Below are positions 1 to 51,584 of a stretch of DNA of 51,584 nucleotides, in pieces. Made by a program: the position numbers and the translations under genes. How positions within the stretch are numbered: the stretch's first letter is position 1; every line of letters begins with the position of its first letter. The notes under the pieces were generated by a model. That model saw only the letters and a list, made by a program, of their open reading frames with translations, was not told the origin of the DNA and ran no database searches. The stretch is from an uncultured Anaerolineales bacterium (GTDB taxonomy: Bacteria > Chloroflexota > Anaerolineae > UBA1429): the NCBI GenBank assembly GCA_964649365.1, contig CAZYPJ010000001.1, positions 8,881 to 60,464 of the forward strand. The letters run 5' to 3'.

Positions 1-282
1 CCTACTGTGGAGGGGGTAACGACTCCCACTGCTGAGGCATCTACAGGCGATGCCTCGGGCCTGGGCGTTGGCGTCAAAGCCAAAGTGACCGGCACGGGCG
101 GATCGGGGCTGAACATGCGCGCCGGCGCTGGCACCGGCCACGCTCGCGTCAAGACGTTGGGGGATAACACCGTGGTCGAGATCATCGGTGGGCCTAAAGA
201 AGCCAATGGCTTTACTTGGTGGCAGGTGCGGGATGAAACGGGCACGACGGGCTGGGTGGCGTCCAAGTATCTGACGCAATAG
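1..282 (+). CDS. 3' end of a gene whose product ends in a bacterial SH3 (SH3b-like) domain; 5' end lies outside the window
   Basis: Frame 1 is open from base 1 to TAG 280-282; the track ORF 7..282 is only an internal GTG. The tail VKTLGDNTVVEIIGGPKEANGFTWWQVRDETGTTGWVASKYL has the W-x-V...GWV...YL pattern of SH3b domains. Confidence 0.55.
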   Translation, partial: PTVEGVTTPTAEASTGDASGLGVGVKAKVTGTGGSGLNMRAGAGTGHARVKTLGDNTVVEIIGGPKEANGFTWWQVRDETGTTGWVASKYLTQ

Positions 283-311
283 CCCTAGCGCTCGCCTCGA
301 TGTGTATCTTT

Positions 312-352
312 CCCGGCCAAGGGCGCGGCGCGCTCTTGGCCGGGTTGTTGTT
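312..352 (+). terminator. Rho-independent terminator candidate after the SH3 gene
   Basis: Perfect 10-bp GC-rich inverted repeat CCCGGCCAAG (312-321) / CTTGGCCGGG (335-344) with a 13-nt loop, followed by TTGTTGTT. It starts 30 nt after the stop at 282. Confidence 0.5.
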
Positions 353-396
353 GCACGGCAGAGGGATTTCGCCCGGATTGGGGTTACGCTCTATGA

Positions 397-2532
<2,136 letters not shown>

Positions 2533-2541
2533 GGTCGCGCC

Positions 2542-5091
2542 GTGGCTGATGTGCGCCTCGCGCTGGAAGCATTGCAACGTTCTGATATGGCGTCTTATAT
2601 TACGTCTTGGCGCGCCATCGCGCCACGCCCGGCGCGCTATGCCGATCCGCCAGGGGCGCTCGATCCGCGCTTGTTGGCCATGTTGCACGCCCAGGGAATT
2701 GAGCAGCTTTATACCCACCAGGCCGAGGCTGTGCGCGCAGCGCTGGCGGGCGATAGTGTAGTAGTGGTGACGCCTACAGCCTCGGGCAAAACACTATGCT
2801 ACAATCTGCCTGTGCTCCAGACATTGCTCAACGACCCTAACGCCTGCGCGCTCTATCTTTTTCCCACCAAGGCGCTGGCCCACGATCAATTGCACGCGCT
2901 ACACGCCAGCCGTGATGTGCTGGGGCTCTCTGTCTCCATCGAAGCCTATGATGGCGATACGCCGTCGGGCCGCCGCGCCGAAATCCGTCGTGCAGCGCGC
3001 GTGGTGTTGACCAACCCCGATATGCTGCATGTGGGCCTGTTGCCCTATCATGCGCGCTGGCAGCGTTTCTTTCGTAATCTGCGCTACGTGGTGCTTGACG
3101 AGATGCATCACTATCGTGGCATCTTTGGCAGCCACGTGGCCAACGTGCTGCGCCGCCTGGATCGCGTTTGCCGCTTCTATGGTGGACATCCCCAGTTCAT
3201 TGGTTGTTCGGCCACTATCGCTAACCCCGCCGAACTCGCCGAGAAGCTCACCGGCCAAGCTGTAACCGTCGTCGCCGATAACGGCGCGCCCTCGGGCGCC
3301 AAGACATTTGCCTTTTACAATCCGCCGGTCATCAATCAACAAATGGGACTGCGCCGCCCCACCCTCGGCGAAGCGCGGCTTCTGGCTAACCATTTCCTCG
3401 ACCGTGACGTGCAAACGATCATCTTTGCTCGCTCGCGGCTGGCTGTCGAGCTGTTGCTGGTTGCTCTGCGTGACGACGCTCGCTTGGCCGGGCGCGCCCC
3501 GGCGCGACTGAAGGGCTATCGCGGCGGCTATCTCCCCGCCGAACGGCGGCGCATCGAAGCCGGCTTGCGTGATGGCGAGGTTAGTGGTGTGGCGGCCACC
3601 AACGCGCTGGAATTGGGTGTGGATATCGGCGGGCTGGCAGCCTGTGTGATGGCGGGCTATCCCGGCGCGATTGCCAGCACATGGCAGCAAGCTGGCCGCG
3701 CTGGGCGCGGCTGCGACGAGAGCGCTGCTATTCTGATGGCATCGTCGTCGCCCTTGGATCAGTACATTGTGACCCATCCCGATTACTTTTTTGGCCAATC
3801 GCCCGAACGTGCGCTGATCAATCCCGATAACCTGCATGTACTGCTCAGCCATGTGAAATGCGCCGTCTATGAGCTGCCCTTTACTTGTGATGAGCGTTAT
3901 GGTGGAGAGGATGTACAAGAGATCCTGCGCTATCTGGCTGGAGCGGGTCAGGTGCGCCAGACCAAGGGGATGTGGTATTGGTCTGGCCCGGGAGACCCAT
4001 CCCAGGAAGTGTCGTTGCGCACCGCCGACCCCAATCGCGTGACCATTGTAGAAGGCGAAGAAGATGGGCGCGCCCCGGCGCGGCTGTCTATCGGCCAACT
4101 CGACCGTGCCAGCGCGCCCGCGCTTTTGTACGAGGGCGCGATCTACTGGCATGATGGCCAGCAGTATCTGGTCGAAACGTTGGATTGGGAGGGCGGCTTG
4201 GCCCAGGTGCGCCCCGTGTCGGTGGATTACTACACCGAGGCTACTCGCAGTAGCAGCATTCACATTGAGCGGGTGATCGAGACCTATCGGCGCGGCGCAG
4301 CGCAATTAGCCTGTGGCGAGGTGACCTTTACTTCGCGCGTCACCGGCTATCGGCGGATGCGCCTGGGTAGCGCTGAGCATCTTGGTTGGGGCGAGGTGAA
4401 CTTGCCCGAACAACAGATGCTCACTACCGCCTGCTGGGTAATGTTGCCGCAAAAGCTGGTGGATCAACTATTGGCGGAAGGTTGGTGGATGGGCGAGCAG
4501 GTTGGCTCGCGCGGTCCCAACTGGCCCCAACAGCGCGACCTGGCGCGGCGACGCGACCATTTTCGCTGCCGTTGGTGCGGCGCCGCCGAGCGCCCGGAGC
4601 GTCAACATGACGTGCATCATCTCGTCCCCTTTCGTGAATTCGGTTGGATCGCTGGCAAAAATGAGAACTATCGCCAAGCGAACCAGATTGACAATCTCAT
4701 CACCCTTTGCTCCACCTGTCATCGTCGCGCCGAGCAATCGGTGGCCGCGCAAAGCACCCTATCGAGTTTGGGCCGCGTGTTAGGCCACTTGTTGCCACTC
4801 TACTTGATGTGCGACCCGCACGATGTAGGCATCCTCACCGAAGTGAAAGCGGCGCAAACTGGCCTGCCGACGATGTATCTGTACGACAACGTGCCCGGCG
4901 GCGCGGGCCTCAGTGAGCAAACGCCCGATTTGTTCCTCGAACTGCTGGCCAAGTCCGCCGAATTGGTGCGCGATTGTCCTTGCGCGGCGGGCTGTCCCTC
5001 GTGTATTGGCCCTGCGGAGCAGGGCAACGATCTTGCAAAGCAACAGGTTCTGCGCCTTATATCTGAAATACAGGATTCATCAGCAGATTAG
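2542..5091 (+). CDS. DExH-box SF2 helicase with C-terminal DUF1998/MZB-type module (MrfA/YprA-like) carrying an inserted HNH nuclease motif
   Basis: 849 aa, with a GTG start 9 nt after the ligA stop. Motif I is TPTASGKT, motif II is DEMH and motif VI is QQAGRAGRG. The C-terminus has MYLYDNVPGGAGL...DCPCAAGCPSCIG (4-Cys DUF1998 signature). Between them lies CRWCG...HDVHHLVP...NLITLCSTCH (HNH). Confidence 0.9.
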   Translation: MADVRLALEALQRSDMASYITSWRAIAPRPARYADPPGALDPRLLAMLHAQGIEQLYTHQAEAVRAALAGDSVVVVTPTASGKTLCYNLPVLQTLLNDPNACALYLFPTKALAHDQLHALHASRDVLGLSVSIEAYDGDTPSGRRAEIRRAARVVLTNPDMLHVGLLPYHARWQRFFRNLRYVVLDEMHHYRGIFGSHVANVLRRLDRVCRFYGGHPQFIGCSATIANPAELAEKLTGQAVTVVADNGAPSGAKTFAFYNPPVINQQMGLRRPTLGEARLLANHFLDRDVQTIIFARSRLAVELLLVALRDDARLAGRAPARLKGYRGGYLPAERRRIEAGLRDGEVSGVAATNALELGVDIGGLAACVMAGYPGAIASTWQQAGRAGRGCDESAAILMASSSPLDQYIVTHPDYFFGQSPERALINPDNLHVLLSHVKCAVYELPFTCDERYGGEDVQEILRYLAGAGQVRQTKGMWYWSGPGDPSQEVSLRTADPNRVTIVEGEEDGRAPARLSIGQLDRASAPALLYEGAIYWHDGQQYLVETLDWEGGLAQVRPVSVDYYTEATRSSSIHIERVIETYRRGAAQLACGEVTFTSRVTGYRRMRLGSAEHLGWGEVNLPEQQMLTTACWVMLPQKLVDQLLAEGWWMGEQVGSRGPNWPQQRDLARRRDHFRCRWCGAAERPERQHDVHHLVPFREFGWIAGKNENYRQANQIDNLITLCSTCHRRAEQSVAAQSTLSSLGRVLGHLLPLYLMCDPHDVGILTEVKAAQTGLPTMYLYDNVPGGAGLSEQTPDLFLELLAKSAELVRDCPCAAGCPSCIGPAEQGNDLAKQQVLRLISEIQDSSAD

Positions 5092-5231
5092 CCCCTTTTC
5101 CGTGAGTATTTCGTGAGAATGTCATGATATACTGGGCTATAAAGTGAGCAAGCTGCCTTTTGCTTGCGCACACGCTCGGCAATGACGCCGATGGATTTGC
5201 AAGAGCGAACCTTTATAGATAGAGGCTGCTG

Positions 5232-6524
5232 ATGATGAAAACACTATATGCTCACAACTTGAGCGCCCGCGAGTTCGAGCTTTGCGACGTTCCTGAAACC
5301 GATAGCCTTGAGCGCCGCGATTGGACCAATCTATCTCTGGCGTTAGTTCAAGCTGAACGTGACGAGTTGCGTCTTCAGCTAGAGCGCACCAACGCCGAGC
5401 TGGCAAGGATGCGCGAGCGGACGGTGCTTTGTGAGGGTCTGGCTTCGATTGGCGAACTTGTTAGCGGCGTGGCCCATGAGCTAAACAACCCCCTCACCAC
5501 TGTGATCGGCTATGCTCAGTTGCTCCAAGCTTCGGGCACTTCTGATGAGATGCGCGCCGATCTAGACATCATCAGCCACGAAGCGGAGCGCTGCCATCGG
5601 ATCGTGCAAAATCTGCTCAATTTGGCGCGTCAGAAAAAAGTCGAGTTAGGACCGGTGGCGCTGGATGAAATGATCCAGCGTACACTGGAACTTAAAGCAT
5701 ATGGGTTGCGCGCTGATAATATCCGTGTGACGCTAGAAACGGAAGCAACTCCGCCAGTGTTGGGCAATCCTTACCGCTTACAGCAGGTCCTGCTTAATTT
5801 GGTGAACAATGCGCACGATGCGATGGCGCAGGCACACGGTCGGGGTATGCTTACCATTGGTTGCCGAGTAGTGACGGGCAAAGCGACCCAAAAAGTGTGT
5901 GTGAGCGTAACCGACGATGGCCCGGGCGTCCCTCCTGGTGTGCGAGAGCACATTTTTGATCCTTTTTTCACTACTAAACAGGAGGGAAAGGGCACTGGTC
6001 TGGGGTTGACCATTTCGCGCCAGATCGTACAAGAAATGGGCGGACAATTAGTGCTAGACACGACCTATACGGGCGGGGCGCGTTTCCTGTTAGAGTTGCC
6101 GATAGACACATCGGGACGCACCCGCGACTCGGATATACCCCGAATGCGTGCGACTTGCGATTCCAAGACTCGCATTTTGGTGGTTGATGACGAGGTTGAC
6201 CTGGCCGAATTGACGAGCCGTGTGTTGGCTTCTTTAGGCTACCAGACGCTCCATGCCGTCAGCGGCGAGGAGGCTTTGTCGCAATTGGACGATTGCGACC
6301 TGGTGGTGCTTGATATCAAAATGCCTGGCATAGATGGTCGCAGTGTGTACGACCATATCTGTCAAGGATATCCTCATCTGATCGGGCGTGTGTTGCTGAC
6401 CACCGGCGACGTAGTCAACACCGAGACCAAAGGATGGGCTGAGGGTACCGGTTGTACGGTGCTGGAAAAACCTTTCACTATCGAGCAACTGGCCGCTGCT
6501 GTGGAGCACGCGCTGATCCTCTAG
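5232..6524 (+). CDS. Hybrid sensor histidine kinase / response-regulator receiver (no TM or recognisable sensor domain)
   Basis: 430 aa. Has an N-terminal coiled coil, the H-box SGVAHELNNPL, the N-box NLVNNAHDAM and G-boxes DDGPGV / GTGLGL. A receiver domain follows: ILVVDDE...DLVVLDIKMPGIDG...LEKP. Confidence 0.9.
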   Translation: MMKTLYAHNLSAREFELCDVPETDSLERRDWTNLSLALVQAERDELRLQLERTNAELARMRERTVLCEGLASIGELVSGVAHELNNPLTTVIGYAQLLQASGTSDEMRADLDIISHEAERCHRIVQNLLNLARQKKVELGPVALDEMIQRTLELKAYGLRADNIRVTLETEATPPVLGNPYRLQQVLLNLVNNAHDAMAQAHGRGMLTIGCRVVTGKATQKVCVSVTDDGPGVPPGVREHIFDPFFTTKQEGKGTGLGLTISRQIVQEMGGQLVLDTTYTGGARFLLELPIDTSGRTRDSDIPRMRATCDSKTRILVVDDEVDLAELTSRVLASLGYQTLHAVSGEEALSQLDDCDLVVLDIKMPGIDGRSVYDHICQGYPHLIGRVLLTTGDVVNTETKGWAEGTGCTVLEKPFTIEQLAAAVEHALIL

Positions 6525-6538
6525 TTTCCCCGAGCGAT

Positions 6539-6567
6539 TTGCCTGGTTCGCACATTTGTGCTATCAT
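6539..6567 (+). promoter_or_regulatory. Sigma-70-type promoter candidate for the ABC exporter operon
   Basis: -35 TTGCCT (6539-6544), 17-bp spacer, TG-extended -10 TGcTATCAT (6559-6567). This would give a roughly 185-nt leader before ATG 6759. Confidence 0.35.
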
Positions 6568-6587
6568 GGCCATTTGTCACCTCAGCC

Positions 6588-6681
6588 AAGGGGGTAAAAT
6601 GCCCATGAATAGCCTCCGTCGCGCCTAGCCCCGTTTCACTTATCGTTCACTGCTGCTCCGAATCTATGCGATTCGGGGCAG
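6588..6681 (+). promoter_or_regulatory. Leader elements upstream of the ABC exporter: 9-codon uORF plus a 12-bp stem-loop
   Basis: AAGGGGG (6588-6594) is followed by ATG 6599..TAG 6628, encoding MPMNSLRRA. A stem CTGCTCCGAATC (6653-6664) / GATTCGGGGCAG (6670-6681) has a 5-nt loop and one G-U pair. Confidence 0.25.
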
Positions 6682-6758
6682 CATCCCTTGCCCTACTCAC
6701 CTTTCGCGCGCGCCTGGTTTCGGCGCGCCGCCCAGATGTGCCGCAAAGGATCATTGTC

Positions 6759-8522
6759 ATGGGAACAATGCGCCGCTTGGCCAGTTATCTCCGCCCGTAT
6801 CCGTGGTTGATCGCGCTGCTGGCCGCCAGCATGTTGACTGGTCTGGCTGCCCAAATGATTTTGCCGCGCTTGTTGAGCGTTGTCATTGATCGGGGCATCG
6901 GCCTCAAGAACATGCAAATGGTGCTCGTTTACACCGGCTTGCTCTTGGCCGTTTCTTTTGGGCGCGCCGCCGCTCACTGGTGTCAAGGATATGCGCAGGA
7001 ACGCCTGGGGCAAGAGGTCATTCGTAAGTTGCGCCATGAACTCTATGTACGTTTGCAACGCCTCTCATTCACCTATCACACCATCAATTCCACTGGCGAT
7101 CAGATGTCGCGTCTGACGAGCGACCTCTATTCGATCATGGACTTTTTCGGCTTTGGCCTGGCCGAGATGATTTCGTCGGCTCTGGTTTTCACGGGCACTA
7201 CGGTGATGCTGTTGCTTACCGATTGGAAGCTGGCCCTGGCAGTGATGTCACCTATCCCCGTGCTGATGTTCTTTGCCTTTCGCTTTAGCGGCATCGTTGG
7301 CCCAGCCTGGGAAAAGATCCGCGAGGAGATGGGCAAGCTCACTACCACATTGCAAGAAAACATTAGCGGGGTGCGCCTGGTCAAATCGTTCTCGCGCGAG
7401 ACGCACGAGATCGGCAAATTCGACATTCGCAATACTGCTACCCTCAGCGCCAACCTGAACCGCGCCGATATCGAGAGCCATACCTTCCCCTTGCTGACGT
7501 TCATCACAGGCTTTTGCTTTCTGCTGCTCTATGCCTACGGCGGGCGGCGGGTCATCGCTGGCACCTTGACTTTGGGTACGCTCTTTGCCTTCAACTCGTA
7601 TATGTGGGGGCTGATCTGGCCGGTGCGTTTTGTGGGGTGGTTGATCTCGCTGGCGCGGCGCGCCACCGCCGCCGGGCCGCGCGTGTTTGCCATCCTTGAC
7701 GCCAAGCAGGAAATCCCCGAGGCCGAGAATGCCCCCGAAATGCCCCCCATCGAAGGGCGCATCCGCTTTGAGAATGTTCATTTCAAGTTCGAAGATGGCG
7801 ATGGCGCGCCGGTGCTCAATGGTCTCAATATGGAAGTAGAACCTGGCCAGGTGATCGCCATCTTGGGGCGGACGGGAAGCGGCAAATCGTCGGTCATCAA
7901 CCTGATCCCGCGCTTTTACGACCCGCAAGAGGGGCGTATCACGATTGATGGCATAGATATTCGCTCGGTCAAGTTGCCCAGTTTACGGCGGCAGATCGGC
8001 ATCGTGCCGCAAGAGACTTTCTTGTTCTCCGATACGGTGCGTAACAACATCGCTTTTGGTCGGCCCGATGCCGCGTTGGAGGAAGTACAGGCCGCCGCCG
8101 AAGCCGGCCAGGCTGCCGAGTTCATCAGTAAGCTGCCCAAGCAATACGAAACGCGTGTGGGCGAGCGCGGCATCGGCCTTTCGGGCGGGCAAAAGCAGCG
8201 TATCGCTATCGCCCGCGCCTTGTTGCCCGACCCACATATCCTGATTCTTGACGAGGCCACCTCGTCGGTGGACGCCGAAACTGAGCACGCCCTGCAAATG
8301 GCGCTCGACCGTGTGATGCGCGGGCGCACCAGCATCATCATCGCCCAGCGCCTCAGCACGGTCAAGAACGCCGACAAAGTGATCGTGCTCAAGGACGGCG
8401 TTGTCGTTGAAGAGGGCACTCACGAGGAATTGTTAGAGCGCGGCATCGAGTACAAAGAGATCTATAACCTGCAATTGCGCCCGCAGGAAGAAGCTTTCAG
8501 CGATCAGCTTTCGGCGAATTAA
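6759..8522 (+). CDS. ABC exporter subunit (fused TMD-NBD, type I exporter, MdlA/YheI/BmrC-like)
   Basis: Walker A is GRTGSGKSS, the signature is LSGGQKQRIAIARAL and Walker B is ILILDEATS. The H-loop position reads AQRLS (Gln, codon 8346-8348). I moved the start from the track's 6666 to ATG 6759, which has AAAGGA 8 nt upstream. The product then begins MGTMRRLASYLRPYPW, typical for this family. Confidence 0.9.
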   Translation: MGTMRRLASYLRPYPWLIALLAASMLTGLAAQMILPRLLSVVIDRGIGLKNMQMVLVYTGLLLAVSFGRAAAHWCQGYAQERLGQEVIRKLRHELYVRLQRLSFTYHTINSTGDQMSRLTSDLYSIMDFFGFGLAEMISSALVFTGTTVMLLLTDWKLALAVMSPIPVLMFFAFRFSGIVGPAWEKIREEMGKLTTTLQENISGVRLVKSFSRETHEIGKFDIRNTATLSANLNRADIESHTFPLLTFITGFCFLLLYAYGGRRVIAGTLTLGTLFAFNSYMWGLIWPVRFVGWLISLARRATAAGPRVFAILDAKQEIPEAENAPEMPPIEGRIRFENVHFKFEDGDGAPVLNGLNMEVEPGQVIAILGRTGSGKSSVINLIPRFYDPQEGRITIDGIDIRSVKLPSLRRQIGIVPQETFLFSDTVRNNIAFGRPDAALEEVQAAAEAGQAAEFISKLPKQYETRVGERGIGLSGGQKQRIAIARALLPDPHILILDEATSSVDAETEHALQMALDRVMRGRTSIIIAQRLSTVKNADKVIVLKDGVVVEEGTHEELLERGIEYKEIYNLQLRPQEEAFSDQLSAN

Positions 8523-8552
8523 CCGCTAACCGCCCGATCAAGGAGGGCATAA

Positions 8553-10367
8553 GTGGCTGACCAATACGAAGAGATCGAAGAAGTACAACAAAAACCCTTT
8601 AATTATGCCTATCTAAAGCGGATGCTCGCTTATACACTGCCCTACCGCAAGCAATTCATCGCGGTCATCGGGGTGATGGTCATTGGCAGCGTGTTGCGGC
8701 TGATGGAGCCTTATCTGTTGCGCATCGCCGTGGACGAAGGCATCACTGGCAAGAACGAGCGCGTGCTCAACATCGTGGCTGGGCTGTGGATGGCTTTTCA
8801 ATTGATCGGCGCTTGGGCCGAATATGTTCGCATCAAAATCCTGAACCACACCGGCCAGCACATTCTGTTCGATCTGCGCCAGGAGCTGTTCAACCACATC
8901 CAATGGCTCTCGCTGCGCTTTTATGATGGCCGGCCCGTAGGGCGCATCATGGCGCGCGTCACCAACGATGTCGAAACAATCAATAACCTCATCAACGGCG
9001 GCTTGGTCACTATTGTCTCGCAGAGCGTGAGCTTGGTGGGCATTGTTATCATCATGTTCGTGCTCAACTGGCGGCTGGCGCTGATGGCCTTTGCCGTCAT
9101 CCCTGGTTTGGTGTGGATCGTAGCGCGCCTGCGCCCGCGGATGGAGACGGGCTGGCGCAACGTGCAACGCGCCAACTCGAACATCAACGCCTATCTCAAC
9201 GAATCGCTCACCGGCATCCGTGTCAGCCAAGCCTTTGCCCGCGAGCCGAAGAATATCGCCAAGTTCGACGAATTAAACAACAGCTACTACGACCTGTTCA
9301 TGAAAGCTATCAAAGCCGAGATCATCGTCTGGCCCCTGGTGGATGTATTCGGCCAGATCGGTTCCTGCCTGGTGCTGATGCTGGGTGCGTGGCTGCTCAT
9401 TCGCGGCGAGCTGACCGTGGGCTATATTATGGCCTTTACCGATTACTTGTGGCGCTTTTGGGAGCCGATCTCGGCCATCAGCCGCGTCTATAGCCGCGTG
9501 CTGAGCGCCATGGCCTCAGCTGAGCGCATCTTTGAGTATCTCGATACCAAACCCGAGATTTTCGACGCTGCCGACGCCTCGGCGTTGGGAGAGATTCGCG
9601 GCGAGGTGTGTTTTGAGAACGTGACTTTTCGCTATGAGGATGGCAAAGAAAATGTATTGTGCGGCATCAATTTTACTATCGCGCCAGGCCAAACCGTGGC
9701 GCTGGTCGGCCCTACCGGCGCCGGCAAGACGAGCATCATCAACCTACTGATGCGCTTTTATGACCCGCAAGAGGGCCGCGTGTTGGTGGATGGCCGCGAC
9801 TTGCGCTCTGTGAGCCTGGCCAGCCTCCGCAGCCAGATGGCGCTGGTGCTGCAAGATTCGTTCCTCTTCTCCGGCTCGATTGCCGACAACATCCGCTACG
9901 GCAAGCTCGACGCCACGATGGAGGATGTCGAGCGTGTGGCCCAGGCCGTGCAGGTGGATCACTTTGTGCAGAACTTTGCCGACAAGTACGAACACCAAGT
10001 GAACGAGCGCGGCACGCGCCTATCGGTAGGGCAACGGCAGCTCATCAGCTTTGCGCGCGCGCTTCTGGCCGACCCGAAGATCTTGATTCTGGACGAGGCT
10101 ACGTCGAGCGTGGACACCCAGACCGAGAGCATGATCCAGGCGGCCATGCACCGCCTGCTGGAGGGACGCACCGCGTTCATCATCGCCCACCGCCTCAGCA
10201 CCATCCAAAAAGCCGATTGCATCATGGTGATCGAGGATGGCCGCATCGTCGAGCGCGGCACACACCAGGAACTCTTGGCGCTGGGTGGCTCTTACGCCCA
10301 TCTTTATCGCCGCCAGTTTGCCGCTTGGCAGCCGAAGGACGCAGAACCGGTGGCGGCAGCATCGTAG
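8553..10367 (+). CDS. ABC exporter subunit (fused TMD-NBD, MdlB/YheH/BmrD-like), partner of the upstream gene
   Basis: 604 aa, with GTG 8553 preceded by AAGGAGGG. Walker A is GPTGAGKTS, the signature is LSVGQRQLISFARAL (non-canonical Val, codon 10026-10028), Walker B is ILILDEATS and the H-loop is AHRLS. Confidence 0.92.
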   Translation: MADQYEEIEEVQQKPFNYAYLKRMLAYTLPYRKQFIAVIGVMVIGSVLRLMEPYLLRIAVDEGITGKNERVLNIVAGLWMAFQLIGAWAEYVRIKILNHTGQHILFDLRQELFNHIQWLSLRFYDGRPVGRIMARVTNDVETINNLINGGLVTIVSQSVSLVGIVIIMFVLNWRLALMAFAVIPGLVWIVARLRPRMETGWRNVQRANSNINAYLNESLTGIRVSQAFAREPKNIAKFDELNNSYYDLFMKAIKAEIIVWPLVDVFGQIGSCLVLMLGAWLLIRGELTVGYIMAFTDYLWRFWEPISAISRVYSRVLSAMASAERIFEYLDTKPEIFDAADASALGEIRGEVCFENVTFRYEDGKENVLCGINFTIAPGQTVALVGPTGAGKTSIINLLMRFYDPQEGRVLVDGRDLRSVSLASLRSQMALVLQDSFLFSGSIADNIRYGKLDATMEDVERVAQAVQVDHFVQNFADKYEHQVNERGTRLSVGQRQLISFARALLADPKILILDEATSSVDTQTESMIQAAMHRLLEGRTAFIIAHRLSTIQKADCIMVIEDGRIVERGTHQELLALGGSYAHLYRRQFAAWQPKDAEPVAAAS

Positions 10368-10424
10368 CAACCCAACAAGCTTGGTGGCGCAATGGCTGCG
10401 CTGGGGCGCGGCGCTCCCGAAATC

Positions 10425-10466
10425 AACACCCGAGGGGCTTGTGACGCCCATCGGGTGTTTTGTTGA
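10425..10466. terminator. Hairpin between convergent ABC and LVIVD genes (terminator candidate)
   Basis: 9-bp stem AACACCCGA (10425-10433) / TCGGGTGTT (10451-10459) with a 17-nt loop that has extra GGGC/GCCC pairing, then TTTGTTG. Confidence 0.4.
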
Positions 10467-13109
10467 CTATGACCTCACCATCATCGGTAGGTAAATGTAG
10501 CTCGGCGGTGAGGGCGAGGCCAAGCGCATGATGTATATAGTTGCGGCATCGGCCACATAAAGATAACCGTTCGCCGTTGCGACATCCACGATGGATCCCA
10601 TTGGGAGGAATTCGATTTCCTGCGGGGCGGTGGGGTCGCTCACGTCAATGACGCGCAGACCCACCTGGTAACTGGCTAAGAAGGCATAATGCCCGTCCAG
10701 CGATATACGATAGGCATCATCATCTGTCTCGTGGAAACCTACCTCGTAGGGCTGGGCGGGATCGCGAGCGTCAACGATTGATAGGCCGTTTCGCTTGTTG
10801 GCCACATAAGCATAGCCGCCACTGGTAGCCACTTCTAGCGCCAATGGAGGCATATCATAAAACCCCAATTGCTGAGGAGCCGTGGGGTTATGCACATCGA
10901 GCACGGCGAGACCACATATCTCAAGACCGTTGCGCGCAGCATAGGCATAGTCTCCCTCCACAGCCAAGTCGCGAAACCACATTTGAGTGGGCGGAACTGC
11001 CGAACGAGGCGCCGACGGGTCACTCGCGTCAATGATGTGCAAATTTCCGCTACTACCAGAGGTGTAGACGTACCCTCCGACAACAGTCACATGGCGGATT
11101 CCGTACGAGTCCGAAGGTAGCAGTAATTTGGCTTTCTTGAGAGAAGATGGAGTCCGCGCGTCAACGACATGAACAGCCCCTCCATCGCATCCGATATAGG
11201 CGATACTCCCCTCTACCGCCACACATTCCGCGTCACCCATGGGGACATGTCCCACCACTCGTATGAAGTTGAGGTTGCTCACATCGATGATCTTGACGCC
11301 ATAGTCGTCGTCTGCGAGATACACATAGTCTCCCTCTACCGCTAGCGCCTCCGGGCTGCTGATGGTGTGAATAGTGCCCATCACTGGCGGCATCACGGGA
11401 TTGTGCACGTCAATGACTTTCATTCCCAGATGTCCACAGGCTACATAAGCGTAATCGTCAACCACGATTGCATCCCCAGCGTTGCCTGTGCTCTGTGCAG
11501 CTACCCAGTGCGGGTTGGTGAGATCATTCACGTCAATGATGTGTAACCCATATCCTTCTCTTGCGAGAAAGACCAGACCGCCTGATACTGTGAGGCCTAG
11601 CGTATGAGATGTATCATAACTCCCTAGGAGTTGAGGATCTGTGGGATCACGTGTATCAAGCACATACAGCCCCATATCATAGTCGGTCACATAGGCCACC
11701 TCTCCCACCACTTCTACATCGCTGACCGATCCCTGCGTGTCGAAGGAAGCCACTACTTGGGGCATAGTGGGATCGCGCACATCAACGATCCACAGGCCAG
11801 CCTCAAGGCCTGCTACGTAAGCATAGTTGCCTGCCAGAGTGATGCTGATGCCTCCTTGGGAGAGCGCGCAGAATCCAACCTTCTGAGGGGCTGTGGGGTC
11901 ATGTACATCAAACACCCATAGACCGGTGTTTTCGCCTACGTAGGCATAGCTATCTCTGACGGCCACTGCCCAGACCATCTTGGGATCATCACAGAAAGCT
12001 ATCTCTTGAGGGTTGGCTGGAGCGCTTACATCTATGATGCGTAACCCGGAGTAGGAAAAGGGAACTAGAGCATAGTCGCCCATCAAAGCGACATCCCCGG
12101 CGTTCCCTGCCGCCCGGAATTCGCTGATCAGTTGTGGAGTAGTGGGGTCGCTCACATCAAGAATCTCCATGCCGTCATCGCCGGAGGCCAGATAGGCATA
12201 GCTATCCGTTATCGCAACACGTGAAACCCACGAACCAGGGTCGAGATATGCACCTACCTCAAACGGCATCCCTGGATGGCTCACATCTACCACCATGAAG
12301 CCGCCTTCGCCGGCGGCCAGGTAGGCGTAATTTCCCACGACTGCCACACCGAGGGCATCACCCGAACGACGGCCTACAATCTGGGGTGCAGCGGGGTTGG
12401 TCACATCAATGACCCACAATCCATAGTATTCGTCGGCTGCATAGATGTACTGCCCTTGCAGCGCTACGCGACAAAATCCCTGGTCACGGTCAAACTCGGA
12501 TGCACCCACTATCTGAGGCTCATCGGGCCGACGCGCATCTACTACCACCAGGCCATATTGCCCGTCAGCCACGTAAGCATAGCCGCCAGCCGCGGCTACG
12601 CCTCTGGCGCCGCCGGACGTCTCACAGAATCCCAGCTCTTGAGGGACGACAGGGTTGCTGATGTCTACCACGTGCAAGCCTTCGTAGGATCCTGTCGCGT
12701 AGAGATAGCCATCTGCCAGCGCCACATCAGTGATCCGGCCTTGTGAGGGAGGTTGATAGCTCCCTACTTCATATGGAACCAATGGGTTGCGAATGTCAAT
12801 GATGCGCACCCCACCAGACTCGGACGCCACGTAGGCATATTCTTCGGTCAGTTTGACAGCCATAGAATTGCCGGGCGTATTGCATATTCCCACCCGCCGA
12901 GGATGCGCGGGAGCGCCCACATCAATGACCAGTAATCCGACACTTCCCGCAGCGGCATAGACATAATCGCCCGCTATAGCTACGCCTTGCACCAAATCGC
13001 CCAGAAGCGGCGTCTGGCCCACGAGTGTGGGGGCGGTGGGGTTGGATATGTCAATCACCGCCACGCGCTGGCCATAGCCGGCATAGGCATAACGCCCATG
13101 TACCGCCAC
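10467..13109 (-). CDS. LVIVD-repeat beta-propeller protein (about 20 tandem ~44-aa repeats)
   Basis: 880 aa, GTG start. The repeating unit is (V)A(V)xGxYAYVAxxxxGLxV(I/V)DVSxPxxPxxVG. I counted 20 x(I/V)D(V/I/A) cores: AVIDIS, LVIDVG, RIIDIR, HVVDIS, VVVDAR, WVIDVT, MVVDVS, EILDVS, RIIDVS, WVFDVH, WIVDVR, YVLDTR, HIIDVN, KVIDVH, KIIDVS, HVVDAR, HIIDAS, AVLDVH, SIVDAR, RVIDVS. The ORF as bounded has no signal peptide. Confidence 0.85.
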   Translation of the reverse strand: MAVHGRYAYAGYGQRVAVIDISNPTAPTLVGQTPLLGDLVQGVAIAGDYVYAAAGSVGLLVIDVGAPAHPRRVGICNTPGNSMAVKLTEEYAYVASESGGVRIIDIRNPLVPYEVGSYQPPSQGRITDVALADGYLYATGSYEGLHVVDISNPVVPQELGFCETSGGARGVAAAGGYAYVADGQYGLVVVDARRPDEPQIVGASEFDRDQGFCRVALQGQYIYAADEYYGLWVIDVTNPAAPQIVGRRSGDALGVAVVGNYAYLAAGEGGFMVVDVSHPGMPFEVGAYLDPGSWVSRVAITDSYAYLASGDDGMEILDVSDPTTPQLISEFRAAGNAGDVALMGDYALVPFSYSGLRIIDVSAPANPQEIAFCDDPKMVWAVAVRDSYAYVGENTGLWVFDVHDPTAPQKVGFCALSQGGISITLAGNYAYVAGLEAGLWIVDVRDPTMPQVVASFDTQGSVSDVEVVGEVAYVTDYDMGLYVLDTRDPTDPQLLGSYDTSHTLGLTVSGGLVFLAREGYGLHIIDVNDLTNPHWVAAQSTGNAGDAIVVDDYAYVACGHLGMKVIDVHNPVMPPVMGTIHTISSPEALAVEGDYVYLADDDYGVKIIDVSNLNFIRVVGHVPMGDAECVAVEGSIAYIGCDGGAVHVVDARTPSSLKKAKLLLPSDSYGIRHVTVVGGYVYTSGSSGNLHIIDASDPSAPRSAVPPTQMWFRDLAVEGDYAYAARNGLEICGLAVLDVHNPTAPQQLGFYDMPPLALEVATSGGYAYVANKRNGLSIVDARDPAQPYEVGFHETDDDAYRISLDGHYAFLASYQVGLRVIDVSDPTAPQEIEFLPMGSIVDVATANGYLYVADAATIYIMRLASPSPPSYIYLPMMVRS

Positions 13110-13145
13110 TGATAGTTACTGCCCGCCTATCTGGCCGATTACTTC

Positions 13146-13295
13146 CTATTTGGGCGGCATTGCCTGCGGCGTAGAGGTGGGGGTGGCTGTAGGCGGCGCC
13201 ACCGTTGGGGGCTTTACCGTGGGCTGCTCTGCATTCATCCCTAGCGGCCCGATCACCAGACAGATGATGAGTAGCAATCTATGTACACTGTCAAT
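13146..13295 (-). pseudogene. Detached 5' segment of the LVIVD gene: signal-peptide-like plus Pro/Thr-linker coding stretch, in frame but separated by two stop codons
   Basis: The minus strand, in the same frame as the LVIVD ORF, reads (I)DSVHRLLLIICLVIGPLGMNAEQPTVKPPTVAPPTATPTSTPQAMPPK-TAG(13146-13148)-EVIGQIGGQ-TAA(13116-13118)-LS-GTG(13107-13109)AVHGRYAYA. GGGGAG lies 9 nt upstream of ATT 13293-13295, and a TTG sits at 13275-13277. Confidence 0.4.
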
Positions 13296-13301
13296 AGACG
13301 T

Positions 13302-13329
13302 TTGCTCCCCGTCGGGCGATTGCTATAAT
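13302..13329 (+). promoter_or_regulatory. TG-extended -10 promoter candidate (divergent from the LVIVD gene)
   Basis: TTGCTC (13302-13307), 16-bp spacer, TGcTATAAT (13321-13329). A second candidate, TGaTATACT at 13521-13529, lies 35 nt before ATG 13564. Confidence 0.3.
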
Positions 13330-13563
13330 GAATGCGGTCATCTTGTGGAGAACGTGATGATTACCATCTCCCCCAACCGCTGCATTGGCTGCGGCGCGTG
13401 TGTCAAGGTCTGTAACGAAAGCTGCGGTACCCTTTCGCAACAAGGTACAAGGCAAAATCTTGCCGATCCGGTGGAATGGCAAATGAAGATGCTTGTGGCT
13501 GCGCTTTCCGTGTGGGGGTATGATATACTGAGAGCGGAAATTGTCTGTTGTACTGGAGGAGCA

Positions 13564-13803
13564 ATGTCCCCCACCGTGCTCAAGGTCGGTCCTTATCGTT
13601 TCTTTTTCAACAGCCGAGAAGAGACACGGCGGCATATTCATATAGCCACTAGCGACGGGGTCGCCAAATTCTGGCTAGAGCCAGTCATTGCGTTGGCAAG
13701 TTATTATCGCGTCAACCCACAAGATCTGAATCGAATGGATGAATTGGTGAGAGAATATGAACACACTTTCCGGGACGCCTGGGATAAGCATTTCCTCCGA
13801 TGA
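13564..13803 (+). CDS. DUF4160-family small protein
   Basis: 79 aa, with ATG 13564 and GGAGGA 4 nt upstream. MSPTVLKVGPYRFFFNSREETRRHIHIATSDGVAKFWLEPV matches my memory of the DUF4160 N-terminus (GxYRFxFxSxE...HxH...AKFWL). The track ORF 13150..13803 extends it through unrelated sequence. Confidence 0.75.
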   Translation: MSPTVLKVGPYRFFFNSREETRRHIHIATSDGVAKFWLEPVIALASYYRVNPQDLNRMDELVREYEHTFRDAWDKHFLR

Positions 13804-14038
13804 AAAGCCGAACTGCCAGATCACGGCAGTGACAGAGATCGGGTTGTGGTTACTTGTCGGTGATGAAGAGTATTTTGTTCCTTTTGCCGAATATCCACAC
13901 TTTCAGACCGCGCTGCTGGATCAGATTTTTGCGGTCGAATGGATCGCCCCGGGCCAGGTGCGATGGGAGGCGCTGGATATAGATGTCGAATTAGACGCAC
14001 TGATGGCGCCTGATCGTTATCCCCTGGTATGGCAATAG
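13757..14038 (+). CDS. DUF2442-family small protein (usual partner of DUF4160)
   Basis: 93 aa. ITAVTEIGLWLLVGDEEYFVPFAEYPHF...VRWEALDIDVELDAL resembles DUF2442. It overlaps the upstream gene by 47 nt if ATG 13757 is used, so the exact start is uncertain. Confidence 0.7.
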   Translation: MNTLSGTPGISISSDEKPNCQITAVTEIGLWLLVGDEEYFVPFAEYPHFQTALLDQIFAVEWIAPGQVRWEALDIDVELDALMAPDRYPLVWQ

Positions 14039-14095
14039 CCATCGAGTTTTTCGCATCGAGACCACTGCCAAGCAGCAGCTAGGAGGCACATCCCC

Positions 14096-14926
14096 ATGAT
14101 CGAACTCCCCGAAGCCGTCACCCTCGCCCGGCAGATCAACGAGACGCTGCGGGGCAAACGCATTGCTGAAGCAGTGCGCGGCAACACGCCTCACAAATTC
14201 GCCTTTTACAACCACACACCAGAGGAATATGCCGCGATTTTGCCCGGCAAGGTGGTGGGCGCGGCGCGCCACCACGGCAACAACATCCTGGTGGATCTCG
14301 ATCCCGGCTATGTCCAGGTGTTGGGCGGGGGCGGCGAGCGCATCCTCTATCACACCGACGTCAAGACGTTGCCCAAGAAGCACCAATATCTATGGCGCTT
14401 TGAAGACAACGCTTATCTCACTGTCTCGGTGCAGATGTGGGGGTCGCTGCACTTGTTGCGCCCCGAGGAATTGACCGATCATCCGCACCTGGGGCCGGTG
14501 CGCATCTCGCCGTTGGACGAGGGCTTTACGCGCGACTATTTCCTCGGCCTGTTCGATGAGCTGGAGGAGAACGACGCTCGCGCTATCAAGTATTTTATCA
14601 TCAGCAAGCCCGGCGTTTGGGGCGTGGGCAACGGCTACTTGCACGATATTCTCTACCTCGCCAAGCTGCACCCTCGGCGGCGAGCAGTGGATGTGACCGC
14701 CAGCGAGCGCGTTGCGCTCTATGACGCTCTCATGAGCGTCATACGTCGCGCTACCGAGTTGGGTGGGCGCGACGACGAACACGATCTCTTTAATCGCGTC
14801 GGCGGCTATCGGCGCGTTCTGGATAGCAGCATGGCTGGCCAACCCTGCCCCACGTGCGGCGTAGCGATTGAAAAGATCCAATTCTTGGGCGGCGCGTCGT
14901 ATTTCTGTCCACATTGCCAGATATAG
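14096..14926 (+). CDS. Fpg/Nei-family DNA glycosylase-like protein with non-canonical N-terminus (MIELPE instead of MPELPE)
   Basis: 276 aa, with AGGAGG 9 nt upstream. Has the H2TH motif GVGNGYLHDILYLAKLHP and the C-terminal zinc finger CPTC-x16-CPHC. Confidence 0.85.
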   Translation: MIELPEAVTLARQINETLRGKRIAEAVRGNTPHKFAFYNHTPEEYAAILPGKVVGAARHHGNNILVDLDPGYVQVLGGGGERILYHTDVKTLPKKHQYLWRFEDNAYLTVSVQMWGSLHLLRPEELTDHPHLGPVRISPLDEGFTRDYFLGLFDELEENDARAIKYFIISKPGVWGVGNGYLHDILYLAKLHPRRRAVDVTASERVALYDALMSVIRRATELGGRDDEHDLFNRVGGYRRVLDSSMAGQPCPTCGVAIEKIQFLGGASYFCPHCQI

Positions 14927-14934
14927 GAGCGACC

Positions 14935-15948
14935 ATGATAGCGAACGACAAACCGATTGTTGCCATCACCATCGGCGATCCCGCCGGCATCGGGCCGGAG
15001 GTCACGGCCAAAGCCCTGGAGAACGCCGAGGTGTGGGCTTGTTCTCGCCCGTTGGTGGTGGGCGACGCCGGCGTGATGCGCAAAGCGGCAGCATTGTCCA
15101 GCGGCAAGCTGGCGTTTCGCGCCATCGCCGATGCAAAAGATGCCCATTACGACGCCGCTGCGCCGGATGTGCTCGACTTGCACAATGTGAATCTGGCGAC
15201 GCTGCAACCGGGCAAGGTGGCGGCGGAGGCGGGCGTCGCGGCGGCAGCCTATATCACGCGGGCGGTGGAATTGGCTCGCGACGGACTGGCCGACGCCATC
15301 TCGACTGGCCCGATCAACAAGGCGGCGCTCAAGGCAGCGCATATTCCGTTTATCGGACACACCGAGATGATCGCTGAACTGCTGCATTCGGGCGAGGTGA
15401 CGACCATGCTGGCCACCGAGGGGCTGCGCGTGGTGCATGTGACGCGCCACGTGTCGCTGGCCCAGGTGGCGGCGCTCATTACGCGAGAGAACGTATTGGG
15501 CACAATCCGCCTGACCGATGAGGGCTTGCGACAGATGGGCTTTGCCGCGCCCAGAATCGCCGTCGCCGCGCTCAACCCCCACGGCGGCGATGACGGTTTG
15601 ATGGGTCGCGAAGAGATCGAGGCCATTGGCCCGGCGGTGGAGGCCGCCTGCGCCGAAGGAATCGCCGCTACTGGGCCAATCCCGGCGGATTCGGTCTTTT
15701 TCCGCGCTATTCGCGGCGAGTTCGATGTAGTGGTGGCCATGTTCCACGATCAGGGACACATCCCCATCAAGACCCACGGCTTTGAGCGGTCAATCACCGT
15801 GACGCTGGGGTTGCCGATCATTCGCACCTCGGTAGATCACGGCACGGCGTTCGACATCGCGTGGAAGGGTGTCGCTAGCGCTGAGAGTATGGTTGAATCC
15901 ATCCGTCTAGCGGCGCAATTGGCCCAGGGAAAACGATCTCGATCGTAA
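14935..15948 (+). CDS. pdxA: PdxA-family NAD(P)-dependent 4-hydroxythreonine-4-phosphate dehydrogenase-like enzyme
   Basis: Motifs are PIVAITIGDPAGIGPEV, IGHTEM, FHDQGHIP and RTSVDHGTAFDIAWKG. ATG 14935 has AGGAG 5 nt upstream, directly after the Fpg-like stop. The track's TTG 14914 start is less likely. Confidence 0.82.
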   Translation: MIANDKPIVAITIGDPAGIGPEVTAKALENAEVWACSRPLVVGDAGVMRKAAALSSGKLAFRAIADAKDAHYDAAAPDVLDLHNVNLATLQPGKVAAEAGVAAAAYITRAVELARDGLADAISTGPINKAALKAAHIPFIGHTEMIAELLHSGEVTTMLATEGLRVVHVTRHVSLAQVAALITRENVLGTIRLTDEGLRQMGFAAPRIAVAALNPHGGDDGLMGREEIEAIGPAVEAACAEGIAATGPIPADSVFFRAIRGEFDVVVAMFHDQGHIPIKTHGFERSITVTLGLPIIRTSVDHGTAFDIAWKGVASAESMVESIRLAAQLAQGKRSRS

Positions 15949-15972
15949 TCAAAATCTCTAGATAGGTATTGG

Positions 15973-16029
15973 GACAGGCGATAGATGTGCGTTAGCAACC
16001 GGAGCACACCTATCGCCTGTCAATTTTCT
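15973..16029 (+). terminator. Rho-independent terminator candidate after pdxA
   Basis: Perfect 12-bp inverted repeat GACAGGCGATAG (15973-15984) / CTATCGCCTGTC (16010-16021), with inner TGTGC/GCACA pairing, followed by AATTTTCT. Confidence 0.5.
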
Positions 16030-16076
16030 GCTCGCCGAATGACAGACTGCATCCATTTCCGGGCGCGGCGGCAAGA

Positions 16077-16125
16077 TTACAATATTTTCATAATTATTGT
16101 AAGACCATTAACCGCATGTTATAAT
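16077..16125 (+). promoter_or_regulatory. Near-consensus promoter with overlapping palindromic operator candidate
   Basis: -35 TTGTAA (16097-16102), 17-bp spacer, TGtTATAAT (16117-16125). A perfect 8-bp inverted repeat TTACAATA (16077-16084) N10 TATTGTAA (16095-16102) overlaps the -35. This is the most AT-rich patch of the window. Confidence 0.45.
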
Positions 16126-16202
16126 CGGGGAACAGCCAATCCACGTCGGAAGGGTGAGCTTTGTCTCTGACATGGATGGTTGAATCGAGCCAAGGAGCGC
16201 GC

Positions 16203-17456
16203 ATGAGCGAGCGAAAACGCCTATCCTCTCCCCAATCAGGCTTGAGCCGGCGCCGTTTTATGCAGGGGATGGGATTAACCCTAGCGGCGCCGTTGGTGAC
16301 GGCGTGGGCGCCTCGCATGGAACTGGTCGCGGCAAATCGTTCAGCGTCAAAGCCACTACGCTTGGGTGTGATGTTACCCTCGTCGCGAGTCTATCCTCAA
16401 TTGGGCGATAATCTGCTGGCTGGCCTGATCTTGGGGGCTGGGCGCGAGGGGCGCGCCATTGAACTGGCGCGTGAGGATCTTGGCGTCGAGCCGGGCATGG
16501 CGCTCAGCGCTGCGCGTCGGCTGGCCGAGAAAGAGCGTGTGGATGCCCTATTAGGGGTTATTCACCCCGAGATCGCCTCTCGCCTGGCTCCGCTCCTGGC
16601 CGAAAAGCGCATCCCGCTGTGGGTGTGCGAAGCGGGCGCCAGCGCTGTAAACACGGTTAGTCCGTGGATCATCTACCACACGCTGCACTATTGGCAGGCG
16701 CAATGGCTGCTAGGCGATTGGGCAGCCCGCAATTTGGGAAAAAAGGCCGCCGTCGCCGTTTCGTTGTATGACAGCGGCTATGACGCGCTCTATGTCTTCC
16801 GGTTGGGCTTTGAGGCGGCGGGCGGTGAGATCGTGCAGACCTGGGCTACCCTCGGCGATGCTCGATACTATGCCTTCGCCGCCGCTATGACCGATTTTGT
16901 GCGCCCGCGCCCCGATTTCTCTTATGGGCTCTATTGCGGCCAGGCGGCGGCGGATTTCGTGGCCGCCTATGGCCGGGCAGGGCTGGCGGGCAAAATTCCG
17001 CTGGCCGGCTCGGCGTTCATGGCGGCTGATGATCTGCTACCCATTCATGGCGAGGCCGCGCTTGGCGCGATCAGTTGCTCGCCCTGGGCCAACGACGCGG
17101 GCAACGCAGCATATGCCGCGTTCGAGGAGGTCTATCGCGCACGCATGGGGCGAGGGGCCGATTTATTCGCAGCGTTGGGCTATGACACGGGGCGGTTGAT
17201 CGCACAAACTACCGGCCGTGGGGCGGATACGCTTGCTCACGTCGCGTTCGCCGGCCCACGGGGCCATTTGACAGTGGATACCGCCACACGTCAAACGCGC
17301 GCGCCGCTCTATGTGCGCGAGGCGCGCTGGGTAGGCGGCGCCCTGCGCAATGTGACTATCGCTGAATTGGAGCTGCCTACCGATTTGGATGCCCGCTTGA
17401 AAGCGGCTCGCTCTAGCCCGCTCTCGGGCTGGCTGAATACCTATTTGTGCGCCTGA
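16203..17456 (+). CDS. Tat-signal periplasmic binding protein, type I fold (LivK/Peripla_BP_6-like), with no adjacent permease or ATPase
   Basis: ATG 16203 has AAGGAG 5 nt upstream. The twin-arginine signal is LSRRRFMQGMGLTLAAPLVTAWA. The remaining ~390 aa have the alternating alpha/beta style of branched-chain-amino-acid-type binding proteins. Confidence 0.7.
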   Translation: MSERKRLSSPQSGLSRRRFMQGMGLTLAAPLVTAWAPRMELVAANRSASKPLRLGVMLPSSRVYPQLGDNLLAGLILGAGREGRAIELAREDLGVEPGMALSAARRLAEKERVDALLGVIHPEIASRLAPLLAEKRIPLWVCEAGASAVNTVSPWIIYHTLHYWQAQWLLGDWAARNLGKKAAVAVSLYDSGYDALYVFRLGFEAAGGEIVQTWATLGDARYYAFAAAMTDFVRPRPDFSYGLYCGQAAADFVAAYGRAGLAGKIPLAGSAFMAADDLLPIHGEAALGAISCSPWANDAGNAAYAAFEEVYRARMGRGADLFAALGYDTGRLIAQTTGRGADTLAHVAFAGPRGHLTVDTATRQTRAPLYVREARWVGGALRNVTIAELELPTDLDARLKAARSSPLSGWLNTYLCA

Positions 17457-17547
17457 TCCGTAGGGCAACACACGCGAGGCGTTACGCCGCCGCGACGGCA
17501 ACGAATAGCACGTCATTCTGCAAGCGGGGAACGTAGAGAGGTGCTTC

Positions 17548-18048
17548 ATGGCTGAACCGTTCCTGTCCGAGATTCGCATCATGAGTTTTGTGTTTGCCCC
17601 CAAGGGCTGGGCGTTGTGCAACGGTCAACTGCTGCCCATCAACCAGAACCAAGCGCTATTCTCTTTGCTGGGTACGACCTTTGGCGGCGATGGCTCCGTA
17701 AACTTTGCTCTGCCCGATCTGCGCGGGCGCGTTCCCATTCACGTGGGCAGCGGCCACACCCTAGGTGAGCGCAGCGGCGAGCAAGCGCACACACTCTCTA
17801 TCGCCGAACTGCCCCAGCACACGCACGTGGTCAACGCCGCTAACGTTGCCGCCGCGACCGACGATCCCACTAGCAATTTGCCGGCCGTCGCCGGCTTGAA
17901 CGCCTATGGCGCAGCTACCGGCCTGACGGCGATGGGCGCGAGCGCAGTAACCAACACGGGCGGCAGCCAGGCGCACCTGAATATGCAGCCGTTCCTGACG
18001 CTCAGTTTTTGCATCGCGTTGCAAGGGATCTTTCCCTCACCCACCTGA
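17548..18048 (+). CDS. Phage-tail-collar domain protein (MdpB / microcystin-dependent-protein-like), paralogue 1
   Basis: 166 aa. The N-terminus is FLSEIRIMSFVFAPKGWALCNGQLLPINQNQALFSLLGTTFGGDGSVNFALPDLRGRVP (collar-domain signature). The C-terminus is GGSQAHLNMQPFLTLSFCIALQGIFPS. Confidence 0.9.
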   Translation: MAEPFLSEIRIMSFVFAPKGWALCNGQLLPINQNQALFSLLGTTFGGDGSVNFALPDLRGRVPIHVGSGHTLGERSGEQAHTLSIAELPQHTHVVNAANVAAATDDPTSNLPAVAGLNAYGAATGLTAMGASAVTNTGGSQAHLNMQPFLTLSFCIALQGIFPSPT

Positions 18049-18058
18049 GGAGGCAGCT

Positions 18059-18556
18059 ATGGCGCAACCCTACGTCGGCGAGATTCGCATGTTTGCCGGC
18101 AACTTTGCCCCCGCTGGATGGATGTTCTGCGAGGGCCAATTGCTGCCGATTGCGGAAAACGAGACATTGTTCCAATTGCTCGGCACCACCTATGGCGGCG
18201 ACGGCCAGGAAACTTTTGCTTTGCCCGATCTGCGCGGACGCATTCCCATCCACCAGGGTGACGGCTTTGTCCTGGCCGAAACCGGCGGGGCCGAGGAAAT
18301 CACCCTGACGGTGAACCAGATTCCCGCTCACAGCCACCCATTACTGGCGGCCAGCGCGGCCGAAAGCCGCGCCCCGGCGAACAAGCTCCCCGCGCGCGCA
18401 CCAGGCGACCTGTACACCGATCAATTCTCGGCGGCAAACCTGAATCCGCAGGCGGTGTCATCGGTAGGCGGGTCGCAGCCGCACACTAATTTTCAGCCTT
18501 ACCTGTGCGTGAATTTCATCATTTCATTGTACGGTATCTTCCCCTCGCCCACGTGA
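18059..18556 (+). CDS. Phage-tail-collar domain protein, paralogue 2
   Basis: 165 aa, starting 10 nt after paralogue 1 with GAGGAGG upstream. Sequence is YVGEIRMFAGNFAPAGWMFCEGQLLPIAENETLFQLLGTTYGGDGQETFALPDLRGRIP ... GGSQPHTNFQPYLCVNFIISLYGIFPS. Confidence 0.9.
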   Translation: MAQPYVGEIRMFAGNFAPAGWMFCEGQLLPIAENETLFQLLGTTYGGDGQETFALPDLRGRIPIHQGDGFVLAETGGAEEITLTVNQIPAHSHPLLAASAAESRAPANKLPARAPGDLYTDQFSAANLNPQAVSSVGGSQPHTNFQPYLCVNFIISLYGIFPSPT

Positions 18557-18567
18557 TGAGGTAACCC

Positions 18568-19080
18568 ATGGCAGATCCATTTGTGGCCGAAATTCGCATT
18601 TTCCCGTTCAACTTTGCGCCCACGGGCTGGGCCTGGTGCGATGGGCAGCTTTTGCCAATTTCGCAACACACGGCGCTGTTTTCGTTGTTGGGCACTACCT
18701 ATGGCGGCAATGGCAAAAGCAACTTTGCCCTGCCCAACTTGCAAGGGCGCGCTCCGATGCACCCCGGGCAAGGGCCGGGCCTCTCACTCCATGACCTAGG
18801 CGAGACCGGCGGGGCAGAGACGGTAACATTGCTCGAATCCGAGATGCCCGCGCACAGCCACACGCTGCGCGCCACATCGGAAGATGGTGACCGACCCACC
18901 CCAACAGCGCGTTACTTGGCGCGAGGCACGAACCTATACGCCGCCGCTCAGAACCTGAACACGATGGCGATCGAGACCCTGGCCCCGGCAGGCGGCGATC
19001 AACCGCACAATAACATGCAGCCCTACCTGACGTTGCACTTTTGTATCGCCTTGCAGGGCGTATTCCCGCCGCGGGAGTAG
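18568..19080 (+). CDS. Phage-tail-collar domain protein, paralogue 3
   Basis: 170 aa, starting 11 nt after paralogue 2. Sequence is FVAEIRIFPFNFAPTGWAWCDGQLLPISQHTALFSLLGTTYGGNGKSNFALPNLQGRAP ... GGDQPHNNMQPYLTLHFCIALQGVFP. Confidence 0.9.
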   Translation: MADPFVAEIRIFPFNFAPTGWAWCDGQLLPISQHTALFSLLGTTYGGNGKSNFALPNLQGRAPMHPGQGPGLSLHDLGETGGAETVTLLESEMPAHSHTLRATSEDGDRPTPTARYLARGTNLYAAAQNLNTMAIETLAPAGGDQPHNNMQPYLTLHFCIALQGVFPPRE

Positions 19081-19091
19081 GAGTAGGGTTC

Positions 19092-19589
19092 ATGGATGCG
19101 ACGCCCACGTTGCGGCCCGCCTCTCCCGAGGATGAGGCGTTCTTGTTTCGGGTATACGCCAGCACCCGCGACGAAGAGCTAGCCCACGTAACGTGGAGCG
19201 CCGAGCAAAAAGAAGCCTTCCTACTGTGGCAGGCGGCCACGCAACATCGCTATTATGTGGAAAACTATCCCGGGGCCGAGTTCCAGGTGATTATGCTGGG
19301 CGAACAGCCCATCGGCAGGTTCTATCTGCATCGCCGACCCGACGAGATCCGCATCATGGATATCGCCCTGTTGCCCGAACACCACCGCCACGGCTATGGC
19401 TCGGCGCTGCTCCACGCGGTTATGGCCGAGGGCCAGCGCACAGGCCGCCGGGTGACGATCCACGTTGAGCTATTCAACCCAGCGCTAAAGCTATACCGGC
19501 GGTTAGGATTTGAGCAAATCGCCGAGCATGGGGTCTACCTATTGATGGAGTGGAGGCCGTATGGCGCTAGATCAACTCAAGAGCACTGA
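19092..19589 (+). CDS. GNAT-family N-acetyltransferase
   Basis: 165 aa from ATG 19092, 11 nt after paralogue 3. Shows IGRFYLHRRPDEIRIMDIALLPEHHRHGYGSALLHAVM and LKLYRRLGFE (GNAT motifs A/B style). The track start 19041 overlaps the upstream gene and is less likely. Confidence 0.85.
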   Translation: MDATPTLRPASPEDEAFLFRVYASTRDEELAHVTWSAEQKEAFLLWQAATQHRYYVENYPGAEFQVIMLGEQPIGRFYLHRRPDEIRIMDIALLPEHHRHGYGSALLHAVMAEGQRTGRRVTIHVELFNPALKLYRRLGFEQIAEHGVYLLMEWRPYGARSTQEH

Positions 19590-19869
19590 TTTTGCCCCCT
19601 ATCTCCATCAGGTATTCGCCATCCATTACGGCGCCGCCGAGCCACTGCGGGCCGAATTGACCACAGTGACCGAGTTAGGGCCAGCCCCAACGCGCGAGGG
19701 CGCGCCCCAACGCGCGCCGTTCTCGATCATTTTACGCGGGCCGATGCGGCCGATCTTGCCGCAACGGATCTATCATATCGAACACGAACGCATGGGCGCA
19801 CTCGATATTTTTATCGTGCCCATCGGTCCCGACCAAGCGGGGATGCGCTACGAAGCGATTTTTGGCTAG
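19561..19869 (+). CDS. Small conserved-looking hypothetical protein (102 aa), possibly the DUF6916-type partner of tail-collar clusters
   Basis: ATG 19561 has GGAGG upstream and overlaps the GNAT 3' end by 29 nt. FSIILRGPMRPILPQRIYHIEHERMGALDIFIVPIG...YEAIF resembles small proteins I recall next to collar-domain genes. The family assignment is unverified. Confidence 0.55.
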   Translation: MALDQLKSTDFAPYLHQVFAIHYGAAEPLRAELTTVTELGPAPTREGAPQRAPFSIILRGPMRPILPQRIYHIEHERMGALDIFIVPIGPDQAGMRYEAIFG

Positions 19870-19939
19870 CCGCTCTCCTATGCGCCAAGCGGGCATCGAG
19901 GCGTTTGGCGACCTAGCGCGGCCCACAAGGAGATTCTGT

Positions 19940-22900
19940 ATGCTCAACGTAGCCCGTACCCACAAGTTCGTGCGCGGTGCGCTCGTCGCGGCGTTGATAT
20001 TGAGCCTGGCGCCAATGCCAGCGCAAGCGGCAGGCGGCGCGCCCCTGGCTGAGCGGCCGGCGCCGCGTCGAGCAGTAGGGCCGTCGAGCGCGTATGCGCC
20101 CGCGCCCCAGCCTACCGCCAAGCCAGCCCCGGACACTGCGCCCGGCCTGCAGGCGGTAGAGATCGTGGCCACCAAGCGCGACGCTTTGCAGACTGACGTA
20201 GACGCCGACGGCGTGGCCGACCCAGGCGACACGGTGCGCTATACTATTGTCATCCGCAACCAAGGCGGCGACGCAGCCGAAGGCGTCACGTTGACCGATA
20301 CGATTGACGCCAACACCACCCTTTCAGGCGTCGTCAAAACGACCTCGTTGGCTCGTCCCGACGCTTACTCGGCCACCGGCAACACCACCCTGACGGTGGA
20401 TGCCGCTTCGGGCTTGCTATCCAACGACGCCGACCCCGACGGCAGCGGCGCGCTGATCATCAGCGCCTATGACGCCGCCAGCGCCCAGGGCGGGCAGGTC
20501 GCAGTGAACACCACTACCGGCGCGTTCACCTACAACCCGCCGGTGGGCTATGAGGGGACCGATTCATTCTCCTACACGATCCGGGATGTGGATGGCAACA
20601 CCGATACGACCACAGTGACGCTCACCGTTACAGAAATGGTATGGTATATCAACAACACCGCCGGCGCAGGCGGCGATGGGCGCTATGCCACGCCGTTCAA
20701 CAGCCTGGCGGCGTTTAGCACGGCGCAAACGCGCTCGGCGGCCAACGACCCCGAAGCCGGCGATATCATCTTTATCTATCAAGGCAGCGGCGCCTACACC
20801 AATGGCATCACGCTCAAGCCGAACCAACAGCTCATCGGCCAGGGCGAGAACCTGGTAGTCAACGGCCAAACCATCGTAACGGCAGCGGGCGACCCCATCA
20901 TTACCAACACCACGACGGCTAACGGGGGCGACGGCATTGTGCTGGCCACCGGAAACACGGTGCGCGGACTGACGGTGGGCAACACCAACGACGCGGGCAT
21001 CTGGGGCAGCTCAGTAGGCACGGCCACGGTGAGCAACGTAGTCATCAACGGAACGGGAAAAATCCTGGCCATCAGCGGAGGGACGCTCGCGATGACTTTC
21101 GATAGCCTGGCGACCAGCTCAGCCTCCGGCCCGGCCATCAACCTGAACGATCTGACCAATACTTCCACCTTGACCAGCAACAGCACGACCCTCTCGGGCG
21201 TCGCTGGCGACGGCATTATACTCCAAGATTCGGCGGGGGCGACGCTCAACTTGGGCGCAGTTTCCATTTCGCTCGACGGCGCCGGCGACGGCATCGAGGC
21301 TGTGACCGACGTATCGGGCGCGTCGCTCATTTGCGCCAGCTTGGCCATCACTACGACCTCGGGGCGGGGCATCGCGGCGGGCAACGGCCTCAGCATTTCG
21401 GTCGGCGGATTGTCCAGCACTATTAACGCCGTCGGCGGCGCGGCTATCGAAGCCAACAACTCAACCATCAACGGCGTGTTCTCGTCAGTGTCGTCATCGG
21501 GAGGCAACTGCGGCCTGAGCCTGACGTATCATACAGGTACTTTGACGATGAACGGCGGCGCGATCAGCGGCGCATCGCTCCAGGGCGTCTATGTTTCAGG
21601 CGGGTCGGGCGCCATCACCTACGCGGGGAGCGTCACAGCCACCGCGGGACGCGCGGTCGAAATCGGCAACCGCACGGGCGGCGCAGTGACGCTCAGCGGC
21701 GCCCTCAGCGACACAGCCCAGGGCATCTCGGCGATGAACAACTCGGGCGGAACCATCACTTTCTCCGGCGCAACCAAGACGATCAATACCGGCGCTAACA
21801 CCGCCGTTTCGTTGACCAGCAATACCGGCGCCACGATCTCGTTCACCAACGGCGGGCTAGATATAGACACCACCTCGGGCGCAGGAATCAACGCCACCGG
21901 CGGCGGCACGCTGGTCATCAGCGGCGAAAACAACACGATCAATACGACCACAGGAACGAGCGTCAACATCGCCAACACCACCATCGGGGCCGGCGGCGTC
22001 ACGCTGAGCAGCGTCTCGGCCAATGGCGCGGCGAACGGTATCGTGCTGAACAACACGGGCAGCAATGCGTTCACCATCACTGGCGATGGGTCGTTGGCGC
22101 GCAACGGGTCGGGCGGCGTAATCCAGAACACCACTGGCGACGGCGTCTCGCTCACCAGCGCGCAGAATGTGACGCTGCGCGCAATGAACTTGGTAAATAA
22201 CGGCGGAGACGCTATCGAATCGAGCAGCAGCGCCAACATCGCCTTGTCAGCGGTTACGGTCCAGAATCCCACCCGCAACGGTTGGCTGGCCACGAACCTA
22301 ACGGGCAGCAGCAACCGCATTGATAACAACAGCCTGCTAACGCAAATCAACGGCGCGAATACATCAGCGGTGTACGTAGCCAACACCGACGTCATCCTGG
22401 GCAGTCTCACGTTCAATAACAGCACCTTTTCCAACCAGTCCAGCGCCAATGGCCAGGGTTATGTCGTCCTTTCCGGCATGGGTACGGCGGTCATGACGTT
22501 GAACGTAGAGAACAATTGCCAGTTTACCGGCCTCTATGGCAGCGCCATCATCGCCAACGCCGGCAACAATAGTAACTCGACGGCCGTCATCAACCTGAGC
22601 ATCGCCGATTCGGATTTCATCAACGCCGCCGCCAACGGTCTGGGCAATATCGAGATGATGGCCTTGCAGAGCGGCGCAGTCAATTTCGATATTTCGAACA
22701 ACGCGCTCGATAACATCGGCATTCCGCTGGGGGCTGTGGGCGTCATCAATATCCAAGCGATGGATTCAGGCAAGCTCAACGGCACGGTGGACTACAACGC
22801 CATCTCGAACGTGACGGGCTATATTGGCATTCGCGTCAACTCGACCATGACTGCCGGCCCGCACAACGTAACCATTGATCACAACACCCTCACCAGCATC

Positions 22901-25900
22901 GGACGCGAGGGCGTGTATGTCTATTGCTTTGACAACACCACCGACATGGACGTATGGGTCACCAACAACACCATCGGCACGGCAGTAGCGCCGGTGGGCG
23001 CCACCGCCCGCGAAGGCATCGAGGTGCGCTCGGGCGATGTGAGTGGCTACAGTGGCCCCTCGCAGCTCGATATCGTGATCCAGAACAACCAAGTGGTCAA
23101 TAACGCTGCCTCTGACCAGACCCTTGACCTCGATTGCGAGGATGGCGGCGTGCTCAATGCTATGGTTGCCGGCAACACGCTTCAGAACCTAGCCGGGGGC
23201 GGCCTTGTTATGACCGCCGACACCGAACAAGCGGGATGCAACATGTGCCTGAACCTCGATGGCAACACCGCGGTGGGCGGCGACGGTTCTTTTACTCTGA
23301 CCGAATACTCGGGCAGCACTTTTACAGTGTACAACCTAGCTACCGTTGCTTCGCGTAATACTGGCACGGTAAGCGTGGGCGCGGGGATCGCCGAGAGCGG
23401 CGTAGTTTGCTCTCAGCCTTTGGCCATGATGCTGGCGGCGCGGCCTACGGCGATGGATTCTGTAGTCGTCGAGTTGGCCAGCGAGGAGCCGATGATTGAC
23501 CTTGCGCCAGAGGGCGTCGCGCCTCGATTGGAGCGTGAGATGCCAGAGCGAACCGCGTTGGCGCCATTGGCCGAGGCGCCGCTTTCGACTCAGGAAGCTA
23601 TTATCACGGATGAACCGAGCGTGGTTGCTGCGACAGCGGACGCGGGCCTGCTCAGCGGCGAGACCGTGAACATTGGCATTGGCGTGTTGCCGGCGGGCAA
23701 AGCCATTACCGTCACTTTTGATGTCGTCATTGACGCCTCGTTCCCGGCCAGCGCATCGCAAATCTCGAACCAGGGGCGAGTGGGCGGCAGCAATTTCACC
23801 ACTGTGTTTACCGACGACCCTGACACGGGCGCAGCCAATGACGCTACGTTGACCGATGTGCCGCAAGCCGACCTTGCTCTGGACAAACTTGACGCGCCCG
23901 ACCCGGTTATTGCCGGCGATGTGTTGACTTATACCCTTGCCGTCACCAACACAGGCCCCTCGACGGCTACGGGCGTGGTCGTTACCGATGTCCTACCCAC
24001 TGGCGTGAGCGTGACAGAGACTTTGAGCAGTCAGGGATCGTTTGTTCAGAATGGCGATACAGTTATCTGGACAGTGGGCATTCTGACGGCCAGCGTCGCG
24101 GCCACGGGTGTGATTCGCGTGACCGTTGCGTCCACGCAGACGGGCGTGCTCACCAATACCGCACAGACTACTGGCGATCAACACGATCCCAATATGACCA
24201 ACAACAGCGCTGCTTGTACTACTCTGGCTATGGAGCTAAACGATCCGCCGGTGAACACTGTGCCTGGGCCGTTCAGCGTGGACGAAGACGCCACGCAGAA
24301 CGGATTGGCCTTTAGCATCGCCGACGCCGATGAGCGCGGGGCTACCGATTTCCGCTTTAGCCTGTTGGCCAATCACGGTGTGTTGACACTGGCCACTACC
24401 TCGGGTCTGGCGCTGGTCAGCGGAGCGAGTGGCACGCACGCTATGACCTACACTGGTACATTGACCGACATTAACACGGCGTTGGCCAGCGTCTCGTATC
24501 GCCTCGACGCCAACTATAACGGTCTGGATACCATTACGCTGACCGCTGACGATGCTGGACACACCGGCGCGCCCGGCGCTTTGACCGACGCCGATGTCAT
24601 AACGGTCACGGTCAGCGCCATCAATGATGCGCCTACGTTGGATGTAAGCTATTCGCCGGCATTGACGGCCATCAACGAGGATGCGACGGATCCGGCGGGC
24701 GACACTGTGGCCGCTATTGTGGCCGATGGTTCGATTGCCGATGTGGATGGCTCGCCGGTCGAGGCCATCGCTGTCATCGGCGCAGATAACGCCAATGGCG
24801 TATGGCAGTACTCTACCGATAGTGGATCGAGCTGGCTGGCGTTGGGGACGCCCACCCAAAGTGCGGCGCGATTGCTGTCGCCGGACGCTATGTTGCGCTT
24901 TATACCGGTGAGTGACTATAGCGGCTCAGCGACGCTGAGTTTCCGCGCCTGGGATCGCACTACCGGACTAAGTGGCGGCGCAGCCGATACCACCACCAAT
25001 GGCGGCGCCACGGCCTATAGCGTGGTCACCGATACAGCCAGTATCGCGGTGGGCGCCGCCAACGATGCGCCGGTGAACACCGTACCTGGCAGTTTTACCG
25101 AGATCGAGGATACAAATCACGCCGGTTTGGTGTTCAGCATCGCCGATGAAGACGCGGGGGCCAGTGCGATCCAGTTCACCCTCTCGGCCAGCCACGGCGG
25201 CTTGACGTTGGCGACTACTTCGGGCTTGACGTTTGCGGCGGGTGCGAATGGGACGCACGCCATGATCTGCACCGGCACGCTGACCGCTACCAACGCCGCG
25301 CTGAACGGCGTCATCTATCGCGGCGACGCCGATTACAGTGGCGCTGATGTCATCACACTGACCTCCAATGACCTGGGTCATACCGGGACAGGCGGCGCGC
25401 TGAGCGACACCGATGTCGTAACCGTCACGCTGCTCAGCGCCGATACCACCACGGTTTTGCTCTCGTCATCGGCGTCGTCGGTCTATGGCCAGGCTATTAC
25501 TTTTACAGCGGCGGTCACTTCGCCCGTGGGTACACCCACGGGCGAAGTGGTGCTCCGCGATGGCGCTGCTACCTTATGCATCGCTGCTCTAGTCGGCGGC
25601 GTGGCTACCTGTACTACATCACTCCTCGCGGTGGGTGTGCATACGGTCACGGCGATCTATGCAGGCGAGACCCCATACAACGCCTCTTCCGATGCCATCG
25701 CGTATACAGTGCAAAAGGCGGGCACAACGCTGGCGCTCGCCTCTTCGGCCAACTCGCCGGTCTGTGGCCAGGGGATCACCCTCACGGCCACGGTCTCGGC
25801 GGCAGCGCCGGGCGCGGGCGTGGCCAGCGGCGTCGTGACCTTCCGCGAAGGGGCTGTCACGCTCGGCAGCGCAAATCTGGTAGGCGGTGCGGCCCATCTG

Positions 25901-27064
25901 GCGATCTCGAACCTGGCGGTGGGCGCGCATACCATCGTGGCCGAGTATGCCGGCAACAGCAGCTTCAATGGCGCGAACAACACAATCATCCAAACCGTCG
26001 GCAAGGCTGCTTCGGTGGTCGCGTTGACCTCGGCGCCCAATCCCTCGGCTTACGGCGCCGAGGTGCTGCTGGCGGCGACAGTGGCCGCCGCCGCTCCGGG
26101 TGCGGGCGCGCCGAGCGGCTCTGTCACCTTCCGCGAAGGGGCGGTCACGCTTGGCAGTGCGCCGGTGGTGGCTGGCGTGGCTACGCTATCGGTCTCGAAT
26201 CTCAGCGTGGGCGCGCACACTCTTACAGCGACCTATAGCGGCGATGGCTGCTTCCAACCGTCGAGCGATAACGTGACGCACACCGTGGGCCAGATGCGCC
26301 TCGGCTTGACCAAGACCGACGCCCGCACGACCTGGTACGCCGGCTGGAACTGGAACTATACGTTGATCGTGACCAACACCAACGCGACTCCCGTTACGGG
26401 GGCGTGGTTGACCGATGTGCTGCCCGCCGGCCTGACGTTGGTGAGCGCTCCGCCAGGCGCGACGCAGAACGCCGATGGCAGTCTTACCTGGAGCATGGGA
26501 ACGCTGGCGGTTGGCGAATCGCGAACCTACAATGTGTGGGTGCGTACCATGTCCACGGCGCGCGGCGTTATCACCAATGTCGCCAACCTCACTTGCGATG
26601 GCGGCTTGCCAGCGACGGCGAACGACGTGACCACCATCGTTGCGCCGCCCACGGAGCCTACGCCCACATCCACACGCACGGCGACCCCGACGCGCACAGC
26701 CACGCCCACGCTTACCCCCACGCCGACGGCGACGCCCGCCGACCTGGTGATTAGCGGTGTGGTCTATGAGAGAGACATGGAGTTGGGCGCCGGTATGAAA
26801 GACCCGCCCTTGGCGGGGGCCACGGTGCGGGCCATCGTCTGTGGGGATGATTTCGTCACCGGGACCGACGATGAGGGGCGGTACGAGCTGGTCATCCCCG
26901 CCAGCGCATTGCAGGGGTGTGAGACGCTGACGTTGGAAGTGAGCGCCGAGGGCTATCGCACGCTCACCCGCACCCTGACGATAGCCGAGTTGCGCGCGCA
27001 GCCGCGGCAGGATTTCACGTTGTATGACTATGCCACCGTGTGGTTGCCCGCGCTGATGAAATAG
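19940..27064 (+). CDS. Giant secreted multidomain surface protein/adhesin (2374 aa): DUF11, cadherin/VCBS-like, ~900-aa parallel beta-helix, DUF11, duplicated modules, 3 Ig-like, DUF11, PT linker, CarboxypepD_reg-like
   Basis: ATG 19940 has AAGGAG 7 nt upstream. The signal peptide is MLNVARTHKFVRGALVAALILSLAPMPAQA. DUF11-type segments include DPGDTVRYTIVIRNQGGDAAEGVTLTD, VLTYTLAVTNTGPSTATGVVVTDVLP and NWNYTLIVTNTNATPVTGAWLTDVLP. Gly/Asn/Thr-rich beta-helix turns span roughly 20635-23400. The PT linker is at 26644-26742. The track ORF starts at 19862. Confidence 0.9.
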   Translation: MLNVARTHKFVRGALVAALILSLAPMPAQAAGGAPLAERPAPRRAVGPSSAYAPAPQPTAKPAPDTAPGLQAVEIVATKRDALQTDVDADGVADPGDTVRYTIVIRNQGGDAAEGVTLTDTIDANTTLSGVVKTTSLARPDAYSATGNTTLTVDAASGLLSNDADPDGSGALIISAYDAASAQGGQVAVNTTTGAFTYNPPVGYEGTDSFSYTIRDVDGNTDTTTVTLTVTEMVWYINNTAGAGGDGRYATPFNSLAAFSTAQTRSAANDPEAGDIIFIYQGSGAYTNGITLKPNQQLIGQGENLVVNGQTIVTAAGDPIITNTTTANGGDGIVLATGNTVRGLTVGNTNDAGIWGSSVGTATVSNVVINGTGKILAISGGTLAMTFDSLATSSASGPAINLNDLTNTSTLTSNSTTLSGVAGDGIILQDSAGATLNLGAVSISLDGAGDGIEAVTDVSGASLICASLAITTTSGRGIAAGNGLSISVGGLSSTINAVGGAAIEANNSTINGVFSSVSSSGGNCGLSLTYHTGTLTMNGGAISGASLQGVYVSGGSGAITYAGSVTATAGRAVEIGNRTGGAVTLSGALSDTAQGISAMNNSGGTITFSGATKTINTGANTAVSLTSNTGATISFTNGGLDIDTTSGAGINATGGGTLVISGENNTINTTTGTSVNIANTTIGAGGVTLSSVSANGAANGIVLNNTGSNAFTITGDGSLARNGSGGVIQNTTGDGVSLTSAQNVTLRAMNLVNNGGDAIESSSSANIALSAVTVQNPTRNGWLATNLTGSSNRIDNNSLLTQINGANTSAVYVANTDVILGSLTFNNSTFSNQSSANGQGYVVLSGMGTAVMTLNVENNCQFTGLYGSAIIANAGNNSNSTAVINLSIADSDFINAAANGLGNIEMMALQSGAVNFDISNNALDNIGIPLGAVGVINIQAMDSGKLNGTVDYNAISNVTGYIGIRVNSTMTAGPHNVTIDHNTLTSIGREGVYVYCFDNTTDMDVWVTNNTIGTAVAPVGATAREGIEVRSGDVSGYSGPSQLDIVIQNNQVVNNAASDQTLDLDCEDGGVLNAMVAGNTLQNLAGGGLVMTADTEQAGCNMCLNLDGNTAVGGDGSFTLTEYSGSTFTVYNLATVASRNTGTVSVGAGIAESGVVCSQPLAMMLAARPTAMDSVVVELASEEPMIDLAPEGVAPRLEREMPERTALAPLAEAPLSTQEAIITDEPSVVAATADAGLLSGETVNIGIGVLPAGKAITVTFDVVIDASFPASASQISNQGRVGGSNFTTVFTDDPDTGAANDATLTDVPQADLALDKLDAPDPVIAGDVLTYTLAVTNTGPSTATGVVVTDVLPTGVSVTETLSSQGSFVQNGDTVIWTVGILTASVAATGVIRVTVASTQTGVLTNTAQTTGDQHDPNMTNNSAACTTLAMELNDPPVNTVPGPFSVDEDATQNGLAFSIADADERGATDFRFSLLANHGVLTLATTSGLALVSGASGTHAMTYTGTLTDINTALASVSYRLDANYNGLDTITLTADDAGHTGAPGALTDADVITVTVSAINDAPTLDVSYSPALTAINEDATDPAGDTVAAIVADGSIADVDGSPVEAIAVIGADNANGVWQYSTDSGSSWLALGTPTQSAARLLSPDAMLRFIPVSDYSGSATLSFRAWDRTTGLSGGAADTTTNGGATAYSVVTDTASIAVGAANDAPVNTVPGSFTEIEDTNHAGLVFSIADEDAGASAIQFTLSASHGGLTLATTSGLTFAAGANGTHAMICTGTLTATNAALNGVIYRGDADYSGADVITLTSNDLGHTGTGGALSDTDVVTVTLLSADTTTVLLSSSASSVYGQAITFTAAVTSPVGTPTGEVVLRDGAATLCIAALVGGVATCTTSLLAVGVHTVTAIYAGETPYNASSDAIAYTVQKAGTTLALASSANSPVCGQGITLTATVSAAAPGAGVASGVVTFREGAVTLGSANLVGGAAHLAISNLAVGAHTIVAEYAGNSSFNGANNTIIQTVGKAASVVALTSAPNPSAYGAEVLLAATVAAAAPGAGAPSGSVTFREGAVTLGSAPVVAGVATLSVSNLSVGAHTLTATYSGDGCFQPSSDNVTHTVGQMRLGLTKTDARTTWYAGWNWNYTLIVTNTNATPVTGAWLTDVLPAGLTLVSAPPGATQNADGSLTWSMGTLAVGESRTYNVWVRTMSTARGVITNVANLTCDGGLPATANDVTTIVAPPTEPTPTSTRTATPTRTATPTLTPTPTATPADLVISGVVYERDMELGAGMKDPPLAGATVRAIVCGDDFVTGTDDEGRYELVIPASALQGCETLTLEVSAEGYRTLTRTLTIAELRAQPRQDFTLYDYATVWLPALMK
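24239..25437 (+). repeat. Intragenic duplication inside the adhesin: ~128-aa module A at 24239-24622 and 25061-25437, separated by a cadherin-like module B
   Basis: A1 is NDPPVNTVPGPFSVDEDATQNGLAFSIADADERGATDFRFSLLANHGVLTLATTSGL...TDADVITVTV. A2 is NDAPVNTVPGSFTEIEDTNHAGLVFSIADEDAGASAIQFTLSASHGGLTLATTSGL...SDTDVVTVTL. Confidence 0.8.
25444..26292 (+). repeat. Three tandem ~95-aa Ig-like (Big_3-type) repeats inside the adhesin
   Basis: Units start TTTVLLSSSASSVYGQAITFTAAV, TTLALASSANSPVCGQGITLTATV and SVVALTSAPNPSAYGAEVLLAATV. Units 2 and 3 share AAAPGAGxxSGxVTFREGAVTLGSA...VGAHT. Confidence 0.8.
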
Positions 27065-27074
27065 TGGGCGCCTA

Positions 27075-27120
27075 CAAACAAGCCCGCTCTCGAATGAACG
27101 AGAGCGGGCTTGTTTGTTTG
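27075..27120. terminator. Bidirectional terminator hairpin between the adhesin and the convergent glycoside hydrolase gene
   Basis: Perfect 18-bp stem CAAACAAGCCCGCTCTCG (27075-27092) / CGAGAGCGGGCTTGTTTG (27099-27116) with a 6-nt loop, then TTTG. Confidence 0.7.
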
Positions 27121-27167
27121 GGCCTTGTGCCCTAATTTGCCTTTTTATCGGGAGAGAGCTGGGGTGA

Positions 27168-28391
27168 TTACCACCACGATTCAGTCGGCGAGATAGTGCA
27201 CGTTTCTTCATAGGGCATAAAATGGCCCAACAGGCTCCAACCCCAGAAGGGGTTCAAGCCGCAACCTTCGCCCGTCTCGGCGTCGTAATACTCGCAGTTG
27301 CCAGCTTTCTGGACCACCTCGGTGGTATAGTGCGCCAATAATGAGGCTAGTTGCCCATAGCCGTAAGCGCGCAGCCCTTGATAAGCGATATAGTTGGTAG
27401 GAATCCATACCTTGGCGCGCCAGTTGCAGCCCAGATCAGCGGGGAACCAATCACGGCTATACCAGCGTTCGCTCTTGGCTAGGGCCGCCAGGGGATAAGG
27501 CGTCCAGAACTCGCGGGGATTGAACAAGTGCTCGGTGACCATGCGATGCGCTTGGTCGGGCGTGGCCACCCGCGCCCACAGCGCCGCGAACGACGATATT
27601 GACTTGACCCGGATCAACGCCTCGTTGCCCGTGTTCATCGCCGAGGCCCAACCGCAATGGCGGCTCTTTAGCTCCTCGCCAGCGCGGGCGTTGCCGTCAT
27701 AGAAAAAACCGTCCGTCTCGTCCCAGAGCATGGCTCGAATGCGCTCGGCCAACGCCTCAGCCTTGGCGGCATATTCCGCTGCTACATCTCCCCAGTCATA
27801 GAGCGCGGCCAGCTGGGAAAAGGCGCGCAGCTCGCGCACTAGATAGCTGTTCAAATCCACGCCCTCGCAAAAGCGATCGAGCCAGTAACCCACGCGCTCG
27901 TGCTGGTTATCCATGCCGGTGTGCGGCGCGCTCATCCACTCGCTCAGGCCGTTGCTGGTGGCATCCATCTCGGTCAGCCAGTAATCCAAATAGCGTCTTA
28001 GCCTCGGCATGTAGTGGTCGTTGAGAATCCACTCTCTTTCATCGTAATGATTGATGACGAGCAGCGCGATCTGCGAGAGAAACGGTTTGACGTGCTCGGG
28101 ATCGTGGCATGGGTTGCTGGGCACCGACCGTGAGATCAACCCCGACGGTTGCTGGTGGTCGAGGAAAATGGTCACGCCGTTGCGGATGTAATCGCTGGGC
28201 CAGCCCATGTACATCTGCACGATAGATTCAAAGTATTGATCCCAATCGTACAGTGTTTTGTAGGCATAGCCGGTGAAATAGTCACGGCCCGTGTCCGAGT
28301 CGCGAAAGACGCCGCGTCGCATCAACGTTTCCTCGACTTGCAACTTGGCGCGTAAGGTTTGCAAAGCGGGATCAAGAGCAAGTCGGTTCAT
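27168..28391 (-). CDS. (alpha/alpha)6-barrel glycoside hydrolase, GH63/trehalase-like (MGH1-like) clan
   Basis: 407 aa with no signal peptide. Segments typical of the clan GH-G catalytic barrel, as I remember it: YDWDQYFES, GLSEWMSAPHTGMDN, NSYLVRELR, FFYD, WIPTNYIAYQGL, EYYDAETGEGCGLNPFWGWS. Confidence 0.7.
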   Translation of the reverse strand: MNRLALDPALQTLRAKLQVEETLMRRGVFRDSDTGRDYFTGYAYKTLYDWDQYFESIVQMYMGWPSDYIRNGVTIFLDHQQPSGLISRSVPSNPCHDPEHVKPFLSQIALLVINHYDEREWILNDHYMPRLRRYLDYWLTEMDATSNGLSEWMSAPHTGMDNQHERVGYWLDRFCEGVDLNSYLVRELRAFSQLAALYDWGDVAAEYAAKAEALAERIRAMLWDETDGFFYDGNARAGEELKSRHCGWASAMNTGNEALIRVKSISSFAALWARVATPDQAHRMVTEHLFNPREFWTPYPLAALAKSERWYSRDWFPADLGCNWRAKVWIPTNYIAYQGLRAYGYGQLASLLAHYTTEVVQKAGNCEYYDAETGEGCGLNPFWGWSLLGHFMPYEETCTISPTESWW

Positions 28392-28468
28392 GGCGTTCCT
28401 CCGAGTGGGCGTGATCTGACGCGCTCAGTGTACGATGAGGGCGGTGGGGCGTCAAACGCTAATGCAAG

Positions 28469-28497
28469 ATGACATCCCATTGTTCTTCTGCTAATAT
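28469..28497 (+). promoter_or_regulatory. TG-extended -10 promoter candidate for the GNAT-TPR gene
   Basis: -35 ATGACA (28469-28474), 17-bp spacer, TGcTAATAT (28489-28497), about 30 nt upstream of GTG 28527. Confidence 0.3.
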
Positions 28498-28526
28498 GCG
28501 ATTGATAGCCGATTCGGATACAATTA

Positions 28527-29681
28527 GTGGGGCAATATGATAAATCGGAGGACAATGTGATTTATGAACTGCCGCGCGAGGCTTACGGGCGGGTCAGGCC
28601 GTTGTTTCAGAGAATGGACGAGCACCTGGCTGTGAGCGCCATCCTCAATGGCGCGATTGCGACAAACATTTGGGTAGATGATCTCGCTTGCCCGCGCATC
28701 ACGCTTACCCGCAGCAAGAGCCGCTTTTACCTGACGGGAGTCAATGATAACGCCGCCTTTAACGCTGCGCTCGGCGCATTGTTTCGCGAGACGATTTATC
28801 CCCAAGCCTTGGCGTCGGGTGATGCGATGTACGTTTTGCATTACGCCCCTGAATGCTGGGAACAGACGCTCAGCGAGGCGCTGAGCGATAAACAGCCGAT
28901 GGTGGGCCGTTATCAGGTGTATTCGCTAGATCTGGCGCAACACGCGGCGCCGCCCGGCGATTGGCGCACTCTGCTGCCGGATGGCATCGTGTTGCGCCAG
29001 GTGGATCGCGAACTACTGGCTGAAGAGGGCCTGGCGCACCTGGACGACCTGCGCGAGGAGATGTGCTCCGAGCGCGCCTCGGTGGACGATTTCCTCGCCC
29101 AAAGCTTTGGCGTGTGCCTGGTGCATCAGGACGCGATCATCGGCTGGTGTCTGTCGGAATATAACACGGATGATCGTTGCGAAATCGGCATCGCCACCGA
29201 CGAAGCTTATCGGCGGCGTGGCCTAGCTACAGCGATGACCTGGGCGTTCATCGAGCAGGCGTTAGCGTGGGGCATCCGGCGGATCGGCTGGGATTGTTGG
29301 GCCAACAATGTGGCGTCGTCGGCCACGGCGCGAAAAGCGGGTTTCGCAAAAGTGGCCGATCACTCGGTCTTGTTCGCCTATTACGACGAGGCCGAGAACC
29401 TGGCTGTTCACGGCGATATTGCCCTCGGTGAGGGGCAATACGCCGAGGCATTGCATTGGCTGGAGCAATCACTGGCGACTGGTCGCGCTAAAGGATGGGC
29501 CTATTGGCGAGCGGGGTGCGCTGCCGCTCGCTTGAGCCAACCTGAGATGGCGCTAGATTACCTGAACCAGGCGGTGGATCGGGGCTTTGCCTGGTTGGCG
29601 GGAATTCGAGATTCAGAGCACCTTGCCAGCCTGCATGGCGCGCCCGAATGGGACGCACTGCTGACGCGCCTGGAACGGTAA
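28527..29681 (+). CDS. GNAT acetyltransferase-domain protein with C-terminal TPR-like helical repeats
   Basis: 384 aa. The GNAT core is CEIGIATDEAYRRRGLATAMTWAFIEQALAWGIRRIGWDCWANNVASSATARKAGF. The tail is GQYAEALHWLEQSLATG...EMALDYLNQAVDRGF. The start is uncertain: GTG 28527, or GTG 28557 with GGAGGA 4 nt upstream. Confidence 0.72.
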   Translation: MGQYDKSEDNVIYELPREAYGRVRPLFQRMDEHLAVSAILNGAIATNIWVDDLACPRITLTRSKSRFYLTGVNDNAAFNAALGALFRETIYPQALASGDAMYVLHYAPECWEQTLSEALSDKQPMVGRYQVYSLDLAQHAAPPGDWRTLLPDGIVLRQVDRELLAEEGLAHLDDLREEMCSERASVDDFLAQSFGVCLVHQDAIIGWCLSEYNTDDRCEIGIATDEAYRRRGLATAMTWAFIEQALAWGIRRIGWDCWANNVASSATARKAGFAKVADHSVLFAYYDEAENLAVHGDIALGEGQYAEALHWLEQSLATGRAKGWAYWRAGCAAARLSQPEMALDYLNQAVDRGFAWLAGIRDSEHLASLHGAPEWDALLTRLER

Positions 29682-29710
29682 CGAATTTCTCGCTTTCCCG
29701 GTAGATGCCT

Positions 29711-29742
29711 CTACCCCGACCGACATTCGTCGGTCGGGGTAG
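29711..29742. terminator. Perfect 14-bp hairpin between convergent genes (terminator-like, no U-tract)
   Basis: CTACCCCGACCGAC (29711-29724), loop ATTC, GTCGGTCGGGGTAG (29729-29742). It lies between stop 29681 (+) and stop 29747 (-). Confidence 0.45.
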
Positions 29743-29746
29743 AAAG

Positions 29747-31192
29747 CTACTCTTTCCAGGTGAAATGATACGTTACACTCGGCGGGCTGAGCGGCACGCC
29801 ATCTTCTGTCTCCGAAAATCGTTGCACCACCTTCACTTGCCAAGTGTATTCAATAGGATCGCCCTCTTTGGGGTATAGGTCGAGTGGAACGCGCCATGAG
29901 GTTGCTTTCGTCCATTCTTTATGCACATTTGCGGGATATGCAGATGGCCAAATTGTAACCATGTACCATTGATTGGTTGATAGAATGCCCACCGAAGCCC
30001 AGTTAAGCACGATATTGGCTTCGGTTCCCAGCATTACGCTGCGATCTACCGGCGCGAGCAAAGGCGGCGCCAGATAGTCGAACTCATAGGTGGGCCGTGG
30101 AGTTGGCGTCATCTCGATCACCAGCGATCCGGTGATCGCTTTCGTTCCGGTGATCGCGGCGACTGCGATATCCGTATTAGCAGTGGTGGGCGTCTTAAGG
30201 GGCGGGAGCGGCGTTGGCGCTGCTGTCACTCCGGGGATGATTAGCTCTTGCCCTACGCGCAACGTGGTCGTCATGCGGATGTTGTTTGCTTTGGCGATTT
30301 CTTCCCCATCCACTCCATATTTCACCGCCAGCGATCCCAAAAGATCGCCCGATTGCACGGGGTGGATCACCGGCCCTACCGTGGGGACGGCAGTAGGCGC
30401 GTTTGTCGCTGCTGTAGTGGGGGTTGTGATTGCTGCTGCGGTGGGGGCTGTTGTTGCGGGTGATGTCGCAGGGGCCGTTGTGGCCTCGGTCGGCGCCGGG
30501 TTTGTTGGCCCTGCCGTAGGAGCGGGAATAATCAGCTCTTGGCCCACCCGTAACATGGTGGTCAGTTTGATGTTGTTGGCGCTGGCGATGGATGCAGCGG
30601 CCACATCGTATTCTACTGCAATGGACCCCAGATTGTCGCCCGATGCTACTGTATGGATACGGGTGCCTATCGGCTCGGGCGTTGGCGTTACTGTGGACGT
30701 AGCCGAGGGCAGCGGCGACGGCGTCGCTGTTGGCGATGGAGTAAACGTAGCCGTGGGTCGGAGTGTCGGCGTCGGCGGCGTCAAAGAGGGCGTGACGATC
30801 AACATAGCCAACTCTGTGGCTTCTTCGCTAGGCAACGGCAACGGAAGAGGCGTGTTCACACCGAGGATAGGCGTTGGTGTGGCGGGCATCAGCATTAGTG
30901 CCGCCCAAGGCTTGAGCAACAACCCTGCGCCTCCCGCCGCCGCTAGCACGGCTAGGCTGAGCAGCACTTTCCAAGCATTGCCCGATGAATGCCCCTCGGG
31001 CGCTTGTCGCTCGGCCCCACAGATTGGGCATACGGCTTGATGGGCTGTCATACGTGCGCCACACGAGGGGCACTGCTCCGAGCGTTTGCGCGCTATCAGC
31101 GTTTGTCCGCAAGCGGGACACAGGGTAGCGTTGGGGCGCACCCTGCCGCTGCAATGGGGACAACGCAGTTTTCCTTGCAAAAAATCAAACAT
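29747..31192 (-). CDS. Membrane-anchored LysM protein: N-terminal double zinc ribbon, one TM, Pro/Thr linker, two LysM domains, ~130-aa C-terminal domain
   Basis: 481 aa. The zinc ribbons are CPHCSG-x10-CPACG and CPSCG-x10-CPICG. The TM is WKVLLSLAVLAAAGGAGLLL. The LysM domains are HTVASGDNLGSIAVEYDVAAASIASANNIKLTTMLRVGQELIIP and HPVQSGDLLGSLAVKYGVDGEEIAKANNIRMTTTLRVGQELIIP. Confidence 0.85.
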   Translation of the reverse strand: MFDFLQGKLRCPHCSGRVRPNATLCPACGQTLIARKRSEQCPSCGARMTAHQAVCPICGAERQAPEGHSSGNAWKVLLSLAVLAAAGGAGLLLKPWAALMLMPATPTPILGVNTPLPLPLPSEEATELAMLIVTPSLTPPTPTLRPTATFTPSPTATPSPLPSATSTVTPTPEPIGTRIHTVASGDNLGSIAVEYDVAAASIASANNIKLTTMLRVGQELIIPAPTAGPTNPAPTEATTAPATSPATTAPTAAAITTPTTAATNAPTAVPTVGPVIHPVQSGDLLGSLAVKYGVDGEEIAKANNIRMTTTLRVGQELIIPGVTAAPTPLPPLKTPTTANTDIAVAAITGTKAITGSLVIEMTPTPRPTYEFDYLAPPLLAPVDRSVMLGTEANIVLNWASVGILSTNQWYMVTIWPSAYPANVHKEWTKATSWRVPLDLYPKEGDPIEYTWQVKVVQRFSETEDGVPLSPPSVTYHFTWKE

Positions 31193-31216
31193 GACGATTG
31201 GCTACACCTATTGGGA

Positions 31217-31789
31217 TTACGCGAGGTCGCCGGCCAGGCCTAGTTCCGCCGCCGCTGGTTTCAGCGCCTCGATGACAAAGCCGATGTGGTCTTCGAGCAG
31301 TATGCCCAATTCGGCGGCGCCCTGCTCGATATCCTGGCGGTTGACCGCCCGCGCAAAGGCCTTATCCTTCCACTTGTTTTTGACCGATTTGACCGTGAGA
31401 TTGGCGATGCTCTTGTCGGGCCGCACCAACGCGCATGCGGCGACAAAGCCGGTCAGTTCATCCACTGCCCAGAGCGCTTTGTCCATCAGCGTTGTGCGAG
31501 GCACGCCCAAGTAAGGCGCGTGCCCCTGGATGGCGACGATAATCTCTTCTGGCCAGCTCAATTGACGCAAGATGGCGATTCCCGCCATAGGATGCTCGTC
31601 GAGAGTGGGATGCTGCTCATAGTCGAAATCGTGGATCAGCCCCGTTACAGCCCACAACTCCTCGTCCTCGCCGTATTTGCGAGCATAAGCCCGCATGGCG
31701 GCCTCGACCGCTAGGGCGTGCTTGATGAGGCTGGCCGATTGGGTGTATTCGTTCAATAGCTTCCAAGCGTCGTCGCGGGTTGGTTTCAC
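31217..31789 (-). CDS. HD-domain (HDIG-type) phosphohydrolase
   Basis: 190 aa. The GTG start overlaps the rph stop (GTGA). Motifs are H...[12 protein letters not shown] and IQGHAPYLG, matching small HD hydrolases. Confidence 0.78.
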
Positions 31790-32523
31790 ACGATCTCCTT
31801 CGATGAAAGATGAGATGCTTCAATCGCCTGGCGCTGCAGCGCGATCAGGCGATCAATCCCCTGATGCGCCAGATCGAGCAATTCGTCCAGGCGGCGGCGC
31901 GCAAAAGGCTGCCCCTCTGCTGTGCCTTGTACTTCGATAAACTCGCCGGCGGCGTTCATGACCACATTGAAATCCACCTCGGCGTGCGAGTCCTCAGCGT
32001 AGCACAAGTCGAGCATCGCCTCGCCGCTGATAACGCCGACGCTCACCGCCGCTACTGGCATTAACAGCGCTTCAGGCCCGATCAGCCCTTGCTTTATCAG
32101 CTTGTTAAGCGCCAACACCAGCGCCACATAGCCGCCGGTGACGGATGCAGTGCGCGTGCCGCCATCGGCTTGGAGCACATCGCAATCTACAATCACCATC
32201 CGCTCGCCTAGCGCGCTCATGTTTACCGCAGCGCGCAACGCCCGCCCGATCAGTCGCTGGATCTCCTGGGTGCGCCCCGAGACGCCTTTGGTCTCGCGGG
32301 GGGTGCGCGTCAGGGTCGAGCGCGGCAACATGGCGTACTCGCCCGTTACCCACCCCGTGCCGCGCCCGGCCATCCAGGGGGGCACGTTGGCCTCGATGGT
32401 AGCGGCGCACAGCACGCGCGTTTTGCCAAAGGTAATCAGCGCTGAGCCGTCAGCGAACTCGAGTGGATTGGGCGTGATCGTTACCTCACGCAGGGCATCG
32501 TTCGCCCGACCATCTATGCGCAT
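31786..32523 (-). CDS. rph: Ribonuclease PH
   Basis: 245 aa. Shows [59 protein letters not shown] and [23 protein letters not shown]. Confidence 0.95.
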
Positions 32524-32531
32524 AGTTGCTC

Positions 32532-33143
32532 CTACAGGTGCGCGGCCATCTCGGCGCGCCCGGCGGCAAAGGCTCGCTGGTTCAGCGCCACAAAGCGTTC
32601 AGGCACGCGCTGACGGATCACTTCCAGCCAGATGTTTTCGGGCGTATCCAGAAAGGCTGATAGCGCCCCCAGCATAACCACGTTGTTCACACGGACATCG
32701 CCCAGCTCCTGGGCCAACTGCATGGCTGGCGCATAGATGCGCCGCCGCACCGCGTCGGCATAGGCCGCATCTTCATCGGCCTGACTGGGATAGACATCAT
32801 TGCCCGATCCGACTGAGATCGGGACGATGCGGTAATCGTTGATCAGAATCACGCCGCTAGGGCGCACCTGTTCGGCATAGCGCAGCGCTTCTAGCCGCTC
32901 AAAGGCGACAAAGTAATCTACCTCGCCCGGCGTGATCAGCGGCGCATATACTCGCCGCCCCCAGCGAACGTGGCTGGTGACGCTGCCGCCGCGCTGGGCC
33001 ATGCCGTGCACCTCGGACTTTTTCACATCGAGACCCATCTCCATGCCCACCAGGGCGATCACATCCGCCGCCAGCAAGATGCCCTGACCGCCCACGCCCG
33101 CTAGTAAAAAGTTGGTTGTTTGCGTCATTGGTTGCTCTGTCAT
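32532..33143 (-). CDS. iorB: Indolepyruvate:ferredoxin oxidoreductase beta subunit
   Basis: ATG 33143-33141 overlaps the iorA TGA (ATGA). Shows [20 protein letters not shown]...[17 protein letters not shown]. The track start 33236 would overlap iorA by ~100 nt. Confidence 0.87.
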
Positions 33144-34957
33144 GAGGCTTTGCCCTCCGGCGTGGCTTGCACCTGCTCGCGGAACAGAATGGCGTTTACC
33201 GGGCAGACCTGCGCGCAAATCTCGCAGCCGGTGCAAAGCAGGGGATCAATCTCGGTTTTGGGGCGGTTGTTTTTGGGGTACAACTGCTCGCTCTTTTTGA
33301 GCGCCGGGCAACCCACTCTGCGGCACGTGCCACAGGCGATGCACTTGTCCAAATCCACGCGCAACGCCGCATAACGCTTGCGAGCGGCGGGCAGTAGAGC
33401 GCACTCGCGTCGCGAGATGACCACCGATGGCTCATCCAGGGCGGCGCATTCTTGCAACGTCGTTTCGACCTGGGCCAGATCGTAGGGGTCCACCACACGC
33501 ACCTGCTGGATGCCGATAGCCCGCACCAGCGCTTCCAAGTCGGTTTGATTGGCGGATTTCCCTTGCAGGGTGTAGCCTGTGCCTGGGTGTTGCTGGTGGC
33601 CTGTCATGGCGGTGGTGCGATTGTCGAGGATGATCGTAATGGTATTGCTGCGATTGTAGGCCACGTTGAGCAACGCCGGGATGCCGGTGTGAAAGAAAGT
33701 AGAGTCACCGATGACGGCTACATTCTTTTGCTCGATGCCCGCTAGGTTAACGCCGTGGGCCACGCCGATGCTGGCCCCCATACAGCCGCAACTGTGCAAC
33801 GCGCCTAGCGGCGGCAAAAAGCCCAAAGTGTAGCAGCCGATATCGCCGTTGACCACCATCTTGAGCTTGCGGGTGATCGTGAATACGCCGCGATGAGGGC
33901 AGCCCGGGCAAAGCACCGGCGGGCGCGGCGGCAACGCGGGCAATTCAAGCTTGGGGCGTTCGAGGCGCGCGGCGCTATCGAGCAGGCCCGCCGCGCTGGC
34001 GCTCTGGCGCACTACTTGGGGCGAAAACTCGTCACACAGTGGGAAGATACTCTTGCCCTCGCAGGCGATGCCCAACAGTTTGATCTCTTCCTCGATCACA
34101 GGATCGCCCTCTTCGATAACGATCAGCCGCTCTACTTGGCGAGCGAATGTCGCAATCTGTTGTGCGGGCGCAGGGTAGGTCATCCCCAGGCGCAAAAAGG
34201 AGGCGTTGGGGAACACCTCTTTGGCGTATTGGTAAGCCACTCCGCAAGTGACGATGCCCAGGCTTCGGTCGCCCAATTCCATCCGGTTGTAAGTGAAATC
34301 GTTGGCGAACGCGGCGATGCGTTGCACCCGCTCTTCCATCACCACATGGCGCTTGCGCGCATTGGCGGGAACCATGACGTATTTGCTCGCGTCAATGCGA
34401 TAAGAGGGCTTGCCGCGCTGCATTGCGAGGTCGCGATCCGGCCCCAGCTCGACGATGCTATCAGAGTGGGCGATCCGCGTCGTGAGGCGCAATAATACGG
34501 GCGTATCAAACCGTTCGCTCAGCTCGAACGCAGCGGCGACCATATCTTTGGCTTCCTGGCTGTCGCTCGGCTCGATGCAGGGCGTGCGCGCGAACTTGGC
34601 ATAGCGGCGGCTGTCCTGCTCGCCCTGAGAACTGTGCATACCGGGGTCGTCGGCTACTACCAACACCATACCGGCTTCCAGGCCGGTGATCGCAGCATAA
34701 AACAAGGCGTCGGCGGCCACGTTGAGGCCCACGTGCTTCATCACCGTCATCGAACGCGCACCGGCGTAAGCAGCGCCGATGGCCACGTCGGTAGCCACTT
34801 TTTCATTGGGGCACCATTCGGCGTATATGCCGGGCATAGGGGCCAGGGTCTCGAGGATCTCGGTGCTGGGCGTGCCCGGGTAGCCGGCGGCCACTACTAC
34901 GCCCGCCTCCCACGCGCCGCGCGCCAAAGCTTCGTCGCCGGAGAGTAGTCGCTTCAA
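33140..34957 (-). CDS. iorA: Indolepyruvate:ferredoxin oxidoreductase alpha subunit (TPP plus 2x[4Fe-4S])
   Basis: TTG 34957-34955 has AGGAGG 7 nt upstream and gives LKRLLSGDEALARGAWEAGV, the typical N-terminus. The TPP motif is IGDSTFFHTG. The C-terminal clusters are CIACGTCRRVGCP and CTGCEICAQVCP. The track start 35047 overlaps ybeY. Confidence 0.9.
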   Translation of the reverse strand: MKRLLSGDEALARGAWEAGVVVAAGYPGTPSTEILETLAPMPGIYAEWCPNEKVATDVAIGAAYAGARSMTVMKHVGLNVAADALFYAAITGLEAGMVLVVADDPGMHSSQGEQDSRRYAKFARTPCIEPSDSQEAKDMVAAAFELSERFDTPVLLRLTTRIAHSDSIVELGPDRDLAMQRGKPSYRIDASKYVMVPANARKRHVVMEERVQRIAAFANDFTYNRMELGDRSLGIVTCGVAYQYAKEVFPNASFLRLGMTYPAPAQQIATFARQVERLIVIEEGDPVIEEEIKLLGIACEGKSIFPLCDEFSPQVVRQSASAAGLLDSAARLERPKLELPALPPRPPVLCPGCPHRGVFTITRKLKMVVNGDIGCYTLGFLPPLGALHSCGCMGASIGVAHGVNLAGIEQKNVAVIGDSTFFHTGIPALLNVAYNRSNTITIILDNRTTAMTGHQQHPGTGYTLQGKSANQTDLEALVRAIGIQQVRVVDPYDLAQVETTLQECAALDEPSVVISRRECALLPAARKRYAALRVDLDKCIACGTCRRVGCPALKKSEQLYPKNNRPKTEIDPLLCTGCEICAQVCPVNAILFREQVQATPEGKAS

Positions 34958-35000
34958 ACCGTTGCCTCCTGGAAGGGATGATGTACAGAGATGAGACTGC

Positions 35001-35462
35001 TCAGAGCGAGCGCAGAATCTCGTCCTGGAGCGCCCACATGGCTTCACGCTCTTGGTCGTCGGCGTGATCGTAGCCTATCAGGTGCAAACAGCCGTGGACA
35101 ATCAGCAATGCCAACTCCTGCTCTACGCTTTCGCTTCGTTCAGTAGCTTGGGCCAGCGCCGTAGGGTATGAAACGATTACATCGCCCAGATATGACTCTA
35201 ATTCGTCGGGGATAACAAAATCTCCCTCGTCATTGCCCTCATTGGCTGCAAAAGAGAGCACATCGGTGGGGCGATCTTCGTCGAGATAGTCGCGATTGAG
35301 CCGCTGGATTTCGTCATCGTCGGTGATGACCACCGTCACAGCGGATTCGGCGGGCTGCGCCTCTCGTTCGAGCACAGCCTGAACCACATGAACGATTTGC
35401 TCGGCGCTGACAAGCTCGGCATAGGCGGGCGCGATCTGAACGTCAATTTCGTAGGATGGCAT
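35001..35462 (-). CDS. ybeY: rRNA maturation endoribonuclease YbeY
   Basis: 153 aa with the zinc motif HGCLHLIGYDH (HxxxHxxxxxH). Confidence 0.93.
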   Translation of the reverse strand: MPSYEIDVQIAPAYAELVSAEQIVHVVQAVLEREAQPAESAVTVVITDDDEIQRLNRDYLDEDRPTDVLSFAANEGNDEGDFVIPDELESYLGDVIVSYPTALAQATERSESVEQELALLIVHGCLHLIGYDHADDQEREAMWALQDEILRSL

Positions 35463-35477
35463 AGAGGGTGCTTTCTG

Positions 35478-36215
35478 CTAGAGGTCAATCAGATTTGCTA
35501 GTTCGTCGCTGCGTCCTTCTTCGACGGCGGCTATGCGTTCAGCATAGACGCCGCGATATGGAGCGGGCAATAGCAGGCCAATACGCATCATAATCAAATC
35601 CGCCAGTTCTTGCAGCTCGTCAACGGAGGGCTTGTGGTCGAATGCGGGCAGACGAAAAGGTTTGCCCACAATCACCTGGAGTGTGGGGCGCTTGAAGTGC
35701 AGCCAATCACGCAGCCGCTCGACGCCCCAAAAGGTAATGGGCACGATAGCAGCGTTGGTGCGCGTCGCCAAATAAGCGACGCCCGCCTTGGCGCGCTGCA
35801 TCCCGCCGGTGCGGCTGCGAGTGCCCTCGGGGGCGATGGCCAGTACGCCGCCGGCATTGAGTACATCCTGGCACGCTTTGAGCGCCACCCGATCCACCTC
35901 GCCGCGCTGTACAAAGATCACTCCGGCCAAACGCAGCAACGTGCCGATAAAAGCATTGTTTTGCCATTTTTCGGCGGCCAGAGTGACGATCTGTCGCTGC
36001 ACCACCGGCGCGACGGCCAACGGATCGAGCAGGTGAAGGTGATTGACGACAATGATCGTCGGTCCCTGCGCCGGGAAATTGGCCGCGCCGCTTACTTGAT
36101 AGCGATATAACAGATTCATCACAAACCCAAAGAACCACTGTATGGCGCGATAGATCGCCAGGCTCTTTTGGAAAAAGACGACGCGCTTGGGTCTCGCAGA
36201 GACTGATGCCGTCAT
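35478..36215 (-). CDS. plsC: 1-acyl-sn-glycerol-3-phosphate acyltransferase family (PlsC-like)
   Basis: 245 aa with the HX4D motif VNHLHLLD and the acceptor motif APEGTRS. Confidence 0.86.
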   Translation of the reverse strand: MTASVSARPKRVVFFQKSLAIYRAIQWFFGFVMNLLYRYQVSGAANFPAQGPTIIVVNHLHLLDPLAVAPVVQRQIVTLAAEKWQNNAFIGTLLRLAGVIFVQRGEVDRVALKACQDVLNAGGVLAIAPEGTRSRTGGMQRAKAGVAYLATRTNAAIVPITFWGVERLRDWLHFKRPTLQVIVGKPFRLPAFDHKPSVDELQELADLIMMRIGLLLPAPYRGVYAERIAAVEEGRSDELANLIDL

Positions 36216-36400
36216 GCATCCTACTTTCTGGATTTTGCCCCGACGCCATGCAGCGCCAGATGAACCACTATATCATCTCACAGCAGCATTGTACCACACT
36301 CTGGCCTGAAGGCAAGGCGCGTATTACGTTAACGCCATTCGGCGTCGTCGTAGCGATTGCGCCGTCGGCCCAAGTGCGATATAATCCCCGCGAATTCACG

Positions 36401-38401
36401 ATGGTCGTAGAGCCTATCAAACACAGGACGTGGAGCAGGCCAAGTCGAGAATGGGTTTTGCTGGCAGCGATGGTGGTCGTCGCCGCCTTTTTGCGTTTTG
36501 TGGCACTCGATACGCTGCCGCCGGGTCTCTATCGTGACGAGGCGTACAACGGCCTCGATGCGCTGGATGTGCTGCGCGGGCAGACGCCGCTCTTTTTCGA
36601 GGCCAATAACGGTCGTGAGCCATTGTTCATCTATTTGGAGGCGCTGGGTGTGGCGCTTCTGGGACGCTCGCCTGGGGCCTTACGTATCGTCTCGGCAATG
36701 GTGGGCGCGCTCACCATCCCAGTGTTTTATTGGCTTACACGCGAGCTGTTCGGACGACGTGTAGCTACCTATACCGCTATCTTGGCGCTCACCACTGTGT
36801 GGACGCTGAACCTGAGCCGCGTTGCCTTTCGCGCGGTGACGCTGCCGCCGATAGCGGCGGTCGCGTTGGCGCTGTTGTGGCGCGGGCTGGCGCAGCGCCG
36901 ACCGGGGTGCATGGTGTTGGCAGGCGCAGTCTATGGCCTGACCTTTTACACCTACTTGGCGGCGCGATTCAGCATTGTGGCGCTAGCGGTATTTATCGTC
37001 TATTGTGCGATTTGGCGTCGCGAGCGATTTTGGTTACGTGGATGGTTTTGCTTTGCGGCGGCGGCGCTGGTCATCGCTGCTCCATTGGGTGTGTATTTTT
37101 TGGCGCACTGGGATGTGATGATGGCGCGCGCCGGGCAGGTCTCGGTGTTCAGCGAGGCCATCAACCATGGCGATCTGCGGGGCACGTTGCTGCGCCACGT
37201 GGGTCGCGTCGCGCGAGGGTTCTTCTATCGGGGCGATTTCATCCCCCGGCACAATGTGCCGCTGCGGCCCGTGTTCGACCCGCTAATCGGTTTGGCATTC
37301 TTGGCGGGGATCGGGCTGGCGCTCTATCGGGCGCGGCGCGATGCGGCGTATGGTTTGACGCTGATCTGGTTTGGCGTGATGCTGTTGCCCACGATATTGG
37401 CCGAAGATGCACCACACATGCTGCGCGGCTCGGGCGTTCTGCCAACCTTGTTCATCCTGCCGGCGCTGGGCCTGGCCGAGTTTGTCTATTGGATGGAGCG
37501 TAAGGGGCGGGCGATGCTGGCCTATGCGCTCATCGGCGCGGTACTGGCTTTCAGCGCGGGGCAGAGCGTGGCGGCTTATGCTCGTCATCTGCACAGCGAG
37601 GCTGTCTATTACAATTTTGAGGCTGGCGCCACTGAACTAGCTGTCGAGATCAACCGTTATCTCGGCAGCGGCTGGCAGGGCCAGGGGCTGAGCGCCGCCA
37701 ATAGTACGCCCCGCCAGGATCGGCAGGTCTATCTGGCGTCCCGATTGTGGCGCGATTGGCCCTCGGTGCGATTTCTGTGCGCTGCGAGCGATGCGCTGGT
37801 CGTTTTGCCCGAACGAGGAGTTGCGCCTAAACCGAACGCACCCGATGTGATGTTGGCGCTGTGGCCCTTTGAGCCGCGCGATGAGGCGTTGGCCCTTTTG
37901 CCGTCCAACCGCATGATCTCAGTGCGTGAGGGGGCGCGTGAGCGAGGCGACTTGGAGAAAGAAAGCCGCCTGCTTTACGTGTTGTGGCGCAGCGAGCCAC
38001 CCGATAATGCGCCGCGCAACGTCGAGCGCAACTTCGAGCAGGGTATTCGCCTGTTAGGTTACCGTATCCAGCCCAGCGCCGATGAGCAAACGCTGACTGT
38101 GAGCCTTTATTGGCAGGCGATGCAATCCGTCGCTGAGAACTATACTGTGTTCTGCCACATCGTGAGTGGCGGCGGGTTGATCGGCCAACATGACAGTTCG
38201 CCCGCGGGTGGCTATTACGCCACTATGGAATGGCGACCGGGTGACATCGTCGAGGATCGCCATAAGGTTGCGCTGTCATCGCCTTACGATCCAAGCTGCC
38301 AAGTCATCGTGGGTCTTTATCGCTTAGAGACGATGCAACGCCTAGCCGTGCTCGATGCGGCGGGCGCGCCTACATCAGAAACGAGTCTGACGCTCAAATA
38401 G
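36401..38401 (+). CDS. GT-C glycosyltransferase, family 39 / PMT_2 (ArnT/PMT-like) with C-terminal extracytoplasmic beta-rich module
   Basis: From ATG 36401 the product begins MVVEPIKHRTWSRPSREWVLLAAMVVVAAFLRFVALDTLPPGLYRDEAYNGLDA (first-loop DE motif), followed by many TM helices. The C-terminal module is IRLLGYRIQ...LTVSLYWQAMQ...YTVFCHIV...GGYYATMEWRPGDIVEDR...IVGLYR. TATAAT at 36380-36385 with TTGCGC 17 bp upstream would give a very short leader. ATG 36248 is an alternative start. Confidence 0.83.
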   Translation: MVVEPIKHRTWSRPSREWVLLAAMVVVAAFLRFVALDTLPPGLYRDEAYNGLDALDVLRGQTPLFFEANNGREPLFIYLEALGVALLGRSPGALRIVSAMVGALTIPVFYWLTRELFGRRVATYTAILALTTVWTLNLSRVAFRAVTLPPIAAVALALLWRGLAQRRPGCMVLAGAVYGLTFYTYLAARFSIVALAVFIVYCAIWRRERFWLRGWFCFAAAALVIAAPLGVYFLAHWDVMMARAGQVSVFSEAINHGDLRGTLLRHVGRVARGFFYRGDFIPRHNVPLRPVFDPLIGLAFLAGIGLALYRARRDAAYGLTLIWFGVMLLPTILAEDAPHMLRGSGVLPTLFILPALGLAEFVYWMERKGRAMLAYALIGAVLAFSAGQSVAAYARHLHSEAVYYNFEAGATELAVEINRYLGSGWQGQGLSAANSTPRQDRQVYLASRLWRDWPSVRFLCAASDALVVLPERGVAPKPNAPDVMLALWPFEPRDEALALLPSNRMISVREGARERGDLEKESRLLYVLWRSEPPDNAPRNVERNFEQGIRLLGYRIQPSADEQTLTVSLYWQAMQSVAENYTVFCHIVSGGGLIGQHDSSPAGGYYATMEWRPGDIVEDRHKVALSSPYDPSCQVIVGLYRLETMQRLAVLDAAGAPTSETSLTLK

Positions 38402-38427
38402 ATTGCTTATGGCCAGGAGGAAATCGA

Positions 38428-39720
38428 ATGCGCCGAGTATCAATCATTGCTGTTCTGCTGTTGTTGCTGCTCGCCCTGGTGATAGGCGCTTTGCCCGGCG
38501 TACAGGCAGGCTGCGCGGGGAACGCCTTGCCCAACGGCGACTTCGAGGCCGGCTTTTCGGAGCGCGGATCGGGCGAGGTGACGGTGGCCAACCAGTGGAC
38601 GCCCTATTGGCAGGACGGCCCCGACCAGGACAAAGGTATGAATCGTCGCCCTGAATACAAGGCGGAGGACGCCAATCGCTACGGCCGGCAGCGCGTCAAG
38701 GAAGGCAATTACGCCCAAAAAAGGGGCAACAACTATGCCACTCATCATGGGGGCGTCTATCAACGGGTCGGCGTCCCGGCGGGCAGCCAGGTGAGCGTTC
38801 ATGTCTGGGCGCAGGCCTGGAGTTCGGAAAAGGATGATCCCAAGTCCGTGTCGGATGGGGCGTATGGCCTCTCCATCGGCCTGGATCCAACCGGCGGCGC
38901 CGATTGGACTTCGTCCAATATCATTTGGTCGGAACGCAATGGCGCGCTGAATACCTGGGTTGAGTTTACGCTGGCGGCGCAAGCTCAAGGCGATGCTGTG
39001 ACCATCTATCTGCGCGGCGACGCCGAGTGGCCCGTAAAGCACAATGACGCCTATTTCGATGATGTGTGCCTTACGGTCTCGGCCCCGCAACCTACGGCCA
39101 AACCTACCAGCAAACCTCAGCCCACCAACCCGCCTGCGCCCAAGCCTTCGGCTACGCCCGAAACCGAGCCGACCGAGGCGCCGACTGAGGCGGCTGAAGC
39201 GCCTACTGCGCCCGCGCCCACCGACACGCCTGCTACGGGAGCGCTTCGCGTGGTCGTCTTTGAGGACAAGAACGGAAATGGTTTGCGCGACGCCGATGAG
39301 CCGCTGTTGCCCAACGCTCGCATCACTCTGCTCAATATGCAACGCGCGCCGGTGGCGAGCCACACGACTCAGGGCGGCTCGGAGCAAGTGACTTTTGCGT
39401 CGCTGGCGCCGGGTGACTATATTCTTACCGAGCGAGATCCGGATGGGTACGAATCCACTTCGCCCAACGAGTGGGCCGTCACCGTTCTCGCCGGAGCGCA
39501 AAAGGAGTTGACTTTTGGCGACCGCGCTATCCCGGTGTCGCCGACGCTCACCGCCGAGCCGAGCGCTACGCCGCTTCCGCCCACCGAAGCCCCGGCGACA
39601 GCCACACCGGTACCCGTCAAGGCTGCTGGCCGAGGGGCGACCACCATGAGCGGCTTGCTGGTAGCGGCGCTGGCGGTGCTCTTATTGGTGGCCGTGTGGT
39701 TCATGCGAGCCAGGGAATAA
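38428..39720 (+). CDS. Secreted/anchored protein: signal peptide, CBM-like jelly-roll, Pro/Thr/Ala linker, SdrD-B/CnaB-like domain, second PT stretch, C-terminal TM anchor
   Basis: 430 aa, with AGGAGGAAA upstream. The signal peptide is MRRVSIIAVLLLLLLALVIGALPGVQA. The head has NALPNGDFEAGFS...AYFDDVCL. The linker PQPTAKPTSKPQPTNPPAPKPSATPETEPTEAPTEAAEAPTAPAPTDTPATG spans ~39080-39240. Then come VVVFEDKNGNGLRDADEPLLPNARITL...GDYILTE and the tail LLVAALAVLLLVAVWFMRARE. Confidence 0.8.
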   Translation: MRRVSIIAVLLLLLLALVIGALPGVQAGCAGNALPNGDFEAGFSERGSGEVTVANQWTPYWQDGPDQDKGMNRRPEYKAEDANRYGRQRVKEGNYAQKRGNNYATHHGGVYQRVGVPAGSQVSVHVWAQAWSSEKDDPKSVSDGAYGLSIGLDPTGGADWTSSNIIWSERNGALNTWVEFTLAAQAQGDAVTIYLRGDAEWPVKHNDAYFDDVCLTVSAPQPTAKPTSKPQPTNPPAPKPSATPETEPTEAPTEAAEAPTAPAPTDTPATGALRVVVFEDKNGNGLRDADEPLLPNARITLLNMQRAPVASHTTQGGSEQVTFASLAPGDYILTERDPDGYESTSPNEWAVTVLAGAQKELTFGDRAIPVSPTLTAEPSATPLPPTEAPATATPVPVKAAGRGATTMSGLLVAALAVLLLVAVWFMRARE

Positions 39721-39728
39721 CGGGCGCT

Positions 39729-42401
39729 ATGCCTTGCCATGATCTAGCGCGCTCAACCGAGTATAGCGCCAGGGAGCGGCCCTATGGCCTCGCCCTGGCG
39801 TTGTGTTTGGCTGCCCTGGCGGCGCTGCCCTTGCTGATCGGTCCCGGCATCGTGCTCACGCGCGCGGGCGGTGATTCGCCGTTCCTCATCCAGCGGGTGC
39901 ATCAGCTCGCCCAAAATCTGCGCGCCGGGATCGCGCCCGCCCAATGGATGCCCGACGCCGCCTATGGGCTGGGCTACCCCATGTTCCGCTATTACGCGGC
40001 GCTGCCCTATTACCTTGCCGCCGCGCTCGACATCGCCGGGGCGGGGGTGTTGTGGGGAACCAAACTGACGCAGGCATTGGGTTTTTTGCTGGCAGGCTGG
40101 GCGATGTATCGGTTAGCTCGCGCGTCAGGGGCCAACGCGCCAGGCGCAGTATTAGCCTCGGCGGCCTACACCTATGCGCCGTTCCACTTGGCCAACGTCT
40201 ATGTGCGCGGCGATGCGCTCTCCGAGTTCTATGCTTATGCGCTCTATCCACTCATTATCTGGGCGCTGATCGCCCTTTGCGAAAAGGCCACGCCCGCGCG
40301 CATCGCGGCGCTAGCGGCGAGTTATGCAGCTTTGGCGCTGACGCACAACATCTCGGTTCTGATCTTTAGCCCTTTGGTGGGTGTGTGGCTATTGGTCGAG
40401 GCACTCGGCTCACGACCCCGCCGCGCTTGGCGCACGCTGTTGTGGGGCGGGCTGGCGCTGGCGTTGGGGCTGGCGCTCAGCGCCTGGTTTTGGTGGCCAG
40501 CCCTGAGCGAGCAGAATCTGGTGCAGCTTCAGGAACAGACCACTGGCTACTTTCACTATGAGGGACACTTTCGCACCCTAAACCTGGTCAATTGGCGGCC
40601 AGTGCATAATTACTCCATTGATGGCAGGCGCGACCCTTTCAATATGGGCCTGATACAGGTCCTTTTGACATTGGCCAGTCTAGCGGCGCTGGTCGTACGC
40701 CGCATCAAACGGCAGCCAATTTCACGGGTGCAAGGGCTGGCTATCCTGGCCCTGGTGGTCTATACCGTGTTGATGACGCCCCTCTCTAATTGGCTGTGGG
40801 CGCACATGCCATTGTTGCCATTTGTGCAATTCCCCTGGCGGCTCCTTGCGGTGCAAGCGGTCGCTGTGAGCTTGTTGACCATCGTTCTGACCGAAGCGCT
40901 GAATAACTGGCGAGCCTGGACCGTATCCTTTATTGCCGCCAGCGCGCTGGCCATTGGTGGGATGGTAGGTCTGAATCTCGACCGCCTGTCTATCAGCGAA
41001 TCCGAAATCACCCCTGAGCGACTGATGCTCTTTGAGAGCTATTCGGGCAACATCGGCACGACCATTCGCTACGAATACCTGCCCCGCGAGATGCTGCCTC
41101 GCCCCTATACTTCGGCGGTGCAAGCAAACGGCGGGCGCAAACCCGCGCCGCTGGCCCTGGAAGGCAAGCTCACAGCGGCAAATCTCGTGGCGCGTAACCC
41201 GGAATCGGAAAGCTGGCAGATCGAGGTGGCCGAAGAATCGCTATTGGCTTTTCATACCGTTGCCTTCCCAAATTGGCAAGCGAGCGTGGATGGGATCGCG
41301 CAACCGCTCGAATCTCTTGGCGGCCTGGGGCTGATCGGCCTGCGGCTGCCTGCGGGCCAGCATCGCGTCGAGCTGCGCTATCGCTCTACCTCTACACGGC
41401 AGGCGATGGGACGGGTCTCGCTAGGCGCGGGCATGGTTTGGTTGGCGCTGGCGCTTTATCCAGCCTTCAAATCGGCGCGCTACCGATTGGGCGCGCTGGC
41501 TGTCGTGTGGGCGCTCATTATCGCCGGGGCCTGGGTGGTCGTGACCCCCATATCACTCCCTGCGACGGGGGCGTTCACCGGGCCGCTGGTGATGGACACC
41601 ACGCGCGCGCCCTATCTGCATCACGAGCCGGAGGGCGTGTATTGGGGTGACGTGCATCTTACTGATTATGCTATCGAAGAGACCGAACTCGAACCAGGCG
41701 GCCACCTGCGTGTGACGCTGTCTTGGGATGCGTCGCATCCCGATTATCAGGCGCACGTCCAGCTTTTGGGTCTCACGGCGCACCACATGGAGCCAGCGCC
41801 GATCTGGGCCAAGAAAAAGGGCGCGATCACCACGACGCAGACCACGCTAGAGGTAACGCTGCCCGATGATCTGCCGCCGGGGCTGTATGCGCCTCGGCTG
41901 GTCATCGAAAAGGATGGCGATGAGCAGCTTGCCAGCACAGCATCGGGGCGCTCGATGGATCGGCTGTCGCTAGCGCCCGTTCAGGTTGTGGCCGCTCGTC
42001 GCGCTACTGGCCAAGAGCAGGCGCTGGCTGCCTACGGCCCCGAACAGGCGCCGCCCGAAATCTCGCTGCTGGCGCTGAGCGCCGACCGCACCGGCAAGCG
42101 GACGGTGGCCGTGTCGTTGACGTGGCGCAGCGAGCGACAAGCGCCGCTCAACTATATGATGTCGCTGCGGCTGGAACACCCCGATGGCTATGTAGTCGTC
42201 TCGCGCGATCTGCCGCCATTGCTGGGGGGCTATCCCACCAGCTTGTGGCGCCCGGGCGAATTGGTCGCCGATCGTGTGATCTTGATCTTACCCCAAGATG
42301 AAACTCTGCGGGCCGATTACACTCTACGGGTAGTGCTTTATGACCGCGCTACCATGCGCTCTATTGGCGAAGGAATGGCGCAGGGCGTGGACTTGCGCTG
42401 A
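39729..42401 (+). CDS. Large polytopic GT-C-fold membrane protein (COG5617 / PTPS-related or YfhO-like) with two C-terminal beta-rich modules
   Basis: 890 aa from ATG 39729, 8 nt after the upstream stop. The first loop is GGDSPFLIQRVHQLAQNLRAGIAPAQWMPDAAYGLGYPMFRYYAALPYYL, followed by more than 12 TM helices. The C-terminal modules are LRVTLSWDASHPDYQAHVQLL and VAVSLTWRSERQAPLNYMMSLRLEHPDG...GGYPTSLWRPGELVADR...LRVVLYD. The track start 39471 overlaps the previous gene. Confidence 0.72.
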   Translation: MPCHDLARSTEYSARERPYGLALALCLAALAALPLLIGPGIVLTRAGGDSPFLIQRVHQLAQNLRAGIAPAQWMPDAAYGLGYPMFRYYAALPYYLAAALDIAGAGVLWGTKLTQALGFLLAGWAMYRLARASGANAPGAVLASAAYTYAPFHLANVYVRGDALSEFYAYALYPLIIWALIALCEKATPARIAALAASYAALALTHNISVLIFSPLVGVWLLVEALGSRPRRAWRTLLWGGLALALGLALSAWFWWPALSEQNLVQLQEQTTGYFHYEGHFRTLNLVNWRPVHNYSIDGRRDPFNMGLIQVLLTLASLAALVVRRIKRQPISRVQGLAILALVVYTVLMTPLSNWLWAHMPLLPFVQFPWRLLAVQAVAVSLLTIVLTEALNNWRAWTVSFIAASALAIGGMVGLNLDRLSISESEITPERLMLFESYSGNIGTTIRYEYLPREMLPRPYTSAVQANGGRKPAPLALEGKLTAANLVARNPESESWQIEVAEESLLAFHTVAFPNWQASVDGIAQPLESLGGLGLIGLRLPAGQHRVELRYRSTSTRQAMGRVSLGAGMVWLALALYPAFKSARYRLGALAVVWALIIAGAWVVVTPISLPATGAFTGPLVMDTTRAPYLHHEPEGVYWGDVHLTDYAIEETELEPGGHLRVTLSWDASHPDYQAHVQLLGLTAHHMEPAPIWAKKKGAITTTQTTLEVTLPDDLPPGLYAPRLVIEKDGDEQLASTASGRSMDRLSLAPVQVVAARRATGQEQALAAYGPEQAPPEISLLALSADRTGKRTVAVSLTWRSERQAPLNYMMSLRLEHPDGYVVVSRDLPPLLGGYPTSLWRPGELVADRVILILPQDETLRADYTLRVVLYDRATMRSIGEGMAQGVDLR

Positions 42402-42412
42402 ACAGACGCTCG

Positions 42413-45322
42413 CTACTCGATAGGGACAGCGCCCACGTGAAGCGTTGTCCCCTGCCCTTGCCGCACCAGACGCTCATCCAGCACGGAAAGCGGTTGCAGT
42501 GTGAAGGCGTCGTACACGGTTAACGTCAGCGTCGCCTCGCCGCGCGGGGCGTCGGCGAGGAGCGTGATCCGGCGCGGATCGGTCACACGCCAACCGCGCA
42601 CCCATTTGAGCGTGGGAATAGCCCCTAATGCCGGAGTGCCGTCCGATTTCTGCTCCCAGCCCACATCGGGGCGCGTCACGCCGAACGACATGGAGTAATC
42701 GGCCAGCAACGGGCGCAGCGTCAGGAAATTGAGCGACCAATACGCTTCTTGGCCGGCGATGGCTTGGCTGGGCGATTGCCCCAAGCCGACAAAGGCCATC
42801 TCGCCGCCCAAGGGCACATAGCGCGCTACCGAGCGCGGCAGTTCAAGCCGCATTCCCGCCGACGTGCGCCGATGCCAGGGGCCGAATCTGCCAAGTGGTT
42901 CGCCGCCATCTCTCACGACTTGTACTTCTACCTCTGCCAGATTGTTAGTCATGTCGAGCGCCAGAGTGGCCGCCTCGCCGGGCCGCAGCGCGGGCAGAGC
43001 CGCCTCGGCGATGATCTGTTTTGCGGTCAGCAGGCGCACCGTTGCCTGGCTCGAGTCGGCGCGCCCGCGCCAATGCAAGTAAAGCCGCGTCTGCCCGGCG
43101 ACGCCTCGGTCGAAATCCACACCGGTCAGGCGTAGCCCGCCGTCGAAATCCAGGCGTAGCGGGTGCAACGTGGCTGCCGATTCACGTCGGGGACGCACGG
43201 CAAGCGTGGTCAGCGCAATGTGATCTTGCCCTTGAGAGGTGAGCCGCATCCAACCGTTGCCATCAGAGTAGTAGAATCCTGTGATGAGCTGATACTCTCC
43301 CGGCGGCGTGTGCAAAAGCAAAGCAAAGCGATAGTGATCGGCCCGCACCTCGCCGACGAGATATTCGCGTGAGCGATGAGCGACGTCACCCTGGCCCACC
43401 ACGCCGCCCGGCCCGATGAGCTGTGCAAAGGTCGAATAGTCGCGCGCTAAAGGCTGGGTGGGCTGCCAATACACGGTCAGCTCGACGGCGTCGCCGGGGG
43501 TCAGCGTATCCTGGGCCAGCTCATAGCCCAATATGCGGATGCCTTCCTCGAACGACGCCTCGCTGCCCATCGCCTGGGCGGGCAGCGCATTCAAAGGTTC
43601 ACGGCTCGCCAGCCAGGCGTCGTGAAGCGGCAGCCAATGGTAGCCCACACCCTCGTAAGCATAGAACCAGTTGGTCACAATCACCGGGCGTTGATCTATC
43701 TCTTCGCCAATGCGCCGCAGCCATACCTGCTCGTTGGGCGTAGCTCCCTCGGGATAGACATATGTCACCTCTACATCGGGCCGCATCCCTTCGACCTGCT
43801 GTAGATACCAAAACGGCGTGGCGCGGTGCCAACTGGATAGGATCAGCGCATCAGCGGGTGCGTCGCGCAAGATCGCCTCGGCATAGTCGCGCGCCGAAGT
43901 GTCCTGGTGCAAGGTGTGGTAGCTGGGCCAATTGGCCACGCCGTTCGACGCCGCCAGCAGCGCCAACCCAGCGACGACTGTGGCATTTGCCCAGCGCGGC
44001 CAGGCGCGTTGCGCCAGCCCCAGGCCATAGCCCAGCAACATTGCCAGCGCCACATAGGAAGGAATGAGGTATTCCACCGTCTGTGGGGCGCGATAGGTGA
44101 TGGCTGCCAGGGTGTTGATGGCCCACGTTCCCCCTAACAAGAGCAACGTCCGCCAGTTCGAGCGCGCCGTGGGCCAGACGGCCAGCAGCATAGTCCAGGG
44201 TAGGATAGCGCCGAATTGCAGCCGCATGATCTCGACCCACACGCCGGCGCGCGGCGCCAATGTGTTCCAGGTGCGATAGTGCAGGAAATCGCCGCCAAAG
44301 CCGAGCGCCAGCACGTGGGTGACAAAGGCGTCCCACGTGCGAATGGGGCTGGAGTCGAAGGAACTGCCCATTAGGCTGCGGAGCGGCAAATAAGCCAACA
44401 CAGCCAGCGATGCGATCAACGCCAGCGCCGCGCCGCCCCAACGTTTGGGTTGCAAGACGATGCGCGGATCGGCGACCAGGATGTAGGCCAGAAACGGGAA
44501 TCCCAGCAAGCCAATCGAAGCATGATGTCCGACGCCCAGCCCGAAACATACGGCAAAGGCGATCAGATCCCGCCGAGAGCGCGTCTCGCCCCAGCGCAGC
44601 AATCTAGCCAAGCTCAGCGCGGTGAGCAGCGCCGTGAGGGTGCGAATATTAGCCGTGGTGCTCTGCGCCCAATAGGTGGCGGTCAGACCCAGCGCGCCGA
44701 CGGCGATCAGCGTCGCTGAGGTCGAGCCGACAGCGCGGCGCACGCTTCGCGCGATCACCGCCAAGGTCAACGCCCCGCACACCGCGCCGTACAAGTTGAC
44801 GCGCCAGGCTATCTCCCCGATGGGCAGCAACGTGAACAACCGCCCCAGCATGGTGTAGAGCGGATAGCCGGGCGGGTGGGCGATGCCCAGCACGGCGCTG
44901 ACCAGTTGAAACTCGCCGCTATCGGCGGGCAGGATAGTGGGGGCCAATGTGCCCACATAAAGCATCAGCGCGGCGAGGAATACGCCGATTTCCAGCCAGG
45001 GACTGCGCGGCAGAGGATGCGCATTGAGCGCGATCAACATCACCAACGCCGCGCCCCCGATGGCCAGCGCCATGAGCGAATTCGCTTGGGGATAGATGAC
45101 ATAAGCCGCCAGCGCGAAAATGGGCCAGGTGCGCGGCGCGATGCGGCGCAGCGCCGCCGCTAATCCCAACCCCGCGACTATGCCGCCCAACGCAATCGGC
45201 AGCAAGATTAGCCAGCGCAGCCCTTCCGCCGAGGTCTCGGCGGCCACGCGGCTGAGGTATAGCCCCAGGATCATGCCTTGAGCAGTGTTGCTCTTACGCA
45301 AGCTCGCAAGCCAGGCTTTCAT
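42413..45322 (-). CDS. DUF2723 / TMEM260-like GT-C glycosyltransferase with three C-terminal beta-rich modules
   Basis: 969 aa from ATG 45322-45320, which overlaps the GT4 TGA (ATGA). The first loop is TLAPTILPADSGEFQLVSAVLGIAHPPGYPLYTMLGRLF, followed by many TMs. The C-terminal third (42416-43560) has IRILGYEL...VELTVYWQPTQPLARDYSTFAQLIG and two further related modules. Confidence 0.78.
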   Translation of the reverse strand: MKAWLASLRKSNTAQGMILGLYLSRVAAETSAEGLRWLILLPIALGGIVAGLGLAAALRRIAPRTWPIFALAAYVIYPQANSLMALAIGGAALVMLIALNAHPLPRSPWLEIGVFLAALMLYVGTLAPTILPADSGEFQLVSAVLGIAHPPGYPLYTMLGRLFTLLPIGEIAWRVNLYGAVCGALTLAVIARSVRRAVGSTSATLIAVGALGLTATYWAQSTTANIRTLTALLTALSLARLLRWGETRSRRDLIAFAVCFGLGVGHHASIGLLGFPFLAYILVADPRIVLQPKRWGGAALALIASLAVLAYLPLRSLMGSSFDSSPIRTWDAFVTHVLALGFGGDFLHYRTWNTLAPRAGVWVEIMRLQFGAILPWTMLLAVWPTARSNWRTLLLLGGTWAINTLAAITYRAPQTVEYLIPSYVALAMLLGYGLGLAQRAWPRWANATVVAGLALLAASNGVANWPSYHTLHQDTSARDYAEAILRDAPADALILSSWHRATPFWYLQQVEGMRPDVEVTYVYPEGATPNEQVWLRRIGEEIDQRPVIVTNWFYAYEGVGYHWLPLHDAWLASREPLNALPAQAMGSEASFEEGIRILGYELAQDTLTPGDAVELTVYWQPTQPLARDYSTFAQLIGPGGVVGQGDVAHRSREYLVGEVRADHYRFALLLHTPPGEYQLITGFYYSDGNGWMRLTSQGQDHIALTTLAVRPRRESAATLHPLRLDFDGGLRLTGVDFDRGVAGQTRLYLHWRGRADSSQATVRLLTAKQIIAEAALPALRPGEAATLALDMTNNLAEVEVQVVRDGGEPLGRFGPWHRRTSAGMRLELPRSVARYVPLGGEMAFVGLGQSPSQAIAGQEAYWSLNFLTLRPLLADYSMSFGVTRPDVGWEQKSDGTPALGAIPTLKWVRGWRVTDPRRITLLADAPRGEATLTLTVYDAFTLQPLSVLDERLVRQGQGTTLHVGAVPIE

Positions 45323-46479
45323 CGGCGCCTCCCCGTCAGATCGAACGACTCGCGATAGGCGTCGTGGGTTTGGCGCGCGGTCTCGATCCAAGAAAATTGT
45401 CGCGCGTGGCGCAAGCCTGCTGCGGCCAACTCACGGCGGGCGGCGCCGTCTTGCGCCAGGTAAACCAGCGCCTCGGTCAACGCGCCCACATCGGTGGGGG
45501 GGACGGCTAACCCGCCCGGCCCGGCTACCTCTTCCAGCGAACTGCCCTGGCCAACAATGGCCGGCGCGCCGCATGAGATCGCTTCGAGCACGGGCAGCCC
45601 GAATCCTTCATAGTATGAGGGAAAGACGAATGCCAATGCGCCGGCGTAGAGTGCGGGCTTGTCTTCCTCGGCTACCCAGCCGGTATAGTGTACAGAGTCA
45701 TCCAAACCCAAGCTGTGGCTCAACGGGCGTGGATCGGGTGCAAAGGTTGTGTCGCTAGATGGCAACTTGCCCGCGATCACCAGCCTGATGTCGCCCAAAC
45801 GAGGGCGCGCCTGGGCATAGGCACGCAGCAGGCCGGTCACATTCTTGCGGCAATCGAACCCGCCCAGATAGAGGAAATAGGGCGCGCGCACACCCAAGCG
45901 GTCGAGTGTGGATTGATATTGATTGGGCGGTAGAGGCGCATAGCGTTCCTCGGCGGCAAGATAGATCACGCGCACGCGCTCTGCTGGGATGCGCAGAATG
46001 CGCTCGATGTCGCGCGCCGACGCTTGCGAGTCAGTGAGAACGAGTGTGGCTCGTCGGGCTGCCGCGGAAACCAGCCGCATATAGCCTTGCACCATTTTGG
46101 AGCCGCGATAATCGGGCAGCAGCAGTGGGATCAGATCGTGGATGGTGACCACCGTCGGCGCAGAGGGCCATAACGGTGAAGCAAAATATGGTGCGTGAGC
46201 CACGTCCACACTCCATTTTGCGCAAGCGCGAGAGTAGGCTACCTGCTCAAACCAAACCTTAGCCATGTTCTCGTTGATGCGGTCGAACGGCGTGGATAAA
46301 ACACGACATACGCCGTACACCGCGTTGTTATCTGAGGCGGCGCGCGCCCAGGATGGCGCGCACAGTATATATTCGTCTTGAGAGGCTACGCTTGGCAGCG
46401 TGCGCCACAAATGATGCAAATACTGCCCGCTGCCGGTAGTCTCCTGGCCCCAAAAGGCGCCGTTGATGCCGATTCTCAT
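45319..46479 (-). CDS. Glycosyltransferase family 4 (GT-B, retaining, cytoplasmic)
   Basis: 386 aa. Shows MRIGINGAFWGQETTGSGQY and the EX7E region FVFPSYYEGFGLPVLEAISCGAPAIVG. Confidence 0.9.
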   Translation of the reverse strand: MRIGINGAFWGQETTGSGQYLHHLWRTLPSVASQDEYILCAPSWARAASDNNAVYGVCRVLSTPFDRINENMAKVWFEQVAYSRACAKWSVDVAHAPYFASPLWPSAPTVVTIHDLIPLLLPDYRGSKMVQGYMRLVSAAARRATLVLTDSQASARDIERILRIPAERVRVIYLAAEERYAPLPPNQYQSTLDRLGVRAPYFLYLGGFDCRKNVTGLLRAYAQARPRLGDIRLVIAGKLPSSDTTFAPDPRPLSHSLGLDDSVHYTGWVAEEDKPALYAGALAFVFPSYYEGFGLPVLEAISCGAPAIVGQGSSLEEVAGPGGLAVPPTDVGALTEALVYLAQDGAARRELAAAGLRHARQFSWIETARQTHDAYRESFDLTGRRR

Positions 46480-46575
46480 TGCGTTTTCCTATGCTTCATT
46501 ACATGCGACCTTTCGGGTCATCAGAGGCAATGGTAGCTTAAGCGCCCGAAAAAGGCAATCTGGCTTCTTTGGTGG

Positions 46576-46605
46576 TTCACGGCTAGGGATAGGGTGTGGT
46601 ACAAT
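46576..46605 (+). promoter_or_regulatory. TG-extended -10 promoter candidate for the lipoprotein-hydrogenase gene string
   Basis: TGgTACAAT (46597-46605) with a weak -35 TTCACG (46576-46581, 18-bp spacer). A second TGtTATCAT sits at 46621-46629. Confidence 0.25.
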
Positions 46606-46650
46606 GCGGCTGTGCGAACGTGTTATCATCTCACCATTCATCGAGGCGCT

Positions 46651-47661
46651 ATGGCTCGAACCCGTTCACTCTATTTGGCGCTGATCTGTCTTGTGGCAGC
46701 CTGGATGTTGGCTGGCTGTTTGCCCTCTGTGGTTCACACCGAGCACGAGTACATCCTGCTGCGCACCGCGGATGACAAGCTGGTCAGCGCGCCCGATGAC
46801 GATCCCTTGTACGAACAGTTCGACCGCGAGGTGTTGAGCGACCCATACTTGCGCCATCTGCTGATGGTGTTCGAACACACCACCGAGGCGTTCCTAGCTA
46901 CCAACACCCGCACGCGCTATCCCCAGACTGTGGCCAACCGCCCAATGATTGTGCTCGATAGCACCCAGCCGGGCGTATTGCGCAACGTGCGCGCCGATTT
47001 CGATGGGACGCCCATGCGCATCGAGTTGGCGTTGGGTTTGGGGCGCGAGGGGACGATGGATATGGTCGCCGCGCGCGACCATATGGCTTTAGCGATGGCT
47101 TCGCTGACGATGGAGTTGATGGGCGTCGAATCGGCGACGGCGATATGGCCGACTGCGGATGAGGTCGTTGCGCCCGACCTGGCGTTCGAGCGTGGCCTGC
47201 AAATCGCTTTCGAGGTCATGCGCGCCGCGCGCGACCCCAATTTGCTGCGCTCCGCCAAACAATTTGATGGCAATTCAGCGGCGGACGACCGCCTGGCTTG
47301 GTATGGGTTCGTGCCGAGCAATGGCTATCGCTATCGCTTTGCCGACGGTCAGCCCACTGCCGCGCTGCGCTCACCCGATGAAGCGCTATGCACGCCCGGC
47401 GTGACCGCCGCCTTCTTCTACCGGTTAATGCAGCGCAGCGACGACTATTATCCGCAGCGTTTTATGCTTTGGTTCGTCAATTACGACGCCGACGAAATCG
47501 CTGAGGCCAAGATCGTGTTGCCCTTACGTTACTTGGCAAGGGGCGATGTTTCAATGCGCGCCTTTATCAAAAGTTATATTGAGACCTACCCGGCAGACAA
47601 GGAGCGTGTGCTTGCCCTGGCCAACGAGACCTTTGGGGCCAGCGATTGGCTTGCGCCCTAG
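46651..47661 (+). CDS. Hypothetical lipoprotein (no family recognised)
   Basis: 336 aa from ATG 46651. The signal with lipobox is MARTRSLYLALICLVAAWMLAGC. The track ORF starts at 46594. Confidence 0.6.
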   Translation: MARTRSLYLALICLVAAWMLAGCLPSVVHTEHEYILLRTADDKLVSAPDDDPLYEQFDREVLSDPYLRHLLMVFEHTTEAFLATNTRTRYPQTVANRPMIVLDSTQPGVLRNVRADFDGTPMRIELALGLGREGTMDMVAARDHMALAMASLTMELMGVESATAIWPTADEVVAPDLAFERGLQIAFEVMRAARDPNLLRSAKQFDGNSAADDRLAWYGFVPSNGYRYRFADGQPTAALRSPDEALCTPGVTAAFFYRLMQRSDDYYPQRFMLWFVNYDADEIAEAKIVLPLRYLARGDVSMRAFIKSYIETYPADKERVLALANETFGASDWLAP

Positions 47662-47680
47662 CGTCAACGTAGGAGGAATA

Positions 47681-48526
47681 GTGAACGCGACGACGAGTTT
47701 TGCAGTGTTGCAACTTTCGGGCTGCGCGGGTTGTGAGGTGTCGCTGCTCAACGCCGAGGATTGGATCGGGCGGCGCAGCCTACGCTATATGCCGTTGGTG
47801 ATATCGAGCGAAGATTTTCCCGAAGTGGATACGCTGCTCGTCACCGGCGCCGTGCGCACCGATGAGGATCTCTATCGTTTGCGGCAAGCGGCCAGCCGCG
47901 CTAGGGAGTTGATTGCTGTGGGCACCTGCGCCATCTCGGGTGGGGTGGCCAACTTGGGCGACCGCGACGAGGTGCGCGCTATGTTCTTTGCCGATATGGA
48001 GCGCCGCCATGTGCCCCGTCTGTTGCCCAAGCTGCACCCAGTGGACGCCATTGTGCCGGTGACGCGCTACCTTCCCGGTTGTCCGCCCACGCCTCATCTA
48101 TTCATGGCGGCGTTGTTCAACCCGGATGACTTTCAAGCTGCCAAGACGGTGTGCATCGAATGTGGTCGTAAAAAGACGCGCGACCGCCCCCCGCACCTGT
48201 TGGGCTTTCAGAGCGGGCGGGTAGATCCCGAGACGTGTTTGATTAACCAAGGCTATCTGTGCATTGGCTCTTCTACGCGCGGCGGCTGCGGCGCGCCTTG
48301 CACCCGCGCAGGCCACCCATGCGTGGGCTGTCGCGGCCCTTCCGAGGGGTTTATCTCGCGCTCGTCGCGAGAGTGGTTCGCTGCTATCCGCAAGGTATTC
48401 GAGCGGATGACCGCTGTTCCCTCGGAAGAGCTGGATGAAGCGCTGCGCTCGCCGCAGTTGGCGCTGTTCATCTTTCAGTTCTCTGATTATGCCGCCATCC
48501 CCCGCGATGTAAAGAAGGTGCTTTGA
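47681..48526 (+). CDS. [NiFe]-hydrogenase small (FeS) subunit, cytosolic group-3-like (no Tat signal)
   Basis: 281 aa. GTG 47681 has AGGAGG (47671-47676) 4 nt upstream. The proximal-cluster cysteines are in QLSGCAGCEVS, GTCAISGG and YLPGCPP. A further 8 Cys sit in CIECG...CLINQGYLCIG...GGCGAPC...PCVGC for the medial and distal clusters. The track start 47546 overlaps the upstream gene. Confidence 0.85.
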   Translation: MNATTSFAVLQLSGCAGCEVSLLNAEDWIGRRSLRYMPLVISSEDFPEVDTLLVTGAVRTDEDLYRLRQAASRARELIAVGTCAISGGVANLGDRDEVRAMFFADMERRHVPRLLPKLHPVDAIVPVTRYLPGCPPTPHLFMAALFNPDDFQAAKTVCIECGRKKTRDRPPHLLGFQSGRVDPETCLINQGYLCIGSSTRGGCGAPCTRAGHPCVGCRGPSEGFISRSSREWFAAIRKVFERMTAVPSEELDEALRSPQLALFIFQFSDYAAIPRDVKKVL

Positions 48527-49827
48527 TGGCCACGCTTACCATTCCGCTCAGCCGCATCGAAGGGCACGCCCAGGTCACCATCACCTTTCACGGCCATGAA
48601 GTTCTCTCCGCTCACTTTCAGGCCACCGAGTTGCGCGGGTTCGAGTATTTCGTGCAAGGGTCGCGGGCCGAGGATTTGCCCGTCATTGTGCCGCGCATTT
48701 GTGGGGTGTGTTCCACGGCGCACCACATCGCCGCCGTCAAGGCGTTGGAGCACGCCTTTGGCGTGACCCCGCCTCCGAAAGCGGTGCGCATTCGCGAGCT
48801 GATGATGCTGGGGCAATTGATCCAAAACCAGGCCACCTCGCTCTTTGTGTTCACCATGCCTGACTTGCCGGGCCGCGAGGGGTTGCCCAGTATGTTTCAC
48901 TTTGGGGCCGAAGACGCTGCGCTCGCGCCCAGGGCGTTGCAAGTGCGCCGCGCTGGCACCGAGTTGATCGCCCTGGCGGGGGGCCAGTTCATTCATCCCG
49001 TCAAGGCGGTCGTCGGTGGGGTGACTTCGGGCGTGGCCGCCGAGGCGGCCCGCGCCATGCGCGCTCGGCTACAAGAGGCGTTGCCGTTGGCCCAAGAGTT
49101 GTTCGAGCGCTACTGGACGCTGTTTGTGGGCCTCAAAGATCGCATTGGCACTTTGGGCGACGATAATCCTACCTACTATCTGGCTGCGGTCGAGCCGCAT
49201 CATGCCTATTATGGCAACCGCATCGGCGTGTTAGCACCCGACGGCGTGGAAGAAGCTTCGTTTCCGGCCTGCGACTATACTCGCTACCTCACCGAGTCGC
49301 CGGTCGAGACCAGCTATTCCAACGGTACCCTGTTCAAAGGCCAGATGCTGCGGGCCAATTCGCTGGCTCGGCTCAATATGCTGCCCGTATTGGGAACCCC
49401 TCTGGCCGACCGTTACATGGCTCGCTTTCGCGGCGAGTTCGGCTACCCTGCGCACGCCATTCTGCTGTTCGATCTGGCGCGCGGCGTCGAGTTGGTCTAT
49501 TGCCTCGAACGCGCCCTGGAATTGCTGGAGGAAAACCTTGACGGCGACGACCTGCGCGTGGCTTATACGCCACGTGATGGCGAGGGCTGCGGCTTGGTTG
49601 AAGCGCCGCGCGGCCCGCTGATCCACCATTACGCCATCGCCGATGGCCTGGTGCGCAGCGCCAAGTTCATCATCCCCACGCAGCACAACATTCTGGCCAT
49701 CGAGCGCGCCCTGCTGGTGGCGGCGCGGCGCTATATCACTGCGCAGGGCATCAGCCTCGAACTCGAGCGCGCTGTGGGGCGCGTGGTGCGCGCTTTCGAT
49801 CCGTGCATCGCGTGTGCGACACACTGA
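48526..49827 (+). CDS. [NiFe]-hydrogenase large subunit, group-3-like, ending at the DPCxxCxxH histidine
   Basis: 433 aa. ATG 48526 overlaps the small-subunit TGA by 1 nt. Shows N-terminal SRIEGHAQV and the L1 motif RICGVCSTAHH. The C-terminal DPCIACATH (49798-49824) is followed immediately by TGA 49825-49827. Confidence 0.9.
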   Translation: MATLTIPLSRIEGHAQVTITFHGHEVLSAHFQATELRGFEYFVQGSRAEDLPVIVPRICGVCSTAHHIAAVKALEHAFGVTPPPKAVRIRELMMLGQLIQNQATSLFVFTMPDLPGREGLPSMFHFGAEDAALAPRALQVRRAGTELIALAGGQFIHPVKAVVGGVTSGVAAEAARAMRARLQEALPLAQELFERYWTLFVGLKDRIGTLGDDNPTYYLAAVEPHHAYYGNRIGVLAPDGVEEASFPACDYTRYLTESPVETSYSNGTLFKGQMLRANSLARLNMLPVLGTPLADRYMARFRGEFGYPAHAILLFDLARGVELVYCLERALELLEENLDGDDLRVAYTPRDGEGCGLVEAPRGPLIHHYAIADGLVRSAKFIIPTQHNILAIERALLVAARRYITAQGISLELERAVGRVVRAFDPCIACATH

Positions 49828-49866
49828 TATCTGCAACATCATCATATTACATTGGAGGATGATCAT

Positions 49867-50649
49867 ATGCGTCTGAAAGACCGGGTTGCAATCGTAACCG
49901 GAGGGGGGCGCGGCATCGGTCGGGCCATCGTCAAGCGATTCGCTGCTGAAGGGGCCAGTGTGCTCATCGCGCAGCGTGATGTAGCCAGCGCCGAGGCGAC
50001 TTTGCAGGATGTGCGGGTGGCGGGCGGCGTAGCGGCTTTTACGCCGACAGATGTCTCGCAGCGCGACTCAGTCGAACATATGGCAGCCGAGGCTGTGCGC
50101 CTATTCGGGCGCATAGACATCCTGGTGAGCAACGCCGCCAAGCTCGGCCTCAATGGTCACTTCTTGGAGGTGCCACAAGAGAATTGGGATGAAGTCATTG
50201 CTACCAACCTGACAGGGTGCTTTATGTGCGGCCAGGTCGTGGCGCGCGTGATGGCGCGGCAAAAGAGCGGCTCTATCTTGAATGTCTCGTCTATCAATGG
50301 CATTTTGCCCTTGCCTCATTGCGCCGCCTACGCCTCGGCCAAAGGCGGGGTCAACCTTCTCACTTTGAGCATGGCCATTGATCTGGCTGCCTATGGCATC
50401 CGCGTCAACGCGATCATCCCGGGGCCGATCCAATCGCGCGAAGATGAGGATGCCGCCCCTCGCCCGACCAAAGCTACGCTGATGGGTAGAGTGGGTTTGA
50501 CGAGAGAGGTTGCCTCGGCGGCTCTTTTCCTGGCTTCCGATGAAGCCAGTTTCATCACGGGACAATCTATCACTGTGGATGGCGGCAACATCATCAATGC
50601 TTATGGCCTGTACGACTCGGAGCAGTTGCGCCCCAAGCTGGGCGCATAG
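49867..50649 (+). CDS. Short-chain dehydrogenase/reductase (FabG-like SDR)
   Basis: ATG 49867 has GGAGGA upstream. The cofactor motif is VTGGGRGIGRA and the catalytic motif is YASAK, with NAA upstream. Confidence 0.9.
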   Translation: MRLKDRVAIVTGGGRGIGRAIVKRFAAEGASVLIAQRDVASAEATLQDVRVAGGVAAFTPTDVSQRDSVEHMAAEAVRLFGRIDILVSNAAKLGLNGHFLEVPQENWDEVIATNLTGCFMCGQVVARVMARQKSGSILNVSSINGILPLPHCAAYASAKGGVNLLTLSMAIDLAAYGIRVNAIIPGPIQSREDEDAAPRPTKATLMGRVGLTREVASAALFLASDEASFITGQSITVDGGNIINAYGLYDSEQLRPKLGA

Positions 50650-50679
50650 CGATCGCTAACTCGTTCAGAGGAGGGCGTC

Positions 50680-51584
50680 ATGACAGTTGCAAAAAGAAGA
50701 GTGGGCATCTATCTTGGGGCCAGCGACATCTTGGAGAACCCAGGCTACTTGGAAACATTGCGCGAACGTTTGGGTCTGAACATGGTCATCATCAGCTTTT
50801 GCGGCCAATTATCCGAGGCGGTGCTCAAATTCAACCCCTACGATGGCCAGCCGCCGACGGACGATTGCGTGCGTTCGCTGATCTGCCGACGTATTGATGG
50901 CAAGCTGTGCAGCGAGGATTTCTCCAGCGCATATCGTTCGACCGGGCCGAGCGTGGGTCGGCACAGCGCCGCCGACGAACGCCTGATGCGCCGCGCGATT
51001 GACGAGGCGCATCGGGTGGGTCTGGAGGTCTGGCTACTCAGCGAGGCCTGGGCGGCGGGCGATTGGGCCGAACTGATGTATTGCCCCAGCAACCCAAAAG
51101 TGAACCGGTGGTACGAGGCGGTCTATACCCACATTGCGACCCACTATGGCGTCGAGGGCCTCGATATTACCCATGCGCGCTACCCGATGACCAGCCATCC
51201 GCGCGCGATGTTCATCTGCGGCTGCGACGAATGCGCCAAGACAGCTGCCGCGATGGGCTATGATATGGCGCAGATGAAGGCCGATATTTGGGATGCGCTC
51301 AAACGCCTGCGCGAGGCCGATGGCAAGCGCCTGGCAGTGGTTTGCGCCGAGGGGATGGGACCTTTTGACTATATGCAGTTGTTGGGGATGAAAGAGGGCA
51401 TTATCCAGTGGTTCAAGTTTCGGGCTAACGTCCTGGCCGATCAATTCGCGCGCTTTCATACCGCCGTTCACGCGGCGGCGGGCGAGCAGTTTATCTTTGG
51501 AACGGACACTTATCCCGCTTCACTCTCGATCTACGCTGGCCATAATCACGCTCGCTGGAACGAGTTTTCCGACTTTGCCAGTCC
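50680..51584 (+). CDS. 5' part of an unannotated gene (at least 301 aa, runs off the window); possible TIM-barrel glycoside-hydrolase-like protein
   Basis: Not in the supplied ORF track because it has no stop. ATG 50680 has GAGGAGGG upstream. I translated all 301 codons by hand and found no stop: MTVAKRRVGIYLGASDILENPGYLETLRERLGLNMVIISF...GVEGLDITHARYPMTSHPRAMFICGCDECAK... The GLDITHARYP segment resembles the DxxxRYP segment of GHL10-type barrels (weak). Confidence 0.55.
   Translation, partial: MTVAKRRVGIYLGASDILENPGYLETLRERLGLNMVIISFCGQLSEAVLKFNPYDGQPPTDDCVRSLICRRIDGKLCSEDFSSAYRSTGPSVGRHSAADERLMRRAIDEAHRVGLEVWLLSEAWAAGDWAELMYCPSNPKVNRWYEAVYTHIATHYGVEGLDITHARYPMTSHPRAMFICGCDECAKTAAAMGYDMAQMKADIWDALKRLREADGKRLAVVCAEGMGPFDYMQLLGMKEGIIQWFKFRANVLADQFARFHTAVHAAAGEQFIFGTDTYPASLSIYAGHNHARWNEFSDFAS

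Follow-up and report, generated by a model that had tools for sequence, protein, structure and literature searches.

A modular glycosyltransferase gene cluster of Anaerolineae with an embedded Pro/Thr-linker protein, a candidate envelope or protein glycosylation pathway

Described systems and the organisation of the cluster

Human TMEM260 (CAZy GT117) is a protein O-mannosyltransferase for IPT domains, and ArnT (GT83) transfers aminoarabinose to lipid A, its acceptor being a lipid. In Caldicellulosiruptor bescii, a GT39 gene is located beside the genes of its Pro/Thr-linker, CBM-bearing substrates. This GT39 is needed for all protein glycosylation in the organism, and its deletion abolishes glycosylation (PMC6151902). 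Of the YfhO enzymes, only those that glycosylate lipoteichoic acid have been characterised (PMC5836110). In the Chloroflexota, an O-glycosylated threonine has been described on an archaellin, with no enzymes assigned (PMC12488501). As the first-pass annotation of the present DNA had supposed, no characterised Chloroflexota counterpart of the cluster described below was found in the literature.

We analysed a 51.6-kb stretch of DNA from an uncultured Anaerolineales bacterium, here called the window. Five of its genes, named A to E, form the cluster:

36401-38401, + strand: gene A, 666 aa, PMT_2-type GT-C
38428-39720, + strand: gene B, 430 aa, secreted protein anchored via its C-terminus
39729-42401, + strand: gene C, 890 aa, polytopic GT-C of the PTPS_related/YfhO type
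42413-45322, - strand: gene D, 969 aa, TMEM260-like (DUF2723, CAZy GT117) GT-C
45319-46479, - strand: gene E, 386 aa, cytoplasmic GT4 with a GT-B fold

The intergenic gaps are 26 nt between A and B, 8 nt between B and C and 11 nt between C and D, which is convergent on C. The TGA of E overlaps the ATG of D (ATGA). The start-codon calls are supported by the conservation of M1, which is invariant or almost invariant among the aligned orthologues. Gene content, order, strands and junctions had been annotated identically before, and the coordinates, gaps and overlap were reproduced. The family assignments were confirmed by Pfam (PMT_2 for A, SdrD_B for B, PTPS_related for C, TMEM260-like for D and GT4 for E), and the proposed extracytoplasmic logic was borne out by GT-C enzymes that adjoin a signal-peptide protein. 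A PlsC-type acyltransferase adjoining A is specific to this window.

The glycosyltransferases and their common domain

A was matched by PMT_2 (PF13231) with E 2.7e-10 and 41.1 bits at a cut-off of 26.1 over residues 74-229. The sequence YRDEAYNG occupies residues 44-51, and D46-E47 in this first loop are invariant in 38 homologues. When the AF2 model of A (pLDDT 89, pTM 0.86) was searched with Foldseek, the best match was ArnT (5f15, E 1.4e-9, TM 0.55 on target), followed by AglB/STT3/PglB and Pmt4. EmbC and AftA were also among the fold matches, and Pmt1/2/4 appeared only at lower ranks. The model predicts a GT-C fold with an acidic first-loop motif, and homology and the basic N-terminus suggest that this loop faces outward.

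Like the GT39 enzymes (actinobacterial Pmt and C. bescii Cbes_1864), A is of the PMT_2 type and would be expected to draw on a lipid-phosphate sugar on the extracytoplasmic side. The candidate acceptors resemble each other too, namely Pro/Thr linkers of secreted multidomain CBM proteins, and the C. bescii transferase gene shares a locus with its substrates (PMC6151902), as A does here with the candidate substrate B. However, the match of A was only to the broad PMT_2 family; the Pfam scan gave no PMT (PF02366), MIR or PMT_4TMC match, no sequence match was found in the PDB even with the family profile, and the nearest solved fold is ArnT. The earlier label of A as GT39 is therefore not established, and a GT39 protein O-mannosyltransferase proper was rejected. 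The GT39 systems operate with one enzyme, whereas three to five GT-Cs of different families are clustered here and the gene of the candidate substrate, a membrane-anchored surface protein, lies between those of the enzymes. Many A homologues carry ArnT-like names in JGI and NCBI. Although ArnT is the best structural match, its identity to A is only 17%, no arn genes are nearby, nothing here points to lipid A, and Anaerolineae relatives have an additional domain of ~270 residues outside the membrane.

C reached 51.3 bits with PTPS_related (PF10131, cut-off 26.4), and its C-terminal match to YfhO (PF09586) was sub-threshold with 26.7 bits at a cut-off of 28.5. D49 in the first-loop motif GGDSPF is invariant, and no sequence relative of C was found in the PDB. 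C falls into the same PTPS_related/YfhO group of polytopic GT-Cs as the YfhO/GtlB enzymes of the three-component lipoteichoic acid glycosylation in Bacillus and Listeria. The GT2 gene that directly precedes A in 14 of 76 related loci could correspond to the CsbB-type lipid-sugar synthase of these systems; its match to PpgS (E 5.6e-4) allowed no confident assignment, and it had no PDB relative. In contrast to YfhO/GtlB, the YfhO score of C lies below the cut-off and the window has neither a GT2 nor a GtcA-type flippase. Polyglycerol-phosphate lipoteichoic acid is not known from Chloroflexota. A polyprenyl-phosphate sugar synthase of the GT2 family was sought and, like a flippase, was not found among the scanned ORFs of the window. 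A full three-component system (GT2, flippase and GT-C) was rejected for the window for lack of the first two, and no flippase was seen in the related loci either.

By its sequence, D is a true TMEM260 homologue. D, which carries the motif LPADSGEF, was matched by the Pfam family TMEM260-like (PF11028, 99.8 bits, cut-off 24.2) and also by PMT_2, and its homologues are named 'glycosyltransferase family 117 protein' or 'protein O-mannosyl-transferase family' in NCBI. The alignment to the human TMEM260 structure 9rql_A (E 8.5e-22, query 112-519 to chain 30-462) covers the GT-C core in full and extends into the beginning of the luminal domain. The TMEM260 donor-site residues D52 and H67 are retained in D as D134 and H149, neither of which varies among 20 orthologues. 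In the pairwise HMMER alignment, where local shifts are possible, the catalytic base D441 corresponds to His499, invariant in the D family, and the donor-loop residues R264 and Y267 correspond to A339 and F342. Other differences are an additional hydrophobic region of ~110 residues at the N-terminus of D, its pairing with a GT4, and the lack of a visible IPT-type sequon in B. In addition, Pfam found no TPR domain in D, and three beta-sandwich repeats replace the TPR 'fingers' of TMEM260.

E was matched by Glycos_transf_1 (99.8 bits) and Glyco_transf_4 (48.4 bits) in Pfam, with no NCBIfam equivalog at the cut-off. All of its relatives in the PDB belong to GT4, namely MshA, sucrose-phosphate synthase, GlgM and PimB' (3okc). 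A GT4 beside several GT-Cs is also seen in the mycobacterial PIM/LM/LAM and arabinan pathways, where PimA/PimB' are followed by PimE, MptA-C, Emb and Aft. E matches PimB' and A matches EmbC and AftA by fold, and Emb and AftD have C-terminal extracytoplasmic beta-sandwich domains, as the cluster GT-Cs do. However, A, C and D gave no GT87, GT85 or GT53 match above cut-off, the cluster has no conserved association with genes for lipid-anchor synthesis, and its operon includes a conserved PT-linker protein.

Every GT-C of the cluster has one to three copies of one and the same C-terminal beta-sandwich:

38015-38386, + strand: C-terminal beta-sandwich of A, residues 539-662
41631-42362, + strand: two copies in C, residues 635-685 (partial) and 777-878, i-E 3.8e-6 and 1.6e-32
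42470-43561, - strand: three copies in D, residues 588-699, 723-774 (partial) and 852-951

The copies in C and D were detected by hmmsearch with the domain profile, and those of D (i-E 1.2e-28, 8.2e-7 and 3e-25) occupy the position of the TPR domain in TMEM260. In pairwise BLASTP, the domain of A was matched by those of D (1.3e-12) and C (1.5e-6). No Pfam match was obtained for it even at E<=1, and it was found in 14,895 library representatives.

The anchored Pro/Thr-linker protein B

The product of gene B consists of the following parts:

38428-38508, + strand: signal peptide, residues 1-27, RR followed by a hydrophobic stretch, helix 2-20 in the AF2 model
38509-39075, + strand: head, residues 28-216, CBM-type beta jelly roll
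39076-39231, + strand: linker 1, residues 217-268, P/T/A-rich and disordered in the model
39232-39528, + strand: SdrD_B / prealbumin-like beta-sandwich domain by Pfam and PDB match, pLDDT about 90
39529-39720, + strand: linker 2, residues 368-408, P/T/A-rich and disordered in the model, and C-terminal transmembrane helix, residues 409-429

Judged from the sequence, the signal peptide is likely cleaved after the conserved Ala27, which is followed by a near-invariant Cys29. The transmembrane helix has a basic tail. The AF2 model reached an overall pLDDT of 79, with about 85-94 in the head. In Foldseek, the head was matched by TmCBM61 (2xon, TM 0.78 on target) and also by CBM16, CBM4-2 and CBM70, all with probability 1.00. 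The Pfam scan gave no CBM family match for the B of the window, and a sub-threshold match to CBM_4_9 was seen in one distant homologue only. The head is modelled as a CBM jelly roll with a putative role in sugar binding. It is the most conserved region, holding most of the 35 invariant columns, and B must therefore have a function of its own. Between the linkers, residues 276-347 were matched by SdrD_B (PF17210, 36.9 bits, cut-off 29.7). SpaA was found with 25.6 bits, the SdrD_B/SpaA region spanning residues 266-363, and the SdrD structure 10ps was matched with E 5e-4.

In 28 orthologues, linker 1 has a median P+T+S content of 67% and a median S+T number of 14, and its P220, T227 and P230 are invariant. 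The motif PT[ND][TP]P was present in 70 of 106 cluster-linked B proteins, in 11 of 32 unlinked paralogues and in 7 of 43 other PT-linker ORFs. P/T linkers as such are not specific to the cluster: unlinked B paralogues have them, and so do further proteins of the window, two of which are encoded at 19862-27064 and 29747-31192. A strong Shine-Dalgarno sequence, AGGAGG, is located 7 nt upstream of B. Within the tightly packed operon B alone has this canonical ribosome binding site, which would fit an abundant product.

About 48 full-length homologues of B were found with 38-85% identity, all in Anaerolineae/Chloroflexota. The family architecture is a signal peptide, a CBM-type head, a P/T linker, an optional LysM, SdrD_B, a second P/T linker and a C-terminal anchor, with the peptidoglycan-binding LysM domains present in some variants and paralogues.

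Conservation of the cluster and its possible acceptors

The synteny of full-length B orthologues was analysed in 54 species-level loci. A precedes B on the same strand in 47/50 and C follows it in 50/51, which makes for a strong functional link between B and the transferases, as had been proposed. The same order and strands recurred across species and metagenomes in more than 70 loci, with B only 33-57% identical and the flanking genes unrelated, and loci centred on A or on D gave the same cluster. Since the arrangement recurs in dozens of loci whose flanking genes differ, it is far beyond chance. The head-only or LysM-bearing B paralogues, which have neither SdrD_B nor the anchor, were not beside GT-Cs in 26 of 29 loci.

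When the loci were centred on C, A was upstream in 38/41. A B-family gene was present between A and C in only 34 of 57. The first-pass annotation had named the absence of B from orthologous clusters as a ground for refutation; this applies in part, namely to the other 23, including L086, the nearest relative of the window, where A abuts C. In B-less relatives, up to five GT-C genes form operon-like arrays, all of them with the common C-terminal domain, and no other PT-linker gene was found near the B-less loci. D was adjacent in 19/37 loci and E in 12/43. The description of three GT-C families wrapped around B in the first-pass annotation is thus true for the window; however, with D and E being facultative, it applies to one variant of a modular cluster. 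Its core is A followed by C on the same strand, and D, translationally coupled to E, converges on it in about half. Sometimes a fourth PMT_2-type GT-C is added, and one genome has D at a separate site (L169 compared with L033).

The slot between A and C holds one to four B-family genes in the clade of the window, and in some loci it is filled by two to four divergent B-like genes in tandem. In all of these divergent proteins the head is directly followed by a P/T/S-rich linker (best 30-aa window 0.47-0.83), and the C-terminal hydrophobic anchor is present in most of them. The slot behaves like a client cassette. No genes for polymer export, a ligase or a priming phosphotransferase were found in the cluster, with the exception of L088, where Bac_transf and two GT4 genes are located upstream.

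Taken together, the cluster is the best current candidate for an envelope or protein glycosylation pathway in Chloroflexota. From sequence and by analogy, we give a nearly even chance to the reading that it is a variant of a modular Anaerolineae envelope-glycosylation cluster in which the GT-Cs stepwise O-glycosylate the linkers of B outside the membrane. B would be exported by Sec and kept tethered by its C-terminal helix, and its Pro/Thr-rich linkers would be modified on the outer face with sugars from polyprenyl-phosphate donors. The GT-C families may differ in sugar or linkage, with one of them starting the glycan and the others lengthening or branching it, and the common beta-sandwich modules may hold the shared acceptor. 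Glycosylation could then make the linkers stiff and resistant to proteases, and as stalks they would bring the carbohydrate-binding head into or across the wall. Since the A-C pair also occurs without B in other lineages, the enzymes probably serve further acceptors. The linker composition, conserved even in the very divergent B-like proteins of the slot, argues for B as a substrate. The linkage of B to A-C, the client-like slot, the enrichment of the linker motif, the TMEM260 homology of D with its retained donor-site residues, the invariant first-loop DE of A, the ribosome binding site of B and the precedents from C. bescii and the archaellin also speak for this reading. Against it stand the absence of B from 23 of 57 A-C pairs and the arrays of the B-less loci, a pattern typical of polymer assembly that is no less compatible with the making of a complex glycan or polymer than with protein O-mannosylation. 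It is hard to see what a cytoplasmic GT4 would do in a polyprenyl-monophosphate-sugar pathway, for which the window also has no GT2 synthase or flippase. The ArnT-like fold of A, the teichoic acid precedent of YfhO, a TMEM260 homologue with neither the catalytic-base Asp nor TPR, the occurrence of P/T linkers outside the cluster and the conservation of the head also speak against it.

The main alternative, which we consider somewhat less likely, is that the GT-Cs build or decorate a non-protein glycoconjugate of the envelope, such as a wall polysaccharide or a lipoglycan, and that B is a binding partner and not an acceptor. E would then make a cytoplasmic primer, a glycolipid or a lipid-linked sugar, as PimA/PimB' do before PimE and the Mpt enzymes act. 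B would be a membrane-tethered, lectin-like protein whose CBM head, or LysM in some variants, binds and organises or anchors the polymer or peptidoglycan. The conserved jelly-roll head and the LysM domains of the family are consistent with such a partner, but full-length B is almost never found away from A-C, its P/T linkers and their motif are conserved, and several divergent B-like genes per slot look like clients rather than a single structural partner. Polymer synthesis is suggested by the B-less arrays, whereas the genes for export, ligation and priming are lacking outside L088. As for the enzymes, the fold similarity of A to ArnT, EmbC and AftA, the action of YfhO-type enzymes on teichoic acid, the resemblance of E to MshA and PimB'-type GT4s and the absence from D of the acceptor-side residues and TPR domain of TMEM260 point to a glycoconjugate; yet the sole characterised member of the D family is a protein O-mannosyltransferase.

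We think it improbable that A-C, with or without D, is a general O-glycosylation machinery for Pro/Thr-linker exoproteins in which B is an accessory, for instance a lectin for substrate handling or quality control, and not the preferred substrate. Many lineages have A-C without B, PT-linker proteins are common, with two more in the window, and D can be encoded elsewhere in a genome. However, the two conserved P/T linkers of B itself would be exposed to the same enzymes, and for a cofactor one would not expect divergent B-like genes to be amplified in tandem within the slot. A merely coincidental neighbourhood of the genes is practically excluded by the synteny counts, the short gaps and the ATGA overlap.

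Gene arrangement and conservation of the cluster

The cluster comprises five genes, here called A to E, and their arrangement in the first-pass annotation was reproduced exactly by the ORF map, the translations and the junction sequences.

36401-38401, + strand: gene A, 666 aa, PMT_2-type GT-C enzyme (Pfam PMT_2) with the first loop 'LPPGLYRDEAYNGLDA'
38428-39720, + strand: gene B, 430 aa, secreted and anchored protein with Pfam SdrD_B and SpaA at residues 266-363
39729-42401, + strand: gene C, 890 aa, PTPS_related/YfhO-type GT-C enzyme with 'GGDSPFLIQR' (Pfam PTPS_related, YfhO tail sub-threshold)
42413-45322, - strand: gene D, 969 aa, TMEM260-like (DUF2723, GT117) GT-C enzyme with 'LPADSGEF' (Pfam TMEM260-like and PMT_2), convergent
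45319-46479, - strand: gene E, 386 aa, cytoplasmic GT4 (Pfam GT4 halves)

The intergenic gaps, read from the ORF map and the junction sequences, are 26 nt (A/B), 8 nt (B/C) and 11 nt (C/D), and the TGA of E overlaps the ATG of D as ATGA. An AGGAGG lies in the A/B gap 7 nt 5' of the ATG of B, the only gene of the cluster with a strong ribosome-binding site. The start codons used agree with orthologue alignments, where the first Met is invariant or almost invariant. None of the five matched an NCBIfam equivalog. A scan of 35900-46800 returned promoter-like sites at chance level and terminator-like sites that were all intragenic, and was uninformative on operon structure. The cluster is flanked by a divergent PlsC-type acyltransferase gene upstream and a 355-aa ORF without a family downstream, neither of which is kept with the cluster at three B-homologue loci. 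Directly 3' of the cluster (47546-49827, + strand), two overlapping ORFs with Cys-rich motifs and a C-terminal 'DPCIACATH' resemble by eye the small and large subunits of a [NiFe] hydrogenase.

At the three B-homologue loci, PMT_2, B and PTPS_related followed each other in every case, the flanks were unrelated, and two of the three also had DUF2723 and GT4. A search across species-representative genomes then yielded 547 relatives of B; the 80 best loci among them were analysed by tblastn with the window proteins. Loci were also selected from metagenomes with a profile of the C family, which gave 80 loci. In the B-selected set the denominators differ between positions because scoring was possible only where the contig reached far enough.

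Table. Neighbouring genes at loci selected by B or by C
Full-length B orthologue (54 loci), A 5' of B, same strand: 47/50
Full-length B orthologue (54 loci), C 3' of B, same strand: 50/51
Full-length B orthologue (54 loci), convergent D: 19/37
Full-length B orthologue (54 loci), E accompanying D: 13/31
C-selected loci, A upstream of C: 38/41
C-selected loci, window-like B between A and C (tblastn): 29/57
C-selected loci, any B-family gene between A and C (iterated head profile): 34/57

Head-only paralogues of B were found at another 29 loci, and at 26 of these no GT-C gene was nearby. All B-selected loci were labelled Anaerolineae/Chloroflexota except two head-only paralogue loci (L059 and L081). 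These two lie in MAG bins labelled 'uncultured Pleurocapsa sp.' (cyanobacteria), which may reflect mis-binning or a wider spread of the head domain. The A-B-C cluster is present in an Anaerolinea sp. MAG (L043).

Optional members of the cluster are a GT2 gene directly 5' of A, a fourth GT-C (PMT_2-type, 'WDEGWS' loop), and B genes in tandem. The GT2, absent from the window, was present at 14 of 76 related loci (for example L008:630-1682, L003:6850-7860 and L086:8955-10001) and encodes a soluble-looking protein of about 350 aa. It is a candidate donor synthase. Its typing was marginal, with a match to PpgS (polyprenyl-phospho-GalNAc synthase) at E 5.6e-4 in NCBIfam and no PDB relative, and its assignment as a polyprenyl-phosphate sugar synthase is not supportable from such matches. 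At another locus (L088:5484-9852), genes for a Bac_transf priming phosphotransferase and two GT4 enzymes precede A-B-C in divergent orientation, which hints at a lipid-diphosphate-linked oligosaccharide route in that organism.

When the loci were selected by the enzymes, two of three A homologues lay in A-B-C clusters. The third (L086, GCA_964407215.1) had the order GT2-A-C with D and E convergent, A abutting C and no B between them. At the five C-selected loci gained by the iterated head profile, the B-like proteins are divergent, 456-763 aa long, and stand in tandem sets of up to three or four. Proteins of this kind retain the signal peptide, the 'NLLxNPGFE' head, a P/T/S-rich linker right after the head and, nearly always, the C-terminal anchor; the two that were scanned have LysM and SdrD_B. 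Two to four tandem, strongly divergent B-family genes occupy the slot between A and C at L144:3688-9802, L152, L156, L165 and L051. In the first of these, proteins of 763, 525 and 537 aa are accompanied by a 186-aa SdrD_B-and-anchor protein, and the 763-aa protein, the one scanned, carries LysM.

At about 17 C-selected loci A abutted C. No other PT-linker gene was found near these loci, and a non-homologous substrate in the slot of the B-less pairs was therefore rejected. In a neighbour-joining tree of C, most B-less loci fell into two deep clades and the window's clade was almost wholly B-positive, yet the window's own nearest neighbour is the B-less L086. The clusters of the B-less clades are operon-like arrays in which as many as five polytopic proteins are encoded in a row, their genes overlapping or abutting (L107:13-11042; related L108, L110, L116 and L126-L128). 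With selection by D, two loci proved to be complete clusters, and one D stood by itself about 13 kb away from the A-B-C genes of its genome.

The synteny counts rule out a chance adjacency of the genes, and the cluster is a conserved functional unit around several GT-C enzymes. D and E are facultative neighbours of the A-C core. Both directions of the synteny analysis show a one-way dependency: B requires A-C, and A-C needs no adjacent B gene. The earlier reading of the cluster as a dedicated extracytoplasmic protein-glycosylation module, with B as its probable substrate, is partly supported. B, a wall-associated, anchored protein with P/T stalks, is tied to A-C; its absence from part of the related clusters, named beforehand as an outcome that would count against the reading, weakens it.

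The transferases and their shared C-terminal domain

GT-C enzymes act at the outer face of the membrane with polyprenyl-phosphate-linked sugar donors (see also PMC6801728, PMC11127046). D is a real TMEM260 homologue: over the GT-C core it matched the human TMEM260 structure (9rql) at E 8.5e-22. It was compared with the residues reported as essential in the TMEM260 structure paper.

Table. Essential features of TMEM260 and their counterparts in D
D52, donor site: D134 in the D family, invariant
H67, donor site: H149 in the D family, invariant
D441, catalytic base: H499 in the D family, invariant
R264, donor loop: A339 in D
Y267, donor loop: F342 in D
TPR domain, acceptor binding: absent from the D family

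NCBI names homologues of D 'glycosyltransferase family 117' or 'protein O-mannosyl-transferase family', both by homology only. The model of A is a confident GT-C (pLDDT 89, pTM 0.86). Its best fold neighbour is ArnT (5f15, E 1.4e-9), followed by oligosaccharyltransferases, Pmt4, ALG9/12, EmbC and AftA; with such mixed neighbours, the fold of A leaves the acceptor type unspecified. Neither single-sequence nor family-profile searches returned a sequence relative of A or C in the PDB. E resembles MshA, sucrose-phosphate synthase, GlgM and PimB', and 'generic GT4' is the description that fits it best.

A, C and D are similar to each other in their extracytoplasmic C-terminal regions only (A/D 1.3e-12, A/C 1.5e-6). 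A profile search resolved this similarity into a domain of about 115 aa, with one copy in A (38015-38386), two in C (41631-42362) and three in D (42470-43561). The optional fourth GT-C of related loci also bears it. In the five-protein B-less arrays all five proteins have the domain; two of the three extra proteins are recognisable as PMT_2-type GT-Cs. By type, two of the extra members are 'WDEGWS' PMT_2-like and one is PMT_2/GT87-like. In the model of A the domain is all-beta with about eight strands. Its near-invariant residues include W, P, W, D and G together with 'Q.D..P..G.YPT..W..GE'. A Pfam scan at E<=1 returned no family. PF28495, precomputed on some D homologues and missing from the Pfam copy used, may be this domain.

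In a library of 1.84 billion proteins, 14,895 representatives were found at E<=1e-3, usually as one to four tandem copies, placed C-terminally in proteins 700-1100 aa long. The N-terminal cores in a sample of 53 carriers were PMT_2 (33), PMT (13), DUF2142 (10), TMEM260-like (7), PTPS_related and YfhO (4 and 3) and GT22 (1). From this spread over many cores we conclude that the domain is a general accessory module of GT-C enzymes, and its presence on every GT-C of the cluster suggests a common ligand. The idea of a binding module common to B and the enzymes was dropped, as hhalign of the B head and of SdrD_B against the domain gave probabilities below 2%. A link to Wzt_C, seen in two of the 53 proteins, failed to reproduce.

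Architecture and linkers of protein B

A database search gave about 48 full-length homologues of B with 38-85% identity, all from Anaerolineae/Chloroflexota MAGs or metagenomes, and a single match at 100%. An exact look-up of the window's B protein returned no record; 100%-identical counterparts of A, B and D are present in JGI/Logan data.

The architecture of B was read from an alignment of 28 homologues. The signal peptide ends at a conserved Ala27 and is followed by a nearly invariant Cys29. Most of the invariant columns ('WxPWWQDGP', 'GIDPTGGTD', 'HNDAYFDD') fall in the head, which is about 190 residues long and closes near Cys214, itself almost invariant. Then come a P/T-rich linker 1 with invariant P220, T227 and P230, the SdrD_B domain, a second, P/T/A-rich linker and a hydrophobic C-terminal helix with a basic tail. 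Across the orthologues, linker 1 has a median P+T+S content of 67% and a median of 14 Ser/Thr residues. The AF2 model (mean pLDDT 79; about 90 in the two folded domains, below 50 in the linkers) agrees with this architecture. Foldseek placed the head among carbohydrate-binding modules, with TmCBM61 first (TM 0.78 on target) and then CBM16, CBM4-2 and CBM70, which bears out at fold level the CBM-like head proposed from the sequence. Distant relatives retain the head and have three LysM in place of stalk and anchor, or LysM inserted before SdrD_B. These LysM-bearing proteins place the B family in the cell wall.

The motif PT[ND][TP]P (for example 'PPTNTP') recurs just past the head, at 39076-39231 in the window. 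It was found in 70 of 106 cluster-linked B-family ORFs, against 11 of 32 unlinked B paralogues and 7 of 43 other PT-linker ORFs, a contrast inflated by sequence relatedness. The motif, enriched and not exclusive, is a possible glycosylation sequon and is taken as a lead only.

Possible products of the cluster

In our preferred reading, a tentative one, the linkers of B may be the in-cluster acceptors for a glycan that the different GT-C enzymes would build on them step by step. The one-way dependency fits this, as a substrate needs its enzymes and not the reverse. The cassette-like behaviour of the A-C slot and the strong ribosome-binding site on B alone argue for it, as does a precedent in C. 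bescii, where a GT39 is encoded beside its own PT-linker substrates (PMC6151902). The conserved linkers and, weakly, the enriched PT[ND][TP]P motif point in the same direction.

The main rival, which we regard as possible and somewhat less likely, has the enzymes making a wall glycopolymer or lipoglycan, with E priming in the cytoplasm and B acting as a lectin-like, peptidoglycan-associated partner. It would account for the GT-C arrays that exist without B and for the CBM head and LysM variants of B. The ArnT-like fold of A and the lack of the acceptor-side features of TMEM260 in D are also in its favour, and YfhO enzymes are known to act on teichoic acid (PMC5836110). The linker-acceptor and glycopolymer readings converge if a proteoglycan-like molecule has B as its protein core. 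A more far-reaching reading, rather unlikely, would make the B family proteoglycan-like, wall-spanning glycoproteins of Anaerolineae. On their Pro/Thr stalks, three to five GT-Cs from different families would add an O-glycan of several sugars, one residue after another, outside the membrane. Among these enzymes would be the first TMEM260/GT117 of bacteria with an assigned substrate. The shared C-terminal beta-sandwich, with about 15,000 representatives and fusions to at least five GT-C families, would then be an acceptor-recruitment module of a kind not recognised before, serving extracytoplasmic glycosylation.

Little is understood of Chloroflexota envelopes, and the bacterial TMEM260/DUF2723 proteins are related to a human disease gene. 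Both the component families and the cluster's general logic are known already; new are the conserved combination of the A-C core, the embedded B-family genes, the facultative GT117-GT4 pair and the shared unannotated domain. In the literature we found no characterised Chloroflexota glycosylation system and no described B family. O-glycosylated Thr has been observed on a Chloroflexota archaellin (PMC12488501). With B as the acceptor, the cluster offers a genetically testable hypothesis, with PMT_2, PTPS_related/YfhO and GT117 as candidate enzymes, B as candidate acceptor and a candidate linker motif. It would supply the first functional context for the bacterial TMEM260/DUF2723 homologues, and it draws attention to a very common, unannotated extracytoplasmic domain of GT-C enzymes. 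If the rival is true, the cluster marks the assembly genes of an undescribed Anaerolineae wall glycopolymer or lipoglycan and its binding protein.

Other proteins in the window also have Pro/Thr-rich linkers. A 2400-aa surface protein (19862-27064, + strand) with Big_3_5, DUF11, Big_9 and cadherin-like domains has one near residue 2261 and is another potential target of O-glycosylation. A 481-aa protein (29747-31192, - strand) has a double zinc ribbon at its N-terminus and two LysM, and its Pro/Thr-rich linker starts at about residue 133. Elsewhere, LVIVD repeats make up nearly the whole of an 880-aa protein (10467-13109, - strand; 18 matched stretches, E 5e-151), and the gene at 2542-5091 (+ strand) encodes a DEAD/Helicase_C helicase that has an MrfA Zn-binding domain and in which an HNH nuclease domain is embedded.

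Follow-up and report, generated by a model that had tools for sequence, protein, structure and literature searches.

The window, i.e., the whole stretch of 51,584 nucleotides analysed here, carries two overlapping genes which encode the small and the large subunit of a cytosolic [NiFe] hydrogenase. From a matching description and from the neighbour genes named in a figure legend of a 2021 preprint (bioRxiv 10.1101/2021.08.23.457424), and with no feature speaking against it, we infer that this pair belongs to the uncharacterised clade of Anaerolineae [NiFe] hydrogenases that was proposed there as 'group 3e'. Judged from the sequences, the two proteins very probably constitute a functional group 3e heterodimer that needs no protease step. 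The whole statement that we favour, with a probability of about 0.6, goes further and predicts a functional soluble heterodimer of the cytoplasm which would rely on the Hyp proteins for its maturation, with no protease involved, and would pass its electrons to a partner encoded elsewhere in the genome, preferably a carrier of the ferredoxin type.

The two subunit genes and their products

The small-subunit gene (47681..48526, plus strand) starts with GTG at position 47681, 6 nt past a Shine-Dalgarno sequence AGGAGG that was read from the sequence (47667..47672, plus strand), and its stop codon occupies positions 48524-48526. The product of 281 aa is of the MvhG/VhuG type (PF01058, E = 6.5e-23). 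Since it begins nearly at the proximal-cluster motif LQLSGCAGC, it has no twin-arginine (Tat) leader. Twelve cysteine residues provide for three [4Fe-4S] clusters (proximal, medial and distal), and each has its single counterpart among the cluster ligands of MvhG (Protein Data Bank entry: 5odc_E, E = 6e-40). Among 20 distinct small subunits of the family, all 12 cysteines were kept wherever the position was covered, and the C-terminal tail of the protein (...LRSPQLALFIFQFSDY...KVL) is conserved as well. The best NCBIfam match was VhuG, with 142 bits (cut-off: 450). The Tat-less small subunit with three FeS clusters described in the initial annotation was thereby confirmed in its coordinates and in its ligands.

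The large-subunit gene (48526..49827, plus strand) starts with an ATG at 48526 that overlaps the stop codon of the small-subunit gene (TGATG), an arrangement indicating translational coupling. It encodes a protein of 433 aa (PF00374, E = 1e-34) in which a Glu motif RIEGH at the N-terminus, the L1 motif RICGVCSTAHH (48694..48726, plus strand) and the L2 motif DPCIACATH (49798-49824) are all present. The L1 motif contributes two of the four Ni/Fe-binding cysteines, and the set of four is complete. The L2 motif is followed directly by the stop codon TGA (49825-49827), so that no codon lies between the final histidine and the stop (49798..49827, plus strand), as a reading of the sequence confirmed. 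The alignment with MvhA (5odc_F, E = 1e-70) reaches residue 448 of the 473 residues of MvhA; therefore, the 25 C-terminal residues of MvhA are absent from the window protein. The NCBIfam match of the large subunit to VhuA scored 245 bits (cut-off: 800). With MvhA and MvhG aligned over the full length, the predicted fold of both subunits is settled.

The same features were found throughout the family. The sequence RICGVCSTAH was identical in 115 of 120 homologues, and of 158 family proteins retrieved from protein databases, 157 (120/120 and 37/37) ended at the L2 histidine, the one exception ending in glutamine. Of 20 species genomes, 2 likewise had a terminal glutamine, and these belong to another family (f59). 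In the locus check, all sampled loci showed the CATH end, and the Glu of an RGFE motif was kept in all of them except one. The missing tail is thus a trait of the whole 3e clade. As there is no cleavable tail, no endoproteolytic step is needed, and the protease independence proposed from the stop codon right after the histidine was upheld. In contrast, the assumption that large subunits without an extension are confined to groups 2b and 4 was not, because several other group 3 representatives likewise end at the histidine.

Affiliation, distribution and genomic surroundings

The assignment to the cytosolic group 3 type made from the sequence alone was supported by the tree and by the best PDB and NCBIfam matches, which all belong to group 3, in agreement with the lack of a Tat signal. 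According to the preprint, group 3e is restricted to Anaerolineae, and its large subunit, close to those of groups 3c and 3d yet distinct from them, is accompanied by a small subunit only, without accessory or electron-transfer genes (bioRxiv 10.1101/2021.08.23.457424). Genes for an M23 peptidase, an ADP-ribosylglycohydrolase, a sulfatase and an epimerase are neighbours common to the 3e loci of the preprint and to the loci compared here. The pair does not stand by itself: its clade, with the layout of two genes, is already described, the tail-less end is the norm of the clade, and the window locus is one further member, whose value is therefore modest. Placement in a clade where two-gene operons are the described norm is an outcome that the initial annotation had named as refuting its reading. 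The term 'C-terminal' does not occur in the main text of the preprint (bioRxiv 10.1101/2021.08.23.457424), and the tail-less end, the glutamine variant and a sister clade from Actinomycetota are additions to its account of group 3e.

A homologue with at least 61% identity was found in 18 of 301 species genomes of the class, the next best matches reaching at most 37%. In a phylum-wide sample, 4 of 401 genomes had a 3e homologue, all of them in the class of the window. All 3e members come from metagenome-assembled genomes (MAGs), which in the named records are labelled Anaerolineae, Anaerolineales or Chloroflexota throughout. Group 3e forms a separate clade on a long stem, within which identity ranges from about 60 to 96% across at least eleven family-level lineages. 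In the careful tree, its monophyly received 100/100 support, the same support was obtained for group 3e together with the sister clade, and VhuA-like sequences were the nearest outgroup. Group 3e is best explained as an offshoot of the Mvh/Vhu-type radiation of group 3c.

The sister clade consists of Actinomycetota MAG sequences ('Actinobacteria bacterium', 'Candidatus Aquicultorales'; P0124, P0271-P0276) with 43-48% identity. It shares the L1 sequence RICGVCSTAH, and in two loci it likewise comprises small- and large-subunit genes only, with no partner genes. Unlike group 3e, this clade from another phylum keeps a tail of 6-20 aa after the histidine, and its L2 motif reads DLCVSCATH instead of the DPCIACATH of the window protein. 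A gene of 165-172 aa downstream of the sister-clade hydrogenase was considered as a hidden endopeptidase and was rejected; it had no NCBIfam match, and its sequence suggests a small membrane protein.

The end of the window (51584) is the end of contig C1, and the context of the locus was read up to there. Upstream of the small-subunit gene, at a distance of 20 nt, lies an ORF for a lipoprotein with the lipobox LAGC (46594..47661, plus strand; likely true start at the ATG at 46651, MARTRS...), for which no match in Pfam, NCBIfam or PHROG was obtained. This gene had been taken for an unrelated neighbour, but other genomes of its family (L039, L006) have homologues with 29-41% identity in the same position before the hydrogenase genes. 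It is absent upstream of the hydrogenase in more distant loci, and is thus a lineage-specific neighbour and not a redox protein. The gene for an SDR-family oxidoreductase (49867..50649, plus strand; PF13561 and PF00106) begins 39 nt downstream of the large-subunit gene; the terminator scan revealed no terminator-like site in between, and in the window the SDR is probably co-transcribed with the hydrogenase. It is followed by an ORF without assigned function (50680..51582, plus strand), which is open at the contig end and is not a conserved neighbour. Thus, of the gene order lipoprotein-small-large-SDR whose conservation in relatives had been in question, the lipoprotein is retained in genomes of the same family and the SDR in none of the other loci examined.

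Comparison of the neighbourhoods (loci L006-L011, L035, L039-L041 and L044-L058) showed that the genes for the small and the large subunit are the sole common content, whereas the surroundings vary, and all-against-all clustering of the ORFs of about 35 loci gave no universal neighbour beyond the two subunits. Neither mvhD nor hdr genes were present in the window or in any related locus, and genes for a diaphorase (HoxFU), HydBG-type subunits or FrhB were found neither at the locus nor in its relatives, so that the claimed lack of an electron-transfer partner gene holds for the window and for its relatives alike. The one exception to the bare pair is genome G293, where the 3e genes are bordered by hyp genes and a protease-like gene. 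The lipoprotein, the SDR and the downstream ORF are best explained as local passengers and not as subunits.

Maturation, electron partner and alternative readings

The initial annotation had noted that hyp and protease genes are missing around the hydrogenase. This is correct for the vicinity of the locus, yet hypA-F and two maturation endopeptidases are present elsewhere in the genome: hypA, hypB, hypF, hypC and hypD are located on contig C303, the rest of hypD and hypE on C346, and the endopeptidases as well as two other [NiFe] hydrogenases on contigs other than C1. HypD was found in 16 of the 18 genomes with group 3e. In G032 (99% complete), the 3e protein is the sole [NiFe] large subunit; this genome keeps hypB, hypF, hypD and hypE in one group, and a frameshift splits the one endopeptidase homologue that it has. 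In G293, hypA, hypB and probably hypF directly follow the 3e genes, and an endopeptidase-like gene, itself intact, overlaps the 3e small-subunit gene at its start. The latter would be unexpected if proteases were irrelevant to group 3e, and it counts against the explanation that we favour. PF01750 gave no match in G150 and G293, although TIGR00072 scores 65-70 bits there; this profile misses divergent endopeptidases of Anaerolineae, and its absences were therefore dropped as evidence.

The large subunit is made at its mature length. According to the mechanism that we propose, the NiFe(CN)2CO site would be inserted by the HypABCDEF proteins of the genome with no endopeptidase step thereafter. 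At this site H2 would be split or made, and the electrons would travel along the three clusters to a surface-exposed distal cluster and from there to a redox partner whose gene lies at another place in the genome, for which a diffusible low-potential carrier of the ferredoxin type is the preferred candidate. With such a carrier, the enzyme would act as a valve between H2 and the ferredoxin level in a fermentative or syntrophic anaerobe. The choice of ferredoxin is tentative and somewhat less likely to be right than wrong. In one species genome only (G055), a gene for a 2x[4Fe-4S] ferredoxin is located directly downstream of the 3e large-subunit gene. In another 3e subclade, genes for a DUF6529 protein with four transmembrane segments and for a monohaem cytochrome c directly follow; they hint at a membrane-linked route there, and the partner may therefore differ between lineages. 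In the genome of the window, tblastn detected no homologue of DUF6529 or of the cytochrome c.

The main alternative would be that the enzyme works like Mvh (group 3c) with its partner in trans, the distal cluster docking onto the MvhD-type [2Fe-2S] domain of an Hdr-like complex, so that the electrons of H2 feed flavin-based bifurcation. In the genome, two sets of genes would be candidates for this role: on contig C73 an HdrA-MvhD-MetF cluster of the Wood-Ljungdahl pathway, and on contig C10 the HdrA-MvhD belonging to a true 3c operon, whose large subunit is tailed. In favour of such docking, MvhA and MvhG are the nearest relatives in structure and sequence, the clade stands next to VhuA-like sequences, and the C-terminal tail pattern of the small subunit resembles that of VhuG. 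Moreover, the genome of the window has four genes with MvhD domains, all away from the hydrogenase locus, one of which encodes a stand-alone MvhD of 157 aa beside a giant HdrA-like ORF and others resembling genes of the folate pathway (names assigned by eye and by tblastn, not by Pfam). Genomes G032, G055 and G293 also have MvhD-domain genes and lack a large subunit of the Mvh type (group 3c), the only other [NiFe] large subunit of G293 looking group-4-like. MvhD domains were found in 18 of 18 genomes with group 3e and in 202 of the remaining 283 from the class (Fisher p = 0.003, uncorrected for phylogeny); as they are common in the class (background 71-73%), their association with group 3e is weak and non-discriminating. 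Against docking onto MvhD, the MvhD and Hdr genes never adjoin the 3e genes, yet they adjoin true 3c genes in the same genomes, and the complete genome G150 has MvhD domains solely inside its own 3c operon. Overall, we consider the docking in trans rather unlikely.

Other readings are far less probable. A role in sensing H2, like that of the regulatory hydrogenases of group 2b, which signal to a kinase or cyclase, is improbable. In its favour, the tail-less large subunit and the bare heterodimer are established hallmarks of that group (PMC7294309), and a gene for a GAF-PAS-guanylate-cyclase lies two genes upstream in one locus (L011). Still, no kinase, cyclase or regulator recurs as a neighbour in the compared loci, sequence and tree place the protein in group 3 and not in group 2, and G032 has no other [NiFe] hydrogenase to be regulated although it keeps its hyp genes. 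In addition, the L1 motif of the window protein carries valine (RICGVC), the residue of standard enzymes, and not the bulkier isoleucine reported at the end of the gas channel of sensors. An origin of the pair by decay, as a possibly non-catalytic leftover of an Mvh-type operon which lost its partners, would fit the absence of partner genes and the remnant of an Mvh-type large-subunit C-terminus beside the 3e genes of G293, but is very improbable, given that all four Ni/Fe cysteines and all 12 FeS cysteines are kept, that the reading frames are intact everywhere, and that hyp genes are retained in a genome where the 3e protein is their sole client. Furthermore, the 3e proteins stayed at 60-96% identity over their family-level lineages while the adjoining lipoprotein drifted to 29-41%. 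The SDR, which is NAD(P)-dependent, had been suggested as physiological acceptor or partner, and its position on the same strand close behind the hydrogenase suits this role. However, its Pfam matches are restricted to families of the adh_short type, with no FeS or flavin domain able to take single electrons from a [4Fe-4S] cluster, and no SDR cluster adjoins the hydrogenase in any other locus examined. As a partner at the level of the family the SDR is refuted by this absence of synteny, and we regard such a role as highly improbable.

Anaerolineae abound in digesters and sediments as fermenters and syntrophs, and the turnover of H2 plays a central part in their ecology. Of the species genomes sampled from the class, about 6% (18/301) carry group 3e, which is the sole [NiFe] hydrogenase in some of them. 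As its closest sister clade is still tailed, group 3e could help to show what the C-terminal tail is for. Heterologous expression of [NiFe] hydrogenases could also profit from it as a compact two-gene model (hyp genes, no protease). A bolder and rather doubtful proposal is that group 3e represents a physiologically new class of soluble [NiFe] hydrogenases, namely a minimal heterodimer with Hyp-only maturation and direct exchange with a diffusible carrier at the ferredoxin level, some lineages using the DUF6529 and cytochrome c route. The loss of the tail on the 3e stem and the later change from His to Gln in one family would then reflect a remodelled C-terminal checkpoint of maturation.

Comparison with known [NiFe] hydrogenases

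The best full-length matches of both subunits were the MvhAG(D)/VhuAG(U,D) hydrogenases of methanogens (group 3c; Protein Data Bank entries: 5ODC and 9SW2; E = 1e-70 for the large and 6e-40 for the small subunit). They share with the window pair the NiFe ligands and the 12-Cys wire of three [4Fe-4S] clusters, but differ in having mvhD/hdr at the locus and a tail of roughly 25 aa. The partner genes at the locus that characterise group 3c were not found, and the equivalog cut-offs of VhuA and VhuG were missed by far (245 vs 800 and 142 vs 450 bits). No subunit genes adjoin that would indicate group 3a (F420), group 3b (NADPH) or group 3d (Hox, NAD).

The HoxBC/HupUV proteins of group 2b resemble the window pair in that their large subunit is naturally tail-less and is matured by Hyp proteins without a protease in a bare heterodimer (PMC7294309). 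These sensors are linked to a histidine kinase, whereas group 3e has no conserved kinase neighbour, and neither a HoxJ-type kinase nor the group 2 sequence type was found for the window pair. With a threshold of E = 1e-90, the phylum-wide scan retrieved homologues in the class of the window alone, and VhuAG of Dehalococcoides mccartyi is therefore not a close relative. Complexome profiling revealed it as a cytoplasmic complex of just VhuA and VhuG (PMC6005880), and like the window pair it is a cytoplasmic group 3 enzyme of two subunits from the Chloroflexota.

The hydrogenase gene pair and its clade

The small-subunit gene (PF01058, 281 aa) extends on the forward strand from GTG 47681 to TGA 48524-48526 and is preceded by AGGAGG, 6 nt before its start codon. 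The large-subunit gene (PF00374, 433 aa) follows on the same strand from ATG 48526 to TGA 49825-49827. The small-subunit stop and the large-subunit ATG share one A, which indicates translational coupling of the pair. The large subunit contains RICGVCSTAHH (48694-48726, + strand), RIEGH and DPCIACATH (49798-49824, + strand), with the TGA directly after the His. Both the ORF list and the sequence itself, read directly, confirmed the gene pair described in the initial annotation. A leader is absent from the small subunit, whose N-terminus almost coincides with the proximal-cluster motif, and each of its 12 Cys residues pairs with one ligand of the three [4Fe-4S] clusters in MvhG (5odc_E, E 6e-40). 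The top NCBIfam matches were VhuA for the large subunit (245 bits, equivalog cut-off 800) and VhuG for the small subunit (142 bits, equivalog cut-off 450).

A protein search with the large subunit revealed more than 120 protein clusters at 63-96% identity; all full-length ones have 426-443 aa and the named ones are Chloroflexi or Anaerolineae MAGs. Homologues with at least 61% identity were present in 18 of 301 species genomes of the same class, and the next best matches in any genome reached at most 37%, leaving a clean gap. Sampling across the phylum (401 genomes) gave 4 positive genomes, all of this class. A careful ML tree supported the clade with 100/100 and placed next to it, also with 100/100, a sister clade of Actinomycetota MAG sequences (43-48% identity), with VhuA-like sequences as nearest outgroup (85/94). 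Judged by the matching description and neighbor genes, the window locus is one more member of group 3e, an Anaerolineae clade proposed in a 2021 preprint (bioRxiv 10.1101/2021.08.23.457424). The implied rarity of the pair was not borne out: the clade is large and discrete. All named 3e records are MAGs and none is an isolate; several are named for anaerobic digesters, an AnMBR or a tar biofilm.

Small- and large-subunit genes were paired in all related loci fetched, with varying other neighbors (Usp, M23 peptidase, EF-G, lysine biosynthesis, GAF-PAS cyclase, ADP-ribosylglycohydrolase, sulfatase), and all-against-all clustering of the ORFs of ~35 loci found no further universal neighbor. The initial annotation had named a clade with two-gene operons as its described norm as grounds for rejecting its reading; for the layout, the 2021 preprint provides just this, and its figure legend names the same kinds of neighbor genes. 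The window locus therefore adds one member to a known arrangement. A limited literature search found no later characterization of group 3e.

Neighboring genes and candidate electron partners

Contig C1 and the window end at the same point, where inspection of the locus stops downstream. Five genes (lipoprotein, small subunit, large subunit, SDR and an uncharacterized ORF) follow one another on the same strand at spacings of 20, -1, 39 and 30 nt; a scan found no terminator-like site between them. No qualifying electron partner was found at the window locus, in agreement with the earlier reading. The SDR, previously put forward as a speculative partner, could not be upheld in this role: among the loci compared, its position next to 3e genes is unique to this genome (G000), its Pfam matches are solely SDR-type families, and no FeS or flavin domain was found in it. 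The adjacent lipoprotein, an exported protein without a redox motif, is fast-evolving and has no known domain. In the family of the window its gene directly precedes the 3e genes (window 46594-47661; fetched loci L039 10787-11764 and L006 7820-8827); in genome G150 it shares 4 nt with the small-subunit gene. The hydrogenases are 72-80% identical between genomes whose adjacent lipoproteins share just 29-41%, which speaks for a functional enzyme.

Hints of a partner at 3e loci differ between lineages. In G055, the next gene downstream of the 3e pair encodes a 2x[4Fe-4S] ferredoxin. In a subclade of three genomes, G113 (L025/L049), G072 (L026/L055) and G159 (L028/L052), a conserved DUF6529 4-TM protein (135-147 aa) is encoded 0-33 nt after the large-subunit gene, and a ~120-aa monohaem cytochrome c lipoprotein (CxxCH) ~0.5 kb beyond it. 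In this lineage, these two proteins could be membrane-linked partners; homologues of neither were found in G000. From a stand-alone heterodimer, electrons would leave the distal cluster for a separately encoded carrier, for which a ferredoxin-type protein is our first choice. As a second choice, the heterodimer could dock onto MvhD/Hdr in trans. MvhD-domain proteins occur in 18 of 18 3e genomes, but also in 71% of the other class genomes (Fisher p 0.003, ignoring kinship among genomes). On contig C73 of G000, a stand-alone MvhD gene adjoins an HdrA-like ORF, together with ORFs resembling methylene-THF reductase, FolD and formate-THF ligase (named by eye).

Contig C10 of G000 carries a typical Mvh-type operon (HdrA-MvhD, a second MvhD-domain protein, small subunit and large subunit), whose large subunit has a tail, i.e., a C-terminal extension after the L2 His, of ~28 aa. 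The reading frame of its HdrA-MvhD gene (C10:19061-21535) is broken by a single in-frame TGA, which falls within TFPTMDCSI*ILAPK at a position where HdrA normally has Cys; the TGA is therefore probably a selenocysteine codon. One TGA was also seen in several MvhD matches from related genomes.

Maturation genes in the 3e genomes

As the initial annotation had suggested checking, hyp genes and maturation endopeptidases were sought elsewhere in G000 (92.6% complete) and were found: contig C303 carries hypA, B, F, C and D, C346 continues with the remainder of hypD and with hypE, and C4 and C5 each have an endopeptidase gene. Maturation machinery thus exists in this genome, outside the window. The C4 endopeptidase belongs to a Tat-dependent group-1-type hydrogenase with a large-subunit tail of 16 aa. 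The second endopeptidase gene (1354-1839 in the region C5:131-6458, the start of a contig) lies between NuoF/HoxF-like and NuoG/HoxU-like genes (named by eye), and no matching HoxH-type large subunit was found in the 92.6%-complete assembly, so that one hydrogenase may be missing from it.

HypD was present in 16 of the 18 3e genomes; completeness is 79% and 84% for the two that lack it. In G032 (99% complete, 30 contigs), the 3e enzyme is the only [NiFe] large subunit and hypB, F, D and E are kept together; here 3e alone sustains the hyp genes, which is a new observation. The sole endopeptidase homologue of this genome (L043, G032:C10 3240-3726), an orthologue of the C5 gene of G000, is split over two reading frames, which makes it a pseudogene or else an artifact of the assembly. 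If the split is real, it agrees with protease loss once tailed clients were gone. In G055 (89% complete), the 3e enzyme is the only [NiFe] large subunit; HypD is present, and no endopeptidase match was found. Against a simple protease-free picture speaks an intact endopeptidase-family gene in G293 (TIGR00072, 71 bits; L041 5839-6354), which shares 4 nt with the start of the small-subunit gene. At this locus (L041, G293:C57, 2601-7055) the 3e genes are set among maturation genes, with hypA, hypB and a probable hypF after the large-subunit gene. Upstream of the protease gene, a 191-aa ORF ends in a 53-aa Mvh-type large-subunit remnant (L2 motif and tail), so the protease may be what is left of a decayed 3c (Mvh/Vhu-type) operon. 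PF01750 misses divergent Anaerolineae endopeptidases that NCBIfam TIGR00072 finds above cut-off, which makes absence calls from PF01750 alone unreliable in this class.

The tail-less C-terminus in comparison with other hydrogenases

The large subunit ended at the L2 His in 120 of 120 homologues of the first search, in 37 of 37 further ones and likewise in the fetched 3e loci. The exceptions end in Gln: one 50%-cluster representative (P0121), and the proteins of family f59 genomes G529 (L061 5306-6622) and G552 (L062 717-2030), which end DPCIACATQ. The tail-less end as a clade-wide trait of 3e and the terminal Gln variant in one family are new here; the term "C-terminal" never occurs in the main text of the 2021 preprint. 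Maturation would proceed with no protease step. The initial annotation is correct in its observation and largely right in its mechanism, including the missing partner at the locus, and wrong on rarity and the SDR.

Its view of the tail-less end as exceptional in group 3 needs to be softened. A 2020 paper names groups 2b, 2d, 4c, 4e and 4g as naturally tail-less and does not list group 3 (PMC7294309). In our representative set, the large subunit likewise stops exactly at the L2 His in group-3 proteins P0164, P0179, P0218, P0236, P0247-P0249, P0253, P0257, P0264 and P0267, some of them VhuA-like and others sulfhydrogenase-like. This indicates that tail-less large subunits are scattered through group 3, beyond that list. 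Two other group-3 large subunits, P0220 (616 aa) and P0261 (583 aa), continue after the L2 His into an entire maturation-endopeptidase domain (TIGR00072, 66-77 bits); in both, hydrogenase and protease are naturally fused.

MvhA, the best structural relative of the window large subunit (5odc_F, E 1e-70), has 25 residues beyond the aligned His, whereas the window protein stops at this His. The Actinomycetota sister clade, newly recognized here as tailed, keeps 6-20 aa after DLCVSCATH whereas 3e has no tail, which indicates that the tail was lost on the 3e stem.
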